From positions 121,995 through 185,994 of the forward strand of contig CAVVKA010000001.1 of NCBI GenBank assembly GCA_963748755.1: 64,000 bases of DNA, in the 5' to 3' direction. A program made the position numbers and the translations under genes. This document shows, piece after piece, positions 1 to 64,000 of the stretch; the stretch's first letter is position 1, and every line of letters begins with the position of its first letter. The DNA comes from an uncultured Actinomycetes bacterium (GTDB taxonomy: Bacteria; Actinomycetota; Thermoleophilia; Gaiellales; Gaiellaceae). The notes under the pieces are model-generated. The model saw nothing but the letters and a program-made list of their open reading frames with translations, was not told the DNA's origin and did no database searches.

Positions 1-266
1 CGAGCCTCGGCAGGCTGGGCCTGCTCATCCACTCGACCGCGGGCTTCATCGACCCAGGCTGGGACGGGCACGTGACGCTCGAGCTCTCGAACGTCGCCAA
101 CCTCCCGATCACGATCTACCCGGGCATGAAGATCGGGCAGATCTCCTTCATGCAGCTGACGGAGCCCGCCGCGACGCCGTACGGGGCCGAGTCGATCGGC
201 TCGAAGTACAAGAACCAGCGCGGGCCGACGGCAAGCCGCTACTGGCAGAACTTCGAGGGCTCGTGA
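1..266 (+). CDS. dcd: dCTP deaminase, C-terminal part (5' end outside window)
   Basis: Frame from nt 3 reads [39 protein letters not shown], the conserved dCTP deaminase C-terminus. The stop overlaps the next GTG (GTGA at 263-266). Confidence 0.85.
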
Positions 267-1150
267 CCGTCCTCGTCACCGGCGCCACCGGCTTCAACGG
301 CCCGCACGTCGTGCACGCCCTGCGCTCGCGGGAGATCCCGGTGCGGGCACTGGTGCGCGATCCGGCCCGCGCCACGCGCCTCGCCGCGTGGGGCGTCGAG
401 CTGGCCGTTGGGGACGTGACCGATCCGGCCTCCGTGCGCGCCGCCTGCGAGGGAGTGGACGCGGTCGTCCATCTCGTCGCGATCATCCGTGGCCGGCCGG
501 CCGACTTCGAGCGCGTGATGGCGCAGGGGACGCGAAACACGGTCGCGGCGGCGCGGGAAGCCGGCGTGCGGCGCTTCGTGCTCGCGAGCGCGCTCGGCCT
601 CGACGAGCGGTCGAAGGACGCCGTGCCGTACTTCGCCGCGAAGTGGGAGATGGAGCGTGCGGTCCGCGACTCGGGGCTCGAGCACGTGATCTTCCGGCCG
701 AGCTTCGTCTTCGGCCGCGACGGCGGCGTCCTGCCGACGTTCGTCCGGCTGGCGCGTTACACGCCGGTGACACCGATCATCGGGTCGGGCAGGCAACGGC
801 TGCAGCCGATCTGGGTCGAAGACCTGGCGGAGTACTACGCCCGTGCAATCACCGAGCCGGCGGCGGCGAACCGGACGTTCGAGCTCGGTGGCCCGGACGC
901 CGTCAGCTGGAACGAGTTCTGGGAGCGCCTGAAGCGCGTGCTCGGCGTGCGGCGCCCGTCGGTGCATGTTCCTTTCGGTGCGATGCGCGTCCAGGCGATG
1001 CTGACCGAACGGCTGCCCGGCGCGCCGGTGACGCGCGACCAGCTCACGATGCTGGAGCTCGGCGACAACGTCGTCACCGACCCGAGCGCGGTCGAGACCT
1101 TCAAGCTGCCGCTCGTGCCGCTCGACGACCAGCTGCGCCGCGCCACGTGA
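263..1150 (+). CDS. NAD(P)-binding NmrA-like / atypical SDR family protein
   Basis: N-terminal Rossmann loop [15 protein letters not shown]. Length 295 aa. Coupled to dcd by a GTGA overlap. Confidence 0.8.
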
Positions 1151-1187
1151 CACTTTCGAGACCGGTAACAGTTACCGTGACGGAAGC

Positions 1188-2276
1188 GTGACGCGCGGCG
1201 TCGTCTACGCCGAGCCCGACGCGCCGCCCGCCGTCGAGGAGCTCACCGTCGAGCCGCCCGGCCCGCGCGAGGTGCGCGTCCACGTGCTCGCCTGCGGGCT
1301 CTGCCACTCCGATCTCCACATCGTCGAGACGAAGGGCTGGGGCTCGCGGTTCCCGATCCTGCTCGGCCACGAGGGCGCGGGGGTCGTCGAGGAGGTCGGA
1401 AGCGAAGTGACGTCGGTCGCTCCGGGCGACCGCGTGGTCATCGCGTGGCGGGCGCCGTGCAGCGAGTGCCCGCAGTGCCGGCGTGGAGACCCTCGCCGCT
1501 GTTCGTCGCAGCTCCGGGCGAAGCGTCGGATGCGCCGAGCCGTCGACGGCGCGCTGCTGACGCCGGTGCTGCGGTGCGGCACGTTCGCCGATCAGGCCGT
1601 CGTGCACGAGGCGTGTGCGGTGAAAGTGCCCGAGGAGCTGCCCGTCGAGCAGGCCTCGTTGCTCGCATGCGGGTTCTCGACGGGTGCGGGCGCCGCCCTC
1701 TGGGCGACCCCGGTGCGGGAGGGCTCCTCCGTCGCGGTGATCGGCTGCGGCGGCGTCGGGCTCGCCGTCGTGCAGGGCGCGCTTCTGCGTGGGGCCGGAC
1801 AGATCGTCGCCGTCGACATCGCGCCCGAGAAGCTCGAGCACGCGCGCGCACTCGGAGCGACCGATGTAGTGGACGCGACCGCCGTCGATCCCGTCGAGGC
1901 CGTACGCGAGCTGACCGGCGGCCGCAAGGCCGACTTCGCCTTCGCCGCGGCCGGCGGGGCGAAGGGCCTCGCGCAGGCGATTCGCATGTGTGCCTACGCG
2001 GGGACGGCCACGTTCGTGGGCCTTGCGCTGCCCGACTCCAGGCTCGACGTCGACCTCGACACCGAGGTCTTCGGGCCGAAGGTCACGATCGCCGTCACAC
2101 ACGGCGGCGACACGATTCCGCAGGAAGACTTCCCCTTCCTCGCGAAGGCGGCGCTCGACGGGCGGCTCGACCTCGCGCGCTTCGTGACCAGCACGATCTC
2201 GCTCGACGAGGTGCCCGAGCGACTCCCGCGCATCGGCGAGGGCGGCGAGATCCGGACGGTGGCGCTACTCGGCTAG
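1188..2276 (+). CDS. Zn-dependent alcohol dehydrogenase (MDR family, class III / thiol-dependent formaldehyde dehydrogenase-like)
   Basis: GLCHSDLH catalytic Zn motif, CxxCxxC structural Zn site (CSECPQCRRGDPRRC) and GCGGVGLA NAD loop. Confidence 0.85.
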   Translation: MTRGVVYAEPDAPPAVEELTVEPPGPREVRVHVLACGLCHSDLHIVETKGWGSRFPILLGHEGAGVVEEVGSEVTSVAPGDRVVIAWRAPCSECPQCRRGDPRRCSSQLRAKRRMRRAVDGALLTPVLRCGTFADQAVVHEACAVKVPEELPVEQASLLACGFSTGAGAALWATPVREGSSVAVIGCGGVGLAVVQGALLRGAGQIVAVDIAPEKLEHARALGATDVVDATAVDPVEAVRELTGGRKADFAFAAAGGAKGLAQAIRMCAYAGTATFVGLALPDSRLDVDLDTEVFGPKVTIAVTHGGDTIPQEDFPFLAKAALDGRLDLARFVTSTISLDEVPERLPRIGEGGEIRTVALLG

Positions 2277-2659
2277 CCGAGGCCCTGACGGCGGGGCAGA
2301 TCGACCTCGGGATTCACGAGGTGCCCGTCCCGCTCGACATAGCCACCGCTGCCGCCGACGACGAAGACGATCGCGTCCTCGTCTCCCGCGTTCGAGATGC
2401 GCCGCGGCGTCGTGGCGCTCGCATGGAAGAGGCCGCCCTCGCCAAGTTCGTGCGACTCCCCGTCCACATCGACGCGGATCCGTCCCTTGTGGACGAAGTA
2501 CAGCTCGTCCTGGGTGTCGTGGTAGTGCTCGGGCCCCTCGTACCGAGGCGGATAGACGATCGCGTTGACGCCGAATGCTTCCACGCCGAGGGCCTTCCGG
2601 ACCTTGCGGAAGCCGTAGCCGTCGCCGAGCTCGTCGAGCGAGGAGAACGCGTGGGTCAT
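2273..2659 (-). CDS. cupin domain protein
   Basis: Cupin motif PEHYHDTQDELYFVHKGR...GGLFHA. ATG at 2659 gives 128 aa and an ATGA overlap with the MarR stop. The longer 270-aa ORF upstream is Arg/Ala-rich shadow. Confidence 0.75.
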   Translation of the reverse strand: MTHAFSSLDELGDGYGFRKVRKALGVEAFGVNAIVYPPRYEGPEHYHDTQDELYFVHKGRIRVDVDGESHELGEGGLFHASATTPRRISNAGDEDAIVFVVGGSGGYVERDGHLVNPEVDLPRRQGLG

Positions 2660-3147
2660 CCGGAGCACGCTTCCGCGGTGTGCGCAAGCGGCAGGCGGCC
2701 CAGCAGCTCGGCGAGCTGCTCGCGCTCCTGCGGGGAGAACTGCGAGCCGAACAGCTCCTCGATGTCGGCCAGGTGCGACTCCCGTGCCTCTTCGATCTTC
2801 TTCACACCGGCCGTCGTGAGCACCGCGTAGATCACACGCGCATCGGATTCGCAGCGCTCCTTCGCAACGAGCCCGCACGACTCGAGCCCGTCGAGGAGGC
2901 GCGTGATCCCCGAAGCCGTCAGGAGGACCGAGCGAGAGAGATCGATCCGGCGCATCCGCCGTCCTTCCGCGTAGTAGAGCTGTATGAGCACGTCGAAGTC
3001 GGTCAGCGTGAGCTCGTGGAGCGCTTCGAGGCGCGATGAGAGCTCCCGCGTGAGCGCCGCGTGAGCGCGCAGGAACCGCACCCACGCGCCGTCAGGGAGA
3101 CGCGACTCGGCGGCAACTTCTTGTGTGATCAATACTTGACTAGACAA
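2656..3147 (-). CDS. MarR family transcriptional regulator
   Basis: Winged-helix core LTLTDFDVLIQL...RIDLSRSVLLTASGITRLLDGLESCGLV. The start is TTG, so the exact start is uncertain. Confidence 0.8.
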   Translation of the reverse strand: MSSQVLITQEVAAESRLPDGAWVRFLRAHAALTRELSSRLEALHELTLTDFDVLIQLYYAEGRRMRRIDLSRSVLLTASGITRLLDGLESCGLVAKERCESDARVIYAVLTTAGVKKIEEARESHLADIEELFGSQFSPQEREQLAELLGRLPLAHTAEACSG

Positions 3148-3182
3148 TCTTTCCTCGCTATGATCCTTGCGACATCAAGTAT
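3132..3182 (+). promoter_or_regulatory. putative sigma-70-type promoter for the YceI/FMN-reductase unit, flanked by an 8-bp inverted repeat (possible MarR operator)
   Basis: TTGACT (3136-3141), 17-nt spacer, TATGAT (3159-3164). ATACTTGA (3132-3139) and TCAAGTAT (3175-3182) form a perfect inverted repeat. AAGGAG RBS at 3185-3190. Confidence 0.35.
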
Positions 3183-3199
3183 ATAAGGAGCGAGCATCC

Positions 3200-3715
3200 A
3201 TGTCCACCATCACCACCCCCAAGTCTGCACCGGCCGGCACCTGGAGCGCCGACCCGGTTCACTCCCACGTCTCGTTCGAAGTCGCATACGCCGGGACGAA
3301 CACGTTCCGTGGCGGCTTCCACGAGTACACGGCCACGCTGAAGGACGGCGTCGTCGAAGGCTCTGCCAAGGTCGCGAGCGTCGACGTCAAGGACGAGCAG
3401 CTCAACGGCCATCTCCTCACCCCGGACTTCTTCGACGCCGAGCGATTCCCGGAGATCTCCTTCCGGACGAGCGACCTCGAGCACGGCGAGCTGACGATCA
3501 AGGGCGTCACCCGCCCGGTCGCGATCTCGGCCTCCGTCTCGGAGCCGAACGTCGACCCCTTCGGCCGCGAGCGCGTCGGCATCGCGCTCGAGGCGACCGT
3601 CGACCGCAACGAGTTCGACATCAGCTGGAACGCTCCCAACCAGGGCGGCGGCAACTACCTCGGTGACGACGTCACCATCAAGGCCGACCTCGCTCTCGTC
3701 AAGCAGGAGAGCTGA
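3200..3715 (+). CDS. YceI family polyisoprenoid-binding protein
   Basis: WSADPVHSHVSFEV...FRGGF...ITIKGVTRPV...DRNEFDISWN is the YceI pattern. ATG at 3200 is preceded by AAGGAG. Confidence 0.85.
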   Translation: MSTITTPKSAPAGTWSADPVHSHVSFEVAYAGTNTFRGGFHEYTATLKDGVVEGSAKVASVDVKDEQLNGHLLTPDFFDAERFPEISFRTSDLEHGELTIKGVTRPVAISASVSEPNVDPFGRERVGIALEATVDRNEFDISWNAPNQGGGNYLGDDVTIKADLALVKQES

Positions 3716-3718
3716 CCG

Positions 3719-4276
3719 ATGCGGATCCTCGCCGTCTCCGGCAGCCTGCGGGAGGGCTCGTTCAACACGAGCCTCCTGCGGGCGGCGCTCGAGGCCGCGC
3801 CCGAGGGCGTCGAGCTCGAGCTCTGGGAGGGCATTGCCGAGCTGCCGCTCTACGACGAGGATCTGGAGCACGACGTGCCCGAGTCGGCGCGCCGCCTGCG
3901 CGAGGCTTGGGCTGCGGCGGACGCGATCCTCTTCGCGACGCCCGAGTACAACGGCTCGGTCCCGGGCGGGCTCAAGAACGCGATCGACTGGGCGTCACGG
4001 CCGAGGCTCGAGGCCGTGCTCCGCAACAAGCCGGTCGCCGTCGTCGGCGCCAGCACCGGCCAGTTCGGTGCGCTCTGGGCTCAGCAGGATCTGAAGCGGA
4101 TCCTCGGCATCGCCGGCGCCCGCGTCGTCGGGACGGAGATCCCGGTCGGCCGTGCCCACGAGCGCTTCGACAGCGAAGGCCGGCTCCTCGACGGAGAGGT
4201 CTTCGAACAGCTCCGGCTGCACCTGACCACTCTCGCGTCGGAGGCCGTCGCGGCTCCCGACCGAGTCGCTGCCTGA
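3719..4276 (+). CDS. NADPH-dependent FMN reductase family protein
   Basis: MRILAVSGSLREGSFNTSLL...ATPEYNGSVPGGLKNAIDWASR is the typical NADPH-FMN reductase signature. Confidence 0.85.
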   Translation: MRILAVSGSLREGSFNTSLLRAALEAAPEGVELELWEGIAELPLYDEDLEHDVPESARRLREAWAAADAILFATPEYNGSVPGGLKNAIDWASRPRLEAVLRNKPVAVVGASTGQFGALWAQQDLKRILGIAGARVVGTEIPVGRAHERFDSEGRLLDGEVFEQLRLHLTTLASEAVAAPDRVAA

Positions 4277-4277
4277 G

Positions 4278-4311
4278 CAAAAAGAAGGGGCCGCCAAGAG
4301 CGGCCCCTTCT
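4278..4311 (-). terminator. Rho-independent terminator oriented for minus-strand transcripts
   Basis: Perfect 11-bp stem (4283-4293 / 4301-4311) with a 7-nt loop. On the minus strand the stem is followed by TTTTT (4278-4282). Confidence 0.5.
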
Positions 4312-4531
4312 GCAGTAACCAGCGCGTAGTGGCAGAGGCGCCTTCCTGCTCCGATCTCGGTAGTTAGACCGGAGCGGCGCGGAACGCGACGTCCCCCACG
4401 CTGGCTAGGCGGTTCCCCGTAGGTCCGGGGACGGCACCCCTACCCGCTGGTACCTCCACTGCCCGTACTGTCTGAAATCACTGCCGGACCACCTCCTTTC
4501 CGCGGTACCCGCACGATAGCGGAGGGAGCCG

Positions 4532-5119
4532 CTAGCGCAAGACGACCGTCAGCTCGAGGCCGCGGTCGAGCGGCACGGTGACGCTCAGGAGGGACGGGTC
4601 GGCCTGCCGCGCGGCGGAGTAGCCGGCGAGCGGGTCGGGATGCGAGAGGACGTTGTCCGCCACCACGACGGCACCCGGCTCGAGCTTCTCGCGCGCGAGC
4701 CGGAAGAGCTCTTCGTAATCGTCCTTTTCGGCGTCGAGGAAAACGACGTCGAACACGTCGTCGATCCGAGGCAGCTGCTCGAACGCGTCGCCCTCGCGCA
4801 GCTCGGCCCACTCGGTGAGCCCCGCCTCATCGATGTTGTGGCGCCACGCCTCGATCTTCGCCGGGTCGTGCTCGAGCGACAGGACGCGCCCACCGAGATG
4901 CCGGACGCCGGCGGCGAGCCAGATCGTCGAATAGCCTCGCGAGCCGCCGAGCTCGAGCACCTCGCAGTCGGTCTGCGGCGCGACGAGCGAGAAGAGGAAG
5001 CGACCGGTCGTCGGCTCGACCTGACGCGCGCGCTGCTCGGGAGGGAGGCCGCGTTTGCGCTCGGAGGCGTCCTCGCGTTCGAGACGGTCGAGCACGGCGC
5101 GGACGCGATCGTCGAGCAT
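4532..5119 (-). CDS. class I SAM-dependent O-methyltransferase (family 3, caffeoyl-CoA OMT-like)
   Basis: VLELGGSRGYSTIWLA SAM motif I, then FDVVFLDAEKDDY. Confidence 0.85.
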   Translation of the reverse strand: MLDDRVRAVLDRLEREDASERKRGLPPEQRARQVEPTTGRFLFSLVAPQTDCEVLELGGSRGYSTIWLAAGVRHLGGRVLSLEHDPAKIEAWRHNIDEAGLTEWAELREGDAFEQLPRIDDVFDVVFLDAEKDDYEELFRLAREKLEPGAVVVADNVLSHPDPLAGYSAARQADPSLLSVTVPLDRGLELTVVLR

Positions 5120-5134
5120 CGGCCGGAAACTATC

Positions 5135-5542
5135 GTGGACCTCGCGCGCGCCGAGCTGACGATCGAGATCGCACGGACGCCGGAGGACATCTTCTCCTAC
5201 CTCACCGACGTCGCGAACCTGCCGGCCTGGCAGGCCGGAGTGAAGAGCGCGGCGCTACGTGACGGCCGGATCGAGGAGTCGCGCTCGCTGCTCGGACGCG
5301 AGCTTCACACGACGCTGGAAGTCGTGGAGCAGGACGAGCCGCGCCTCTTCACGCTGCGTACGCTCGACGGCCCGGTGCCGTTCACGGTCCGGCACGAGCT
5401 CGAGCCGGCAGACGCCGGAACGCGGCTGACCGTGACCGCGGAGGGCGACGTGCCCGGCTTCGCGGCGGGCCTGCTCGCGCGACGCGCGCAGAAGCAGTTC
5501 CGCAAGGACTTCGAGCGGCTGAAGCAGATCCTCGAGCGCTAG
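5135..5542 (+). CDS. SRPBCC (START/polyketide cyclase-like) family protein
   Basis: GTG start. IARTPEDIFSYLTDVANLPAWQ...FTVRHELEPADAGTRLTV is the typical SRPBCC pattern. The upstream part of the 300-aa ORF is antisense shadow of the OMT. Confidence 0.7.
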   Translation: MDLARAELTIEIARTPEDIFSYLTDVANLPAWQAGVKSAALRDGRIEESRSLLGRELHTTLEVVEQDEPRLFTLRTLDGPVPFTVRHELEPADAGTRLTVTAEGDVPGFAAGLLARRAQKQFRKDFERLKQILER

Positions 5543-6072
5543 ACCTGCGCCCGCTCCCGCTCGACGTCTTCGCGCACCCAGCAGTCCGGGCGGTGGCCGT
5601 TGACGATCCCGCACGCCTCCATGGACGAGTAGACCGTCGTCGGGCCGACGAAGCGGAAGCCGGCGGACTTCAACCGGCCGGACAGCTCCTTCCCATCCGC
5701 CGCGTCGCGGTGCTGCCACACGAGCTCGTCGAGCGGCGTGGCCGACTCGCGCAGCGCGAGCGTCGCCTGGGCGTTGGCGACGGCCGCCTCGATCTTGCCG
5801 CGATGGCGGACGATCCGCGCGTCGCCGAGCAATCGCTCGACATCACGGACGCCGAAGCGGGCAACCTGCTCGGGATCGAAGTCGGCAAAGACCTCCCGAA
5901 ACGCCTCCCGCTTACGGAGGATCGTGATCCAGGAGAGCCCCGACTGGAAGCCCTCGAGGCAGAGCCGCTCGTAGAGGCCGCGCTCGTCGCGCACCGGCCG
6001 TCCCCACTCGTCATCGTGGTACGCGATGTACGCGGGATCGCTCGTCGGCCAGCAGCGGATGGGCTCGGTCAT
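5539..6072 (-). CDS. tag: DNA-3-methyladenine glycosylase I
   Basis: YHDDEWGRPVRDERGLYERLCLEGFQSGLSWITILRKREAFREVF is the Tag signature. Confidence 0.9.
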   Translation of the reverse strand: MTEPIRCWPTSDPAYIAYHDDEWGRPVRDERGLYERLCLEGFQSGLSWITILRKREAFREVFADFDPEQVARFGVRDVERLLGDARIVRHRGKIEAAVANAQATLALRESATPLDELVWQHRDAADGKELSGRLKSAGFRFVGPTTVYSSMEACGIVNGHRPDCWVREDVERERAQV

Positions 6073-6130
6073 CGTGGAGGAGAGAAGCGCGCGGGACCGG
6101 ACATATCATCCCGCCCCGCGCGCGGGCCCA

Positions 6131-6817
6131 TCAGTTCAGTGAGTCCAGCTTGACCGCCGTGATTGCAGCAGCGATCGTAGACTCGTTCTGGGTAACCGTG
6201 CCAGGTTCCGAAATGCAATTCACGCCCAGGACGTCGGTCCCGGCGACCGTGACGACACCCGTGAAGGACGTCGTTTTGGAGTCCTCTATCGGAGTAGCCG
6301 AATCTGCGTTGTTGATCGGAGCGCTGCTGTTGTCGAGTGCAGAAGTGTTGTCGTCGAGCTGACACAACGCGGTATCGCTGCCGCTAACGCTGCGCGCGGT
6401 GGCCCATACCAAGTAGGTGCCGGCGGGAAGGCTGCTCAGTCCCACGACACGCTGTTTGAACCCGTCGTTGACCGTGAGGGTGTTTGTGTCGTAGTACGCG
6501 TGGCTGAGGCCGTCGGCTCCCGCCGGTCCTTGCGGGCCGATGTCTCCCTTTGGCCCCTGCGGGCCTTGCTGCCCCTGCTGACCGGTCTGGTTCCAGGTGA
6601 CCTGCGTCTCATACGTGGTGCTGCAGTGGCTCATCGGGTTCGAGGACGGCAAGGACGTGTCGATCAGCCGGAGCGTCCCGACGTGCTTGAGCATGCAGGC
6701 GGTATAGACGCCACCGCTGCCGGGGATCGCCGCGTACGCGATCCCGCTCCCGAGCGCCAACACCGCGATTGCTACGACAGTGAGCTGCAGGGGTCGCCGT
6801 CTGAGGTACCGCTTCAT
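6131..6817 (-). CDS. secreted/anchored collagen-like (Gly-X-Y) repeat protein
   Basis: N-terminal signal/anchor LTVVAIAVLALGSGIAYA, a Cys-containing module (IPGSGGVYTAC...LRLID), 8 Gly-X-Y triplets GQQGQQGPQGPKGDIGPQGPAGADG, and a beta-rich C-terminal domain. Confidence 0.7.
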   Translation of the reverse strand: MKRYLRRRPLQLTVVAIAVLALGSGIAYAAIPGSGGVYTACMLKHVGTLRLIDTSLPSSNPMSHCSTTYETQVTWNQTGQQGQQGPQGPKGDIGPQGPAGADGLSHAYYDTNTLTVNDGFKQRVVGLSSLPAGTYLVWATARSVSGSDTALCQLDDNTSALDNSSAPINNADSATPIEDSKTTSFTGVVTVAGTDVLGVNCISEPGTVTQNESTIAAAITAVKLDSLN

Positions 6818-6833
6818 TGTTGCTCCCCTCTGA

Positions 6834-7478
6834 TCACGCGGCGGCGCAAATTGCGTACACCACGACCTTGACGTCCCCGTTGGTGAAGACGTCCGTGTTG
6901 TTGTTGGTGAACGTGACGGCCCACTCGACCGACTCGACCGGGAGGGACGCCGTCACGACGACGTTGGTTGGATCTCCAGGGCTATCCGAGCGGATCCAGT
7001 AGCCCCCTCCAAACACAACCTCACCGGAGCTGCAGACAGCGTCGACCTCATGGAATTCGAAGCCGTCGTCCGCGGGCTCGATATTCCCGGACTGCTCCAC
7101 GACTTCATACCCCGAGACGCCGTTCTTGCCGTCCTTGCCCTGCGGGCCTTGTGGGCCTTGCGGGCCCTGGGGGCCTTGCGGGCCCTGCGGGCCCTGCGGG
7201 CCCTGCAGGCCCTGTACGCCTTGCGGGCCTTTCTGGTTGAGATCGAGCCCGGCCTCGTCGTGCTTGCAGGCCTTGCTGTCCTGGTTTCCGCTCCCGTCGG
7301 GGTCGATCAGGCGCAACTGACTGCCGTTGTCGACCCGACCTTGCCCGTTGACGTGGTAGCAGAGGTGCACGACTCCGTTCGAGTCGGGGATGGATGCGTA
7401 GGCGACCGCCGCCCCGACCATCAGGACGACGATGGTCGCGGCAGCCACCAGGCCGCGCCGCCGAATCGTGAGCTTCAT
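6834..7478 (-). CDS. secreted/anchored collagen-like (Gly-X-Y) repeat protein, paralog of 6131-6817
   Basis: Same layout as 6131-6817: anchor, [11 protein letters not shown]...LRLID module, 12 Gly-X-Y triplets (GPQGVQGLQ(GPQ)7GKDGKNG), and a C-terminal domain. Confidence 0.75.
7120..7233 (-). repeat. in-frame 9-nt (Gly-Pro-Gln) coding repeat
   Basis: Reiterated ctgcgggcc/ttgcgggcc units on the plus strand, encoding (GPQ)n of the collagen-like protein. Confidence 0.9.
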
Positions 7479-7777
7479 CTAAGGCCTCCTTGCTGTTCGA
7501 CCGGAGAGGAGGCGGAGCCTCCCTTGGTAACGACCTCGGTCACACGCTCGGCCGGGAGCGCGGCACGCCGGGCCGCCTCCCGCACGACGTCCGCGGAACC
7601 CGCCTCGTACAGGTAGAAGCAGGTTTCCTCGTCGGGAGCGAAGATCGACCGCAGATAGGCGACACGCGTCCCTTCCCTGGTCATCTGCTCCGCGGCCGCG
7701 TGCGCACGGTGAGCGCCGTCCTCGACCGCGGCGATATCGCTACGGGAGACGTACTGCTCGACGAGAAACTCCGCCAT
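7475..7777 (-). CDS. DUF4242-like small protein (ferredoxin-like fold family)
   Basis: MAEFLVEQY...REGTRVAYLRSIFAPDEETCFYLYEA matches my recollection of DUF4242. A 4-nt overlap with the downstream collagen-like gene suggests co-translation. Confidence 0.65.
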   Translation of the reverse strand: MAEFLVEQYVSRSDIAAVEDGAHRAHAAAEQMTREGTRVAYLRSIFAPDEETCFYLYEAGSADVVREAARRAALPAERVTEVVTKGGSASSPVEQQGGLR

Positions 7778-7837
7778 GGCCCCGACGCTAGGGCGACTCG
7801 CCCTCCCGCGAAATACCTGAAACCTGGAAGGTTTCGC

Positions 7838-10555
7838 CTAGGCGAGCGCGGGGCCGAGCTGGGCGCGCGAGCGCACGCCGAGCTTCGCGTACACGTGCGA
7901 GAGATGCTTTTCGACCGTGTACACGCTGACGACGAGCTCCGCCGCGATCTCCTTGTTCGAGAGGCCGGAGGCAGCGAGACGCGCGACGCGTTCCTCGGTG
8001 GGCGTCAGGTCTCCCTTCGGCACGGGACGCCGCCCTCCGGTTCGGGCGAGCTCCGCTCGGGCCTGCTCGGCCCAGCCCACGCCGCCGAGGCCTTCGAAGA
8101 CACTTGCCGCTTCAGCGAGCGAACGGCGCGCGGCCGCCCACTTCCGGTGCCGGCGCTGCACCCGGCCCAAGCAGAGCAGGGAACGCGCCCGGTCGAAATG
8201 CAAGCCGCGCGTCGCGTACGCATCGGCGGCCTCCCGTAGCAGGGCCGCCGCGCATTCGTCGTAAGCAGTCGCGAGCGCCAACATTGCTCGGCAACGCTTG
8301 GCACTCGCGAGACCCCAGGGATGCTCCTGCTCTTGGGCCAGCCGCTCGAGCCGCTCCGTCACGGCGATCGCCTCGTCGAGCTCCGCGAGCTCGACCAGAG
8401 CCTCCACGAGATCGGGTGCCATCGGCCAGATGCCGAGCTCCTCGATGCCTTCTCGCACCGTGTGCTCCCAGATCGGCCGCAAAGCGTCCGCCGCCTGCTG
8501 CGGCTCGTGGCGGAATAGGGCCGCGACCCCTCGCGCGCGCCACGCTTCCGTCAGCTCGCGGCGCATTCCGGTGGGGCCGATCGAGCCGATCGCCTCCAGA
8601 GCGCGGCGCTCGGCGTCGTCCGGCTGGCCGCGAATTGCGGCGAGAACGGCAATCCGCGGCCCGTTGAAATCGTCAGTCTCGAACGCCAGCCACTCCTGCG
8701 ACAGCGCCATCAGCCTCGATGCCCCCACCGCGTTTCCGGCCCGCAACTCGATCTCGGTGAGACCGTGGTACATCAGCCAGCCGGAACGCGCCTCTCCCCG
8801 CTCCTCGGCCAGCGCTCGCAGCCGCTCGAAGACCATGCGGGCCTCGTCGAACTCGCCGCGGCACACGAGCCGCGTGGACGCGATCCACTCGATTGAGGTC
8901 TCGTAGATGCTCGAGCTCTGTGGAACCGCGTCGGCCCGCTCCTGCAGGTCGCCGACGGGTCTGCCACGAAGAAGCCGCAGCCACGCGAGCGCGGACAACC
9001 CCCACCGTTCCTGCTCTGGCCCCAGGAGCTTGGCCAACTCGAGCGACTCGGTCGCAAGCGCTTCCGCCTCGTCGAGGTCGGAGAAGCTCGTGATCGAGTG
9101 CATCCGCGACTTCTCCGCCAGGACCTGCGCCCGCAGCTCCGCGTCACCGTCACATTCGGCGAGCGCATCGTCGAGGCGTGACAGTGCCCCGGCGACGGTG
9201 TCGCTGCACTCCGCGAGGACGAAGTAGGCCCGCGCCCGGGTCGGCCCAGGAGCGAAGTCCCCGGCCTTGTCCTCCAGAAGCTCCTTCACCCTCGAGAGCT
9301 CGCCTGCGACGACGAGGTGGCGTGCGAGGTCCAGCAAGCGGCCTTCCCACTCCACGTCGTCCGGCGGCGTCAAGCGAACCGCCTGCTCGGCGAGCTCTAC
9401 CGCTTCGTGGGTCGCCCCTCGGGCAAGCGCGTCGGCAGCCGCCGCGGCGACGGTGGTCGCAACGGCCTGGTCGGCACCGGCCGCGGCGAGCGCGAGATGC
9501 TGCACCCGAAGCGTTCCGTCATCAACGGCCCGCGCGAGAGCGAGATGCAGTTCTCGCCTCTCGGGCAAAGCGGAGTGCTTTCTGGCCGCGGCCGCTAGCA
9601 GAGGGTGCGACACGCGGACACGCGACCCATCGAGGACGAGCAAGCCGCCGCGCACCGCATCGTCGATCGCGAGTGGATCGACAACAGCGGCGAGCTGGAG
9701 CCGGTTGAGAGCGGGACTCAGCGCAACCGCGAGCAGCGCCCGCCAAACCGGGTCGGGGAGGCCCTCTACGCGAGGGCCGAACACGTCGTCGACGAAGTCC
9801 GGGATGGGGAGCTCCGCGCCGATCTCCGGCGTGCCGCGCTCACGCAGGAGCCGCCCGAGCTCGAGGGCGAAGAGTGGATTGCCGCCGGTCGCCTCGAAGA
9901 CCCGCAGCAGAACGCGCCTCGGCAAGCTCAGGTCCAGCCGCTGCGAGAGAAGTGCGCGCACAGCGCCGAGGCTGAGCGGTCCGAGCTCGAGCGAATCGGC
10001 GCCGGGTGGAGTGAATGCTCCTTCGAGCAGTGTCGCGGCGCCCGGCCGTCGCGCCAGTAGGAACCGGACGTCGCAGCCGGCCAGACGGCGGGCCGCGAAC
10101 GTCAGAGCGTCGGCCGAGGCGCGGTCGAGCCACGGCACGTCGTCGACGGCAAGGAGGAGCCGCTCCTGTGCAGCCAGCGCGCGGAGGACGGCCGTGAAAC
10201 CCGCAGCCACCGGCACCGAGAGCTGCGCCTGCCGCTCTGCGCGGAACAGGGCAACCTGGAGCGCACTGCGCTGCGGGGCCGAGATACCAGGGACCGCGGC
10301 CAGGTCGACCTCCTCCAGCAGGTCGGCCAACGCCACGAACGGAAGCTGTAGCTCGGCCTCGCTCGCTCGTGCGGCGAGAACCCGGGCTCCCTCCATGCGT
10401 GCCGTCTCCAGGCCCTCCTGCCACAGCGTCGTCTTCCCCATCCCTGCCTCGCCCACGAGGACGAGTGCGCGCCCTTCGCCGCCGAGGAAGGCGGCGAGGG
10501 CAGCGGCCTCTTCCTCGCGCCCGACGATCGCCGACCGAGTGACGAGACCATCCAT
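7838..10555 (-). CDS. large ATP-binding LuxR-family regulator (LAL/MalT-like)
   Basis: Walker A GEAGMGKTTL, Walker B LLLAVDDVPWLD, a long helical/TPR-like middle, and a C-terminal LuxR HTH LTPTEERVARLAASGLSNKEIAAELVVSVYTVEKHLSHVYAKLGV. Confidence 0.85.
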   Translation of the reverse strand: MDGLVTRSAIVGREEEAAALAAFLGGEGRALVLVGEAGMGKTTLWQEGLETARMEGARVLAARASEAELQLPFVALADLLEEVDLAAVPGISAPQRSALQVALFRAERQAQLSVPVAAGFTAVLRALAAQERLLLAVDDVPWLDRASADALTFAARRLAGCDVRFLLARRPGAATLLEGAFTPPGADSLELGPLSLGAVRALLSQRLDLSLPRRVLLRVFEATGGNPLFALELGRLLRERGTPEIGAELPIPDFVDDVFGPRVEGLPDPVWRALLAVALSPALNRLQLAAVVDPLAIDDAVRGGLLVLDGSRVRVSHPLLAAAARKHSALPERRELHLALARAVDDGTLRVQHLALAAAGADQAVATTVAAAAADALARGATHEAVELAEQAVRLTPPDDVEWEGRLLDLARHLVVAGELSRVKELLEDKAGDFAPGPTRARAYFVLAECSDTVAGALSRLDDALAECDGDAELRAQVLAEKSRMHSITSFSDLDEAEALATESLELAKLLGPEQERWGLSALAWLRLLRGRPVGDLQERADAVPQSSSIYETSIEWIASTRLVCRGEFDEARMVFERLRALAEERGEARSGWLMYHGLTEIELRAGNAVGASRLMALSQEWLAFETDDFNGPRIAVLAAIRGQPDDAERRALEAIGSIGPTGMRRELTEAWRARGVAALFRHEPQQAADALRPIWEHTVREGIEELGIWPMAPDLVEALVELAELDEAIAVTERLERLAQEQEHPWGLASAKRCRAMLALATAYDECAAALLREAADAYATRGLHFDRARSLLCLGRVQRRHRKWAAARRSLAEAASVFEGLGGVGWAEQARAELARTGGRRPVPKGDLTPTEERVARLAASGLSNKEIAAELVVSVYTVEKHLSHVYAKLGVRSRAQLGPALA

Positions 10556-10825
10556 CAGCTCGCCGCCGCGACCACGTACAGCTGCCAGCGGACTCCCGGA
10601 GTCACGCGCTCAGTGTCGGGCCTCGAACGGCCCTCTGCAAGGTCCGGATGCCGGTTGCGGGCGTTGCTCGCCGTTCGCTCGACCGTATCCCCACCGCGCA
10701 GGTAATTTCGAGTCATGCTGTCTCCCCTCGCACATGGGGTTGCTGTCCTCAGCAGCTGGGGATTGCTGTCCTCGGAGGGTTCTATTATTTTGAGACGAGG
10801 CTGAGGGAAGGAGGGGGACGGGCCG

Positions 10826-12049
10826 ATGCCGGCCAACGACTGGCGCACGAAAAGCGCACTCTGGGGAGCCGCGAAATCCGTCGCGGCGGCTAGCGGCCGG
10901 GCGATCTGGCCGGCGCTCCGACGCGTTCTCCGAGCAGCGGTCGTCGCATCTCCCCTCGTCCTCGGCGCAGCTGCCACGGCAGTGATTCTCGGCTCCAGGA
11001 GAGTGCCTCTCCCGTCGTTCAGCGGGCTGCCCGGCTCGCCGCCGGCACAGAAGGTCGTGGTGGGACCGAGCACCGGTGGAGGAGCAGGAGCGCCGAGACG
11101 GGTCGCGCCGGCGCCGTCCGGCTCGGCGCCGGCCGCCGGCGGGTCGGCCAGCGGCGGCGTCCCGGCCTCGAGCAGCTCCGGCAGTCCCGCTCCGCAGAAG
11201 AGTCAGCCCGCTTCCGGCCCACCCAGCTCGGGACCGCCTCAGCAGCAGCCTCCGCCGCAGGAATTTCCGCATCACTTCCCGCCGCCTCAGCAGTCTCCGC
11301 CTCCTCCGCCTCCGCCTCCGCCTCCGCCGCCTCCTCCTCCGCCCCCACCGCCGCCGCCCCCGCCTCCGCCGCCCCCGCCTCCACCGCCTCACTCGCCTCC
11401 GCCGCCTCCGGAGTATCGGCCTCCGCATAGTCGGGTCCCGGCCGAGCGGCCCTCGAGCCGGCACGGAGTGCCCGCGTGGGTGCTCGCCCTGATAGCGGCC
11501 CATCGAAACCACAACCAGCACGGACAAAAAGGTGGCGACTGTGCCCCGCCGCCGCCCCCGCCGCCCTGTCCGCCGAGAAGAGACGACCAGCCCGATCATC
11601 GGCCGGCGCGCCCGACCCCACCGCCCGGCCCGACGCATTCGTTCGCTCCGGGACACGACCGGCGCGGTCGCGGCGGGGGCTGGCAGGGCCAGGCCTCACC
11701 CAGCCACGGCAACACCAGCGCAGCGACCAACCAGAGTCCGGCCTCCGGCGACCAAAGCTCGGCGCCGAGCCAGGGCAATGCCCATGGCGGTAGCGGCAAC
11801 TGGTCGCCGCCAAGCCAAGGCCCGGCCCCCGGCGGCGGCAGCAGCGGGCCATCTTCCAGCCCGGCTCCCCACCCCTCCGGTGGAAACGGGGCGTGGTCGC
11901 AGGGCCAGAGCTACGGCCACAACGGCGCTACGGGGTCACAGAGCCAGGGCCACGACTACAGCGGCGGTACGCCATGGTCACAAGGCCAAAGCCATGGCCA
12001 GAGCTATGGAGGCAGCGGACGCTCCTCGCACAGCTGGGGCGGTCACTGA
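10826..12049 (+). CDS. membrane-anchored proline-rich low-complexity protein
   Basis: GGAAGGAGGGGG RBS before the ATG. One predicted TM (VVASPLVLGAAATAVILG), then Pro/Ser/Gly/Gln-rich sequence including 31 consecutive Pro. Ends 53 nt before the GGDEF gene. Confidence 0.55.
   Translation: MPANDWRTKSALWGAAKSVAAASGRAIWPALRRVLRAAVVASPLVLGAAATAVILGSRRVPLPSFSGLPGSPPAQKVVVGPSTGGGAGAPRRVAPAPSGSAPAAGGSASGGVPASSSSGSPAPQKSQPASGPPSSGPPQQQPPPQEFPHHFPPPQQSPPPPPPPPPPPPPPPPPPPPPPPPPPPPPPPHSPPPPPEYRPPHSRVPAERPSSRHGVPAWVLALIAAHRNHNQHGQKGGDCAPPPPPPPCPPRRDDQPDHRPARPTPPPGPTHSFAPGHDRRGRGGGWQGQASPSHGNTSAATNQSPASGDQSSAPSQGNAHGGSGNWSPPSQGPAPGGGSSGPSSSPAPHPSGGNGAWSQGQSYGHNGATGSQSQGHDYSGGTPWSQGQSHGQSYGGSGRSSHSWGGH
11297..11389 (+). 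repeat. 31 consecutive proline codons (CCN)31
   Basis: Counted directly: ccg/cct/ccc/cca codons from 11297 to 11389, in frame with the 10826 ORF. Confidence 0.9.
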
Positions 12050-12102
12050 GCCCCGCACGACGGCTGGTCGCTTCGCCCGGATTCGGGCTCCGGCTGCGCC
12101 TG

Positions 12103-13281
12103 ATGCTCACCCTCACCGCGGTCGCGATCTTTCCGATCGCCTTCGTCTCCTACGTGGTCGTCCAGGACGAGGTCCGCAACGTCACCCGCAACGTCGACTT
12201 CGAGGTACACAACGCCGCCCAGAGCGCCCAGGCGCGGTTCTCACGGCTGCTCGACCAGCGACAGGTGCACGCGGTCGCGGCGGCCGCTTCGCCGACTCTC
12301 CAGGCGGCAATCCGCCGGCATGACGCCAGGGCCGTCGAGCAGTTCGCACGTGCGAACGACGTGCTGATCCAGCTGCGGGGGGATGAGTACGGTCGCCGGC
12401 TCGAAGACGCTTTCGGCGCTCGCGCGCAACTCGTTGCTCATGGCCGTCAGATCGGCTCGGTCGTGGCGCAGCTGCCGATGAACGCAGAGACGCTGCGACA
12501 GCTCTCCGCGGGAGTCGCGAAGGGAGTCCGCCTCGCGTACGTCGATCTCGCAGGCCCCGTCCCTTCGGGTACGGCGCACGGTGCCACGGTGCCGCTCGAG
12601 AAGAAGGTCGGCATCCGCGCCTATCTCCCGAGCTCGATCGAGTCGCACCGCAAGAATGAGGCCTACCTCCGTGTCATCGAGGCCGGACTGCTGGCGCTCG
12701 CGGCACTGATGATTCTCACGCTCGTCCTCGCCCGCCCCCTGCTACGCACCTTCCGCTGGACGGAGGAGCAGGCGAGCGAGGCCCGCATCGACGCGCTGAC
12801 CGGGCTCGCGAACCGGCGCGCTCTCGAGGAGATCCTCGCCGCCGAGATCTCCCGCGCACAGCGCTTCGCGCATCAGCTCGCGATCGTGCTGCTCGACCTC
12901 GACCGCTTCAAGGAGATCAACGACTCCTTCGGCCACGCGGCCGGTGACGTGATGCTGCGCGCGGTCAGCCGGCTGCTCACCTCGCTCGCGCGCCAGGGGG
13001 ACACCGTCGCGCGCTGGGGTGGCGAGGAGTTCGTGGTCGTCCTACCGGAGACCGACCTCGAGGGAGCCCAGCGCTTCGCCGAGCGCCTCCGCCGCACCAT
13101 CGAGGCGCATTCGGTTGGCGACATGCAGACGAGCGCGAGCTGCGGGGTGGCGACGATGCTCCCGGAAGACAGCGTGGAAGAGTTGCTTGGGGCCGCCGAC
13201 CAGGCGCTGTACCAGGCGAAGGCGAACGGCCGAAACCGGACCGAGACCGCAGTCCGCGGCCCCCGCCCGGCCGCGGCCTGA
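12103..13281 (+). CDS. membrane-associated diguanylate cyclase (GGDEF domain)
   Basis: N-terminal TM LTLTAVAIFPIAFVSYVV, a second TM, then DALTGLANRR...RWGGEEFVVVL...GVA...ADQALYQAKANGRN. ATG at 12103 is the first start after the upstream stop. Confidence 0.8.
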   Translation: MLTLTAVAIFPIAFVSYVVVQDEVRNVTRNVDFEVHNAAQSAQARFSRLLDQRQVHAVAAAASPTLQAAIRRHDARAVEQFARANDVLIQLRGDEYGRRLEDAFGARAQLVAHGRQIGSVVAQLPMNAETLRQLSAGVAKGVRLAYVDLAGPVPSGTAHGATVPLEKKVGIRAYLPSSIESHRKNEAYLRVIEAGLLALAALMILTLVLARPLLRTFRWTEEQASEARIDALTGLANRRALEEILAAEISRAQRFAHQLAIVLLDLDRFKEINDSFGHAAGDVMLRAVSRLLTSLARQGDTVARWGGEEFVVVLPETDLEGAQRFAERLRRTIEAHSVGDMQTSASCGVATMLPEDSVEELLGAADQALYQAKANGRNRTETAVRGPRPAAA

Positions 13282-13316
13282 GTTTCTGGAACGCCGCCCG
13301 CGGAGAGCGGGAGGCG

Positions 13317-14360
13317 ATGGGAATCCTCTCGCACAGCCATGTCGGCGCCAAGCCCCACCGGCTGCTGCTCCTGACTGCGCTCGCCGCGTTCCTCTACCTC
13401 GCAGGCGGCGTCGCGATGGCCTATGTCGCGGGTTTCGACCGGGTCTGGCACGCGGCGCAACATCCCGACTGGCACTGGCTCGTCGCCTCGTTCGCCGGCG
13501 TGGCGCTCGCCTTCGTCGGCTACTACTTCGCCTACCGCGGGATCGGGAAGATCGAAGGAGGCCCGGACGATCTGAGCCACATCGACCGGCTCGCGGTCGT
13601 CGCCGCGGGCTTCGGCGGCTTCCTCGCCCACGGCGGCACCGGGCTCGACCGCACCGTCATGCGTGCGGCCGGCGGGTCGGCGCGAGAGGCGAAGGTGCGC
13701 GTGACGCTCCTCGGCGGCCTGGAGCACGGGATCATGGCCATCCCCTGCAGCGTGGCGGCGATGGTGCTCCTGTTCGAGGGGGTCCGCAAGCCGCCGCTCG
13801 ACTTCACGATCCCCTGGGCCGTCGGGCCCGCGGTCGGCTTCGCCGTCGCCTACTGGGCAGCCGAGCGCTACCGCTCCCGCCTTCGCAGGCGCGGCGGCTG
13901 GCGCGGGAAGCTCTCGATCCTGCTCGACGCGACGCACCTCGTCAGCGCGATGTTCCGCGACCCGCTGAACTACGCGGGCGCCATCGCGGGAATGCTCGTC
14001 TACTGGCTCGCCGAGATGGCTGCGCTGTGGGCGGCGGTGGCGGCCTTCGGTTTCCACATGCACCTCCCGACGCTCATGGTCGGCTTCGGGACGGCGATGA
14101 TCGTCACCCGCCGCACCGGCCCGCTCGGAGGAGCCGGCATCCTCGACGTCGCGCTCGCGGCGACGCTCTGGTACTGCGGCGCGCCGTGGGCGGCTGCGGT
14201 TCTCGGCGTCTACAGCTACCGCTTCTTTGCCCTCTGGCCGCCGCAGCCGCTCTCGTTCCTCATGCTGCCGCGCCTGCGCCGGCTGCTCGCGGGCTCGCCG
14301 GACGCCGACGCTCCGACGGCCGCGGGAGAGAAGTCCCGCGAGCCGGCGCTACAGCGCTAG
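13317..14360 (+). CDS. polytopic integral membrane protein (UPF0104 / LPG-synthase TM-region-like)
   Basis: 347 aa with about 8 hydrophobic segments. The functional assignment is tentative. Confidence 0.55.
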   Translation: MGILSHSHVGAKPHRLLLLTALAAFLYLAGGVAMAYVAGFDRVWHAAQHPDWHWLVASFAGVALAFVGYYFAYRGIGKIEGGPDDLSHIDRLAVVAAGFGGFLAHGGTGLDRTVMRAAGGSAREAKVRVTLLGGLEHGIMAIPCSVAAMVLLFEGVRKPPLDFTIPWAVGPAVGFAVAYWAAERYRSRLRRRGGWRGKLSILLDATHLVSAMFRDPLNYAGAIAGMLVYWLAEMAALWAAVAAFGFHMHLPTLMVGFGTAMIVTRRTGPLGGAGILDVALAATLWYCGAPWAAAVLGVYSYRFFALWPPQPLSFLMLPRLRRLLAGSPDADAPTAAGEKSREPALQR

Positions 14361-14526
14361 CTATAGGAGGACTTGGCGGAAGCCAGGCTGAGCCGCCGGC
14401 GCACGCTGCTCGCCCGCTGAGCGGCGTCCTCAGTCGCGCAAATAGCGCTGCTATTCGCGCTCCCTGCGTCCTTGTCAGCGAACAACCATCGCACGCCGAC
14501 GACGAGCGGCCTTCCGCCAAGCCCTC

Positions 14527-14841
14527 CTAGGGCAGCTCGAGGACGATCGTCCCGTCGACCACGCGCACCGGGTAGGTCTCGACGGGCTCGGTCGCCGGCA
14601 GCGAGATCGGCCGACCGGTCGAGAGCTCGAACATCGACCCGTGGCGGGGGCAGACGACGCGGCACATGTCCTCGTCCCAGTCTCCCTCGCAGAGAGGGCC
14701 GTCGTCGTGCGAGCAGCGATCCTCGATCGCATAGAGCTCGCCGCCGCAGTTGTAGACGCCGACGAAGAGCTGCCCCTCGCGGACGATCTTCGACGAGCCG
14801 GGCGGGAACTCGTCCGCCGCGGCGACCTCGATGTCCGGCAC
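14527..14841 (-). CDS. Rieske [2Fe-2S] ferredoxin-like protein
   Basis: CSHDDGPL...CPRHGSMF Rieske motifs. The GTG start overlaps the sufU TAG by 1 nt (TAGTG). Confidence 0.8.
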   Translation of the reverse strand: MPDIEVAAADEFPPGSSKIVREGQLFVGVYNCGGELYAIEDRCSHDDGPLCEGDWDEDMCRVVCPRHGSMFELSTGRPISLPATEPVETYPVRVVDGTIVLELP

Positions 14842-15281
14842 TAGAGGAGGTCGAGCTCGTCGAAGCCGGCGAGGCCGTCGGGGAGCGGCGTCCCCTTCGC
14901 CTTGTGCAGCGCGACCTTGAGCGTCGTGAGGCCGAGCATCGCGCACTTGAGGCGCACCGGAGTGAGCGGGACGCCGATCTCGGCGAGCAGCTCGTCCTTG
15001 TCGAGCGCGGCGACCTCCGCGGCCGTCCGGCCCTTCGTCATCTCCATCAGCATCGAGGTGGCCGCCTGCGAGATCGCGCAGCCGCGGCCCGAGAACTTCA
15101 CCTCGTCGATCGTCTCGCCGTCCTCGCCGAACGCGACGTAGATCGAGACCTCGTCGCCGCAGAGCGGGTTCTGGCCCTCGGCCTCGGCGTCGGCGTGCTC
15201 GATCACCCCGTGCCCGCGCGGGTTCTTGTAGTGGTCGAGGATGACCTCGCGGTACAGGCTCTCGAGACCAGCGTCGCTCAT
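14841..15281 (-). CDS. sufU: SufU/IscU-type Fe-S cluster assembly sulfur-transfer protein
   Basis: LYREVILDHYKNPRGHG...NPLCGDEV...GRGCAISQA... ATGA overlap with sufS. Confidence 0.85.
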   Translation of the reverse strand: MSDAGLESLYREVILDHYKNPRGHGVIEHADAEAEGQNPLCGDEVSIYVAFGEDGETIDEVKFSGRGCAISQAATSMLMEMTKGRTAAEVAALDKDELLAEIGVPLTPVRLKCAMLGLTTLKVALHKAKGTPLPDGLAGFDELDLL

Positions 15282-16522
15282 GCAAACACCTTACGGACGG
15301 CATGGAGGCCGTCGACGAGCTGGTCGATCTCCTCGGGGATCGTGTAGAGGTAGAAGCTCGCGCGGTTGGTCGCGGCGACCCCGAGCTTCTGCATCAGCGG
15401 CTGGCAGCAGTGATGCCCGGCGCGGATCGCGACGCCCTGCAGGTCGAGGATCTGCGCGACGTCGTGCGGGTGGATGTCCTCGAGGTTGAACGAGACGATT
15501 CCGGCGCGGCGGTCGGCGGGCGGGCCGTAGAGCTTGATGCCTGGCACCTCGGCCAGCCGGCCGAGCGCGTACGCGGCGAGCTCGTGCTCGTGCGCCTCGA
15601 TCGCGTCGAGCCCCACGGCCTCGAGGTAGTCGATCGCCGCGCCGAGCCCGACGGCCTCCGCCATCGGAGCCGTGCCCGCTTCGAACTTGTGCGGCAGCTC
15701 GCCCCACGTCGTCTTCTCGAGGCGCACCGAGTTGATCATGTGGCCGCCGGTGAGGAACGGATCCATCCTCTGCAGCAGCTCGGTGCGTCCCCAGAGCGCG
15801 CTCGCGCCGCTCGGCCCGCACATCTTGTGGCCCGAGATCGCGAGGAAGTCGACTCCGAGCGCCTGCACGTCGACCTTCGTGTGCGGCGCTCCCTGCGCGG
15901 CGTCGCAGACGTAGATCGCGCCCTGCGCGTGCGCCCACTCGGCGAGCTTCGCGACCGGGTTGATCGTGCCGAGCGAGTTCGAGATCAGGTTGGTGGCGAC
16001 GACCTTGACGCGGCCGCCGCCGGCGACGTCGTCGAGGACGGAGAGGTCGAGCTCGCCCTGCTCGTCGAGCGGGATCATCCGCAGCTCGGCGCCGGTCTTG
16101 CCGGCGATGAACTGCCACGGCACGAAGTTCGAGTGGTGCTCGAGCTCGGTGACGACGACGAGGTCGCCCGGGCCGAGGTTCGAGAGGCCCCACGCGTACG
16201 CGACGAGGTTGATCCCCTCGGTTGCGTTGCGGGTGAAGATCACCTCGCGGACGTCGGGCGCGTTGAGGAAGGCCCGGACGCGCTCGCGCGCGTGCTCGAG
16301 CGCCTCGGTCGCGCGCTCGGCCAGCAGGTAGACGCCGCGGTGGACGTTCGCGTACGAGGTCTCGTAGAAGCTGTCCATCGCCTCGAGCACCTGCCGCGGC
16401 TTCTGCGAGCTCGCGGCCGAGTCGAGGAAGGCGAGCGGCTTCCCGTGCATCTCCTGCTCGAAGATCGGGAAGTCTCGCCGCAGCGTGGGCGCGTCGAGCT
16501 TCGTTCTCGCGGTCACGGCCAT
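15278..16522 (-). CDS. sufS: cysteine desulfurase SufS (class V aminotransferase)
   Basis: FLDSAASSQKP...HHSN...SGHKMCGPSG (PLP Lys)...RAGHHCCQPL. Confidence 0.9.
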   Translation of the reverse strand: MAVTARTKLDAPTLRRDFPIFEQEMHGKPLAFLDSAASSQKPRQVLEAMDSFYETSYANVHRGVYLLAERATEALEHARERVRAFLNAPDVREVIFTRNATEGINLVAYAWGLSNLGPGDLVVVTELEHHSNFVPWQFIAGKTGAELRMIPLDEQGELDLSVLDDVAGGGRVKVVATNLISNSLGTINPVAKLAEWAHAQGAIYVCDAAQGAPHTKVDVQALGVDFLAISGHKMCGPSGASALWGRTELLQRMDPFLTGGHMINSVRLEKTTWGELPHKFEAGTAPMAEAVGLGAAIDYLEAVGLDAIEAHEHELAAYALGRLAEVPGIKLYGPPADRRAGIVSFNLEDIHPHDVAQILDLQGVAIRAGHHCCQPLMQKLGVAATNRASFYLYTIPEEIDQLVDGLHAVRKVFA

Positions 16523-16787
16523 GCTCTGATGGTAAAGGCCGTGGCCAGCCGAACCGCTCAGGTTTCTTAGATCTGAGTCTCCTCGTCGGCGGAGGCCTCG
16601 TGACGCTGGTCGTCGTCCTCGACGCGGACGTCCTCCTGGCCCGGCCGCTCGCCCGGCTCGTCGGTGGCCTCCGCCTCGCGCTGGGCGGCGATCTGGTCGG
16701 CTTCGCTCTCGTGATGTCTCGGTTCCATGAGGGCCGCGTTCCCTCTCGGTCCGTCCGGTAACCGCCGCTGGCTATCGTCCCCCGCCG

Positions 16788-18461
16788 ATGCCGAGCGACT
16801 ACATCTACACGATGTACCGGGCCGACAAGTTCTACGGCCCGGACCGCCAGGTGCTGGCCAACATCTCGCTCTCGTTCCTGCCGGGAGCGAAGATCGGCGT
16901 GCTCGGCCCGAACGGAGCCGGGAAGTCGACGCTGCTGCGGATCATGGCCGGGAAAGACGAGCCGTCTTCCGGCGTCGCGGAGATCGCACCCGGGGCAACG
17001 GCCGGGGTGCTCGAGCAGGAGCCGGAGCTCGACGCCGCCAAGGACGTGCGCGGCAACGTGGAGGACGGCGTCCGCCCGCTCCGCGACCTGCTCGACCGCT
17101 TCAACGAGATCAGCGCCGCCTTCGCCGAGCCCGACGCCGACTACGACACGCTCCTCGCCGAGCAGGCGAAGGTGCAGGACAAGATCGACCGGGGCGACGT
17201 CTGGGAGCTCGACGACCGGCTCGACCACGCGATGGACGCGCTCCGCCTGCCCGAGGGAGACCGCGACGTCGAGACGCTCTCGGGCGGCGAGCGCCGCCGG
17301 GTCGCGCTCTGCCGGCTGCTCCTCTCGGCGCCCGACCTGCTCCTGCTCGACGAGCCGACGAACCACCTCGACGCCGAGTCGGTGCTCTGGCTCGAGCGGT
17401 TCCTCGCCGACTACAAGGGCACCGTCGTCGCCGTGACGCACGACCGCTACTTCCTCGACAACGTCGCCGGCTGGATTCTCGAGCTCGACCGCGGCCGCGG
17501 CATCCCGTTCCAGGGCAACTACTCGTCGTGGCTCGAGCAGAAGCAGGAGCGGCTCGCGCACGAGGAGAAGCAGGAGTCGGCGCGCCGCCGCACGCTCGCG
17601 CGCGAGCTCGAGTGGGTGCGGGCGAGCCCGCGCGCGCGTCACGCGAAGGCGAAGGCGCGGCTCGGCGCGTACGAGCGGCTCTTCGCCGAGGAGCAGAACG
17701 TGAAGCTCGACCGCGTCGAGATCCACATCCCGTCCGGCCCGCGGCTCGGCGACGTCGTGATCGAGGCCGAGAGCGTGCGCAAGGGCTTCGGCGACCGCCT
17801 GCTGGTCGACGACCTCACCTTCTCGCTGCCGCCCGCCGGCATCGTCGGCGTCGTCGGCCCGAACGGCGCCGGCAAGACGACGCTGTTCCGGATGATCGCG
17901 GGCGAGGAGCAGCCCGACGACGGGACGCTACGGGTCGGCGACACCGTCGAGCTCGCCTACGTCGACCAGGCGCGCGCCGACCTCGACCCCGCGAGCACGG
18001 TGTGGAAGGAGATCTCCGGCAACCACGACACGATCGAGCTCGGGCGCCGCGAGGTGAACTCGCGCCAGTACGTCTCGTGGTTCAACTTCAAGGGCTCGGA
18101 CCAGCAGAAGCGCGTGTCCGATCTGTCAGGCGGCGAGCGGAACCGCGTCCACCTGGCGAAGCTCCTGCGCTCGGGCGGCAACGTCCTCCTGCTCGACGAG
18201 CCGACGAACGACCTCGACGTCGACACGCTGCGCGCGCTCGAGGAGGCGCTGCTCGAGTTCGCCGGCTGCGCCGTGGTGATCACCCACGATCGCTGGTTCC
18301 TCGACCGCGTCGCTACGCACATCCTCGCCTTCGAGGGGAACAGCGAGACGATCTGGTTCGAGGGCTCGTGGGGCGAGTACGTGGAGTGGATGAAGGAGAC
18401 GCGCGGCCCGGACGCGCTCGAGCCGCACCGGATCAAGTACAAGCCGCTCGTGCGGGGCTAA
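16788..18461 (+). CDS. ettA: energy-dependent translational throttle protein EttA (ABC-F)
   Basis: [18 protein letters not shown], two ABC cassettes (GPNGAGKST / LSGGERRR and GPNGAGKTT / LSGGERNR), 557 aa. Confidence 0.9.
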
Positions 18462-18489
18462 TTCCCGTCCGATCGGGCAACACCCGCTC

Positions 18490-18804
18490 GTGCTGACGCT
18501 CTACCAGGCCGAGTGGTGCCCGTACTCGTCGGCCGTGCGCCAGCGATTGACGGAACTCGGGATCGACTTCATCGCAAAGCAGGTCGCGCCGCGGCAGGAG
18601 GATCGCGACGGGCAACACGAGATCCCGCTGCTCGTGACGGAGGACGGCAAACGGTTCGAGGGCACGGACGCGGTGTTCGAGTACCTCACCGGGCTGAACG
18701 GGAGCGAGGGGGAGCGCGGCCACCGAGCGCAGTACCGCGCGCATCGCCGGGATCGGGAGCGTGAGACGACCCGGCAAGTGCTCGGGGAAAAATCCCCGCT
18801 CTGA
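18490..18804 (+). CDS. glutaredoxin-like thioredoxin-fold protein (single Cys, CPYS)
   Basis: LTLYQAEWCPYSSAVRQRLTELGIDF...IPLLV..DG is a Grx/GST-N fold. GTG start. The C-terminal ~30 aa are Arg/Glu-rich and may not be native. Confidence 0.6.
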   Translation: MLTLYQAEWCPYSSAVRQRLTELGIDFIAKQVAPRQEDRDGQHEIPLLVTEDGKRFEGTDAVFEYLTGLNGSEGERGHRAQYRAHRRDRERETTRQVLGEKSPL

Positions 18805-18808
18805 TGGT

Positions 18809-19038
18809 CGCGCGCTGGTGGAAGCGCTGCTCGAGTTCGCCGGCTGCGCCGTTGTGATCACGCGCGATCGCTGGTTCCTCGACCGCGTCGCGACGCACAT
18901 CCCGGCCTTCGAGGGCAACAGCGAGACGATCTGGTTCGAGGGCTCGTTGGGGCGAGTACGTGGAGTGGATGAGGAGACGCGCGGCCCGACGCCCTCGAGC
19001 CGCACCGGATCAAGTACAAGCCGCTCGTTCGCGGCTGA
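18809..19038 (+). pseudogene. degraded duplicate of the ettA 3' end
   Basis: Aligns to 18231-18461 at roughly 90% identity with three 1-nt indels. Still translates [41 protein letters not shown], then frameshifts. Confidence 0.85.
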
Positions 19039-19040
19039 GA

Positions 19041-19232
19041 TCAGCTGCTGCCCGGCCTTCTGCGAAACATCCCAAAGCGGGCGAGCCGGGCGGGGCTTTC
19101 AGCCTGGCCGAGCTCGATGTCCAGCTCCGCCGGGTCGTCGATCAAAGCCCGCTCCTGAGCGGCGAGCTCGCGATCGAGCTGCCGCCGACTCTCTTTCTTC
19201 TTCGTGCGTGAGGCGCGGATCTTGTCAAACAT
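19041..19232 (-). CDS. hypothetical small charged protein (63 aa), possibly a third gene of the SIR2/NTPase unit
   Basis: ATG at 19232, 34 nt downstream of the NTPase stop on the same strand. High GC3. No recognisable family and a weak RBS. Confidence 0.25.
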   Translation of the reverse strand: MFDKIRASRTKKKESRRQLDRELAAQERALIDDPAELDIELGQAESPARLARFGMFRRRPGSS

Positions 19233-19266
19233 GAGGCCGCTGCCAGACCGAGATTCCCGGTGCGTC

Positions 19267-22200
19267 CTACCTGAAGATCTCGTCGAGCCGTGCGACGAGG
19301 TTCCGGGCCTCCGGCCACCCTGCATCCACGAACGCATCGAGAACCGCGACCAAATCCATGAGGGGCTCTCCTTCACGCAGGATGTCGCGGTAGTCCGCCA
19401 ACGCGGTTTCCACCAACCCGGTGACCTCGCGTGCAGCTAGGGAGTCGAAGGCGTATCCGGTTGCCTGCGATGCATCAATCGTGAGACGGGTGAAATGCAA
19501 GACGTCGGCGGGAGCGCACGGAAGTGCGCCACGGAGAAACTCAACAAGATGGTGGGCCGAGCGGGCTGGCAAGCCGACTGGTTCAGACCCGCCAGCTCCG
19601 TCGCAAACAGTGCCGATCACCGGCGCGACGATTGCGAAGTATCGACACAGCGCGCCCGACTCAACTTCCGGCCGATCGTCCCTCTCATATAGCCCGGAGT
19701 TGAAGTAGATCCGCGAAAGCACGGCGTCGATAGCCTCGAACGCGCCCTTCAGACGAGGTTCATCCCGTTCCGTCGGCTCCTGTTTGGCGGCGACACTAAT
19801 TTCGTCGAACGCACGTCGAGCAAGCGCGTCAAGGGAATTTGCCGCGCGGCCAGCCGAATCGAGATGCTTGGGCTCAGAGATCCGGGCGACATCGATGAAC
19901 TCGAAGAGGTGCCAGGCGAGTGTCGACAAGTTGGCCGGATGCGCCTCAGCGATCGCCCGCTCCAGCGCGTACTCAGCCGCCTCATTGGCCCTCGCGACGG
20001 CCATCCCTACAAGCAGTGCCGCGAGATGGTCGTCGCTGGGAAGGCGGTGCTTCTCCTGGCGGAGATAGTCGGCCCTCTGAATGAGGAGCATCAATCGATC
20101 AACCACGTCGGCCTCGCGCTCGGACGTCGCCACCCGACCTAGAACGGCGCCGATGACATCAATGACCGTGGCGTTCGATTCGTCTCGCACGTAACCATCG
20201 ACGGCCGACCAGAAATCATCCGGCGCTCCGACGACCAAACCCGGCAATCCGAGCGCTACGAGATAGCGGACAGCTGGCACCGGATCCTTCGACAAGTCAT
20301 GTATTGCCGCAAGCAGTTCCGCGTCAGGCGAGATCGCGGCGATGCGCGGGAGCCCTTGGGCGGCCTCAGTGCGAGGAGCCGGAGACCAGGCGGGTGTCTT
20401 GAACTCTCCATCTCCATCTCCATCTCTAACTTCGGTGTGCTCCGGGAAGCGGTGACGCGCGGCGGCGAGAAGGACATCCCGAACAAGTGCTAGGTCGCTT
20501 TCGGACAGGTCCTTAGCGCCGCGGGAGAGCGTCTCAGCCGTCTCGGCAATACGCGTCTGCACGGTACGTTCGAGTGCGTCAGGCAGTTCGCCAGCCGAGG
20601 CGACTCTTGCCCGCACCGTGCGCAGTGTTCGGAGAACGTCTTGAACCGCCTCGGCCGAGAGTGGTTCGTTGGCAAATTCGCGGCCGAACGCTTCAAGAGG
20701 TTGGGTCGACTCCAAGAGAGTCGCGATCTCAGGCGAGTCAACGTCAACGCCTTCCTCATGAAGCCACACGTTCGCGTCGTACGGCTCCGACCAGGTTCGG
20801 AAGCTCGTCAACGGCGGGTTCGTGGCCGCCTCGTTGTCCCCAGCAACGTCAGCGCGGAGTTTGTGCGACTCGGGTTCGGTAAGGCGAGTCTCAGGAATGC
20901 GCACTATGAGCCGACCCCACCAAGGGGGCCCCTCGTCCTCCGTCGCCTGACTGATGATCGCTCGTTCGATTCTCCGCAGAACCCCGCTGTCGAGAGTCGG
21001 GGCAACGGCGCCGAGTAGATCGGCAGCCTCCGGCGCGGTCTCTGAACTATCAAGGATCGGACGAGCCTCCAGGGCTGGCGCTAGCAGCACGCCCCACGTC
21101 TCGGGCTGCTGCACGCCGAGGCCGAGGAGCCGACGCCAGACGAAGGCCACCTGAGCGACTGCCGCAACCTCGTCGAGCGCTCGAGCCGCCTCTGGGCCTT
21201 CGAGTTCGGTCAGGTAGTCGGTGACCGCTGTCATCAGCCGCTGGTGCTCATCCGCGTGGGTACCGGGGGCATCCCAGATGTAGCTGCCGTCACGCAAGAG
21301 AACAGCGTCGGTCTCCCCAATCTTGAATCGGAGAACTTCGGGCTGGTAATCGGCGGGCCTATGGGGCAGAACTTCCTTCAACTGAGTCATCTCATTGACG
21401 ACCTCGACGAGCGTCTGAAGAGCGACGCCGGGGGACTCACGGAGAAACGCGGGCGCCGCCTCGAGCAGGCTGTACTGGACCATGTCGAAGTCTTGGCGCC
21501 GGTTCGAGCGAAGCGCGACAACAATCCCACCCATATGAGTTGGGTCATCGCTTTCTTCAAGGTGCGAAAACACGCGCCGATAAAGCCTTCCCACGAGCTC
21601 AGGGTCGCTCACCCAGATCTGGTTCGCCGCATCAGCGAGCCGCCAAATCAGGTCGATCGCGAAGTGTGGTCGGCCGATCGTGTCGATGATGCGCTCGATC
21701 GCACTCCGGGACTCAGCCGGCGCGCAGTCGTAGGTCTCAGCCAGCGTTTGAACTAACCAGACACCAGCCGCACGAGTGATCTGCGCGTCTTCCATATCCA
21801 AAGCCCAAGCCAGAAGGTTCCGCGCCGCCTCATTCAAGCGGCCTCGTACTTGTGAATCCTCGGTCGCCCGCAAGGCCTGCTCGAGATAGCGCGAAACGTC
21901 CCAATAAACTTGACGCGTTGGTGTCTGCGAAATCTGAAGGGCAACGCGAGACCAGATGTCGTGGTCAATCGCGCTTTGGTTCGAAAGGGTTTGGAAGACC
22001 CTGACCACGATTCGGTTCGCGTAGTCAGTCGAACTGAGTTTCCCGAGCAAAGGCGCGATGTCCTCCGCGTCCCGCGCCTCAGCAGCGATGACCGTTGGCG
22101 GAATGACGTTCACAGCCAGGCTGATGTGCGCTTCACGGTGGGAGGCCAAAGCGTCCAGGACATTCCAGAAGGTCGAACGCGCGAAAAACCAAAGCCTCCC

Positions 22201-23235
22201 AAAGAAGAGGGCGAGGCTCGGCCTGAGGAATACGGCTCGCGATGGATCGTCGGCTAGGAAAGCCGACAGCGACGGCGCGTCGTCGTCAAGCAGCAGAACG
22301 CTAACTGCGTAGTCGTAGAGGACATTGTGAGCGAAGGCGACGCGTTGCCCGGACGAGTCGGCGTCGCGGATCACCTCATCGCTGTACAGGCCACGCCACG
22401 CGGCGCTCGCATGGGCCGTCAGAAGATCCTCTCGGCGAACGGATAACGATCGTTGGTCGACCATCCGCCGTGTCGCGTCGAGCAGCAGCGCGTGCCGCTC
22501 CGCCTCGTCGTCGGGAGATCGGACGCGAGCGAGCCAGAACCGTTCGAGCAGTTGGACCTGCGATCGAATCGCTGTGACCTCCTGCGAAGAAATGTTCGTT
22601 CCGAACAACCTGTCGAGGAGCCAAAGATGGAATGGCACCCGCATGAGGTCAAGAAGTTCCTCCGGAGCCGAGCACAGAAGGCGCGGCAGCCACGGAAGTC
22701 CCTCGACGTCCGCAAGTTCAAAGTCGTTGAGCGGCGGCACCCAGAAGTGCCGGCAGTTCGCGTCGCCCAACCTGAATCTTGGGTCGGCGGCTGCCGCAAC
22801 CTCGGGGAAGATTTCCGGCAGTTCTCTTGAACGCGTGGCGTCGTACGTACGAATGCTGGCTACTACCGTCCAATGGGTTGGGTCCCGTCGGGTGAACCGC
22901 CGGATGAGATTGAACGCGAAGCGTCGTGTTTTGTCCGACCGTGCCGCATCGAGCGCATCCATGACCAGGAGTCCTCGGCGACTCCCTCGTTCTTCCTCGA
23001 AGAACTCGACAGGGTCACCTTCGAAGCCGACTTGGGCCCTCAAGTCATCGTCTGTCTCGATCGGGGCACGATCGAGGGGCAGGTAAATGCAGTGCACGTC
23101 GGGCGAGGCGATCGCGGACTCCGCGAACTCCCTAAGCAGGAAGGTCTTTCCGGCCCCTGGCGCGCCAATGACTACGCCACTCTGCTGGGCGAAGACCGAG
23201 AAAGCCTGATCAAGAGCGGGGCGGCGAATGATCAA
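19267..23235 (-). CDS. giant NACHT/STAND-like P-loop NTPase with long helical (HEAT/ARM-like) repeat region
   Basis: Walker A GAPGAGKTFLL, Walker B LLVMDALDAA, WH-like FAHNVLYDYAVSVLL, then about 1000 aa of helical low-repeat sequence (e.g. DPVPAVRYLVALGL). TTG start in a TTGA overlap with the SIR2 gene. Confidence 0.85.
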   Translation of the reverse strand: MIIRRPALDQAFSVFAQQSGVVIGAPGAGKTFLLREFAESAIASPDVHCIYLPLDRAPIETDDDLRAQVGFEGDPVEFFEEERGSRRGLLVMDALDAARSDKTRRFAFNLIRRFTRRDPTHWTVVASIRTYDATRSRELPEIFPEVAAAADPRFRLGDANCRHFWVPPLNDFELADVEGLPWLPRLLCSAPEELLDLMRVPFHLWLLDRLFGTNISSQEVTAIRSQVQLLERFWLARVRSPDDEAERHALLLDATRRMVDQRSLSVRREDLLTAHASAAWRGLYSDEVIRDADSSGQRVAFAHNVLYDYAVSVLLLDDDAPSLSAFLADDPSRAVFLRPSLALFFGRLWFFARSTFWNVLDALASHREAHISLAVNVIPPTVIAAEARDAEDIAPLLGKLSSTDYANRIVVRVFQTLSNQSAIDHDIWSRVALQISQTPTRQVYWDVSRYLEQALRATEDSQVRGRLNEAARNLLAWALDMEDAQITRAAGVWLVQTLAETYDCAPAESRSAIERIIDTIGRPHFAIDLIWRLADAANQIWVSDPELVGRLYRRVFSHLEESDDPTHMGGIVVALRSNRRQDFDMVQYSLLEAAPAFLRESPGVALQTLVEVVNEMTQLKEVLPHRPADYQPEVLRFKIGETDAVLLRDGSYIWDAPGTHADEHQRLMTAVTDYLTELEGPEAARALDEVAAVAQVAFVWRRLLGLGVQQPETWGVLLAPALEARPILDSSETAPEAADLLGAVAPTLDSGVLRRIERAIISQATEDEGPPWWGRLIVRIPETRLTEPESHKLRADVAGDNEAATNPPLTSFRTWSEPYDANVWLHEEGVDVDSPEIATLLESTQPLEAFGREFANEPLSAEAVQDVLRTLRTVRARVASAGELPDALERTVQTRIAETAETLSRGAKDLSESDLALVRDVLLAAARHRFPEHTEVRDGDGDGEFKTPAWSPAPRTEAAQGLPRIAAISPDAELLAAIHDLSKDPVPAVRYLVALGLPGLVVGAPDDFWSAVDGYVRDESNATVIDVIGAVLGRVATSEREADVVDRLMLLIQRADYLRQEKHRLPSDDHLAALLVGMAVARANEAAEYALERAIAEAHPANLSTLAWHLFEFIDVARISEPKHLDSAGRAANSLDALARRAFDEISVAAKQEPTERDEPRLKGAFEAIDAVLSRIYFNSGLYERDDRPEVESGALCRYFAIVAPVIGTVCDGAGGSEPVGLPARSAHHLVEFLRGALPCAPADVLHFTRLTIDASQATGYAFDSLAAREVTGLVETALADYRDILREGEPLMDLVAVLDAFVDAGWPEARNLVARLDEIFR

Positions 23236-24260
23236 AGCTCGAGCATCCTTGCGGAGAAGCTCTCCGTCCGATCTGGGTCAACCAAGCGCTGTGGCTCTTG
23301 CGGTTGGCCCGCCATCGAGTCGAGCAGCTCGTCCAATCCTGAGTGATCATCCGGCAGGCCGTCGGCTCGGCCCACGTCGTAGATGATCGGCGTGATCCCA
23401 GCTTCGCGACAGCGGAATGTGACTGCGTCGCGTTGACCGTCATCTGCGGCTCCCATGATCGCGAAGTGACCGAGCTGGTGGCCCCGACCGAAGTCGCGAT
23501 CCGTAATGTCCAGCAGCTGTACGAGTGCGGGGTCATCGAGGCTGAAGCCGACAAAGAGCACTGGGTGTGCGACGAGGATTGACCAGAGCACACGACGATG
23601 AAGCGTGTCGAGCGGACCAAGGCGACGCCCCTCTCGATCTAGGTCATCGGGAGTGCTCCCAGGAGAGTCTTCCTCGCCAGCAATTGCACCGTAGCTCCTG
23701 CCATAGTCGTGTGCAGTAAGAACGAGGCGCTGTGGATCCCGGTGCTGACCGTGAGCGTGTAGGACATACCTATGACCCGCGCCCTCTCCCAGGTCGCGCA
23801 GAAAGTTGAAGACTTCGTAGGCGCGTTCGCCGCATAGGTCAAGCGCCTGGCACGGCTGATTGCCGAGCTCATGATTCGCGGCGGTCTGTGCGTACTCGAG
23901 CGCCGGGTCGTAGTTGGTGGTGACGACTCCCCTAGTACGGAGCCTCACTAGTGCCTGCTGCCGCGAGCCGAATCCCTGCCCGTGCTTCGGGCCGAAGGTT
24001 TCTTGCAGAGTCGCGTAATAGTCGTCAAGACGGCCCTCCGCCTTGAACGCGTCGCGAATTTGCTGCGCGCGTTCGAGAAGTGAAGTGCCTTCATCAAGAG
24101 ACGTCGCGGAATCGCCTAGTCCGTAGCGAAGCTCTTCCAAAAGGCGCGCCCATGGTGGATAACCGAGATCGGCCGTAGCACCCGCGCCAGCGAACAGCAC
24201 TACACGGCCGCTGGCCAGCTCGTGCACCAGTGCTCCGGGGACCGACACGCTGGCAGCCAA
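23232..24260 (-). CDS. SIR2_2-family protein (putative NAD+ hydrolase effector)
   Basis: VVLFAGAGAT Gly loop, VVTTNYDPALE, VLHAHGQHRDPQRLVLTAHDY, PVLFVGFSLDDPAL. The start is TTG at 24260, or alternatively GTG at 24248. Confidence 0.85.
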   Translation of the reverse strand: MAASVSVPGALVHELASGRVVLFAGAGATADLGYPPWARLLEELRYGLGDSATSLDEGTSLLERAQQIRDAFKAEGRLDDYYATLQETFGPKHGQGFGSRQQALVRLRTRGVVTTNYDPALEYAQTAANHELGNQPCQALDLCGERAYEVFNFLRDLGEGAGHRYVLHAHGQHRDPQRLVLTAHDYGRSYGAIAGEEDSPGSTPDDLDREGRRLGPLDTLHRRVLWSILVAHPVLFVGFSLDDPALVQLLDITDRDFGRGHQLGHFAIMGAADDGQRDAVTFRCREAGITPIIYDVGRADGLPDDHSGLDELLDSMAGQPQEPQRLVDPDRTESFSARMLEL

Positions 24261-24295
24261 CCACGCGTGGCGGATTCACGCAATGGACGCGTCGG

Positions 24296-25447
24296 CTACG
24301 CCTGAGGGATCCGAGCCTCGAGCGCTGCCGTAACGGCCTCGCGCACGGGCTCGAGCTCGATCCGGTCGAGCACTTCCTGGAAGAAGCCGCGCACGATCAG
24401 CCGCTCAGCCTCGAAGCGCGTGAGCCCGCGGCTCATCAAATAGAACATGTCCTCCCGGTTGACCCGCCCGACCGTCGCCGCATGCGTGCAGCGGACGTCG
24501 TTCGCCAGGATCTCGAGGCCCGGGATCGGCACGGCGTGCGTCGTCGGCGACAGCATCAGGTTGCGGCACTCCTGGTACGCGTTCGTCTGCTGCGCGTCCT
24601 TCTCCACGCGGATCATCCCGCGCCACACCGCCGTCGCCTCGTCGCGCAGCGCGCCCTTGAAGGCGAAGTCGCTCTCGCAGTCGGGCGCGATGTGCTCCTG
24701 GAACGTGTCGTAGTCGAGGTGCTGCGTGCCGTCGGCGAAGTACGCGCCCGTCACACGCGACGTTGCCCCGCGGCCCGAGAGGTCGTTCTGGATCCGCGTC
24801 TTGCCCTTCTTCGAGCCGAAGCCGCCGGCGACCCAGTCGAGCTCGGCGTCGCGCTCGACGCGCGCGTGGTGATTCGCGAAATGCCATGTCTCGCGAGAGA
24901 GGTTCTGCAGGGAGACGTACTCGAGCTTCGCGGCCGGCTCGACGAAGAGCTCCGTGACCGCGTTCGAGTAGGCCTCCGTGTCTGCCGCCGGTGAGGCGTA
25001 CTCCTCGATCAGCGACCCGCGCGCGCCCTCCTCGACCACGACGACGAGCCGCCAAAACGTCTGCCCCGTCACCGCGATGCGGACGTAGAGCGGCTTCTCG
25101 AGCTCGACGCCTTTCGGGATGACGACAAGCAGGCCGTGCTGCCAGAGCGCCGCGTTGTGGGCCGCGAACTTCTCGTCCCAGCCGACGAGCGAGTACAGGC
25201 GCTCGTGCTCCTGGGGAAGCGGCGCGAAGGTCACCCCGTCCGGCGCCTTCTCGATCTCGATCCCGTCAGCGGTAACCGTCGCGTAGCCGGCGACGTCGAG
25301 GTCGAGCAACGTCTCGATCTCGGCCGACGCAGCTCCCGCGAAGCTCTCGGGGTCGAAGCCGCGCAGGTCGGTGAAGCGCCAGTGCTCCTCGGTCGTGTCC
25401 GGGAGCGGCAGCGCCTCGTAGGCGGCGAGCGCGTCAGACCTCGTCAT
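24296..25447 (-). CDS. sufD: Fe-S cluster assembly protein SufD
   Basis: EHWRFTDL...AKLEYVSLQN...[41 protein letters not shown]. Confidence 0.9.
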   Translation of the reverse strand: MTRSDALAAYEALPLPDTTEEHWRFTDLRGFDPESFAGAASAEIETLLDLDVAGYATVTADGIEIEKAPDGVTFAPLPQEHERLYSLVGWDEKFAAHNAALWQHGLLVVIPKGVELEKPLYVRIAVTGQTFWRLVVVVEEGARGSLIEEYASPAADTEAYSNAVTELFVEPAAKLEYVSLQNLSRETWHFANHHARVERDAELDWVAGGFGSKKGKTRIQNDLSGRGATSRVTGAYFADGTQHLDYDTFQEHIAPDCESDFAFKGALRDEATAVWRGMIRVEKDAQQTNAYQECRNLMLSPTTHAVPIPGLEILANDVRCTHAATVGRVNREDMFYLMSRGLTRFEAERLIVRGFFQEVLDRIELEPVREAVTAALEARIPQA

Positions 25448-25814
25448 ACGCCTTGTACCTGTGGTGGAGGAGGATCCTGTTCCCGGCCGGGTCGCTGATG
25501 CCGGCGCCGTTGCAGACGCCGGAGTCCCACATCTCGCCGACCTCCAGGCCCTTCGCCTCTAGCTCCGCCTTCGCCGCCGCGACGTCAGGCACGCCGAGCG
25601 CGATCGTCGCCGGTGGGAGGGCGGCGAACTCGTACTCGTGCGTGTGCGGCGTCATCACCGCGAGGGTGACGTTCGACGCCTCGTACTCGACCCAGTCCTC
25701 GTGGTCGAGGCGCTCGTTGCGCGGCAGGCCGAGGACGTCGCCGTAGAAGTGCTTCGCGGCCTCGATGTCGTCCACCGGGACGCGGATGTAGTCGACGCGC
25801 GTGATCTCCATCAT
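25434..25814 (-). CDS. VOC (glyoxalase/bleomycin-resistance/dioxygenase) family protein, paralog 4
   Basis: MMEITRVDYIRVPVDD...DSGVCNGAGISDPAGNRILLHHRY. ATGA overlap with paralog 3. Overlaps the sufD start by 14 nt. Confidence 0.8.
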   Translation of the reverse strand: MMEITRVDYIRVPVDDIEAAKHFYGDVLGLPRNERLDHEDWVEYEASNVTLAVMTPHTHEYEFAALPPATIALGVPDVAAAKAELEAKGLEVGEMWDSGVCNGAGISDPAGNRILLHHRYKAYDEV

Positions 25815-26200
25815 GGCGTCGTCCCGTCGGGGTAGGGCGCGTAGCGGTGGTGCAGGGCGAGCCCGTTGCCGTCGGGATCCGTGAAGGCGGCGCCGTGGCA
25901 GACGCCCGAATCCCAGGACTCGCCCGTGAACTCGACTCCGGCGGCCTCGAGCTTCGCCTTCGCCTCGGCGACGTCGGGAACGCGAAAGACGATGGAGGCG
26001 ATCGGCAGCGGCGCAAACGGCGCGTCGATGTGCTCGGGCGAGACGATGGCGAGCGTGGTGTTGCCGGTCTCGAACTCGATCCACGAGCCCGTCGAATTCG
26101 GGTTCTTCGTCAGCCCGAGCGTCTCGCCGTAGAACCTGGCGGCGCGCTCGCGGTCGCGCGTCGGAACCGCGACGAAGTCGGTGCGCTGCACGTCAATCAT
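25811..26200 (-). CDS. VOC family protein, paralog 3
   Basis: DFVAVPTRDRERAARFYGETLGL...DSGVCHGAAFTDPDGNGLALHHRYAPY. Confidence 0.8.
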   Translation of the reverse strand: MIDVQRTDFVAVPTRDRERAARFYGETLGLTKNPNSTGSWIEFETGNTTLAIVSPEHIDAPFAPLPIASIVFRVPDVAEAKAKLEAAGVEFTGESWDSGVCHGAAFTDPDGNGLALHHRYAPYPDGTTP

Positions 26201-26561
26201 TCGGCGCGTACCTCCGGTGCAGCATGAAGCGATTGCCGTCGGGATCCGCGAACGGGGCCATGTGACACACGCCGGTGTCGTAGGTGTCGCCGACGAACTC
26301 GATCCCGCGACCCTCGAGCTCCTGGCGCGTCTCGGCGACGTCTGCCACGCGCAGCGCGATCGGTCCCCCGTTTCCCTGGGTGAACTCGCCGCCGATCGAC
26401 TTCGGGTCGATCAGGTACAGGAAGACGTTGTCGCCGAGCTTGAACTCGGGGAAGCCGCCTTCGCCGGTCTGCGGCAGGCCGAGCGTGTCGCGGTACCACG
26501 CCGTCGAGCGCTCCAGGTCCGAAACCGGGACCGAGACGAAGTCGACGTGCTCGACGTTCAT
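26193..26561 (-). CDS. VOC family protein, paralog 2
   Basis: ATG at 26561. VDFVSVPVSDLERSTAWYRDTLGL...DTGVCHMAPFADPDGNRFMLHRRYAP. ATGA overlap with paralog 1. Confidence 0.8.
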   Translation of the reverse strand: MNVEHVDFVSVPVSDLERSTAWYRDTLGLPQTGEGGFPEFKLGDNVFLYLIDPKSIGGEFTQGNGGPIALRVADVAETRQELEGRGIEFVGDTYDTGVCHMAPFADPDGNRFMLHRRYAPND

Positions 26562-26923
26562 GTGTACGGAGCGAACCGCTTGTGGAGCACGAGCGGGTTG
26601 CCGTCCGGGTCGAGGAACGTGGCCATGTGGCAGACACGCGTCTCGACGGTCTCGCCGACGAACTCGACGCCCTTCGCCTCGAGCTCGGCCCGCGCCGCTT
26701 CGACGTCGTCCACGTGAAGCAGCACGATGGCATTCGGCTGCGGCTTGAACTCCTCGCCCCACTCCTCTGGCATCCAGATGCCGAAGCAGGTGTCGCCGAC
26801 CCAGAACTCCGCCTTCGCGTGCTCGTCGGGACGCAACCCCAGCGTCTCGACGTAGAACTGCCGCGACCGCTCCCAATCAGTTGACGGAATGCCGACCGCG
26901 TCGACCTTCGCGATCGAGCTCAA
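26558..26923 (-). CDS. VOC family protein, paralog 1
   Basis: [24 protein letters not shown]...[27 protein letters not shown]. 4-nt overlap with the sufB stop. Confidence 0.8.
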
Positions 26924-28341
26924 CCGACCGAGCCCTCCATCTGCAGCTGGATGAGCCGGTTCATCTCGACCGCGTACTCAAGCGGCAGCTCCTTCGTGAT
27001 CGGCTCGACGAAGCCGCTCACGATCATCGCGCTCGCCTCCGCCTCGGTGAGCCCGCGCGACATGAGGTAGAAGAGCTGCTCCTCGCCGATCTTCGAGACG
27101 GTCGCCTCGTGGCCGATGTCGACGTCGTCCGCGTCGATCTTGATGTACGGGTACGTGTCCGAGCGCGACTCCTCGTCGAGGATCAGCGCGTCGCACACCA
27201 CCTTCGACTTCGAGCCGACCGCGTTCTTGTTCACCTCGAGCAGCCCGCGGTAGCCCGCGCGGCCGCCGTTCTTCGAGATCGACTTCGAAGTGATGACGGA
27301 CGTCGTGTTCGGCGCGACGTGCACGGCCTTGCCGCCCGCGTCCTGGTGCTGCCCGGAGCCGGCGAACGCGATCGACAGCACCTCGCCGTGCGCCCGCTCG
27401 CCCATCAGCCAGATCGCCGGGTACTTCATCGTCAGCTTCGAGCCGAGGTTCCCGTCGACCCATTCCATCGTCGCGTCCTCGTAGGCGACGGCGCGCTTCG
27501 TGACGAGGTTGTAGACGTTGTTCGACCAGTTCTGGATCGTCGTGTAGCGGCAGCGGCCGCCCTTCTTGACGACGATCTCGACGACTGCGCTGTGCAGCGA
27601 GTCGGTCGAGTAGATCGGGGCCGTGCAGCCCTCGACGTAGTGCACGTAGGCGCCCTCGTCGACGAGGATCAGCGTCCGCTCGAACTGGCCCATGTTTTCG
27701 GCGTTGATGCGGAAGTAGGCCTGCAGCGGCATCTCGATCGAGACGCCCGGCGGCACGTAGATGAAGGAGCCGCCCGACCAGACCGCCGAGTTGAGCGCCG
27801 CGAACTTGTTGTCGTTCTGCGGGATGATCGTCCCGAAGTACTGCTTGAACAGATCCTCGTGCTCGCGCAGCGCCGTGTCGGTGTCGAGGAAGATGACGCC
27901 CTTCTTCGTCAGGTCGTCCTGAAGCTTGTGGTAGACGACCTCCGACTCGTACTGGGCGCCGACGCCTGCGAGGTACTTCTTCTCAGCCTCCGGGATGCCG
28001 AGCTTGTCCCACGTGTCCAGGATGTCGGCCGGCAGGTCCTCCCACGACTTCGCCTGATTCTCGGTCGGCTTGATGTAGTAGAAGATGTTGTCGAAGTCGA
28101 TGTCGTTCAGGTTGCCGCCCCACTGTGGCAGCGGGCGCGCGAGGAAGTAGTCCAGGCTCTTGTGCCGGAACTTCCGCATCCACTCCGGCTCGTTCTTGTG
28201 CTCGGCGATCGCCTCGACCAGCTCGTGCGACAAGCCGCGGCCGGACTTGAAGAAATAATCCTTCGCCTCGTCGGGGTTCGAGAATCCGTACTTGTATTCG
28301 CTGCGAATTCCTTTGACGACGTCGGTCTCTGTCTGGCTCAC
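26920..28341 (-). CDS. sufB: Fe-S cluster assembly protein SufB
   Basis: GTG at 28341 after GGAGGTG, with a GTGA overlap with suf[20 protein letters not shown]...[22 protein letters not shown]. Confidence 0.9.
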
Positions 28342-29111
28342 GCAGGCACCTCCTCGGGCTCGTAGGGGGCGTAGCCCTCCTTCTCGAGCTTTTTCGCGAG
28401 CTCCGCGCCGCCCGACTCGACGATGCGGCCACCCACGAAGACGTGTACCCGATCCGGCGTGACGTAGTCGAGGATCCGCTGGTAGTGCGTGATCACGAGC
28501 GCGCCCATCTCCGGGCCGACGAGCTCGTTCACGCCGCTCGCGACGACCCGCAGCGCGTCGATGTCGAGACCGGAGTCGGTCTCGTCGAGCACCGCGATGC
28601 GCGGCTTCAGCATCGCCATCTGGAGGATCTCGACGCGCTTCTTCTCGCCGCCCGAGAAGCCGTCGTTGAGGTAGCGCGACGCGAGCTCGCGGCTCACCTT
28701 CAGGCGATCCATCTGCGCGAGGAGCTCCTTGCGAAACTCGGGGATCGCCATCGGGTCGTCGACGCCGCCGTTGCGAGCCTTGCGCACGGCGTTGATCGCG
28801 CTGCGCAGGAAGCTCGTCACCGTGACGCCGGGAATCGCGTGCGGATACTGGAAGGCGAGGAAGAGGCCGCGCTGCGCGCGCTCGTCGGCGCCGAGCTCGG
28901 TCACGTCCTCCCCCTCGAAGAGGAGGCGTCCCTCGGTGATCTCGTACGCGGGGTGACCCATCAGCGCGTACGCGAGGGTCGACTTGCCGGAGCCGTTCGG
29001 CCCCATGATCGCGTGCACCTCGTTCGTATCGACCTCGAGATCGACGCCCTTGACGATCTCCGTCCCGTCCTCGAGCGCGACGTGCAGGTTCTCCAGCTTC
29101 AGCAATGCCAT
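28338..29111 (-). CDS. sufC: Fe-S cluster assembly ATPase SufC
   Basis: LKLENLHV...[10 protein letters not shown]...FSGGEKKR...LDETDSGLD. Confidence 0.9.
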
Positions 29112-29167
29112 GCGACCAGCCTAGCGAGACGGCCCGCGTCCTCGTCCGAGACCCCGCAAACACTGAG

Positions 29168-29425
29168 ATGAACGGCTACCCTGCGCGTGTGGGGTATTTC
29201 CAGACTCCCTGGCACATCGTCCTGCTCCTCCTGATCGCGCTCCTCCTCTTCGGCGGCAAGCGCCTGCCGGAGATCGGGAAGGCGCTCGGATCCGGGATGC
29301 GCGAGTTCAAGGACGCGGTCACCGGCAACAGCCCGGCCGCCTCCGACGTGCAGCCCGAGCTTCCGCCCGCCGAGCCGACGGCGACGCCGACCACGGCGAC
29401 GCCAACCGAGCGCGAGACCCTCTAG
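29168..29425 (+). CDS. tatA: twin-arginine translocase subunit TatA/E
   Basis: [35 protein letters not shown]. The alternative GTG start at 29189 gives the more typical short N-terminus. Confidence 0.8.
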
Positions 29426-29432
29426 CCGGGAC

Positions 29433-30203
29433 ATGACGGGGCTTCCGCGCCGCCTCGGCCACGCCGAGGAGGCGACACTCGGCGAGCACCTCGAGGAGCT
29501 GCGCGGCCGGCTCTTCGCCATGCTCGGCGCGATCGCCGTCGGCACGGTCGTCGCCTTCGTCTTCCACGGGCACGTCCTCGACTGGCTGAATCGGCCGCTG
29601 CCTCCCCATCACCGGCAGCTGCTCACGACCGGAGTCGCAGAGCCGTTCACCGTCACGATCACGGTCTGCATCTACGCGGGCTTCCTGCTCGCGCTGCCCG
29701 TCGTCCTCTGGCAGCTGTGGCTCTTCTTCGCGCCTGCGTTCGACCCCTCCTCCGAGCGGAAGGTGCTCGGCCTCGCGCTGTTCGCAGTCGTTCTCGCCGC
29801 GACCGGAGTCGCCTTCGGCTACTGGGTCCTGCTGCCGCGCGCGGTGCACTTCCTCGTCCACTACGACCACCGGCACTTCCTGGTCCTGCCCCGGGCCTCG
29901 TCCTACTACAACTTCGTGGTCACGGTGCTCGTCGGGATCGTGCTCGTCTTCCAGACGCCGCTCGTCATTCTCGGGCTCGTCTACCTCGGCGTCCTGAGCT
30001 CGCGGACGCTGCGCCGTCAGCGGCGCATGGGCTATCTCATTACGGCGGCGATCGCGCTGGCCCTCCCGGGACCGGATCCTGTGACGACGTTCCTCGAGCT
30101 GCTGCCGATGTGGGCGCTCTTCGAAGGATCGATCTGGCTGGCGGTGTTCGTCGAGCGGCGGATGGCGAAAGTGACTGCCGCCTCGGCTACTCTGGGCGGC
30201 TGA
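29433..30203 (+). CDS. tatC: twin-arginine translocase subunit TatC
   Basis: LGEHLEELRGRLF..., six TM segments, 256 aa, directly after tatA. Confidence 0.9.
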   Translation: MTGLPRRLGHAEEATLGEHLEELRGRLFAMLGAIAVGTVVAFVFHGHVLDWLNRPLPPHHRQLLTTGVAEPFTVTITVCIYAGFLLALPVVLWQLWLFFAPAFDPSSERKVLGLALFAVVLAATGVAFGYWVLLPRAVHFLVHYDHRHFLVLPRASSYYNFVVTVLVGIVLVFQTPLVILGLVYLGVLSSRTLRRQRRMGYLITAAIALALPGPDPVTTFLELLPMWALFEGSIWLAVFVERRMAKVTAASATLGG

Positions 30204-31078
30204 TGGCCAGGGCAGCGGTCAAGGCGAAGCAGCAGGCGAAGGCGAAGGCGCAGCCGACGAAATCGGCGCGCGCGCGCGGCCGGCGACGGCACAGCGGCGG
30301 GGGCAACCCGAACCAGCAGCTCTTCTTCGTCCGGCTGCGGCGCGGCCAGAAGTGGCTGTACGCGCTGCTCGCGCTCGTCTTCGCGGTCGGCTTCGCCGGC
30401 ATCGGCGTCGGCTCCGGTAACGGCGGGGGCCTGGAACAGCTCTACACCGGCCTCTTCGGCGGCGGGGGCGGCAGCGCCGTGTCGAAGGCCCAGGACGAGA
30501 TCAAGAAGGATCCCGCGAAGGGTTACCGCCACCTCGCGACGGCCTACGAGGAGCAAGGGAACAACCTCCAGGCGATCAGCGCGCTCGAGAGCTACCTCAG
30601 CGTGAAGAGGAAGGACGCCGACGCGTGGAGCGAGCTCGGCGGCCTCCAGCAGTCGCAGGGCAACACGTACGCCACCCAGTACCAGCAGGCACAGCAGAGC
30701 GCGCAGGCGGCGGACCCGAGCGCACCGTTCCAGCCCGGCGGCGCCCTCGGTTCGGCGGTGGGTCAGAATCCGGCCTACCAGGGAGCGTCGCAGGACGCAG
30801 CGAGCGCGACGAACGTGCTGTACCAGCAGGCGACGGCCTCGTTCGGCGCCTCGGTCACCGACTACCAGCACGCCTCGAGGATCCGTCCCCGCAACACGAC
30901 GTACCTGCAGCTACTGGCGACGGCGGGAGCGAACGCCGGCAACACCCCGGTCGCGCTCGGCGCGCTGCACGAGCTCCTCAAGGTCGACCCGAACTCCCCG
31001 CTGAAGCCACAGTGGAAGGCTGCGATCAAGCAGCTGACCAAGGGCACGCCGACCGTCAAGTCGAGCAACGGCAAGTAG
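30203..31078 (+). CDS. membrane-anchored TPR-like protein
   Basis: The ATG overlaps the tatC TGA. Basic N-terminus, one TM (WLYALLALVFAVGFAGIGVG), then TPR-like helices (YRHLATAYEEQGNNLQAISALESYL). Confidence 0.55.
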   Translation: MARAAVKAKQQAKAKAQPTKSARARGRRRHSGGGNPNQQLFFVRLRRGQKWLYALLALVFAVGFAGIGVGSGNGGGLEQLYTGLFGGGGGSAVSKAQDEIKKDPAKGYRHLATAYEEQGNNLQAISALESYLSVKRKDADAWSELGGLQQSQGNTYATQYQQAQQSAQAADPSAPFQPGGALGSAVGQNPAYQGASQDAASATNVLYQQATASFGASVTDYQHASRIRPRNTTYLQLLATAGANAGNTPVALGALHELLKVDPNSPLKPQWKAAIKQLTKGTPTVKSSNGK

Positions 31079-31205
31079 TCGAAGTACGGCAAGAAGTAAC
31101 GCCTCCCTCGCAAGTCGCATAGACGATTGCGGCTTCGGCCGCGCGGATAGACTGCTCCCCGAGCGGCCGCAGACGGCCGGACGAACGACTTCGGGGGATC
31201 TGCGC

Positions 31206-31562
31206 ATGAACTTCGACATCAAGACCGAGCAGCTCAGTGGTGACGCGTATGTCATCTCGCTCACCGGGGAGGTCGACCTCTACACGGCGCCCGAGTTCAA
31301 GCAGCAGCTGCTCGAGGTGATCGGACAGGGCGGCAAGGAGGTCATCGTCGACTTCAGCGGCACGACGTTCATCGACTCCACGACGCTCGGCGTCCTCGTG
31401 GGCGGCGTCAAGCGGTTGCGGACGAACGACGGCCAGCTCTCGCTCGTCTGCAGCGACCGCAACATCACGAAGATCTTCGAGATCACCGGTCTCGACAAGG
31501 TCTTCACGATCTATCCCACGCGCGAGGAAGCCGTGTCGGCCGTGGGTGTCCCCCAGGGTTGA
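31206..31562 (+). CDS. STAS-domain anti-sigma-factor antagonist (SpoIIAA-like)
   Basis: ISLTGEVDLYTAPEFKQQL...VIVDFSGTTFIDSTTLGVLVGG...ITKIFEITGLDKVF. Confidence 0.85.
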   Translation: MNFDIKTEQLSGDAYVISLTGEVDLYTAPEFKQQLLEVIGQGGKEVIVDFSGTTFIDSTTLGVLVGGVKRLRTNDGQLSLVCSDRNITKIFEITGLDKVFTIYPTREEAVSAVGVPQG

Positions 31563-32256
31563 CACGGCGTTGAAGCGACCGTATCGGGTCGGGGCTTGGG
31601 GGGCAGGGCTCGTGGCCGCGGCGCTGCTCGCCGCCGGCTGCGGCACGGGCGGCGTCGCGAGCGCCGGCCAGCAGCCCGACACGCAGTCCGGCCAGAAGCT
31701 CTTCACGGCGAGCTGCGGCTCGTGCCACACGCTGTCGGCGGCCGGCACCAGCGCGACGATCGGGCCGAACCTCGACAACGCCTTCGCCGCAGACGTCAAG
31801 CAAGGCTACGAGCAGAGCGCGATCGAGAACGTCGTCCTCGACCAGATCCGGCTCGGCTCGGGAGAGATCGCGACGTACACGACGAACAAGAAGTTCACGC
31901 TGCAGACGCCGATGCCGGCGAACATCCTCAAGGGCCAGGACGCGGTCGACGTCGCGGCCTACGTCGCGTCGGTCGCGGGGCAGGGCGGCTACTCCACGTC
32001 GGGGTCGTTCGCGAGCCTGGGCACGAACGGCGCAGCGATCTTCAAGGGAGCAGGTTGCACCGGCTGCCACACGCTCGCTGCCGCCGGCGCGACAGGGACG
32101 GTCGGCCCGAACCTCGACCAGGCCAAGCCGACCCTCGCCGTGGTCGTGCATCGGGTCACCCTCGGCGGTGGCGTGATGCCGTCCTTCAAGGGCAAGCTGA
32201 GCGACGCCCAGATCCAGGCGGTCGCGAAGTACGTCTCTTCTTCCGCCGGCAAGTAA
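31546..32256 (+). CDS. di-haem c-type cytochrome, probable lipoprotein
   Basis: Two CxxCH sites (CGSCH, CTGCH), each followed by TIGPNL/TVGPNL. Lipobox LLAAGC. The TTG at 31570 is a likelier start than the GTG at 31546. Confidence 0.8.
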   Translation: MSPRVDTALKRPYRVGAWGAGLVAAALLAAGCGTGGVASAGQQPDTQSGQKLFTASCGSCHTLSAAGTSATIGPNLDNAFAADVKQGYEQSAIENVVLDQIRLGSGEIATYTTNKKFTLQTPMPANILKGQDAVDVAAYVASVAGQGGYSTSGSFASLGTNGAAIFKGAGCTGCHTLAAAGATGTVGPNLDQAKPTLAVVVHRVTLGGGVMPSFKGKLSDAQIQAVAKYVSSSAGK

Positions 32257-32265
32257 CTGAACTTC

Positions 32266-32817
32266 TCAGGCGCGGCTGACGGGTAGCGCGACCCGCTCTC
32301 GGATCGCCTCCAGCATCCCGTCGTCGCCGACGACGAGGACCTCGTCCGCGCCGAACACACGCAGGGCGTCCTCGACCGCGAGCGCGGGGTCGTCCGCTCC
32401 CACCTCGACCCGCGCCCCCGGCAAGCGGGATTCGAGAACGGCAGCCGTCGCCTCGGCATCGTGCCGGCGATCGTCCACCGCGCCAGTCAGCGCCTCTCGG
32501 GTGGACGAGAGCGCTGGGACGACGACGAGTACCTCGGCGCCGTCCGGCACGGTCACCGCGTCGGTCCCGGGCGGCGCGAGGACGAGCACGCGGTGCGTGC
32601 CCGGCGGCGTGCCCGAGGTGACGACGGGTGCTGGGTCGGCAGCGCCGGGCACCGGCTCCTGCTTCAGCCACCAGCCGAGCCCGACGAACACGAGCACCGC
32701 GACAGCGACGCCCGCCCACTTGTTCGCGAAGGCGGCGGCGATGATCACGGCCGCTCCCACGATCACGACGATGAGGAAGCGATAGGCCTCGGCCTCGCTG
32801 CGAAGCGGGTTGCGCAT
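32266..32817 (-). CDS. membrane protein with C-terminal USP-like (alpha/beta) domain
   Basis: Two N-terminal TM segments. The C-terminus (VLVVVPA...GADDPALAVEDALRVFGADEVLVVG) resembles the repeats of the 33456-34355 protein. Confidence 0.5.
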   Translation of the reverse strand: MRNPLRSEAEAYRFLIVVIVGAAVIIAAAFANKWAGVAVAVLVFVGLGWWLKQEPVPGAADPAPVVTSGTPPGTHRVLVLAPPGTDAVTVPDGAEVLVVVPALSSTREALTGAVDDRRHDAEATAAVLESRLPGARVEVGADDPALAVEDALRVFGADEVLVVGDDGMLEAIRERVALPVSRA

Positions 32818-32838
32818 CTACCTCTCTCTACCCGGTCG

Positions 32839-33372
32839 TCAGAGGATGTAGACCGTCGTGAAGACGACGATCCACATCACGTCGACGAAGTGCCAGTAGA
32901 TCCCGCCGATCTCGACACCGTGGTGGTGGTCGGCGGAGAAGTGACCGCGGAAGGCGCGGATCGTCATGAAGGCGAGGATCGAGAGGCCGACGAACACATG
33001 GACGCCGTGCAGGCCGGTGAGGCAGAAGAAGATCGTGGGGAAGGCGCCGTCCGACGTGTTGAAGCCCGCCCGCATGTACTCGAAGAGCTGCGAGGTCAGG
33101 AAGGCGAGGCCCATGAGGAAGGTGAGCAGCAGGCCCGCGCGCATCCCCCAGACGTTGCCGCGCTTGATCGCCTGCGTGGCCCAGTGCATCGTCGCGCTCG
33201 ACGTCATCAGGATGAACGTGTTGATCGCCGCCACGAAGACCGGCAGGTGGTAGGGCGGCGTCGGCCACGGCGTGCCGTTGACGATCCGGACGAAGAAGTA
33301 GGCCGTGAAGAACGAGCCGAAGAGCATGATCTCCGACGCGATGAAGAGATACATGCCGAGCGTCTCGGGCAT
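32839..33372 (-). CDS. ctaE: cytochrome c oxidase subunit III
   Basis: LGMYLFIASEIMLFGSFFTAYF...GLHGVHVFVGL...YWHFVDVMWI. The conserved His-rich N-terminus continues in frame up to 33459, where the only candidate start is ATA. Confidence 0.85.
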   Translation of the reverse strand: MPETLGMYLFIASEIMLFGSFFTAYFFVRIVNGTPWPTPPYHLPVFVAAINTFILMTSSATMHWATQAIKRGNVWGMRAGLLLTFLMGLAFLTSQLFEYMRAGFNTSDGAFPTIFFCLTGLHGVHVFVGLSILAFMTIRAFRGHFSADHHHGVEIGGIYWHFVDVMWIVVFTTVYIL

Positions 33373-33455
33373 GATGCGCGAGCTGTAGTGCGGTACCGGC
33401 GGCCCGTGATGCTCATGGTCGTCGTGGCCGACCGGCTCGGCGTGCGAGTACGTGG

Positions 33456-34355
33456 CTATGCCGGCACCTCCGCCTCGGAGCGCGCGACGACGACGTGCTC
33501 GACGGGCAGGCCGGTCTCCTTGCGCAGCCGCTCGACGAGGCCCTTGCGCAGCCAGCCCGAGCTGAGCGGCTCGAACGTCGAGACCACGATCTCGTCGACG
33601 CGCTCGTCGTGCACCGCCTCCAGCGCGGCGCTGAACGGATCGGGATGCGAGACCTGGCCGTGGACGTCGATCCCCCCTCCGCGCAGCTCGGCAAGCGCCC
33701 GCTTCAGCCTCCGCTCGGCCTCGGGATGGTCGCCGGCCGTCGGGTCGCTCTGCGGCGAGACGATGAGGAAGCTCGCCGGGCCCGCGGCCGCGCGCTCGCG
33801 GATCTTCGCGAGCAGCGGCTCGCCGACCACCGTCTCGTTCGCAATCACGAGCACGTTCTTCTCGCCCGGCCCGTCGCCGCTCGCCACGAGGTGCTCGACA
33901 GGGACGGACCCTGCGGCCGAGCGAATCCGGTCGAGGACGCCGCGGCGCAGCCAGCCGGACTTCTCCTCGGGATGGGTCGAGACGAGGATCTCGTCGACGG
34001 GCGGCTCGAGCGTCGCGAGCGCGTCGCGCACCGCCGCCGCGGGATCGGCCTCGACGACGTAGCCGTCCGCCGGGATCCCGCCCTCGCGCAGGTGTTCGAG
34101 CGCCCGCTCGAGCCGGCGTCGCGCCGAGGCGCGGCGCGTGTCGGTGTAGACGACGTAGCCCCGCTGCGGCTCGTTCACCGGCGACACGACCGTCACGTGG
34201 AGGTCGTCGCCGCCGGGCGCCGCCGAAGGCGGCGCGGTCTGATCGCTGGGCGCCGGCGGCTTGGCCGGCGGCGCTTCCAGCAACCGAGCGCCGAGCGCGT
34301 CCCGCAGCGTCTTAGCGTCGACCGTCTCGTTCGCGACCACGAGCAGGTGCGTCAT
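33456..34355 (-). CDS. cytoplasmic protein with two tandem USP-like (ANET-motif) domains
   Basis: Internal duplication: LLVVANETV...DEILVSTHPEEKSGWLRRGV...PVEHLV and VLVIANETV...DEIVVSTFEPLSSGWLRKGL...PVEHVV. ATGA overlap with the ctaD stop. Confidence 0.65.
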   Translation of the reverse strand: MTHLLVVANETVDAKTLRDALGARLLEAPPAKPPAPSDQTAPPSAAPGGDDLHVTVVSPVNEPQRGYVVYTDTRRASARRRLERALEHLREGGIPADGYVVEADPAAAVRDALATLEPPVDEILVSTHPEEKSGWLRRGVLDRIRSAAGSVPVEHLVASGDGPGEKNVLVIANETVVGEPLLAKIRERAAAGPASFLIVSPQSDPTAGDHPEAERRLKRALAELRGGGIDVHGQVSHPDPFSAALEAVHDERVDEIVVSTFEPLSSGWLRKGLVERLRKETGLPVEHVVVARSEAEVPA

Positions 34356-36292
34356 ACCGGCACCTCCTCCATCTCGCGGGCCTTCGAGGGCGCGAGAACG
34401 GCGTGCTGGGCGCCGGGGACGCCGTACTCGTACGGCGAGCCGACGACCTGCGGGATCTCGTCGAAGTTGAAGATCGGCGGCGGCGAGGTGACCTGCCACT
34501 CGAGGGTCAGCGCGCGCCACGGGTTGGCGGGCGCGATCTCGCCGAAGCGCCAGCTCGTGATCATGTTGTAGAGGAAGACGATCACCGAGGCGCCCAGCGC
34601 GAACGACGCGAGCGAGATGAACATGTTGAGGTCAGCGAACCTCGGCAGGTAGTCGGCGACGCGGCGCGGCATTCCCTCGGTGCCGAGGATGTGCATCGGG
34701 AAGAACGTGAGGTTGAAGCCGACGAAGGTGAGCCAGAAGTGGAGCTTGCCGAGCCGCTCGTCGTACATCCGGCCGGTCATCTTCGGGAACCAGTAGTACA
34801 TCCCCGCGAAGATCGTGAACACGGAGCCGCCGAAGAGCACATAGTGGATGTGGGCGACGATGAAGTACGTCTGGCTCACGTGGATGTCGATCGGGACGGC
34901 GCCGAGCATCACACCGGAGAGCCCGCCGATCACGAACATGGAGAGGAAGCCGAGCGCGAAGAGCATGGGCGTGCGGAAATGGAGCTTCCCCTCCCACATC
35001 GTCGCGAGCCAGCTGAAGATCTTGATCCCGGTGGGCACCGCGATCAGGAGCGTCGTGATCATCATCGGCACGCGCAGCCACGACGACATGCCGCTCACGA
35101 ACATGTGGTGCGCCCAGACCGAGAAGCCGAGCACGACGATCGCCATCAGCGAGAGCGCCATCAACCGGTAGCCGAAGATCGGCTTGCGGCTGAAGACGGC
35201 TATGACCTCGCTCATGATCCCGAAGCCGGGCAGCATCATGATGTAGACGGCCGGGTGCGAGTAGAACCAGAAGATGTGCTGGTAGCCCAGCGGATAGCCG
35301 CCGCCGACGTCGTTGAAGAACGCGGTGTGCATCACGTGGTCGAACATCGAGAAGAACTGCGAGCCCGCGATGAACGGCGTCGCGATCACGACGAGCAGCG
35401 AGGTCGTGAAGTTCGCCCAGACGAGTAGCGGCAGCCGCCAGAAGGTCATCCCCGGCGCCCGCATCGTGATGATGGTGACGAGGAAGTTGAGGGCGGTCAT
35501 GATCGACGACGCCCCCGCCCACTGGACTCCCTGGTTGAAGAAGATCGCCCCGATCGGCTGGTGGGCCGAGCAGAGCGGCGCGTAGCCCGTCCAGCCGCAG
35601 GCGAAGGCGCCGCCGGGCATGAAGAACGAGCTCAGCATCATGATCCCCGCGATCGGCAGCAGCCAGAACGAGAGCGCGTTGAGGCGCGGGAAGGCCATGT
35701 CCGCCGCGCCGAGCATGAGCGGCACGACGAAGTTCGCGAGGCCGGCGAAGGCCGGGATGATGAAGAGGAAGATCATCAGCGCCGCGTGCACCGAGAAGAG
35801 ACCGTTGTAGGTCTGCTGGTCGAAGTACTGGATCCCCGGCTTCGCGAGCTCGGCGCGCACGAGCATCGCGAGCATTCCGCCCGCGAGGAAGAAGAAGACG
35901 GTCGTGACGAGGTACTGGACGCCGATCACCTTGTGGTCGGTGTTGACGCGGAAGTAGTCGCGCCAGCTCTTTGCGCCGTGACCCGAGTGGTCCTCGGCCC
36001 GCGTCGGGTAGCCGAGCGCGTAGTACGCCCAGTAGTCGAAGGCCCCGATGCCGGCGAGGAAGCCGAGCGGCGCCGTCACGAGCGCGGCGACGAGGACGAG
36101 CGGCTCCGTCGCGAGGATCGGATGCCAGCCGGCCGCCCAGCGGATGAGCACGACGATCCCGAAGCCGAGCCCGCCGAAGAACGGCGTCATCCAGACCGCG
36201 CGCAGGAGCCCGCCGCGGAAGAGCAACCGCCATCCGCCCCTGGTCGGGCCGGGCGTGTGGTGAAGGTCCTGGGCGGTCGCGGTCGTCGTCAA
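34352..36292 (-). CDS. ctaD: cytochrome c oxidase subunit I with an N-terminal extension of about 115 aa (2 TM)
   Basis: TDHKVIGVQYL...WAHHMF...HYVLFGG haem-copper oxidase core. 646 aa. Confidence 0.9.
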   Translation of the reverse strand: MTTTATAQDLHHTPGPTRGGWRLLFRGGLLRAVWMTPFFGGLGFGIVVLIRWAAGWHPILATEPLVLVAALVTAPLGFLAGIGAFDYWAYYALGYPTRAEDHSGHGAKSWRDYFRVNTDHKVIGVQYLVTTVFFFLAGGMLAMLVRAELAKPGIQYFDQQTYNGLFSVHAALMIFLFIIPAFAGLANFVVPLMLGAADMAFPRLNALSFWLLPIAGIMMLSSFFMPGGAFACGWTGYAPLCSAHQPIGAIFFNQGVQWAGASSIMTALNFLVTIITMRAPGMTFWRLPLLVWANFTTSLLVVIATPFIAGSQFFSMFDHVMHTAFFNDVGGGYPLGYQHIFWFYSHPAVYIMMLPGFGIMSEVIAVFSRKPIFGYRLMALSLMAIVVLGFSVWAHHMFVSGMSSWLRVPMMITTLLIAVPTGIKIFSWLATMWEGKLHFRTPMLFALGFLSMFVIGGLSGVMLGAVPIDIHVSQTYFIVAHIHYVLFGGSVFTIFAGMYYWFPKMTGRMYDERLGKLHFWLTFVGFNLTFFPMHILGTEGMPRRVADYLPRFADLNMFISLASFALGASVIVFLYNMITSWRFGEIAPANPWRALTLEWQVTSPPPIFNFDEIPQVVGSPYEYGVPGAQHAVLAPSKAREMEEVPV

Positions 36293-36299
36293 GCGCGGA

Positions 36300-37376
36300 T
36301 CATCCCTTCTTCTGCTGGGCGGACTGGACGAGGAACGTCACGAGGGCGTCGAGCTGCGGCTTCGAGAGCTGGTTCCCGAACGTCGACGGCATGACGCCTT
36401 TCGGGAACCCGGGTTGCACGTACGCGTCGGGGTCGACGATCGACTTCTGCACGAAAGCGGCGAGCGGCTGGTGCGCCTGCTGCGCATACGAGACGAGCTT
36501 GTCGAGGTCCGGCCCGACCGTGCCCGTCGACTTGGCGGCGCTCAGGGTGTGGCAGCTCGAGCAGCCGTTCGTGTTGAAGACCGAAAGGCCGGCGGCCGAG
36601 GAGGACGAGGAAGGCGGCGTCGAGGTTGTCGAGGTCGAGGTCGAGGTCGAGGCCGGCGCCGGTGCAGCCGATTTCTCCTGCTGCCGTAGCCAGGCATCGA
36701 ACGCCGCAGGCGTCATCACGATCGCTTCGGTGCGCATCAGGGAATGGCCGAGGCCGCAGAGCTCGGTGCACTCGAGCGGGAACGTGCCCAGGCGAGTGGG
36801 CGTGATGTGCAGCTGCGTGACGAGCCCGGGGACGACGTCCTCCTTCTGGCCGAACTCCGGCACGAAGACGGAGTGGATCACATCGAGCGCGCGCATGTAG
36901 AGCTCGACGGAGCGGTCCTTGGGCAGCCGCAACACCGGGCTCGTGATGTCCTTCGCGTCCGGGTAGTTGAAGGTGAAGGCGAATTGCTGGGCCGTGACGT
37001 TGACGCGAAGCGTGTCCCGCGCCTGGGCGTCGTTTCGCGAGAGGACGATGGCGCTCACGATCGCGATCGAGGTGACGAGGACGAACGGGATCGCCGTCCA
37101 CGTGATCTCGAGCCCGGTGTGGCCGTGGATGGGCGGCCCGTCCTCGAAGTCGTCGTCGCGGACGCGGAAGCGAAGGACGGCGTAGACGATCACCGCGGCG
37201 ACCAGCGCGAAGATCGCGATGCAGATCACGATCACGAACCAGATGACGAAGTCGATCCGCCCGGCCTCGCGTGATGCCTGCTCGGGCAGCCACGTGGGCA
37301 CGAGCGCAACGGCAGCGGCGACCCCGCCCGCAATCAGTGCAATCCCCAAGAGCGCGACGATGGAGCCCCTGCGCAT
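36300..37376 (-). CDS. ctaC: cytochrome c oxidase subunit II with fused C-terminal cytochrome c domain
   Basis: CuA site DVIHSVFVPEFG...CTELCGLGHSLM plus a C-terminal CSSCH haem c site. Confidence 0.9.
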   Translation of the reverse strand: MRRGSIVALLGIALIAGGVAAAVALVPTWLPEQASREAGRIDFVIWFVIVICIAIFALVAAVIVYAVLRFRVRDDDFEDGPPIHGHTGLEITWTAIPFVLVTSIAIVSAIVLSRNDAQARDTLRVNVTAQQFAFTFNYPDAKDITSPVLRLPKDRSVELYMRALDVIHSVFVPEFGQKEDVVPGLVTQLHITPTRLGTFPLECTELCGLGHSLMRTEAIVMTPAAFDAWLRQQEKSAAPAPASTSTSTSTTSTPPSSSSSAAGLSVFNTNGCSSCHTLSAAKSTGTVGPDLDKLVSYAQQAHQPLAAFVQKSIVDPDAYVQPGFPKGVMPSTFGNQLSKPQLDALVTFLVQSAQQKKG

Positions 37377-37467
37377 CCGTTTCGGAGCCTAGACGAAAGC
37401 CCCGTAGGCCGAACCTCGAACCGGCCCTCGTCCGTTTCTCTTCCGGACCCCGTCAAAGGAGGAGTGC

Positions 37468-37707
37468 ATGGGTCTCGGAGTAGGACTGATACTGGCGGCC
37501 GTGGGCGCCGTGCTCGCCTTCGCCGTGAACACGACCGTGTCCGGCGTCGACATCCACACGATCGGCTGGATCTTGCTGATCGTCGGCATCGTCGGAATCC
37601 TGTTGTCGTTGATCTTCTGGTCCTCGTGGGCCGGCCCGGGCTACTTCAGCCGCCGCCGCACCTATTACGACGAGGGCCCGGCAGGACCCGCCGGTCCCCC
37701 TTACTAG
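37468..37707 (+). CDS. small two-TM membrane protein (DUF6458-like)
   Basis: AAAGGAGGAG RBS. MGLGVGLILAAVGAVLAFAV...IGWILLIVGIVGILLSLI. Confidence 0.6.
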   Translation: MGLGVGLILAAVGAVLAFAVNTTVSGVDIHTIGWILLIVGIVGILLSLIFWSSWAGPGYFSRRRTYYDEGPAGPAGPPY

Positions 37708-37729
37708 AAGCTCGAAGCACGACTGAATC

Positions 37730-37762
37730 GGACACGGCCGGTAGCTGCTACCGGCCGTGTCC
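37730..37762. terminator. 15-bp perfect hairpin between convergent genes
   Basis: GGACACGGCCGGTAG / CTACCGGCCGTGTCC with a 3-nt loop. There is no U-tract, so the function is inferred only from position. Confidence 0.4.
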
Positions 37763-37774
37763 GCACGAGACACC

Positions 37775-40700
37775 TCAGGCGAGCGGGAGCTCCAGGAAGA
37801 ACGACGAGCCGGTGCGACCGTCCGAGTCGACCCAGATGCGGCCGTTCATCCGCGTCACGAGCTCCCGCGAGATGTAGAGGCCGAGGCCGGTGCCGCCCAC
37901 GCCTCGGGCCAGGTTCGGGTCGAGGCGGTAGAACTTCTCGAAGATCCGGTCCTGCTCCGCAGGAGGGATCCCGAGCCCCTGGTCTGTGACGCGGAACCGC
38001 ACGCGGCCGCCGCTGCGCCCGATCTCGACCTCGACCGGCCCGCCGTCGGGCGAGTACTTGATTGCATTGTCGATCAGGTTGGTGAGGATCTGGCGCAGCT
38101 TGTCCGGGTCCGCCGCGACCTCCGGCAGGCCACGCGACTTGCTCACGATGACGCCGATCCCCTGCGGCGCCCGTGCGCGCAGCACGTCCACCACCTCGTT
38201 CGCGATCGCCGCCGCGTCGCACCGCTCGATCGCAATGCTCATCCGGCCCGACTCGAGCCGGCTCGCCCAGAGGATGTCGTTCACGATGCGAGCGAGCCGG
38301 TCGGCCTCGCTGGAAACGACCTCCAGCAGCCTGTCGCGCTGCGACTCGTCGACGGCGACGTCGCGGCGGCGGAGCGTCATCGCCGCCCCGTAGATCGCCG
38401 CGAGCGGCGTACGAAGCTCGTGCGACACCGTGGAGACGAAGTCCGTCTTCATCTGCTCGACGGCGCGCTCGTCGGTGACGTCGCGGAACGCGTAGACGGT
38501 GCCTCCTGGGAAGCGGACTGCGGAGACCGACAGCCATCGCTCCTCTCCCTGCACCTCCACGGGCAGCGTCTGCGCGCGTGAGGCGCCGCCTGCCTGCCGC
38601 TCGGAGGCGACCGGGATCCGGGACTGCAGCGACTGCCAGTCGCCGAGCAGCTCGGCGATCGGCCGGCCGACGGCCTCCACCGCGGGCAGGCGGAGGCTGA
38701 TCGCGGCGGTGGGGTTCCAGAGCCGGACGACTCCCGCCTCGTCGACGAGGATGACACCGTCGTCGACGTACTCGAGCGCCACGGCTGCATGAGCGCGCTC
38801 CTGCGCCTCGGCGAAGAGGCGCGCGTTGTCGAGCGCAAGAGAGATCCGCCGCGCGAGCTCCATCGCCATCGCGAGGTCCGCCTCGTCGAAGCGTGGCTGG
38901 CCTTCGATCGTGCCGAGACTGATCGTGCCGAGGGTCCGCCCGCGGGCCACGAGAGGCGCGACGAGGCCGGAGGTGTTCGCAATGCGCCGGATCGCCCGCG
39001 CGTGCTTGGCGTCGTGGGCCATCGCCTCAGCCTCCGCCTGCAGGTCCGGGAGCAATTGCGGCTCGCCCGTTCGAAGAGCCACCTGGATCGGGTGCGTCGA
39101 CAGCGTCGGCGGGTACTGCCCGCGCAGCTCTCGGACGAGCTCCGTCTTCTCCGGATCCGCGTGGACCGCAACGACCCAGTGGAGCTCGTCCTCCTCGTCC
39201 AGCAAGTCGATCACCAAATAGCCGGCGAGCGCGGGAACCGCGAGCTCCGCGATCGCCGCGAGTGTCCGTTCCCAGTCGAGGCTCGCGACGAGCAGCTCGT
39301 TCGCGCGGGCGAGGAAGCCGAGCTGCTCCTCGGAGCGGCTGCGGCGCGTGACGTCGGCCACGATCGCTGCGGCGGAGACGATGACGCCGTCGTCGTCGCG
39401 CACCGGTGCGGCGCTGATCTCGAGGGTGCGCACCTCGTCGCCCGCCTCGAGCTCGCGCCGCTCGCCGACCGTCACCTCGCCCGTTTCGATCGCGCGCTCG
39501 AGCGGCCAGCCGATGGTGGCGATGCCACTCTTCCGGTGGTCGGAGCCGACGACGATCGGCGAGCCCCAGACGCGCTCGAGCTCCTCGTTCCGGAGGAGGA
39601 TGCGATGGTCGACGTCGGTGATAGCGACCCCGAGCGGCAGCTGCGCGATCACCGCCTGCAGCTGCGCGAGGGAGTCCTGCGCGCGGCGGTGGAGACCGAC
39701 GAGGTCGAGCGCGAGCGAGACGCGCCGCGCGAGCTCCGAGACGAGCTCGAGGTCCTCCTCTCCGTGCCTTCCCGGCTCTGCCGAGGTGACTGCGAGCACG
39801 CCGAGGCGCCTGCCCGCCGTCTCGAGCGGGACTACGATGAGCGAGCGCGACTCCATGCGGACGAGCTCCTCCTCGCCCGGCCGCGCGACCTTCTTCAGCG
39901 GCTGCTTCAGTGCGGGCCGGTGGATCGGCTTGCCGGTGCGGAAGACCTGGACGACCGGGATCCGACGATGCTGCGCGACGTCGTAGACCGCGTCGATCTC
40001 GTCAAGGAGGGCCGAGATGCCCGGCTCCACGTGGGCGTGGGCGACGCGGACGAGCTGGCTCTCCTCGTTCCGCGCGATGTAGACGTGGCAGCCGTCGGCG
40101 ATCCGCGGCACGACGAGCTGGGGCACCCGCCGGAGGAGCTCCTCGTAGTCGAGCGTCTGGCTCAGCTGCTCCGTCGCCTCGAGCAGGAGGGCGAGCCGCG
40201 CCCGTGAGGCCTCGGCCTCGTGCCGGGCGTCCACCTCGCGCTGGGCCGCGACCGTCTCCTGCGTGATGTCGCGCGTCACGTTGACGACGAGGTCGACGCT
40301 GCCGTCCGGCGCGAAGACGGGCGTGGCACGCAGCGCGAGCCAGCGCTCCCACTCACCCGAGCGGGCACGGATCCTGACCACGGACGAGCTCTCGGTGCCG
40401 CCCAACGCCTGCGCGGACGGGAGGTCCTCCGACGGGACGCGCGCTCCGTCGGAGTCGAAGACCTCGTACAGCGAGTGGCGTTTCTCCGGCCCCAGCGCGA
40501 CGAGCTCGTCGGCCGAGTCGAAGCCGGCGGCGCGGGCCGCAGCGTCGTTCGCGAACAAGATGCGACCGTCGCGGCTCGTCGCCGTGATCCCCTCCTCGAC
40601 TGTCCTCAGGATGCTCGCGAGCTGTTCGCTCGACTCGTGCAGCGCGTGCTGCGCCCGAGTCCGCTCGGCCACGGACGCGAGGTGGTTGGCGATCGTGCGT

Positions 40701-41359
40701 GACAGCAGCACCTCGCGGTCGCTCCAGTCGTGCGGCGCGTCGCGGTAGAGCATGAACCTCCCGAGCAGGCGCCCGCCTCGCACCAGCGGGATGAAGGCGA
40801 GCGCCCCGATGCCCTCCTTGCGGAGGACGCGCTCGAGCGCCGCCTCGAATCCGGCGCCCGCGACGTCGTCGACGAGCACGGGCTGCGGGTCCACGACGTC
40901 GGGCGGCCATGGGGAGTGTCCCTCGGTGGCGGCGCGATAGCGGTCGGAGAGGCCGCGCCAGGCGCGGAAGCGGAACACGCCGTCGTCGTCGGCGAGCAGG
41001 ACGGAGGCCCGGTCGGCTCCGGTCGCTTCGACGAGCGCCTCGAGTGCCGCCTCGAGCACTTCGTCGAGCGCCTGCGCGCCGGCGACGGCATCGGCGAAGC
41101 GGTACACGGCGTCGAGGTCGCGAAGCCGCCAGCGCAACTCCTCGCGCTCGCTCACGTCGCGGGCCGTCCCGAGCATGAAGCGAAGCTCGCCGTCCTCGTT
41201 GTGGACCGAGGATCCGTTCACCTCGAACCACGCATAGCTGCCACCGGCGCGGCGGATCCTGATCGTGACGGCGTCGACGTCGGTCCCGGTGGCGACCTCG
41301 TTCCAGGCCTCTGTGGCGAGCCTCACGTCGTCGGGATGGAGCAGCTCGATGATCGCCAC
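37775..41359 (-). CDS. multi-PAS/GAF sensor histidine kinase
   Basis: C-terminal HisKA/HATPase (SHELRTPLAAIYG...NLIDNAIKYSP...DQGLGIP...GTGLGLYISRELV) preceded by several PAS and GAF modules. The first PAS continues upstream of the GTG at 41359. Confidence 0.85.
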   Translation of the reverse strand: MAIIELLHPDDVRLATEAWNEVATGTDVDAVTIRIRRAGGSYAWFEVNGSSVHNEDGELRFMLGTARDVSEREELRWRLRDLDAVYRFADAVAGAQALDEVLEAALEALVEATGADRASVLLADDDGVFRFRAWRGLSDRYRAATEGHSPWPPDVVDPQPVLVDDVAGAGFEAALERVLRKEGIGALAFIPLVRGGRLLGRFMLYRDAPHDWSDREVLLSRTIANHLASVAERTRAQHALHESSEQLASILRTVEEGITATSRDGRILFANDAAARAAGFDSADELVALGPEKRHSLYEVFDSDGARVPSEDLPSAQALGGTESSSVVRIRARSGEWERWLALRATPVFAPDGSVDLVVNVTRDITQETVAAQREVDARHEAEASRARLALLLEATEQLSQTLDYEELLRRVPQLVVPRIADGCHVYIARNEESQLVRVAHAHVEPGISALLDEIDAVYDVAQHRRIPVVQVFRTGKPIHRPALKQPLKKVARPGEEELVRMESRSLIVVPLETAGRRLGVLAVTSAEPGRHGEEDLELVSELARRVSLALDLVGLHRRAQDSLAQLQAVIAQLPLGVAITDVDHRILLRNEELERVWGSPIVVGSDHRKSGIATIGWPLERAIETGEVTVGERRELEAGDEVRTLEISAAPVRDDDGVIVSAAAIVADVTRRSRSEEQLGFLARANELLVASLDWERTLAAIAELAVPALAGYLVIDLLDEEDELHWVVAVHADPEKTELVRELRGQYPPTLSTHPIQVALRTGEPQLLPDLQAEAEAMAHDAKHARAIRRIANTSGLVAPLVARGRTLGTISLGTIEGQPRFDEADLAMAMELARRISLALDNARLFAEAQERAHAAVALEYVDDGVILVDEAGVVRLWNPTAAISLRLPAVEAVGRPIAELLGDWQSLQSRIPVASERQAGGASRAQTLPVEVQGEERWLSVSAVRFPGGTVYAFRDVTDERAVEQMKTDFVSTVSHELRTPLAAIYGAAMTLRRRDVAVDESQRDRLLEVVSSEADRLARIVNDILWASRLESGRMSIAIERCDAAAIANEVVDVLRARAPQGIGVIVSKSRGLPEVAADPDKLRQILTNLIDNAIKYSPDGGPVEVEIGRSGGRVRFRVTDQGLGIPPAEQDRIFEKFYRLDPNLARGVGGTGLGLYISRELVTRMNGRIWVDSDGRTGSSFFLELPLA

Positions 41360-41665
41360 GCCGGGAAGCTCGGTCGGCTCCCACCCGAGATGCGCCCACG
41401 ACGGGGAGGCGTAGACGATCGCGCCCGCCAGGTCGCAGAGCGTGACGAGGTCGTGCGAGCGCTCGACGACGAGACGACGGACGGCGTCGTCGACGCTCTC
41501 GGCCGTGGTCGCCAGCGGCTCGGTCCCACTACTCGTCGTTCAGCCCCCCAATCAGGACTCCGTCGCGTCGCAGTCTGCCCGATCCGGCGGCCGACGGCCA
41601 GGGCGCGAGGTTGGCGGGCGGGGACTTCCCTCGTAAGATCGCGCCGAGGCCGAAAAGGAGCAGGG

Positions 41666-42631
41666 ATGACCGACGGGGACGAGCTCGAGCTCCCTACCTT
41701 CGGGATGCGGATCGTGTTTCTCCGGCGCGCGGCGGCGACGGGCGGCGAGTTGCTCGAGTACGAGGTCCACGGGCGGCCGCGCGGGTTTCCGGCACAGGCG
41801 CACGTGCACCCGCAGCAGTCGGAGCGCCACGAGGCGCTCAGCGGATCGCTGCTGGTGAAGCTCGACGGCGCCACCCGGGTGCTCGGCCCCGGCGAGTCGA
41901 TCGAGATTCCGCCCGGCAAGGCACATCGCCACTATGCCGCGGGCGAGGTCGACGGCCACGTTCGAGTCACGCTCCGTCCGGCGCTCCGCACCGAGCACTT
42001 GCTCGAACGTCTCGCCGAGCTCGACGCTGCCGGCGAAGTGACGAAGGGCGGCTACCTGAAGCCGCTCGCGGCGGCGCGGCTGATCCTCGACTTCCCCGAC
42101 GAGGGACGGGCGGCGCAACCGCCGGCCGCAGTGCAGCGCGCGCTGGCGCGCGGCATCTCCTGGATCGCAGACGGTCGAGGCGAGTACCTGTTCGTGGACG
42201 AGTGGGACGTGGCCGCACCGCCCGAGGCAGTGTTCGACCTCATCGCGGACGCCCGCACCTATCCATCGTGGTGGCGACCGGTCTACATCGACGTCGAGAG
42301 CGAGGGCGAGCCGGCGCTCGGCACCGCCTCGACGCAGCACTTCAAGGGAAGGCTGCCGTACCACCTCAGGACACGTTCGACGATCACGGTCTACGACCGG
42401 CCTCACCGGATCGGTGCCAACGTGGTCGGCGACTTGAGTGGGCGTGGGCTGTGGACCCTCACCCCGAAGAACGGCGGCACGCACGTGCGCTTCGACTGGT
42501 CCGTGCTCGCGGACAAGCCCGTGCTGCGACTTCTCACGCCGGTGCTACGCCCCGCGTTCCGCTGGAATCACGCCTGGGCGATCGCACGGGCCAAGGAGGG
42601 CCTCGAGCCGGCGGCGCGCGCGCAGAGTTGA
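41666..42631 (+). CDS. cupin + SRPBCC two-domain protein
   Basis: AAAGGAG RBS. Cupin AHVHPQQSERHEAL...GESIEIPPGKAHRH, then START-like AVFDLIADARTYPSWW...GTHVRFDW. Confidence 0.7.
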   Translation: MTDGDELELPTFGMRIVFLRRAAATGGELLEYEVHGRPRGFPAQAHVHPQQSERHEALSGSLLVKLDGATRVLGPGESIEIPPGKAHRHYAAGEVDGHVRVTLRPALRTEHLLERLAELDAAGEVTKGGYLKPLAAARLILDFPDEGRAAQPPAAVQRALARGISWIADGRGEYLFVDEWDVAAPPEAVFDLIADARTYPSWWRPVYIDVESEGEPALGTASTQHFKGRLPYHLRTRSTITVYDRPHRIGANVVGDLSGRGLWTLTPKNGGTHVRFDWSVLADKPVLRLLTPVLRPAFRWNHAWAIARAKEGLEPAARAQS

Positions 42632-42808
42632 GACCGCGCCGGTCCGGAGACTACTTGGGCCAGCGCGGGATACCGGTACGGCCGTAGGCGCGGCCAACCA
42701 CGATCCGCACCATCCGCTTCGCGAGCGGCTTCGGCCCGCGCGACGCGGCCCGCATGGTCGCACTGATCCGGGCGGCCCTGAAGAGAGACGAGGTGAGGCT
42801 CATGAAGG

Positions 42809-43198
42809 TCAGCCCTCGGCTGCAGCTTCGTCCGCGCTGTCGGGCTCGAGGATGAAGGTCTCGATCGAAAGGTCGGGGTCGACGTGGACCTGGGAGAGGA
42901 AGCCGACCACCTTGCGGCCGAGCGCTTGTTCGACGGCGTCGCAGAACGCCACGCGCATCGTCTCCTGAAATGCGTTTCTCGTCTCACGGACGGTGTCGAA
43001 GCGGCCGGCGTCGATCAGTGTCCGCTCGACGGTGGTGTAGATGTCTTCGAGAAAGCAGATGACGTAGTCGGAGCCCATCACCGTCCGCGTGCGTGTGGCG
43101 CCGCGTCCGTAGTGGGTGCGGTGCAGGCCGGCGATCGTGTTCGAGATCGTTGCGGCAGCTTTGCCGCGCTCCTGCGCGCCGTGCGGTTGGCCGTCCAC
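42809..43198 (-). CDS. DUF2294-like protein
   Basis: ISNTIAGLHRTHYGRGATRTRTVM..DYVICFLEDIYTTVERTL...FQETMRVAFCDAVEQALGRKVVGFLSQVHVDPD. GTG at 43198 chosen as start. Confidence 0.6.
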   Translation of the reverse strand: MDGQPHGAQERGKAAATISNTIAGLHRTHYGRGATRTRTVMGSDYVICFLEDIYTTVERTLIDAGRFDTVRETRNAFQETMRVAFCDAVEQALGRKVVGFLSQVHVDPDLSIETFILEPDSADEAAAEG

Positions 43199-43405
43199 CG
43201 GGCCTCTGTTTCCCTTCCGCTCCTCGGGTCTCGGCGCCCAGGAGGAAGAAGGAGCGAAAATGAAGCCGCCTGGAGGGCGTTGCTGCCTGCACATCGTAGC
43301 CGCCTCTCGAGCCGACAGCCGAATCCGTTATGCGGTTTCGCCCGTTCGCGGATAGGATCGTCTTGGTGGGGGTGCGCCAGGCGGTAGCGCCCGCACTCGC
43401 AGCAC

Positions 43406-43876
43406 GTGACGGGGAGCGGTAGGGGTCCTTGGGGCTCGGGGCCGATCCCTCGGTCGAAGAAACGCCGATCGAGGAGGTCTGCTCGAGTGTCCGTACCGCA
43501 ACACACCGACGGAGCGCCCGCAGCCGACGGCGACGGCGGTGCGTCTGGTGCGCGGAGGCAGGTGCTCTTCCGCGATCTGAACGAGGAGATTCGACGGATC
43601 GCTGACAGCTTCGACGCCGACGAGGCGCTCGAGCTCTGTTGCGAGTGCGAGCTCGGAGAGTGCCGCGCGCGCGTGTTCGTCTCGCATCAGCAGTACGAGG
43701 CTGTGCGCCGCTTTCCGACACGGTTCCTGGTCCTGGCTGAACACGTCGGCCCGGAAGACCGGATCGTGGAGGTGCTGTCGAGGACGGATTCGGTCGTCGT
43801 CGAGAAGGTAGGTGTCGGCGCGCGGACGGCGATCCTGGGTGATTCGCGTAAGCGTGTCGCGGACGGTCGCGTCTGA
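43406..43876 (+). CDS. hypothetical Cys-cluster protein
   Basis: LELCCECELGECRARVFVSHQQYEAVRRFPTRFLV. The start is uncertain (43406 or the GTG at 43487). The stop overlaps the next ATG (TGATG). Confidence 0.45.
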   Translation: MTGSGRGPWGSGPIPRSKKRRSRRSARVSVPQHTDGAPAADGDGGASGARRQVLFRDLNEEIRRIADSFDADEALELCCECELGECRARVFVSHQQYEAVRRFPTRFLVLAEHVGPEDRIVEVLSRTDSVVVEKVGVGARTAILGDSRKRVADGRV

Positions 43877-44205
43877 TGAGCTCTGCGCCCGCCAGAAGCC
43901 GAGAAGCAGTCGATTCGCGCCGGGTCGAGACGCGGCCGCGCCTGCTGTTCTTCTTCTCGCCAACCTCCGGGCCCTCGCGCCGTGTCGAGGGATTCCTGGC
44001 TCAAGTCCTCCAGCGCCGAGCCAACCACTCGAGCTTCCAGCTCGTGCGCGTCGACACCGACCGGCGTCCCGACCTCGTCGAGCGCCTGCAGGTCACGGAG
44101 ATCCCCACGCTCCTCGTGGTCGCAGAAGGTCGCGTCCGCGAGCGCATCGTCAGACCGTCCGGCTGCGTCGAGATCTCGAAGCGGCTCGCTCCGTGGCTGA
44201 GATAG
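43876..44205 (+). CDS. thioredoxin-fold protein lacking the CxxC site
   Basis: LLFFFSPTSGPSRRVEGFL...VDTDRRPDLVERLQVTEIPTLLVV aligns to the Trx WCGPC region, with SGPS replacing it. Confidence 0.6.
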   Translation: MSSAPARSREAVDSRRVETRPRLLFFFSPTSGPSRRVEGFLAQVLQRRANHSSFQLVRVDTDRRPDLVERLQVTEIPTLLVVAEGRVRERIVRPSGCVEISKRLAPWLR

Positions 44206-44312
44206 CTGCGGGCCTGACGACTCCCGCGAATCCCGTCGATCAGATCCCATTTGACCCATCCGGCGAGCAGCCGCGGCGACTTCCCAGAAGCCTTGTTTGC
44301 CGGAACTTTCTC

Positions 44313-44336
44313 ATGGCCGTGCAGGGATCGAACCTG
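44313..44336 (-). repeat. orphan copy of the tRNA-Lys 3' end (putative att remnant)
   Basis: ggccgtgcagggatcgaacctg at 44315-44336 is identical to 57041-57062 (T-arm plus 3' acceptor strand of the tRNA). There is no 5' acceptor strand or anticodon arm upstream. Confidence 0.65.
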
Positions 44337-44589
44337 GGTCCACACCGATCTGACGATCCTCGGTCGGCTCGCGCTAGAACGCGCAAGAGCGCGAGCCTTT
44401 CCGCTTGCGGCGTAGCGCAAGCGCCCTACGGCTCCACCCATGGCAAAGATCGGGGCCGCGCTCTCGGCAGTCGTAGTTGTTCTCTGGCTCGTGATGATGG
44501 TGACGCCGGAACACACGAATGACGCCAGCCACCTTGCTGCAGGTCTATTTGCCCCACGGTAGCGCGGAGATTCGGCTACAACGGCTCTG

Positions 44590-45600
44590 ATGGCTTCGCT
44601 AGATGCTTTGGCCGGCTCCGATTCGCCGCGCTCGTGGCGGGGTGTGCTCGACGCCTACGCGGAGCCGCGGGTGGGTCGGAGTGTGCTCGACCTCGCGACC
44701 TCGGTGGTTCCGTATCTGGCGTTGCTGGTCGCGATGGTCTTCGCGGTGCGCGTCTCTGTGCAGTTGTCGCTCATACTCGTGGTGCCTGCGTCTGGGTTTC
44801 TGGTCCGCACGTTCATCGTGTTCCACGACTGCACGCATGGCTCGTTCATGCGCTCGCGGCGCGCGAATGACCTGTTGGGTGCTGCCTTGGGTTTGCTCGT
44901 GTGGCTGCCGTATCGCGGCTGGCAGCACGAGCACGCGGTGCACCATGCGAGCGCAGGTGACCTCGACCGCCGTGGAGTGGGGGACGTCGCGACGCTGACG
45001 GTCACCGAGTACCGGGCGCTCCCTGCGTGGCGGCAGATCACGTACCGGCTCTACCGCAGCCCGGTCGTCATGTTCGGCCTTGGCTGGTTCCTCGTGCTCG
45101 TGCTGAAGCCACGCTTCGTGCCCCGCGAAGCACGACCGCGCATTCGTAACAGCGTGCTGGCGACGAACCTGATCCTCGCGCTGATCGTCGCAGCAGCCTG
45201 CCTAACGATCGGCTGGCGCGACTACCTGCTCGTGCAAGGGCCCGTTTTCGTCGTCAGCGGCGCAGTCGGGGTCTGGCTCTTCTATGTGCAGCACCAGTTC
45301 GAAGACACCTACTGGCAGACTCACGCCGACTGGCGCTACGACCACGCCGCACTCGCGGGAAGCTCGTACCTGAAACTGCCGGGTGTGCTGCGGTTCTTCA
45401 CCGGCAACATCGGCTTCCACCACGTGCACCACCTCAGCGTCGGGATCCCGAACTACAACCTGCAAGCCGCGCACCAGGGAACCGACCGTCTCCAGACGGT
45501 GCCGCAACTCACGCTGCGGCAAGGGCTTCGTGCTACGAGGTTGAAGCTCTGGGACGAGCGGCGAGGCAGGCTCGTGACGTTCCGCGAGGCGCGCGCCTAG
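44590..45600 (+). CDS. membrane fatty acid desaturase
   Basis: Three His boxes: HDCTHGS, HEHAVHH, HHVHH. Four TM segments. Confidence 0.85.
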   Translation: MASLDALAGSDSPRSWRGVLDAYAEPRVGRSVLDLATSVVPYLALLVAMVFAVRVSVQLSLILVVPASGFLVRTFIVFHDCTHGSFMRSRRANDLLGAALGLLVWLPYRGWQHEHAVHHASAGDLDRRGVGDVATLTVTEYRALPAWRQITYRLYRSPVVMFGLGWFLVLVLKPRFVPREARPRIRNSVLATNLILALIVAAACLTIGWRDYLLVQGPVFVVSGAVGVWLFYVQHQFEDTYWQTHADWRYDHAALAGSSYLKLPGVLRFFTGNIGFHHVHHLSVGIPNYNLQAAHQGTDRLQTVPQLTLRQGLRATRLKLWDERRGRLVTFREARA

Positions 45601-45665
45601 CAGTTACCTCTTCACCCGCGGTGCGTGAAATACGTCAATGCCCGCTTCGCTCACCGTTGAATGAA

Positions 45666-45701
45666 GAGAGCCCCGCCGTACAGGGCGGGGCTCTCTCTTT
45701 T
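45666..45701 (+). terminator. Rho-independent terminator after the desaturase gene
   Basis: 12-bp stem GAGAGCCCCGCC / GGCGGGGCTCTC, 6-nt loop, then TCTTTT. Confidence 0.6.
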
Positions 45702-45741
45702 GGGTGCGGCCGGCCCGCCCTTTGGGTGCGGCCGGCCCGCC
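45699..45741. repeat. tandem duplication of a 21-nt GC-rich unit
   Basis: tttgggtgcggccggcccgcc occurs twice (45699-45719 and 45721-45741), separated by one c. Confidence 0.8.
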
Positions 45742-45784
45742 GCGAACGCAGCCCTAGTCGGAGCTCGCTGTCGCTGCCGTCGTC

Positions 45785-46078
45785 TTACTTGCGGAGGTTG
45801 TGGACCGACATCTCCTGCATGGCGCTGGCGCTGCCGCCGCCGTTGCTGGGCGGGCCCACGATGCCAACCTTGCGCATCGCTGGGCCAAGCCGCTCCGACT
45901 GGAATAGCTCGAACTGTTGCTTCGATTCCCAGACATCGATGATCCGAATGCCTGAGCCGGACTCGCCGGCGGCGTGCACAATCAGACCCTCCGGATTGTG
46001 AGTGCCGAGTTCTTCGTCGAGCTTGTCGTACTGCTCGCGACTGATCGGCACATCACTGACGTATGCCCACGTCTGCAT
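45785..46078 (-). CDS. small ABM/dimeric alpha-beta-barrel-like protein
   Basis: GACAGGAGAG RBS before the ATG at 46078. GLIVHAAGESGSGIRIIDVWESKQQFELF. Confidence 0.5.
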   Translation of the reverse strand: MQTWAYVSDVPISREQYDKLDEELGTHNPEGLIVHAAGESGSGIRIIDVWESKQQFELFQSERLGPAMRKVGIVGPPSNGGGSASAMQEMSVHNLRK

Positions 46079-46323
46079 AACTCTCCTGTCGTCACCACAC
46101 AAGGCGGAAACGCGAACCCGCGCGTCTCCTTGACGCACCCAGGCCGAATGTGACAGACGGAGAGGACTAATCGGGTCGAGCCTCAGCGGCTTCCTCGCAA
46201 GGCCTACGCGCACCACCAAGCATAGCGGCGATCGCGCGTGACCATCCTGCCTTCTTGCCATGCCTTATCGGCGGCGAGGCTCGTGCGCTCGGGCATCTCA
46301 CCTCCTGGGACCGGGTTCCGCGC

Positions 46324-47058
46324 CTAGATGAGAATGTTGACCGCACGCGCGGCGACGAGCAGCACGGTGACGACGGATAGCGTCGACTCGGCGGCCATCA
46401 GCGCCTTGGCTGGGCGAGTCAGGGGCAGGGCGTCAGTTGGGCTGAATGCTGTCGCGTTGGTGAGCGAGATGTAGAAGTAATCCCAGAGCCGGGGCGCCCA
46501 GCCGTCGCGTGCGAGCTGAGGGTTCTCGTCCTGGGGAAATTGGAAATCGGGTTTGCGTGCCGCGGCCGCGAGCGCCCGGGCGACCGGGCCGCCGCAGTCC
46601 AATTCCCAGAAGGCGAGGCCGAAGGCGATCGCATTGGTGAGCCAGACTGCGCCGCCGCTGGCAAGGAGCTGCGACCCCGTGATGTGGGTCGCGGAATGTG
46701 CGACCAGCGAGGCGACGAGGATGACGACGCCGAGGACGTTGAAGACCCAGACAAGCGACAGGAGCACGATCACGATCTCCCGCCGGTGATCGTGACGGGC
46801 AAGGCGCTTCAAGCCCAGGAGCAGCGTGGCCGCGAGGCAGAGGTAGGGAGCTGCGACGATCAGCCACATCCACCAAAGCGACTGTCCGAGCGACTCCCAG
46901 TGCGCGTGCTTTGCCACCAGCCCCAGCACGATTAGGATCGCGGCCGCGACCAGCGCGAAGGGAGCGGCGTCGTTACGTGCTTCGCGCGCCGCCGTGTGCA
47001 AGCGCTCCGGCTCAGGTGAGGTCGAGGCGGTAGCAGCCTTTCCGGTCGCTTCAGCCAT
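46324..47058 (-). CDS. DUF1345-like integral membrane protein
   Basis: Multiple TM segments. WLTNAIAFGLAFWELD...DYFYISLTNATAFSPTD matches my recollection of DUF1345. Confidence 0.65.
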   Translation of the reverse strand: MAEATGKAATASTSPEPERLHTAAREARNDAAPFALVAAAILIVLGLVAKHAHWESLGQSLWWMWLIVAAPYLCLAATLLLGLKRLARHDHRREIVIVLLSLVWVFNVLGVVILVASLVAHSATHITGSQLLASGGAVWLTNAIAFGLAFWELDCGGPVARALAAAARKPDFQFPQDENPQLARDGWAPRLWDYFYISLTNATAFSPTDALPLTRPAKALMAAESTLSVVTVLLVAARAVNILI

Positions 47059-47222
47059 CGCCAGACCAGAATGAGCCGCGCCTCGGACAACGGAAACAGA
47101 TCATCCGTCTCCCAGACTGCTGACTCCGGTGATCGTCCCGGTCCCTTCGTCAGGCTACGGCGCTTCGCGCCGCATCAGTTCTCAGGCAACGTCGCGGAGG
47201 TTCTTCATTTCCGTGAGGTGGC

Positions 47223-48050
47223 TCAGCTTCCCATTGAGCGCTTCTCGATCTGCCGGATCCGCTCCGGCGTCACGTTGAAGATCACGCCGATCTCTTCCAA
47301 CGTCGCCGACGCCTGTCCGTCGAGCCCGTAGCGGAGCTCGAGCACGCGTCGCTCTCGCAAGCTCAAGGTCGCGAGGGACTCAGTGAGCGCGCGTAAGCGG
47401 GAATTGTCGTCGGCGACGTCCTCCGGCAACGGACCGCTGTCGGCGAGGAAGTGCCCGAACTCCGATGCCTCCCCGTCGCCGACCGGCTGCTCGAGCGACA
47501 GTGGCATCTGCGAGCTGCGCAGGATCTGCTCCACCTCGTCGAGCGGGAAGTCGGCGTCGCCCGCGATCTCGGCAGGCGTTGGCTGGCGGCAGAGCTCGCC
47601 GCGCAGCTTGCTTTCCGAGCGCAGGATCTTGTTCAGCTTCTCAACGACGTGCACCGGCATCCGGATCGTCCGCCCCTTGTCGGCGAGCGCACGCGCCACG
47701 GCCTGGCGGATCCACCAGGTCGCGTAGGTCGAGAACTTGAAGCCCTTGCGATGGTCGAACTTCTCCGCGGCACGGACGAGGCCGATCGTTCCCTCCTGGA
47801 TAAGGTCGAGGAACGGCAGCCCCTGGTTGCGATACCGCTTGGCGATCGAGACAACAAGGCGGAGGTTCGCCCCGACCATCTCCTGCTTCGCGCTGTGATC
47901 ACCCCGCTCGATGCGTTTCGCCAGCTCAACCTCCTGCGCAGCCGTCAACAGGTCAACCTTGCCGATGTCCCTCAGAAACGCCTGGAGCGAATCCGGCGAT
48001 GGAGAAGCGCCTGCTGCCGCCAATGAACCTCGCCTCCACTCCCCTGCCAC
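47223..48050 (-). CDS. RpoD-family (group 2-like) RNA polymerase sigma factor
   Basis: [24 protein letters not shown]...[12 protein letters not shown]...[23 protein letters not shown]...[12 protein letters not shown]...[20 protein letters not shown]. Confidence 0.85.
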
Positions 48051-48159
48051 GTGGAGGAAGGCGCCAGCACGCCATAGGTCCTCGTCTCGTGCTCCACACT
48101 CTAGCCGCTCGCAGCTGGGCCGAACGCCGCGGGTGCGTCGGAGCTACCCTCGCACGTTG

Positions 48160-49236
48160 ATGTCGACCCGGCTTTCTGTCGGCAGGACCTTGCGGGTCGC
48201 GATCCTCGCGCCGATTTCCTGGCGGGTACCTCCGCGCAGATACGGGCCATGGGAGCAGTTCTCGTCTCTGTTGACCGAGGGGTTGGTGAGGCGAGGAGTC
48301 GAGGTCACCTTGTTCGCCACCGCCGACTCCCTTACGACCGCTCACCTCGTCGGCACGGCGCCGGCCGGCTACTCGGAGGATCCGGCGTTACATGCGAAGG
48401 CCTGGGAGGCGCTGCACATTTCTGCCGCGTTCGAACGTGCAAGCGACTTCGACGTCATCCACAACAGCTTCGATTTCCTGCCACTGACCTACAGCGGTCT
48501 GGTTGACACCCCAGTGGTGACGACAATCCACGGGTTCTCGTCGGAGCAGATCGTTCCCGTGTTCGAGAAGTACAACCGGCGTGGCTACTACGTCGCAATC
48601 AGCGATGCGGACCGCCACGAGCGCCTCGACTACGTCGCCACAATCCACCACGGCATCGACCTGGGCGAATTCGCGCTCCAGCGGACGCCGGGCGACTACC
48701 TCCTGTTCTTCGGGCGAATCCATCCGGACAAAGGGACAGTTGAGGCGATCGATGCCGCCGAGCGCACGGGCATGCCGCTCGTGATCGCCGGGATCATCCA
48801 GGACCGCGACTACTTCGAGCGGCACGTGGAGCCGCGGCTCGACGCGGAGCGCGTGAGCTACGTCGGCCCAGTCGGGCCCGACCGACGCGGCGGCCTGCTG
48901 GGCGGCGCGCGTGCACTGCTGCACCTCGTCAACTTCGACGAACCGTTCGGCTTCAGCGTCGTCGAGGCGATGGCCTGCGGCACGCCGGTCATCGCGAGGC
49001 GACGCGGCTCGATGGCAGAGATCGTGAATCACGGCGAGAACGGCTTCCTCGTCGATACCCAGGACGACGCGGTTGCCGCCGTCCACGCTTCGGGCGCGCT
49101 CGACCGCGAAGCCGTGCGCGCATCGGTGCAAGGGCGCTTCGACGTCGAGCGGATGGTGGACGACTACCTCGCCCTCTATGGGCGCGTCGTCGAACTCCAC
49201 CACGATGCAAAGATCGGCAAAGAAGGCGTCCGCTGA
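48160..49236 (+). CDS. glycosyltransferase family 4 (GT-B)
   Basis: LRVAILAP..., then the C-terminal EPFGFSVVEAMACGTPVIA...G..EIV..G.NGFLV motif. Confidence 0.85.
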   Translation: MSTRLSVGRTLRVAILAPISWRVPPRRYGPWEQFSSLLTEGLVRRGVEVTLFATADSLTTAHLVGTAPAGYSEDPALHAKAWEALHISAAFERASDFDVIHNSFDFLPLTYSGLVDTPVVTTIHGFSSEQIVPVFEKYNRRGYYVAISDADRHERLDYVATIHHGIDLGEFALQRTPGDYLLFFGRIHPDKGTVEAIDAAERTGMPLVIAGIIQDRDYFERHVEPRLDAERVSYVGPVGPDRRGGLLGGARALLHLVNFDEPFGFSVVEAMACGTPVIARRRGSMAEIVNHGENGFLVDTQDDAVAAVHASGALDREAVRASVQGRFDVERMVDDYLALYGRVVELHHDAKIGKEGVR

Positions 49237-49298
49237 GCACGAGCTCGCCGCGGCAGCCGTTCCGGGTCGGCGTCAACTACTGGCCCGCCCGCACCGCG

Positions 49299-50483
49299 AT
49301 GAGCTGGTGGTCGAAATTCGATCTGGCCGAGGTTGCAACCGACTTTGCGCGGATCGCCGCCTGCGGTCTCGACTCCGTGAGGGTCTTTCTCACCTGGGAA
49401 GACTTTCAACCGGCCCCAAACCGGGTCGACCGAGAGATGCTCAAGCGGCTCATCGCGGTCGCCGATCTCGCCGCTGAGCTCGAGCTCGCTCTCATCCCCA
49501 CCCTCTTCACCGGCCACATGAGCGGCGTGAACTGGATCCCCGCCTGGGCGCTCGGAGGCCGCCCGGAGGGTGATCCTCGCTTCCGGATCGTTTCGAGTGG
49601 CGGGGTCGCCCAGACCGGTCTCCGAAATTGGTATACGGACGTTGCGGTCGTAGCTGCCCAGGCCCTCTTTGCCGCGCAGGCCGCCGCCGCTCTCGCCGGT
49701 CATGAGGCGGTCTGGGCGTGGGATCTCGGCAACGAGAACTCCAACTGCGCGATCCCCCCAACCAGGGAATCGGCTCGCGCCTGGCTTGAGCGTCTCACCT
49801 CGGCAATCCGCGGCGCTGACGACACCGCGCTCGTCACGCTCGGGTTGCACATGGAAGACCTGGAAGACGATCGGCAGCTCGGTCCGCTCGAAGCCTCCGG
49901 CGTCTGCGATCTCCTCTCGATGCATGGATACCCGATCTACGCTGGCTGGGCGGGCGGTCCAACCGACGACGAACTGCTCCCGTTCCTCGCCCGCGTAACA
50001 CGGTGGCTTGGCGAGGGTCGCGACGTCCTCTTCAGCGAGTTCGGTCTGCCCACCTACCCCCGTGGCCGTCGGGGAGAACAGAGCGCCTCCTGGCGGGCCT
50101 GCTCGTCTCTCGTCGAAGAGGATGCGGCGGCCGCATACACGTCAAGGGCGCTCGAGGCGCTTCGTTGCGCCGGCTGCATCGGCGCGATGCTCTGGTGTTA
50201 TTCCGACTACGACCCAGGGCTCTGGGAGAGCCCTCCCTTCGATCTGGCTCCTCACGAGCGCACCTTCGGCCTGTGGCGTGTCGATGGCTCACCGAAACCG
50301 TCGGTCGCGGCCGTCGCGGCGTTCGTCGGCGTCGAGCGGTGCACTGCTGGACAAGCCGATGGGTGGATCGACATCGACCGGAACGAGTTCCTTCACAACC
50401 CGCACGCGCAGCTGCCCCGTCTTTACCGCCGCTATCGGGAGCAGACGCGACCTGAAGACGAGACCTCCGGCATGACCGACTGA
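49299..50483 (+). CDS. clan GH-A (GH5-like) TIM-barrel glycoside hydrolase
   Basis: WDLGNENS (acid/base Glu) and VLFSEFGLP (nucleophile Glu). The conserved FRVGVNYWPA lies in frame upstream of the first ATG, with no canonical start there. Confidence 0.7.
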   Translation: MSWWSKFDLAEVATDFARIAACGLDSVRVFLTWEDFQPAPNRVDREMLKRLIAVADLAAELELALIPTLFTGHMSGVNWIPAWALGGRPEGDPRFRIVSSGGVAQTGLRNWYTDVAVVAAQALFAAQAAAALAGHEAVWAWDLGNENSNCAIPPTRESARAWLERLTSAIRGADDTALVTLGLHMEDLEDDRQLGPLEASGVCDLLSMHGYPIYAGWAGGPTDDELLPFLARVTRWLGEGRDVLFSEFGLPTYPRGRRGEQSASWRACSSLVEEDAAAAYTSRALEALRCAGCIGAMLWCYSDYDPGLWESPPFDLAPHERTFGLWRVDGSPKPSVAAVAAFVGVERCTAGQADGWIDIDRNEFLHNPHAQLPRLYRRYREQTRPEDETSGMTD

Positions 50484-50742
50484 CTGCACGCGGGCCGCAA
50501 CACCGGCCGGAGGCAAAGCATCGATCCTCAGGTCGTCTAGCTCGGATCGCGCGCGTCGCGGTGCTGGGACTGTGTCCGCTGGCGCCGCCGCCCCAGATCG
50601 AGCGAAACGGGAGTACGCTGTCGGTGACTGGCCCTGCACAAAGGTTCCGGCCCGAGCCCGCAACCCACCGACGCGCGTCGCGCGCAAGGCGAGGAGCGTC
50701 AGGCGAACGGACTTCTCTGCGGGGTCAGCCCTTTGTGTGCGC

Positions 50743-51690
50743 CTACGTCTCGCGTGGTGCGGCGAGGAGGGCTTCGATCAAGTCGCGCAGTCGTGCGGTG
50801 GCTAGACAGATGGAGCTGTCGGCGGCGCCGTAGTAGAGGCGGATTTCGTCGCTGGCCTCATCGTGCAGAAGGCCGCAGGGGAAGACGACGTTGGGAACGT
50901 CGCCAGTTCGCTCGTAGCCCGCAAGGGGGGTCATCACCCAGTTGGGGAGGCGGTGGAGGACGTGGGTCGGTTCGTCGAGGTCGAGCAGCGCAAGACCCAC
51001 GCGATACATGTCTCCGGCCACCGTGTCCTTCACGCCGTGGTAGAGGAGCAGCCAGCCGTGGTCGGTGCGGAGCGGCGGCGGGCCGATTCCGATCCGCAGC
51101 GAGTCCCACCAGGCGCCGTCGCGCGGTTGGAGTACCTGCTCGGGAGCGCTCCAGCTGACGAGGTCGTCCGAGCGGGAGAGAACGATCTCGCCGTGCCCGC
51201 CGCCGAATTCGGTCTTGGGACGGTGAAGAAGTACCCAGCGGCCATCGATCCGGTGCGGGAGGAGCGCCGCGTTCTTGTCCTCGGGGTGCCTGACCATGCC
51301 GTGGCGCTCGACGGTGTCGAAGTCCTCTGTCGTCGCAAGGAAGACGGCAGGCCCAGCTGGGCCGTAGGCGGTGCAGGTGATCGCCCAGCGCCCGAGCTCG
51401 TCGAGCCACACGACCCGGGCGTCCTCGAACCCCCATTGCTCGCTTTCGATCCCGTCGGAGGGGGCGAGCAGCGGCTCGGGCGCGATCATCCAATCGTCGA
51501 CGCCGTTCGCTGAGCGGGCGACGGTGAGGTGTGAGATTCCCCGGCGATCTTCGACGCGCGCGAGCAAGACAGTCTGGCCGTCGTAGGCCGCCGCCGCGGG
51601 GTTGAACACGGCATTCACGGGATAGGGCCAGTCGTCGGCGGTCAGGATCGGATTGCCGGAGTGGCGCTCGAAGAGCTCGAGCGCGTTCAT
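50743..51690 (-). CDS. GH130 family glycoside phosphorylase/hydrolase (beta-mannoside type)
   Basis: NPILTADDWPYPVNAVFNPAA...EDARVV...KNAALLP...WLLLYHGV...YYGAADSSICLATA. ATGA overlap with the upstream GT gene. Confidence 0.8.
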   Translation of the reverse strand: MNALELFERHSGNPILTADDWPYPVNAVFNPAAAAYDGQTVLLARVEDRRGISHLTVARSANGVDDWMIAPEPLLAPSDGIESEQWGFEDARVVWLDELGRWAITCTAYGPAGPAVFLATTEDFDTVERHGMVRHPEDKNAALLPHRIDGRWVLLHRPKTEFGGGHGEIVLSRSDDLVSWSAPEQVLQPRDGAWWDSLRIGIGPPPLRTDHGWLLLYHGVKDTVAGDMYRVGLALLDLDEPTHVLHRLPNWVMTPLAGYERTGDVPNVVFPCGLLHDEASDEIRLYYGAADSSICLATARLRDLIEALLAAPRET

Positions 51691-53936
51691 GCCGCGGCGG
51701 GTTCGCGCGCGGGTTCGCGGTCGGCTGCCCGGACGCCGGCGGCGTCGAGGAGGAGCGCGGCGTGGTGGAAGGCGAGCGTCGACTCGGCGCCTTCGTTGTC
51801 GTTCAGGGCATCGTGGCCGAGCCCGTCGCTGCAGCCGCCCGTCGCGAAGTCGTAAAGCGGCTTCTGCAGGTGGTTGCGGCCCAGGAACCACTCGAACGCT
51901 CGAATCGCTCGAACTCCGTGCTCGGCCTTGTGAGTAACAGCGAAGGCAATCAGCTCGGCTTCGACGAGCGCCGCGGCGTCGAGCGGCTGCTCATCGCCGG
52001 CGCCAGGCGCCGGCTCGCCACGGCGGCGGCCACGGTGACCCGGAAGCCGAAGCGTGTTCTTGTCGAGTCCGCACTCGTCGCCGAGCCAGCGCAGCGACTC
52101 GAGTCCGACCTCGGCGAGGTCCGGCCGGTCGAGCGCGTAGGCGCCGGCGAGGAGCGCCTGGGAGAGCCGAGCGTTGTCGTAGGTGAGCTGGTCTTCGAAC
52201 CAGCACCAATCGTCCGTACAGCTGCGTTCGTAGGCCTCGGCGAGTAGCCCCACGAGCCGTTCGAGCTGCCGGTGGGCGGCGGGCTCGCGCCGGTCGGCGT
52301 CGAGGCGGGAGAGACCGAGAACGGCATAGGCCGCCGTTCGCAGGGAAAGGTCATCGCCGAGCGTTCCGACGAGCCGGTCGAGGAGGTCGCGCGCCGGTCG
52401 CACGACGGCGGGGATCCAGGCCGTGGCGAGGATGTCCCCGAGCGCCCAGATCGAGCGTCCCACGTGGTCGCCAACGTGCGGCTCATCGAGCCAGCGGCGA
52501 TCGTAACCCATGAAGTTATGCATCCCGCCGTCCTCAGTAGCGGCTTGAAGGAAGGCGAGCGCCCGGTAGAGATTCGACGTCCAGACCTGCTCGTTGCCGC
52601 GCCCTGCAAGTGCGAGCGAGACGACCGCCAGCCGGGCGACATCGTCGACGCAATAGCCGCTGCTGCGGTTGGGGATGATTCCGTGCGCGTGCTGCACGAT
52701 CCCGACATCGTCGGCGAGTGTGAGCAGATGATCGGTGCGCAAGCTCGTCAGGTGTAGGTCGGCGACGCCGGCGGGCCGTCGCCGCGGCGCAAGCTCGTCG
52801 GCTTCCTGCAAGACGCGAGCAGTGGCCTCTGCGACGGCCGGCCACGCAAGCGTCGAGCCGATCCGCTGGGCCTCGGTGCGCGCCGCCGTCAGCGTGTCCG
52901 GCCGCTCGATGTAGCCGCAGACTGCGTTGGCGAGCGCTTCCGGGTCGCGGAACGGCACGAGGAGCCCGGCCCCCGAAGCGAGCATGTCCTGTGCGTACCA
53001 GTAGGGGGTGGAGACGACAGCGCAGCCAGCAGCTAATGCGAACGTGAGTGCGCCGGAAGCGATCTGCTCCCGGTTCCCGTAAGGCGTCAGGAAGACGTCG
53101 GTCGCAGCGAGCAGGTCCGAGAGCTCGTTGATCGACAGGAACCGATCGTCGAACTCGACATGATCGCCAAGCTCGAGCTCGAGCACACGCCGCTCGAGCA
53201 TCAGCCGGTATTGCTCCCCTTCCCTCCGCGAGACGTCCGGATGGGTGCGACCGGCGATCGTGTAGACGATCTCCGGGTGCCGTTCGATCATGCCCGGTAG
53301 CGCTTCGAGCACCGTCTCCAGTCCCTTACCGGGCGAGATCAGGCCGAATGTGGAGAGTCGGAAAGGATCGGAGACGGCAGACGACGTGGACCGCCGGGCC
53401 TGAAGCCCAGCTGCGGCCCGCTCGGCGATCCGCACTGGCGCTCCATGCGGCACCACGCGCACTTTGTCCTCCGAGCAGGCGCCCGACTCGACCAGCAATC
53501 GAAGCGCCGTGTCCGTCATCACGATCACGAGCTCCGCCTCGGCGCACAGCTCCCTCAGCACGTCCGCCTGGCGCGGCGTGGGCTCCGACAGCACCGTGTG
53601 CAGGGTCACCACGAGAGGCTGCGCCAGTTCCTGCGCAAACGACAGCACGTACTCCCCGTCACGGCCGCCGAAGATCCCGAACTCGTGCTGAAGCAACACG
53701 ACGTCGACGTCGAGCCGTCCCAGCATCCGAGCAGTGCGGACATAGTCGCCCCGCACGGCCTGCACGATCGTCGCGAGCAGGCCTCGCCGCTGCGGGCTCG
53801 ACGGTTCATGCACGACCGCGATGAGATCGGCGACCGTCACGATGCCCGTGCCGGTCAACGTGGCTCGCAGGTCGGCTGAGAAGGTGCCGATCCCACAGGC
53901 ACGCGGCGGATAGGTGGAGACGATCGCAGTCCGCAT
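51687..53936 (-). CDS. GT4 glycosyltransferase fused to a ~350-aa C-terminal helical domain
   Basis: MRTAIVSTYPPRACGIGTFS...FLTPY.....ASGALTFALAAGCAVVSTP (GT4). The C-terminal half is of unknown, alpha-rich fold. Confidence 0.8.
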   Translation of the reverse strand: MRTAIVSTYPPRACGIGTFSADLRATLTGTGIVTVADLIAVVHEPSSPQRRGLLATIVQAVRGDYVRTARMLGRLDVDVVLLQHEFGIFGGRDGEYVLSFAQELAQPLVVTLHTVLSEPTPRQADVLRELCAEAELVIVMTDTALRLLVESGACSEDKVRVVPHGAPVRIAERAAAGLQARRSTSSAVSDPFRLSTFGLISPGKGLETVLEALPGMIERHPEIVYTIAGRTHPDVSRREGEQYRLMLERRVLELELGDHVEFDDRFLSINELSDLLAATDVFLTPYGNREQIASGALTFALAAGCAVVSTPYWYAQDMLASGAGLLVPFRDPEALANAVCGYIERPDTLTAARTEAQRIGSTLAWPAVAEATARVLQEADELAPRRRPAGVADLHLTSLRTDHLLTLADDVGIVQHAHGIIPNRSSGYCVDDVARLAVVSLALAGRGNEQVWTSNLYRALAFLQAATEDGGMHNFMGYDRRWLDEPHVGDHVGRSIWALGDILATAWIPAVVRPARDLLDRLVGTLGDDLSLRTAAYAVLGLSRLDADRREPAAHRQLERLVGLLAEAYERSCTDDWCWFEDQLTYDNARLSQALLAGAYALDRPDLAEVGLESLRWLGDECGLDKNTLRLPGHRGRRRGEPAPGAGDEQPLDAAALVEAELIAFAVTHKAEHGVRAIRAFEWFLGRNHLQKPLYDFATGGCSDGLGHDALNDNEGAESTLAFHHAALLLDAAGVRAADREPAREPAAA

Positions 53937-54082
53937 GCGCTACCGCGGCCGTGTTCGCGCCGGCGCTTCGAGCGGCTGCATTCGCTGCGGCTGCTGCAGA
54001 CCACCGCGCGCCGAGCTCGGTTTGCGGGATCTCCCGTTGGTTGCCGTGCGCAGCCGGTCGAGTATCCGCTTCAGGGTCTTCA

Positions 54083-54427
54083 TCATGATGACGCTTCCTT
54101 TCGTGACTCGTTCGAAACAGCAACGGGCAGACTGATTGCTCTCGACGCTGCCGGGGGGTTTTCGGATCTGTACGCCGCATATGCTTGGAGGGCGTCGAGG
54201 TCATGGCGGCGCCGCCCGGGGAAGAAGCACCGCAGGAACTCAGACCAGCTGAGTCCGATCGGCGCGTGTTCGCTGCGATCCGTCTCGAGATCGGGTTCGT
54301 CGTCGGCGCTGCGATGGCCTCCTTCGTCTTCCCAGCGTTCGAGGGGGACGCAGTCGCGGCGGGTCCCGGTGATCAAGGGGCGCTCTTCGTGCAGCGGCAG
54401 ACCCAGCCCTCGATCAGCCGGTCGCAC
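54083..54427 (-). CDS. hypothetical protein with WEDEGG motif
   Basis: ORF of 114 aa with coding-like GC3. The LERWEDEGG motif recurs in small actinobacterial proteins, as far as I recall. Confidence 0.4.
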   Translation of the reverse strand: MRPADRGLGLPLHEERPLITGTRRDCVPLERWEDEGGHRSADDEPDLETDRSEHAPIGLSWSEFLRCFFPGRRRHDLDALQAYAAYRSENPPAASRAISLPVAVSNESRKEASS

Positions 54428-54527
54428 GAGGGACAGCAGCGTCCGGCGTTGCGGACGCGGAGCAGCCCTCGACCGAGTCCGGGCGAGCCACCTCCAGTCG
54501 TCGAGGGGAGCTGTGATGTGAGCGGGG

Positions 54528-54809
54528 TCACGCGGCCCGTCCGCTTGATGCCCCGAAGCTCGGGCCTGCCATTGTGTACGAGCGGTTGCCCACCGACAGT
54601 GTGGCCGAACGGATGCCGTCGGCTGCGAGCCACGACTGGACTGCGTCGATCACCTCGACCACTGACCGCGATTCCCATTCCGAACGAACCTGGACTTCGC
54701 TGCGCGTCGCGTCAAAAGAGACCGACGAGCGGTCGAAGAGTCCGCCGAGACGGCGCATAAGCTCGTGCACGCGCGCAGCGTCTGTGACGGCAACGCGGAT
54801 CTCCACCAT
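54528..54809 (-). CDS. hypothetical small protein
   Basis: 93-aa ORF with coding-like codon bias. Same strand as the ANTAR regulator and downstream of it. Confidence 0.4.
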   Translation of the reverse strand: MVEIRVAVTDAARVHELMRRLGGLFDRSSVSFDATRSEVQVRSEWESRSVVEVIDAVQSWLAADGIRSATLSVGNRSYTMAGPSFGASSGRAA

Positions 54810-54994
54810 CAGGACCTCCGGGGGTCGAAGCGTCGACTCCGACCGGGACGTTGGGGTCGGCCAGATACGGCTCCAACCCGCTTTGCTGAGGGTGGACTCT
54901 TTGCAGTGCCGCTTTCTCGACGCCGCGTGCTGCTTGGCAACGCCGAACGCTGAGGCGCCGCACCGCTAAAGGTAGCAGCGAGCGGTCACCGCTC

Positions 54995-55630
54995 CTAGGA
55001 CACCGTCGCCGGCGTCGCCGGGGCCGATGGGCCAACTGGCTGTAGCAGCGGCGGCAGCAATAGGAGGTGGCTGTCGACGATCGCCTGGGCGACGTCGACG
55101 AGCTTGTGGCCGTTGTGCCTCGAGTGGTCGCGCAGCATCTCGAACGCTCGCTCGGCGTCGATTGCGTGGCGGGCCATCAGAATCCCTTTCGCCTGTTCGA
55201 TCATCGCGCGACGCCCGAACGCGCCTTGGAGGCTGTGGTACTCGGCGAAGCGTTGCAGTGTGATGTCGATCGCGCTCTGTAATTCCTCCGGGGTTGTATC
55301 GACGATGTAGGCGAAGACGCCACGCTTGGCCGCCTCGTGGACGTATGCGGGATCCTTGGCCGACAGCAGCGCGATCACCGGACAGGAGGCCTCGCGGACG
55401 ATCTCGGTAATCAACTCGAGCGCGTGCTCAGAGTGCAGGCCGAGCCCGACCAGCGCGACATCCGGCCGCTCCCTAGCCGTCACCGCCCCGACCTCCTTGA
55501 CGTAGATCTCGCGTGCGATCACCTCGTGGCCCAGCCCGGCCACGACCTGGGCCAGCAGCTCGAGCCGCTCGCGTTTCTCGTTGGCGATCAGGACCCGGAG
55601 ATTGCGGCTCTCCTCTTCAGCCATTGTCAA
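54995..55630 (-). CDS. response regulator with ANTAR RNA-binding output domain (PdtaR/AmiR-like)
   Basis: The receiver is REC-like (LRVLIANE...DVALVGLGL). ANTAR: RRAMIEQAKGILMARHAIDAERAFEMLRDHSRHNGHKLVDVAQAIV. Confidence 0.85.
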   Translation of the reverse strand: MTMAEEESRNLRVLIANEKRERLELLAQVVAGLGHEVIAREIYVKEVGAVTARERPDVALVGLGLHSEHALELITEIVREASCPVIALLSAKDPAYVHEAAKRGVFAYIVDTTPEELQSAIDITLQRFAEYHSLQGAFGRRAMIEQAKGILMARHAIDAERAFEMLRDHSRHNGHKLVDVAQAIVDSHLLLLPPLLQPVGPSAPATPATVS

Positions 55631-55820
55631 AATGTTAGCGCGCCCAGATCGGCGCTAGACTTGCTCTTACGGCACCTCAAGGACCGGCGCAGCGAATCAC
55701 TCCGCGGGGTCCGAAAGGACACCGGCCCCGCGAAGATCCGCCCTCAAGAGCTTAGGCCGGAGCCGCTGGCCGACCAGAACAAGCGGTCGACTTCATTGTC
55801 TGAGAGGGAGGATCAAAAAG

Positions 55821-56131
55821 ATGCAAGGCGAATCACACCGCCCTGAAACGCAACCCCCGGCCGCGCCTGCCGAGGCACGGGGCGAACGTCTGCGACGACA
55901 CGGCCGTCGCACCGGCCTCTACACGTGGGCGGTCGGCCTCGTCGCGCTGCTCGTCGTCCTGATTGCGCTCGTCGTCGCGAATACCCGTCAGGTGAAGCTG
56001 AGTTGGGTGTCGGCACTGGCCACGCGTCACTGATCTGGATCATCCTCGCGGCCGCAGTTCTGGGCTGGCTACTGGGCATCTTCACCAGCGTCGTCTTCAG
56101 GTTGCGCACGCGGCGCCGGCCACCTGGGTAG
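55821..56131 (+). pseudogene. LapA/DUF1049-like small membrane protein gene split by a frameshift
   Basis: The frame-3 ORF ends ...VANTRQVKLSWVSALATRH*. The overlapping frame-2 ORF continues the family pattern: GTGHASLIWIILAAAVLGWLLGIFTSVVFRLRTRRR. Confidence 0.5.
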
Positions 56132-56398
56132 GCGGCTGGGTTTCGTTCATGGCAGAGAACGCGACGCGATCGCAACGATCCCTCTGCCGCTCCACGAATC
56201 GGATCGGCGCATGAGGACGAGTCCAGCATGCGATCCGACGACGAGATCGCGGGTAGGGTGGTTGAGCGCGTAGACCTAGCGCGGAAGCCGCTGAGGCTCT
56301 CCGAACCTCCTCTTCGACTTACGAAACCTGGCCTAAGTGCAGCAGGAGAACTCGGCTTGAGTTCTCCAACCTTGCAGCATGAGCGAGAGGAACAACAG

Positions 56399-56713
56399 AT
56401 GTATGCCACCCATCGGCGCTACGAGGGCATCGATCAGAGCCGGATCGAGGAGCTGACAAGGAAGGTAAACGACGGCCTGATCCCGCGGCTGAGCAAGCTG
56501 CCGGGATTCCAGGGCTACTTCCTGACCGAAGCCGGCGACGGCGTCGTCAAGTCGATCAGCCTATTCGACACCTCCAGCCAGGCCGAGGAGTCGAGTCGGG
56601 TCGCGGCAGAGTGGACGCTGGAGGAGGACCTCGAGAAGCTGGTTCCGAATCCGCCCAAGGTCATGACCAGGAAGGTGCTTGCGCACGAGACGAAGGCACC
56701 GGCGCTCGTCTGA
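56399..56713 (+). CDS. small ABM/dimeric alpha-beta-barrel-like protein
   Basis: ATG at 56399 after GAGAGGA. GFQGYFLTEAGDGVVKSISLFDTSSQAEES. The hairpin GGCCCGC/GCGGGCC at 56739-56756 follows. Confidence 0.5.
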   Translation: MYATHRRYEGIDQSRIEELTRKVNDGLIPRLSKLPGFQGYFLTEAGDGVVKSISLFDTSSQAEESSRVAAEWTLEEDLEKLVPNPPKVMTRKVLAHETKAPALV

Positions 56714-57038
56714 GTCTTCGGCATGAAAGTCAAGAGAAGGCCCGCACTCGCGGGCCATTCTCTCGAGCGCGCGCGCCTTCCGTGTGGAGTCGCTCGCGCC
56801 CGTCAACTCGGGCGAGGGAGCGCACCAGCTGTCCGCGGAGACCGGCGAGACGATGAGATCCCTACGGACGCCGCCCGCCCCGTCTTCTGATCGGCGACAG
56901 AGAGGATTGCAATGGAAACGAACACATCCCCCTACCCGCTCCAGCTTCGCGGCGTGCTCGCCCAGTCTCGCTCTCGAGAGTGCTCGGATCCTGGGACTCG
57001 TTGTCTCCTGAGCTATCGCGCCTTCTCGTGCTGCAGCA

Positions 57039-57111
57039 TGGGCCGTGCAGGGATCGAACCTGCGACCTTGGGATTAAGAGTCCCCTGCTCTACCAGCTGA
57101 GCTAACGGCCC
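57039..57111 (-). tRNA. tRNA-Lys (anticodon CUU)
   Basis: The reverse complement folds as a cloverleaf: acceptor GGGCCGT/ACGGCCC, D arm GCTC-AGCTGGTA-GAGC, anticodon loop CTCTTAA, T arm GCAGG-TTCGATC-CCTGC, discriminator A. Confidence 0.9.
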
Positions 57112-57140
57112 GAACGGCGGGCCATTGTAGCCTCGCCCCC

Positions 57141-58175
57141 GTGAAGGTCTTCTCGGTCGTGGGCAACCGCCCCCAGTTCATCAAGTCCGGTCCCGTCAGC
57201 GCCGCGCTGCGCGAAGCCGGCATCGAGGAGGTCGGCCTCCACACCGGCCAGCACTGGGATCCGGAGCTCTCCGACGTCTTCTACGCGGAGCTCGGGCTGC
57301 CCGAGCCGCGCTACCGCCTCGATCTCCACACCGCCGACTCCGAGGCGATGCGGCCCGCGATCGCTGCCGTGCTCGCCCAGGAGCGGCCCGACTGGACGCT
57401 CGTCTTCGGCGACACCAACTCGACCCTCGCGGGCACGGAGGCTGCGGGCGACGCGGGAGTCCCCGTCGCGCACGTGGAGGCCGGCCTGCGCAGCGGCGAT
57501 CTGTCGATGCCCGAGGAGCACAACCGGATCGCGGTCGACGCCGTGGCCGCGCTCCTCCTCTGTCCCGACGAGCGGTCGCGCGAGACGCTGGTCGCGGAGG
57601 GCGTGCCCGGCCGCATCGACGTCGTCGGCGACGTGATGGCGGACGCGTGCTTTCAGCTCGCGCCCATCGCGCGCGAGCGGTCGGGGATCCTCGCCGAGCA
57701 CGGGCTCGAGCCGGGCGGCTACGTCGCTGCCACGATCCACCGCGCGGCGAACGTCCGGCCCGAGCGGCTGGCGCGAATCATGGACGGCCTCGGACGGATC
57801 GGAGAGCGCGTCCTCTTCCCCGCTCATCCGCGCACGCGGTCGGTCCTCGGAAGCGTGCCGCCGAACGTCGAGGTGCTCGCGCCGCTCGGGTACCTCGACA
57901 TGGCCGCGCTCGTCTCGCAGGCGCGCGTCCTCGTCACCGACTCGGGCGGGCTGCAGAAGGAGGCGTACTGGTACGGCGTCCCATGCGTGACCGCGCGGCC
58001 GTCGACCGAGTGGGTGGACACGGTCGAGCTCGGCGCCAACGTCCTCGTCGACGACGACCCGGACAAGCTCGCGGCCGCGGTCGCCTCGGCGCGAATGCCC
58101 GACGAGCGGCCGCCGCTCTACGGTGACGGGCACGCCGCTGAGCGGGTCGCCGCTAGCCTTGCCGACCGTGGCTGA
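57141..58175 (+). CDS. wecB: UDP-N-acetylglucosamine 2-epimerase (non-hydrolysing)
   Basis: VVGNRPQFIKSGPV...HTGQHWD...VFGDTNSTLAG...HVEAGLRS...DSGGLQKEAY. Confidence 0.9.
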   Translation: MKVFSVVGNRPQFIKSGPVSAALREAGIEEVGLHTGQHWDPELSDVFYAELGLPEPRYRLDLHTADSEAMRPAIAAVLAQERPDWTLVFGDTNSTLAGTEAAGDAGVPVAHVEAGLRSGDLSMPEEHNRIAVDAVAALLLCPDERSRETLVAEGVPGRIDVVGDVMADACFQLAPIARERSGILAEHGLEPGGYVAATIHRAANVRPERLARIMDGLGRIGERVLFPAHPRTRSVLGSVPPNVEVLAPLGYLDMAALVSQARVLVTDSGGLQKEAYWYGVPCVTARPSTEWVDTVELGANVLVDDDPDKLAAAVASARMPDERPPLYGDGHAAERVAASLADRG

Positions 58176-59451
58176 GGGCAGTCAGTACGACGTCGCGGTC
58201 GTCGGCGCGGGCTATGTCGGCGTGCCTCTCGCAGCGACGTTCGCGGAGGCCGGCTGTCACGTCCTCCTCGTCGACGTGCTCGAGCACGTCGTCGCAGCGC
58301 TCAACCGCGGCGAGTCCCACATCTCGGACGTGCCGAGCAAGCGACTGGCGCCTCTGGTCGAGGGCGGCCTCGTTCATGCAACCACGAGCTACGAGGAACT
58401 CCGCGACGCCGAGGCGATCCTGATCGCGCTGCCGACGCCGCTCTCGCGCCAGCGCGAGCCCGACCTCTCGATCGTGGAAGACGCAGCGAGGCGCATCGCG
58501 GGCGTGCTCCGCGAGGGCCAGCTCGTCGTGCTCGAGTCGACGACCTGGCCGGGCACGACGCGCGAGGTGCTCCAGCCGATCCTCGAAGAGGGAAGCGGCC
58601 TGCGCGTGGGCGAGGGCTTCTTCCTCGCCATGTCGCCGGAGCGGGTCGATCCGGGCCGCGAGGACTGGACGACGAAGACGACGCCGAAGGTGCTCGGTGG
58701 GGTCACACCCGCATGCACCAACAAGGCGGCAGCCGTCTACGGGCGGGCGATCGACACCGTCCACGAGCTCTCGAGCCCGGAGGCGGCCGAGCTGACGAAG
58801 CTGCTCGAGAACATCTTCCGTTCGGTCAACATCGCGCTCGTCAACGAGCTCGCCATCCTCTGCGACCGGATGGGGATCGACATCTGGGAGGTGGTCGACG
58901 CGGCGGCCACGAAGCCGTTCGGCTACATGCGCTTCAGCCCCGGCCCGGGCCTCGGCGGTCACTGCATCCCGGTCGACCCCTTCTACCTGAGCTGGAAGGC
59001 GCGCGAGTTCGGCTTCTACACGGAGTTCATCGAGCTCGCCGGCAAGGTGAACGAGGAGATGCCGTACTTCTGCCGCTCGCTCGTCTCGCAGGCGCTCAAC
59101 CACCATGCACAGCGCGCGATGAAGGGCTCGCGGATCCTCGTCCTCGGCGTCTCGTACAAGCCGGACATCGGCGACCTGCGCGAGTCGCCCGCGCTGAAGA
59201 TCATCTCGCTCCTGCAGAACGCGGGCGCCGACGTCGCCTACCACGACCCGCACGTCCCGCAGATTCACGAGGAGGGCGTCGAGCTGTCAACGGTGGCCTA
59301 CGAGCCCGGGGCCTACGACTGCGTCGTCATCGTCACCGACCACTCCTCGCTCGACTACGAACAGCTCGTCGACGAGGCGCCGCTCGTCGTCGACCTCCGA
59401 AACGCGACCGGGGCCAAGGGCGCGGCGGCGGAGCACGTCTTCAAGCTGTGA
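58168..59451 (+). CDS. UDP-sugar 6-dehydrogenase (WecC/WbpA-like nucleotide-sugar dehydrogenase)
   Basis: VAVVGAGYVGVPLA...PGPGLGGHCIPVDP...YKPDIGDLRESPA. The GTG at 58168 is preferred over the longer ORF start at 58123. Confidence 0.85.
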   Translation: MAEGSQYDVAVVGAGYVGVPLAATFAEAGCHVLLVDVLEHVVAALNRGESHISDVPSKRLAPLVEGGLVHATTSYEELRDAEAILIALPTPLSRQREPDLSIVEDAARRIAGVLREGQLVVLESTTWPGTTREVLQPILEEGSGLRVGEGFFLAMSPERVDPGREDWTTKTTPKVLGGVTPACTNKAAAVYGRAIDTVHELSSPEAAELTKLLENIFRSVNIALVNELAILCDRMGIDIWEVVDAAATKPFGYMRFSPGPGLGGHCIPVDPFYLSWKAREFGFYTEFIELAGKVNEEMPYFCRSLVSQALNHHAQRAMKGSRILVLGVSYKPDIGDLRESPALKIISLLQNAGADVAYHDPHVPQIHEEGVELSTVAYEPGAYDCVVIVTDHSSLDYEQLVDEAPLVVDLRNATGAKGAAAEHVFKL

Positions 59452-60428
59452 GCGACGACGGGAAGCTCAGGGTCGGACAGGCCGGGCTCGGCTACTGGGG
59501 CCGCAACCTCGCGCGGAACTTCGACGACGTCACCGAGCTGCGCTGGCTGTGCGACGCGAGCGAGGAGCTGCGCGCGGAGTTCGCCGAGCGATACCCCGAC
59601 GCGCGGGTGACGGGGGATTTCGACGAGATGCTCGCCGCGGACGACGTCGACGCCGTCGTGATCGCGACGCCGGTCCCGACGCACTATCCGCTCGCACGGG
59701 CGGCGCTCGAGGCGGGCAAGCACGTCTTCGTCGAGAAGCCGCCTGCGATGCGAGCTGCGGAGATGGAGGAGCTCGTCGGCCTCGCGGAGGCCAGCGGCCT
59801 CGTCCTGATGCCGGGGCATCTCCTCCTCTACCACCCCGCCGTGCAGAAGCTGAAGGAGCTCGTCGACGGCGGCGAGCTGGGGGAGGTGCTCGTCGTCTAC
59901 GGGAACCGCCAGAACCTCGGCAAGATCCGCAAGGACGAGAACGCGCTCTGGTCGCTCGGCGTCCACGACCTCTCGGTGATCCTGTACCTGATCTCCGAGG
60001 AGATCGTCGAGGCGGCGGCGCACGGCCATGCCTTCCTCAACGAGGGCGTCGAGGACGTCGTCTTCTGCTACCTGCGCTTCGCCTCGGGGAAGATCGCGCA
60101 CATGCACCTGTCGTGGCTCGACCCGCACAAGATGCGGCGGCTCACGGTGGTCGGGCGCGACAAGATGGCGGTCTTCGACGACATGGAGCTCGACCGGAAG
60201 ATCACGGTCTACGACAAGGCGCCCGAGCGGCGCGCCGACACGTACGGCGAGTGGCTCACGCGGACGGGCGACATCTTCAGCCCGAAGGTCTCCAATGCCG
60301 AGCCGCTCAAGCTCGAGTGCCAGCACTTCGTGCGGCTCGTGCAGGAGGGCTGGGACGGACGCGAGATGCGAGACGGGCTCGAGGTCGTACGCGCCCTCGA
60401 GCTCCTGACGGAAAGCCTGCGTGCGTAG
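59448..60428 (+). CDS. Gfo/Idh/MocA family oxidoreductase (WbpB-like)
   Basis: GTGA overlap with the upstream gene. LRVGQAGLGYWGRNLARNF...VFVEKPPA... Confidence 0.85.
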   Translation: MSDDGKLRVGQAGLGYWGRNLARNFDDVTELRWLCDASEELRAEFAERYPDARVTGDFDEMLAADDVDAVVIATPVPTHYPLARAALEAGKHVFVEKPPAMRAAEMEELVGLAEASGLVLMPGHLLLYHPAVQKLKELVDGGELGEVLVVYGNRQNLGKIRKDENALWSLGVHDLSVILYLISEEIVEAAAHGHAFLNEGVEDVVFCYLRFASGKIAHMHLSWLDPHKMRRLTVVGRDKMAVFDDMELDRKITVYDKAPERRADTYGEWLTRTGDIFSPKVSNAEPLKLECQHFVRLVQEGWDGREMRDGLEVVRALELLTESLRA

Positions 60429-60490
60429 GCTCGTCGGAGCACGCCCAGTAGCGGAGGCGCCGGCGTGTACGGCGCCGGAGCGGGAAACCA

Positions 60491-61144
60491 GTGACTGAGC
60501 CCGAGATCCACCCGACGGCGATCGTCTATCCGGGAACGCTCCTCGGCGAAGGCGTGAAGGTGCTCGAGCACGCGGTCGTCGGCAAGCAGCCCTCGCTCTC
60601 CCCGCGGTCGACCGCGAAGCGCGAGGAGCTCCCGCCGACGGAGATCGGCGACGGGACGATCGTCTCCACCGGAGCAGTCGTCTTCGCCGGCACGAAGGTC
60701 GGCGCGCGCGTGATCCTCGGCGACCAGTCCTGCGTCCGCGAGCGGGTCGTCGTCGGCGACGACGTCGTGATCGGGCGCGGCTCGCTCGTCGAGAACGACA
60801 CGACGATCGGGGCCATGACGAAGATCCAGGCCGAGGCGTACATCACGGCGTACTCGACGCTCGAGGAGCACGTCTTCATCGCGCCGTGCGTCGTGACGAC
60901 GAACGACAACTTCATGGGACGCACCGAGCGGCGCCACGAGCTGATCAAGGGGCCGACCATCCGCCGCGGCGCACGGATCGGCGGCGGCGCCGTCCTGCTC
61001 CCGGGCATCGAGATCGGCGAGGACGCGTTCATCGGCGCGGGCGCGGTCGTGACGAAGGATGTCGAGCGGCGGATGCTCGTCGTCGGCAACCCGGCGCGGG
61101 TGATGCGGGCCGTCGCCGAGGACGAGCTGCTCGAGAATCAGTAG
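60491..61144 (+). CDS. left-handed beta-helix (hexapeptide) N-acetyltransferase (WbpD-like)
   Basis: Repeated [LIV]-G-x4 hexapeptides (IGDGTIVSTGAVVFAGTKVGARVILGDQSCV...), 217 aa. Confidence 0.8.
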   Translation: MTEPEIHPTAIVYPGTLLGEGVKVLEHAVVGKQPSLSPRSTAKREELPPTEIGDGTIVSTGAVVFAGTKVGARVILGDQSCVRERVVVGDDVVIGRGSLVENDTTIGAMTKIQAEAYITAYSTLEEHVFIAPCVVTTNDNFMGRTERRHELIKGPTIRRGARIGGGAVLLPGIEIGEDAFIGAGAVVTKDVERRMLVVGNPARVMRAVAEDELLENQ

Positions 61145-61152
61145 GAAGACGC

Positions 61153-62595
61153 TTAGCCGACCTTGCGGAGCTGCAGCGAGTACCGGCCGCTGCCGTGGCG
61201 CGCGACTCGCACCTCGAATTCGTACCAGCCGCTGTGTCGCGCGCGGTACGCGAGGCGTTGCGCGCTCGCGGGATACGCCGACTGCGCCACCCTTGCTCGC
61301 TTCCGGTAGGCGTTCTTCGCACCCGGCTTCAACAGGACCACGTCGAGCGCCGCATGCGCCCACTGGGCTACTGCGGTCGCCTGCAGCCGCTGCCCTCGGG
61401 CGAGGTGCACGCGATAGAAGTCGCTCTGGTCGTCCCAGTAGTCGAGGGTCGCAGCGAACGACCGCCGCTTCCCCCACAGCTTGGGCGCCTGCGACGGTTT
61501 GTCGTTCGGCTCGAGGCGGTCGGACGGCGGAGGCGCACCTCCGGAGTCGAGTGAGTTGACGGCCCGCATCACGTCGAGGCGGCCCCAGCCGCTGTAGCGG
61601 TCCCTGCCGGCAGGACAGGCGGCGCAGCCGCTGGCGGCATCGACGTCATCCGCGTGTCGCTCGAGGATCTTCGTGACCTGGCTGCTCGTGAGCGACGGAT
61701 CGACGCCCAGCAGAACGGCCGCGGCAGCCGACACCTGCGGTGCCGCGAACGAGGTGCCTTCGGGACGGTGGTAGTCGCCGGCCGCGCAGTCGGTGTAGCC
61801 CTGCGGCGTGCAGTCCTGCTGCGTCGCCGTCAATGCCTTCGGGAACGTGGAGAAGATGCCCACTCCCGGCGCGGCGATGTCGACAAAGGTCGGATCCTCG
61901 TCCGAGAAGTCCGGGACATCGCCCGAGCGGGTCAGCGCGCCGACGCCGAGCACGTGCGGCAGCGCCGCGGGCCAGCTCGCATACGGCCACGGTGTCGTGT
62001 AGGCCTCGTCGGCGTTCCCCACCGCGGCGACGACGACAGCTCCCTTCTTGATGGCGTAGTCGACCGCCTGGGCCTCGACCTTGGAGTACGTGTCGAGCGA
62101 AGGGTTCATCGGATCGCGGACGGCGCCGAAGCTCAAGTTGACGACCCGCGCACCCTGGTCGACGGCCCATCTGATGCCCGCGGCCTCGGCCTTGAGCGGG
62201 ATCGTGCCGTCGGCGGCGACGACCTTGGCGACGAGCAGCTGGGACGAGTAGGCGAGGCCCACGATGCCGCCCGAGTTCAACGCTCCGTCGATCTCGCCGG
62301 CGACGATCGTGCCGTGACCCTGCGTGTCGAGACACGCGCTGCCGCCGACGAAGCTCTTCGCCCTGAATACCTGTCCCTGGAAGTCGGGCAGCCCGCAGTC
62401 GACACCCGAGTCGATGATGGCCACCTTCACTGAGTCGAGCGAGGGTGGCGCGGACCACGCGTCGAACGCGGCGTCCTGGCTCAGATACCACTGCTTCCCG
62501 AAATAGGCGTTCGCAGGAGTGAACGCTGCAGCAGCGGGGGTCGCTGCAAGCGCAGCGAACACCGCGCCGAGCAGCGCGATCCGCAGCTTCTTCAC
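61153..62595 (-). CDS. secreted S8 subtilisin-like serine protease with C-terminal PPC-like domain
   Basis: Signal peptide. Catalytic triad contexts VAIIDSGVD, GHGTIVAG, GTSFAAPQVS. The GTG start overlaps the upstream TAG by 1 nt. Confidence 0.85.
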   Translation of the reverse strand: MKKLRIALLGAVFAALAATPAAAAFTPANAYFGKQWYLSQDAAFDAWSAPPSLDSVKVAIIDSGVDCGLPDFQGQVFRAKSFVGGSACLDTQGHGTIVAGEIDGALNSGGIVGLAYSSQLLVAKVVAADGTIPLKAEAAGIRWAVDQGARVVNLSFGAVRDPMNPSLDTYSKVEAQAVDYAIKKGAVVVAAVGNADEAYTTPWPYASWPAALPHVLGVGALTRSGDVPDFSDEDPTFVDIAAPGVGIFSTFPKALTATQQDCTPQGYTDCAAGDYHRPEGTSFAAPQVSAAAAVLLGVDPSLTSSQVTKILERHADDVDAASGCAACPAGRDRYSGWGRLDVMRAVNSLDSGGAPPPSDRLEPNDKPSQAPKLWGKRRSFAATLDYWDDQSDFYRVHLARGQRLQATAVAQWAHAALDVVLLKPGAKNAYRKRARVAQSAYPASAQRLAYRARHSGWYEFEVRVARHGSGRYSLQLRKVG

Positions 62596-64000
62596 TACCT
62601 TACGGTAGCCGCCTGGACGCGGATCCGCACGGGCGCGGCCGCATATTTTGCAGTGGCCAGCCGGTACTGGGTGGTCACCTTCGCCCGGACCGCGAAGTGG
62701 AACGCGCCCGTTCTCGAGGCCGGAACGATCGACCGGAGCCGCTCCCACGAGGTCCCGGTTGTGCGGCTCTGCACGATGACACCGTGGACGCCGCGCACGA
62801 CCCCGCTCAGGGCGACCTTCGTGCCCGGAGCTATCACGCGATTCGGCACGGGGGGTTGCAGCGAGAGGACGTCCACGCTGAACCACGACGAGCGGAGCCC
62901 GAGCGCCGAGGCCGTGCCGGCGCCGGAGGCGGTGGACTCGCGCTCCGTCCCACGCCAGAGCGAGGTGAGCTCGAGCGTCTTCACGCGGTGCGACGAATTG
63001 CGCCTGACGCTCACGTCCACGACGCGACCCTTGGCTCCGAGCGCGTGCCCGAGGGTCTTCGCGGTCACGGGCACCGGCCCCCAGTCGTGGTACGGGGAGA
63101 TGGTGTCGTAGGGATCGGCGACCGAGACGAGATAGGGACGACCGGGAGCGCCGAACGCGTCGGCCGCCGACTGTGTGCGTCCACCCGTGCTCGACGAGAA
63201 GAGCGTGTCGGCCACCTCGCCGTCGTAGAGCACCACCTGGCCGGACGTCTCCTCCACGGCCCGCCGCGCGGCAGGCGTCTCAGCGGCAACGCCGAGGTAG
63301 GCCTGGCTGCGCCCGTCCGCGTAGACGTCGAAACGCCCGGCGGCATTCTGATTGGCGAGGGCGTACGAGCGCGCCGCGACCGCCTGCGCGTCGAGCGCCG
63401 CGGGAAGCCAGCTCGACGGCATCTCCGACGGGACGACGCCGTAGAGGTACTGCTCGAGCGGCAGGGCGTTGATCGCGCGGAGCTTCTGGTCCGGCACGTC
63501 GACGAGGATCTGCCCCCGGTAGCGGCGGCCGAGGGTGAGCGTTGCTCCGGCCGCCGGCGAGAACGTGAGCGGCGGCGTGAGCGCCTGCTGCGGGCCGCCG
63601 TCGACGGCGAGCTCGAGGTCCGGGGCGATGGTGGTCTTGCCGGCGGGGAGCGTGTGGTCGACGCCGTCCCCGTCCTCCACGTCGATCGGCTGCTGGGACG
63701 AGAGCGTGAGCTTCTTCTTCCCCTTCGCGAGCAGGACTCGGATCGAGGTGTCGGTCGTCTGGCCTAGCGTCGTCCCCGGGTAGTACGCGGCGAGAATCTG
63801 CTCGTACGTGTAGCTGTGCTGGGCGTAGCCCTGGGCCCCCCACTGGCCCATGCCGACGCCGTGCCCGTAGCCGTGGCCCCTGACGAGGAAGAGCGTGCCC
63901 GAGCCGGAGGCGGCGACGTACTGCGGGCCGGTCGGTCGCGCCGCGTGCGGCGCCGAGACGAGCGCGACGGCGGGGACGAGCGCGGACAGGGCGAGGAGCG
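62595..64000 (-). CDS. SpoIID/LytB-domain protein (5' end beyond window)
   Basis: HGYGHGVGMGQWGAQGYA...YEQILAAYYPGTTL...VVPSEMP...ALDAQAVAARSYAL...STGGRT. The frame stays open to nt 64000, with a signal-peptide-like N-terminus. Confidence 0.8.
   Translation of the reverse strand, partial: LLALSALVPAVALVSAPHAARPTGPQYVAASGSGTLFLVRGHGYGHGVGMGQWGAQGYAQHSYTYEQILAAYYPGTTLGQTTDTSIRVLLAKGKKKLTLSSQQPIDVEDGDGVDHTLPAGKTTIAPDLELAVDGGPQQALTPPLTFSPAAGATLTLGRRYRGQILVDVPDQKLRAINALPLEQYLYGVVPSEMPSSWLPAALDAQAVAARSYALANQNAAGRFDVYADGRSQAYLGVAAETPAARRAVEETSGQVVLYDGEVADTLFSSSTGGRTQSAADAFGAPGRPYLVSVADPYDTISPYHDWGPVPVTAKTLGHALGAKGRVVDVSVRRNSSHRVKTLELTSLWRGTERESTASGAGTASALGLRSSWFSVDVLSLQPPVPNRVIAPGTKVALSGVVRGVHGVIVQSRTTGTSWERLRSIVPASRTGAFHFAVRAKVTTQYRLATAKYAAAPVRIRVQAATVR

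Follow-up and report, generated by a model that had tools for sequence, protein, structure and literature searches.

The window analysed here, a 64,000-nucleotide stretch of DNA, contains two adjacent minus-strand genes. The upstream gene (ORF1) encodes a SIR2_2 protein and the downstream gene (ORF2) a 1322-residue STAND (NACHT-like) NTPase with a C-terminal sensor. The locus has the following features, numbered from the first position of the window.

18808-19036, ABC-F pseudogene fragment bordering the islet (Pfam)
19037-24295, strand not assigned, horizontally acquired islet (from GC and GC3), between sufD and the ABC-F pseudogene fragment
19267-23235, minus strand, STAND (NACHT-like) NTPase and sensor gene (ORF2), 1322 aa
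23232-23235, minus strand, TTGA stop/start overlap coupling the two genes translationally (direct sequence reading)
23232-24260, minus strand, SIR2_2 gene (ORF1), predicted NADase, 342 aa from a TTG at 24260 or 331 aa from a GTG at 24227
24296-25447, sufD, bordering the islet (Pfam)

Both ORFs are intact, at full length and with neither frameshifts nor premature stops. In the TTGA overlap, the TGA stop of the SIR2 gene (23234-23232) shares bases with the TTG codon of the NTPase gene (23235-23233). The ORF coordinates and the overlap given in the original prediction were both confirmed in the sequence, and every SIR2 and NTPase motif that it quoted was located. The islet has a GC content of 62%, lower than the roughly 70% of the flanks. 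GC3 is 0.66-0.70 in the cassette and 0.93-0.97 in the flanking host genes, a deviation that points to recent transfer. According to Pfam, the flanking genes (about 11.9-30.2 kb of the window) are all housekeeping genes (suf operon, ABC-F, tatC). A glutaredoxin-like gene also belongs to the neighbourhood of the suf genes and ABC-F. The 63-aa ORF mentioned in the original prediction does exist at 19041-19232. It is not kept in homologous loci, where no conserved third gene is observed, and PADLOC gave no match for the ORFs downstream of the cassette in the window.

Domain organization of the two proteins

SIR2_2 (PF13289) is the sole Pfam match of the 342-residue ORF1 protein (residues 111-277, 67.2 bits against a cut-off of 24.5, E=2.2e-18). 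With PADLOC, the SIR2 regions of the ThsA and Dsr1 models match, the ThsA match covering profile positions 13-127 of 478. Sequence matches in the PDB are ThsA (6LHX), KomC and DSR2. Overall, the SIR2 domain is most similar to ThsA, Dsr1 and KomC. The functional motifs are positioned as follows.

24174-24203, minus strand, Gly loop VVLFAGAGAT (residues 20-29), predicted to bind NAD, aligned with IFAGAGLS of ThsA
23907-23921, minus strand, TTNYD (residues 114-118) with catalytic Asn116, aligned with TTNYD of ThsA (N112)
23748-23759, minus strand, HAHG (residues 168-171) with catalytic His170, inside the Pfam SIR2_2 match

Two further SIR2 motifs are LVLTAHDY (residues 179-186) and LFVGFSLDDP (residues 235-244). 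Among 63 SIR2 homologues, the G-x-G-x-S/T pattern of the Gly loop is conserved. NYD and H-x-H-G are each at least 90% conserved, His168 being conserved besides His170. Neither Pfam nor PADLOC detects a SLOG, Macro or other ligand-sensing domain in the 342-residue protein, and the PDC-M54 models of PADLOC do not match it. The Pfam score, the ThsA alignment and the conservation among homologues bear out the identification of ORF1, from its sequence, as a SIR2_2-family effector and predicted NADase with catalytic Asn and His retained.

ORF2 comprises an NTPase module followed by an elongated solenoid.

21916-23235, minus strand, NBD-HD1-WHD-HD2 module, residues 1-440 (AF2 and Foldseek)
23143-23166, minus strand, Walker A GAPGAGKT, residues 24-31
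22945-22971, minus strand, Walker B LLVMDALDA, residues 89-97
22837-22857, minus strand, sensor-1 Arg129
22291-22335, minus strand, WHD His303 motif FAHNVLYDYAVSVLL, residues 301-315
19267-21915, minus strand, C-terminal alpha-solenoid (HEAT-like) sensor, residues 441-1322 (AF2, Foldseek, profile)
20245-20286, minus strand, HEAT signature DPVPAVRY within DPVPAVRYLVALGL, residues 984-997

The AF2 model of the NTPase module has a pLDDT of 92.5, and its top Foldseek matches are NLRC4 (7.8e-09), NLRP3 (TMq 0.56), NLRP7 and Avs4 (3.7e-08), in agreement with the proposed NACHT/STAND-like NTPase. The Pfam NACHT profile (PF05729) reaches 15.3 bits on ORF2, under its gathering threshold of 26.7; several homologues carry a precomputed PF05729 match. 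Residues G24, G27, G29, K30, D93, D96, R99, R129, D132, H303, N304 and D308 are invariant in 45 NTPase homologues, which bears out the winged-helix His motif that had been recognised from the sequence. There is no N-terminal adaptor domain, Walker A beginning at residue 24. No TIR, cyclase or other signal-generating domain was found in the 1322-residue protein by Pfam or in the AF2 models.

The sensor was also modelled confidently (pLDDT 90.6), as a solenoid with two small beta-hairpin inserts. In Foldseek it resembles the Avs4-portal complex best (8DGF, E=7e-9, TMq 0.39); importins, CAND1 and SF3B1 come next. A sensor-only profile matches solely HEAT repeats (PP2A-A subunit, INTS4). The predicted helical sensor is thus supported, as a HEAT-like solenoid of about 880 residues. 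Mean identity is 34-40% in the sensor and 44-46% in the NTPase, that is, nearly equal conservation. This is unusual for a sensor engaged in an arms race, but would be compatible with recognition of a conserved fold.

Conservation of the pair and relation to known systems

Searches recovered more than 190 full-length homologues of the NTPase, mostly of 1320-1350 aa and with E-values down to 0. Together with the SIR2_2 score, this places the match far beyond chance. The sensor is common to 1584 clusters at 50% identity. Of 83 homologous loci in bacteria and archaea, 67 have the same SIR2 gene directly upstream of the NTPase gene and on the same strand. The SIR2 stop and the NTPase start overlap or are at most 4 nt apart in 59 of 65 pairs, an 11-nt overlap being the commonest case. 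The identity matrices of the two proteins are correlated (r=0.86, Mantel p=0.001): the SIR2 and NTPase genes co-evolve. The expectation that homologues would co-occur in defence or mobile settings is borne out. Neighbours in homologous loci include type ISP restriction-modification, HerA/DUF87 with a methyltransferase, a Gabija-like OLD-family ATPase, a caspase-like protease, AbiEii, GmrSD, Tn7-like elements and IS elements. Family members are also carried on conjugative plasmids; none was found in the phage collection searched. Family members are frequent in sponge-symbiont Poribacteria and in Acidobacteriota, Actinomycetota and Bacteroidota, and also occur in methanogenic archaea; cultivable carriers of orthologues include Rufibacter ruber and Methanosarcina sp. 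Mfa9.

A search of 27 long family members and 19 SIR2 relatives turned up no protein in which SIR2 is fused to the NTPase. The separate SIR2 gene is the majority form of the family and not a degenerate fission product, at variance with the description of the pair as split.

The same NTPase-sensor chassis carries other effectors. A SMEK_N nuclease or the N-terminal domain of PDC-M54A (Cap4/LmuA-like) can be fused at the N-terminus, and a PNP_UDP_1 'PN-superfamily effector' is encoded by a separate gene. Some variant loci have both a SIR2 gene and a fused SMEK nuclease. Such effector modularity is typical of sensor-effector immunity.

Compared with PADLOC models, ORF2 falls clearly into the PDC-M54A family (E=1.5e-194, 646 bits), with a collinear alignment to profile positions 303-1657 of 1657. 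PDC-M54 (PDC-M54A plus PDC-M54B) is a computational candidate system of PADLOC, and no mention of it was found in the literature searched. In its canonical form, PDC-M54A is extended at the N-terminus by a domain of about 300 residues (Cap4/LmuA-like) that the window protein lacks. It is followed by PDC-M54B (about 480 residues), as on Rhizobium and Sphingobium plasmids; on the Rhizobium plasmid B is recognised with E=1.2e-188. By phmmer, PDC-M54B has no match in the window or in the 83 loci L001-L083. In place of the N-terminal domain and B, the window has a separate upstream SIR2 gene.

Among solved structures, significant sequence similarity is seen only with SeAvs7 (PDB 9N00/9N01/9YIX; bioRxiv 2026, PMC12803255), and it is confined to the STAND NTPase module (family profile against 9N00_A, E=4.1e-19, profile 16-384 to chain 276-619). 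The relation is distant, since the NTPase fragment of SeAvs7 scores just 32 bits on PDC-M54A. In the alignment, D93 and R129 are the counterparts of the ATP- and Mg-coordinating residues D358 and R395 of SeAvs7 (PMC12803255). The overall plan of effector, NTPase and large helical sensor is shared, and the Avs7 family too has many interchangeable effectors. However, SeAvs7 has a fused Cap4 nuclease whereas the window effector is a separate gene. No specific similarity was seen between the window sensor and the bilobed TPR sensor of the Avs7/Dsr1 type, which binds the major capsid protein: the sensor-only profile finds one generic HEAT motif in 9N00 (E=0.1), and the Dsr1 models do not match the window NTPase protein. 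Nor did 9N00 come up in the Foldseek searches, whose library probably lacks it. The trigger of SeAvs7 (major capsid protein) and its EF-Tu scaffold are therefore not transferable to the present system.

In Avs5 (AVAST type 5) a STAND sensor also controls a SIR2 NADase (PMC11897194, PMC12931631). There, SIR2, STAND and sensor are in one polypeptide, in contrast with the two genes observed here, and the sensor is SAMD9-like (PMC12803255) rather than HEAT-like. No Avs model of PADLOC matches either window protein at E<=1. SIR2-HerA (Nezha) likewise has two genes, with a free-standing SIR2_2 NADase and an ATPase. Its partner is a HerA/FtsK hexamer, whereas that in the window combines a STAND/NACHT-like NTPase with a solenoid sensor; Pfam and PADLOC find no HerA match in this protein, and its fold is NLR-like. 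Thoeris also combines a free-standing SIR2_2 NADase with a sensor in two genes, and its ThsA resembles the window SIR2 domain; its TIR gene (ThsB) and the SLOG/Macro domain of ThsA have no counterpart in the window. With the bNACHT or bacterial NLR-related proteins (Kibby et al.), ORF2 shares the NACHT-like module, the WHD His (equivalent to NLRC4 H443) and a C-terminal repeat sensor. Among the effectors listed for them are SIR2, PNP and restriction-endonuclease-type domains. The window family differs by its conserved operon with an effector, and ORF2 lies below the Pfam NACHT threshold. The claim that the system is undescribed is correct only in part: ORF2 belongs to PDC-M54A and its NTPase is homologous to that of the experimentally characterised SeAvs7, but the window has neither PDC-M54B nor the N-terminal domain of the PDC-M54A model. 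As judged from the sequences, the pair is an Avs-like STAND with its SIR2 effector in trans, a widespread predicted variant of known Avs-type anti-phage immunity.

Proposed mechanism and implications

We propose, with a probability of about 0.7, that the two genes make up an abortive-infection cassette of the Avs-like (bacterial NLR-type) kind in which a SIR2 NADase is switched on by a STAND oligomer. The 1322-residue protein would be the receptor, its HEAT-like solenoid of about 880 residues binding a signal of infection, most probably a conserved protein of the phage. Binding would free the autoinhibited NACHT-like NTPase. With the help of Walker A K30, Walker B D93/D96, R129 and the WHD His303, the NTPase would swap its ADP for ATP, after which it would oligomerise. 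The oligomer would recruit and cluster the separate SIR2 protein, supplied in matched amounts by translational coupling. Clustered SIR2 would turn on as an NADase, and depletion of NAD+ would stop phage replication and host growth. This scheme starts from the domain identities, catalytic-residue conservation, gene pairing and co-evolution, effector swapping and mobile/defence context observed above. Activation driven by oligomerisation is suggested by Avs2/3/4/5/7 and NLRs, and NADase activity by ThsA, DSR1/2, SIR2-HerA and Avs5. Direct contact between SIR2 and NTPase is also proposed by analogy. Several observations weigh against this reading: the rare or ambiguous start codons of both genes, the housekeeping flanks in the window, the lack of an N-terminal adaptor domain on the NTPase, the high conservation of the sensor and the absence of family members from the phage collection searched.

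SIR2-family enzymes include protein ADP-ribosyltransferases and deacylases. In a defence pair, the SIR2 protein could, instead of being a bulk NADase activated by clustering, ADP-ribosylate or deacylate one specific target (a phage protein, a host protein or the NTPase itself), or act as an NAD-sensing STAND regulator. That SIR2 is never fused to the NTPase, while nucleases are, hints at another stoichiometry or role, and where a fused nuclease is also present SIR2 need not be the sole killing module. However, the characterised SIR2_2 defence members (ThsA, DSR1/2, SIR2-HerA, Avs5, KomC) are all NADases, the best matches of the window protein are among these families (ThsA, Dsr1, KomC), and SIR2 is the only candidate effector in most loci. 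We consider this alternative unlikely.

The start codons bear on a second alternative, in which the cassette is decaying or effectively silent in its source genome. The NTPase gene starts with ATG in 60 of the 65 SIR2-bearing loci analysed and with TTG in the window. The public annotation (P0001, 1231 aa) begins at Met92, so that Walker A is lost. The SIR2 start is ambiguous; it is probably the GTG at 24227, as annotated (P0357, 331 aa, GGAG 5 nt upstream), rather than the TTG at 24260. An ABC-F pseudogene fragment adjoins the cassette, and a scan for sigma-70-like promoters found none, although such a scan carries no information at 70% GC. On the other hand, both ORFs are full length and all family-invariant residues are kept. 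The NTPase TTG coincides with Met1 of the homologues, is coupled to the SIR2 stop and has a weak AAGGA 10 nt upstream, which makes this start well supported by the sequence. An inactive remnant is accordingly improbable. The original argument that TTG starts give tight expression is weak, because the homologues begin with ATG and the SIR2 gene here probably with GTG.

STAND proteins can also be signalling or regulatory ATPases, such as MalT and AfsR. Many STAND clades are indeed unrelated to defence (PMC12803255), and the suf, ABC-F and glutaredoxin-like neighbours could suggest a non-immune pair in which SIR2 is a metabolic or regulatory deacetylase, possibly tied to Fe-S genes. This is very unlikely: the large protein has no DNA-binding or output domain, and other loci do not share the linkage to suf, their neighbours being restriction-modification, Abi, OLD and transposon genes. 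The patchy bacterial and archaeal distribution, deviant GC3 and plasmid carriage rather indicate a mobile accessory function, and the effectors of variant loci are nucleases and PNP-type toxins. Finally, Thoeris-like signalling, where the large protein would make or bind a messenger that allosterically activates SIR2 without contact, is hardly credible despite a free-standing SIR2 domain closest to ThsA, since the candidate receptor has no signal-generating domain, the PADLOC ThsA matches are limited to the SIR2 part of a protein devoid of SLOG and Macro domains, and the nuclease fused at the same N-terminal position in sister variants favours activation by proximity.

Within the proposed Avs-like reading, we tentatively consider a possible 'split NLR', in which a bacterial and archaeal STAND receptor would activate a free SIR2 NADase by non-covalent recruitment onto its oligomer alone, without a death-fold or EAD-type adaptor. 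As SIR2 is always in trans while nucleases are fused on the same chassis, a distinct stoichiometry or assembly could be involved, such as a STAND hub nucleating a SIR2 ring or filament, as in SIR2-HerA. The unusually conserved HEAT sensor might recognise a phage fold that is itself conserved, or else act as guard of a host factor, in either case one covered by none of Avs1-24.

Current tools would miss the pair, as PDC-M54 in PADLOC probably requires the B component, absent here, and automated annotation shortens the NTPase, removing its P-loop. The pair would lend itself to studying how an effector encoded in trans is activated by a STAND oligomer, and why SIR2 is kept apart where nucleases are fused. 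Because its sensor appears unlike characterised Avs sensors, it may reveal a new phage-derived trigger. If functional, the pair would define a branch of prokaryotic NLR-like immunity that is fairly large and has no name yet.

Position and composition of the cassette

The cassette consists of two minus-strand ORFs. The coordinates that the original prediction gave for them are exact, and every motif quoted there was found. The sequence shows the TGA stop codon of the SIR2 gene overlapping the TTG codon that opens the NTPase ORF.

Features of the cassette and its surroundings (positions in the window)
11893-13281, plus strand: GGDEF diguanylate cyclase gene, 462 aa
14841-15281: sufU
15278-16522: sufS
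18808-19036, plus strand: ABC-F pseudogene fragment, a ~230-nt copy of 18231-18459
19041-19232, minus strand: 63-aa ORF, 35 nt downstream of the NTPase stop codon
19267-23235, minus strand: NTPase gene, ORF of 1322 aa
23232-24260, minus strand: SIR2_2 gene, ORF of 342 aa
24296-25447: sufD
25811-26200 and 26558-26923: two small glyoxalase-family genes
26920 to ~28400: sufB
28338-29111: sufC

The cassette sits between sufD on one side and, on the other, a glutaredoxin-like ORF and an opposite-strand ABC-F ATPase gene. All flanking genes given a Pfam identity (~11.9-30.2 kb) are housekeeping genes. The GC content of the cassette region is 62%, compared with a background of ~70%, and its third-position GC is 0.66-0.70 versus 0.93-0.97 in the flanking sufD, sufS, sufC and ABC-F genes. 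Because of these deviations, we conclude that the cassette was recently acquired by horizontal transfer. A repeat scan found no flanking direct repeats bracketing it, and a scan for terminators around it gave none above expectation. The stretch separating the 3' end of the cassette from the glutaredoxin-like ORF contains a fragment ~91% identical to the 3'-terminal part of the intact ABC-F gene (16788-18461). Because it carries three 1-nt indels, this copy is a frameshifted pseudogene fragment. It may have been left behind by integration or recombination at the cassette site; no matching repeat was found at the other cassette edge.

The suf genes for Fe-S clusters are scattered over 14841-29111, in the order sufC, sufB, the two glyoxalase-family genes, sufD, the cassette, the opposite-strand ABC-F and glutaredoxin-like genes, sufS and sufU. 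The product of the GGDEF gene weakly resembles the Cas10 palm domain, as is typical for GGDEF proteins; the gene is unrelated to the cassette.

Domain organization of the two proteins

The small protein matches Pfam SIR2_2 with 67 bits (E=2.2e-18; cut-off 24.5). Its PADLOC and NCBIfam matches, to ThsA and Dsr1, cover only the SIR2 part of those models, and among solved structures it matches ThsA, KomC and DSR2. TTNYD corresponds in alignment to the ThsA motif that holds the catalytic Asn. Across 63 aligned orthologues from homologous loci, conservation reaches at least 90% for the Gly loop, NYD, H-x-HG and F-x-GFS-x-x-D.

Scanned against Pfam as a single sequence, the large protein gave AAA_22, AAA_16 and NACHT matches, all sub-threshold. 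Residues 1-480 were modeled with AlphaFold2 on the basis of 45 homologues, with very high confidence (pLDDT 92.5). The solved structures that match this model best are NLRC4, NLRP7, NLRP2, NLRP3, NLRP14, Avs4 and NAIP5, followed by ORC/Cdc6. These matches identify the region as a NACHT-type STAND module with NBD-HD1-WHD architecture. Walker A residues G24, G27, G29 and K30, Walker B residues D93 and D96, as well as R99, R129 and D132, are invariant in the 45 homologues, and so are H303, N304 and D308 of the winged-helix motif. The protein has no N-terminal adaptor domain.

Residues 441-1322 are confidently modeled (pLDDT 90.6) as an alpha-solenoid into which two small beta-hairpins are inserted. 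The best structural match of this sensor model is portal-bound Avs4 (E=7e-9, with a TMq of only 0.39); importins, CAND1 and SF3B1 come next. In the PDB, a sensor-only profile matches only generic HEAT sequences, namely the HEAT repeats of PP2A-A and INTS4. The sensor is rather conserved, with a mean identity of 34-40% versus 44-46% for the NTPase. The SIR2 fold with its catalytic residues, the NACHT/STAND character of the NTPase, the winged-helix motif and the HEAT/ARM-like helical scaffold, all proposed by the original prediction, are thus supported by profiles, conservation or models.

A conserved gene pair within a modular family

More than 190 full-length homologues of the NTPase were found, mostly of 1320-1350 aa, and the sensor alone retrieves 1584 clusters (50% identity). 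One genome per species was scanned, which yielded 161 loci in Poribacteria, Acidobacteriota, Actinomycetota, Bacteroidota and Latescibacterota, and in the archaea Methanosarcina and Methanothrix. Orthologues are present, for example, in Rufibacter ruber CCM 8646 (L059), Methanosarcina sp. Mfa9 (L011) and on a Hymenobacter sublimis plasmid. Of the 83 fetched loci, 67 have an orthologous SIR2 ORF as the next gene upstream in the same orientation, and the pairwise identity matrices of the two proteins are strongly correlated (r=0.86, Mantel p=0.001, 60 loci). The co-occurrence expected from the original prediction is therefore observed, and the two genes co-evolve. No third gene is conserved across homologous loci. 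SIR2 and NTPase form a conserved two-gene system.

The SIR2 stop and NTPase start overlap or are at most 4 nt apart in 59 of 65 pairs, the NTPase start lying 24 residues before Walker A. In the window, TTG occupies the homologous position, one residue closer to Walker A owing to a single-residue deletion. Because of this position, alignment identifies the TTG as the genuine start, so that the public 1231-aa call (P0001), which begins at Met92 and has no Walker A, loses the P-loop. A different pipeline gives the 1322-aa form from TTG (P0121). The SIR2 start is ambiguous; the public annotation (P0357) places it at GTG 24227, giving 331 aa, with GGAG 5 nt upstream. The public gene calls at this pair are thus inconsistent.

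A third component was sought in the 63-aa ORF and other downstream ORFs and rejected, as they have no PADLOC or Pfam match and are not conserved across loci. The 63-aa ORF, with many Lys, Arg and Glu residues, has no counterpart in 80 homologous loci and is probably outside the system. The summed lengths of the two proteins (342 and 1322 aa) approach the 1657-aa model of PDC-M54A, a component of the PADLOC candidate system PDC-M54, which raised the possibility of a frameshifted fusion gene. This reading is rejected because the N-terminal 300 aa of PDC-M54A form a nuclease-like domain with no SIR2 match. Separate genes are the norm, and their junction geometry varies from -20 to +4 nt, so a conserved frameshift site does not exist. 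A Rosetta-stone fusion of SIR2 to the NTPase was not found in any of 27 long family members or of the 19 closest SIR2 relatives.

Loci without SIR2 bear other effectors. These are an N-terminal SMEK_N/'Aga_REase' nuclease fused to the NTPase, a PDC-M54A-specific N-terminal domain that is weakly LmuA/Cap4-like, or a separate upstream PNP_UDP_1 'PN-superfamily effector' gene. In two Bacteroidota loci (L074:7067-7996 and L079:2120-3046), a gene of the latter type, coding for 310 aa, immediately precedes the NTPase gene instead of SIR2. Five Poribacteria loci (L033, L041, L046, L063 and L034) combine an upstream SIR2 with an NTPase carrying a fused N-terminal SMEK_N nuclease; here one sensor is served by two different effectors. 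The effector part of the family is thus modular.

Neighbours of the homologues include type ISP restriction-modification, HerA/DUF87 with a methyltransferase, a Gabija-like OLD-family ATPase, a caspase-like protease, a Tn7-like element, AbiEii, toxin-antitoxin pairs, IS elements and GmrSD. Conjugative plasmids also carry family members, but no homologue was found in the phage collection. In two Methanothrix loci, GNAT acetyltransferase genes 84% identical to each other (L071:12138-12725 and L081:12305-12820) lie directly downstream of a fused-type NTPase. A GNAT gene is also found near a family member on Streptomyces and Sphingobium plasmids.

Relation to known systems and proposed mechanism

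The NTPase matches PDC-M54A strongly (E=1.5e-194) and belongs to this family, although it covers profile positions 303-1657 only, whereas the SIR2 protein matches no PDC-M54 model. In canonical PDC-M54, as seen on Rhizobium and Sphingobium plasmids, an A protein of ~1620-1657 aa with an extra N-terminal domain is encoded just upstream of a B protein of ~480 aa.

PDC-M54B genes (proteins of ~460-480 aa)
L088:8894-10336: Rhizobium pRLG202
L089:7954-9345: Sphingobium pYGP1

These genes follow nuclease-fused PDC-M54A with a 4-nt overlap, and their products have no Pfam match. PDC-M54B holds a possible PD-(D/E)xK-like D...EAK motif. Neither the window nor any fetched SIR2-type locus encodes this protein. 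PDC-M54 itself is an unvalidated candidate, and we found no mention of it in the searchable literature.

Against PDB sequences, the family profile gave one real match, in the NTPase module (9N00/9N01/9YIX, E=4e-19). These entries are Salmonella Avs7 (SeAvs7), which was recently shown to use EF-Tu as a scaffold in sensing the major capsid protein of phages (PMC12803255). The SeAvs7 NTPase fragment scores only 32 bits on PDC-M54A. The relationship is distant and does not demonstrably extend to the sensor, so the Avs7 trigger cannot be carried over. Avs5 is a functional analogue in which SIR2 is fused to the STAND protein, whereas SIR2 is separate in the window; neither window protein matches the Avs5 model. 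Kibby et al. place SIR2, PNPase and REase among bNACHT-associated domains; they present bNACHT effectors as N-terminal fusions and remark that bNACHT genes rarely sit in conserved operons.

An Avs-like mechanism is best supported. The HEAT-like sensor would bind an infection cue, upon which the NACHT-like NTPase would bind ATP and oligomerise. The oligomer would cluster the co-translated SIR2 protein, which would then degrade NAD+ and abort infection. The activation step, the NADase activity and direct SIR2-NTPase contact are proposed by analogy with Avs2-5/7, NLRs, ThsA, DSR and SIR2-HerA.

The original prediction thus described a real feature, correctly at the domain level. Its term 'undescribed' does not hold in the strong sense, because the NTPase belongs to the catalogued candidate family PDC-M54A and is related to Avs7. 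The subtype with SIR2 in trans and without a B component is, even so, an unnamed candidate system.
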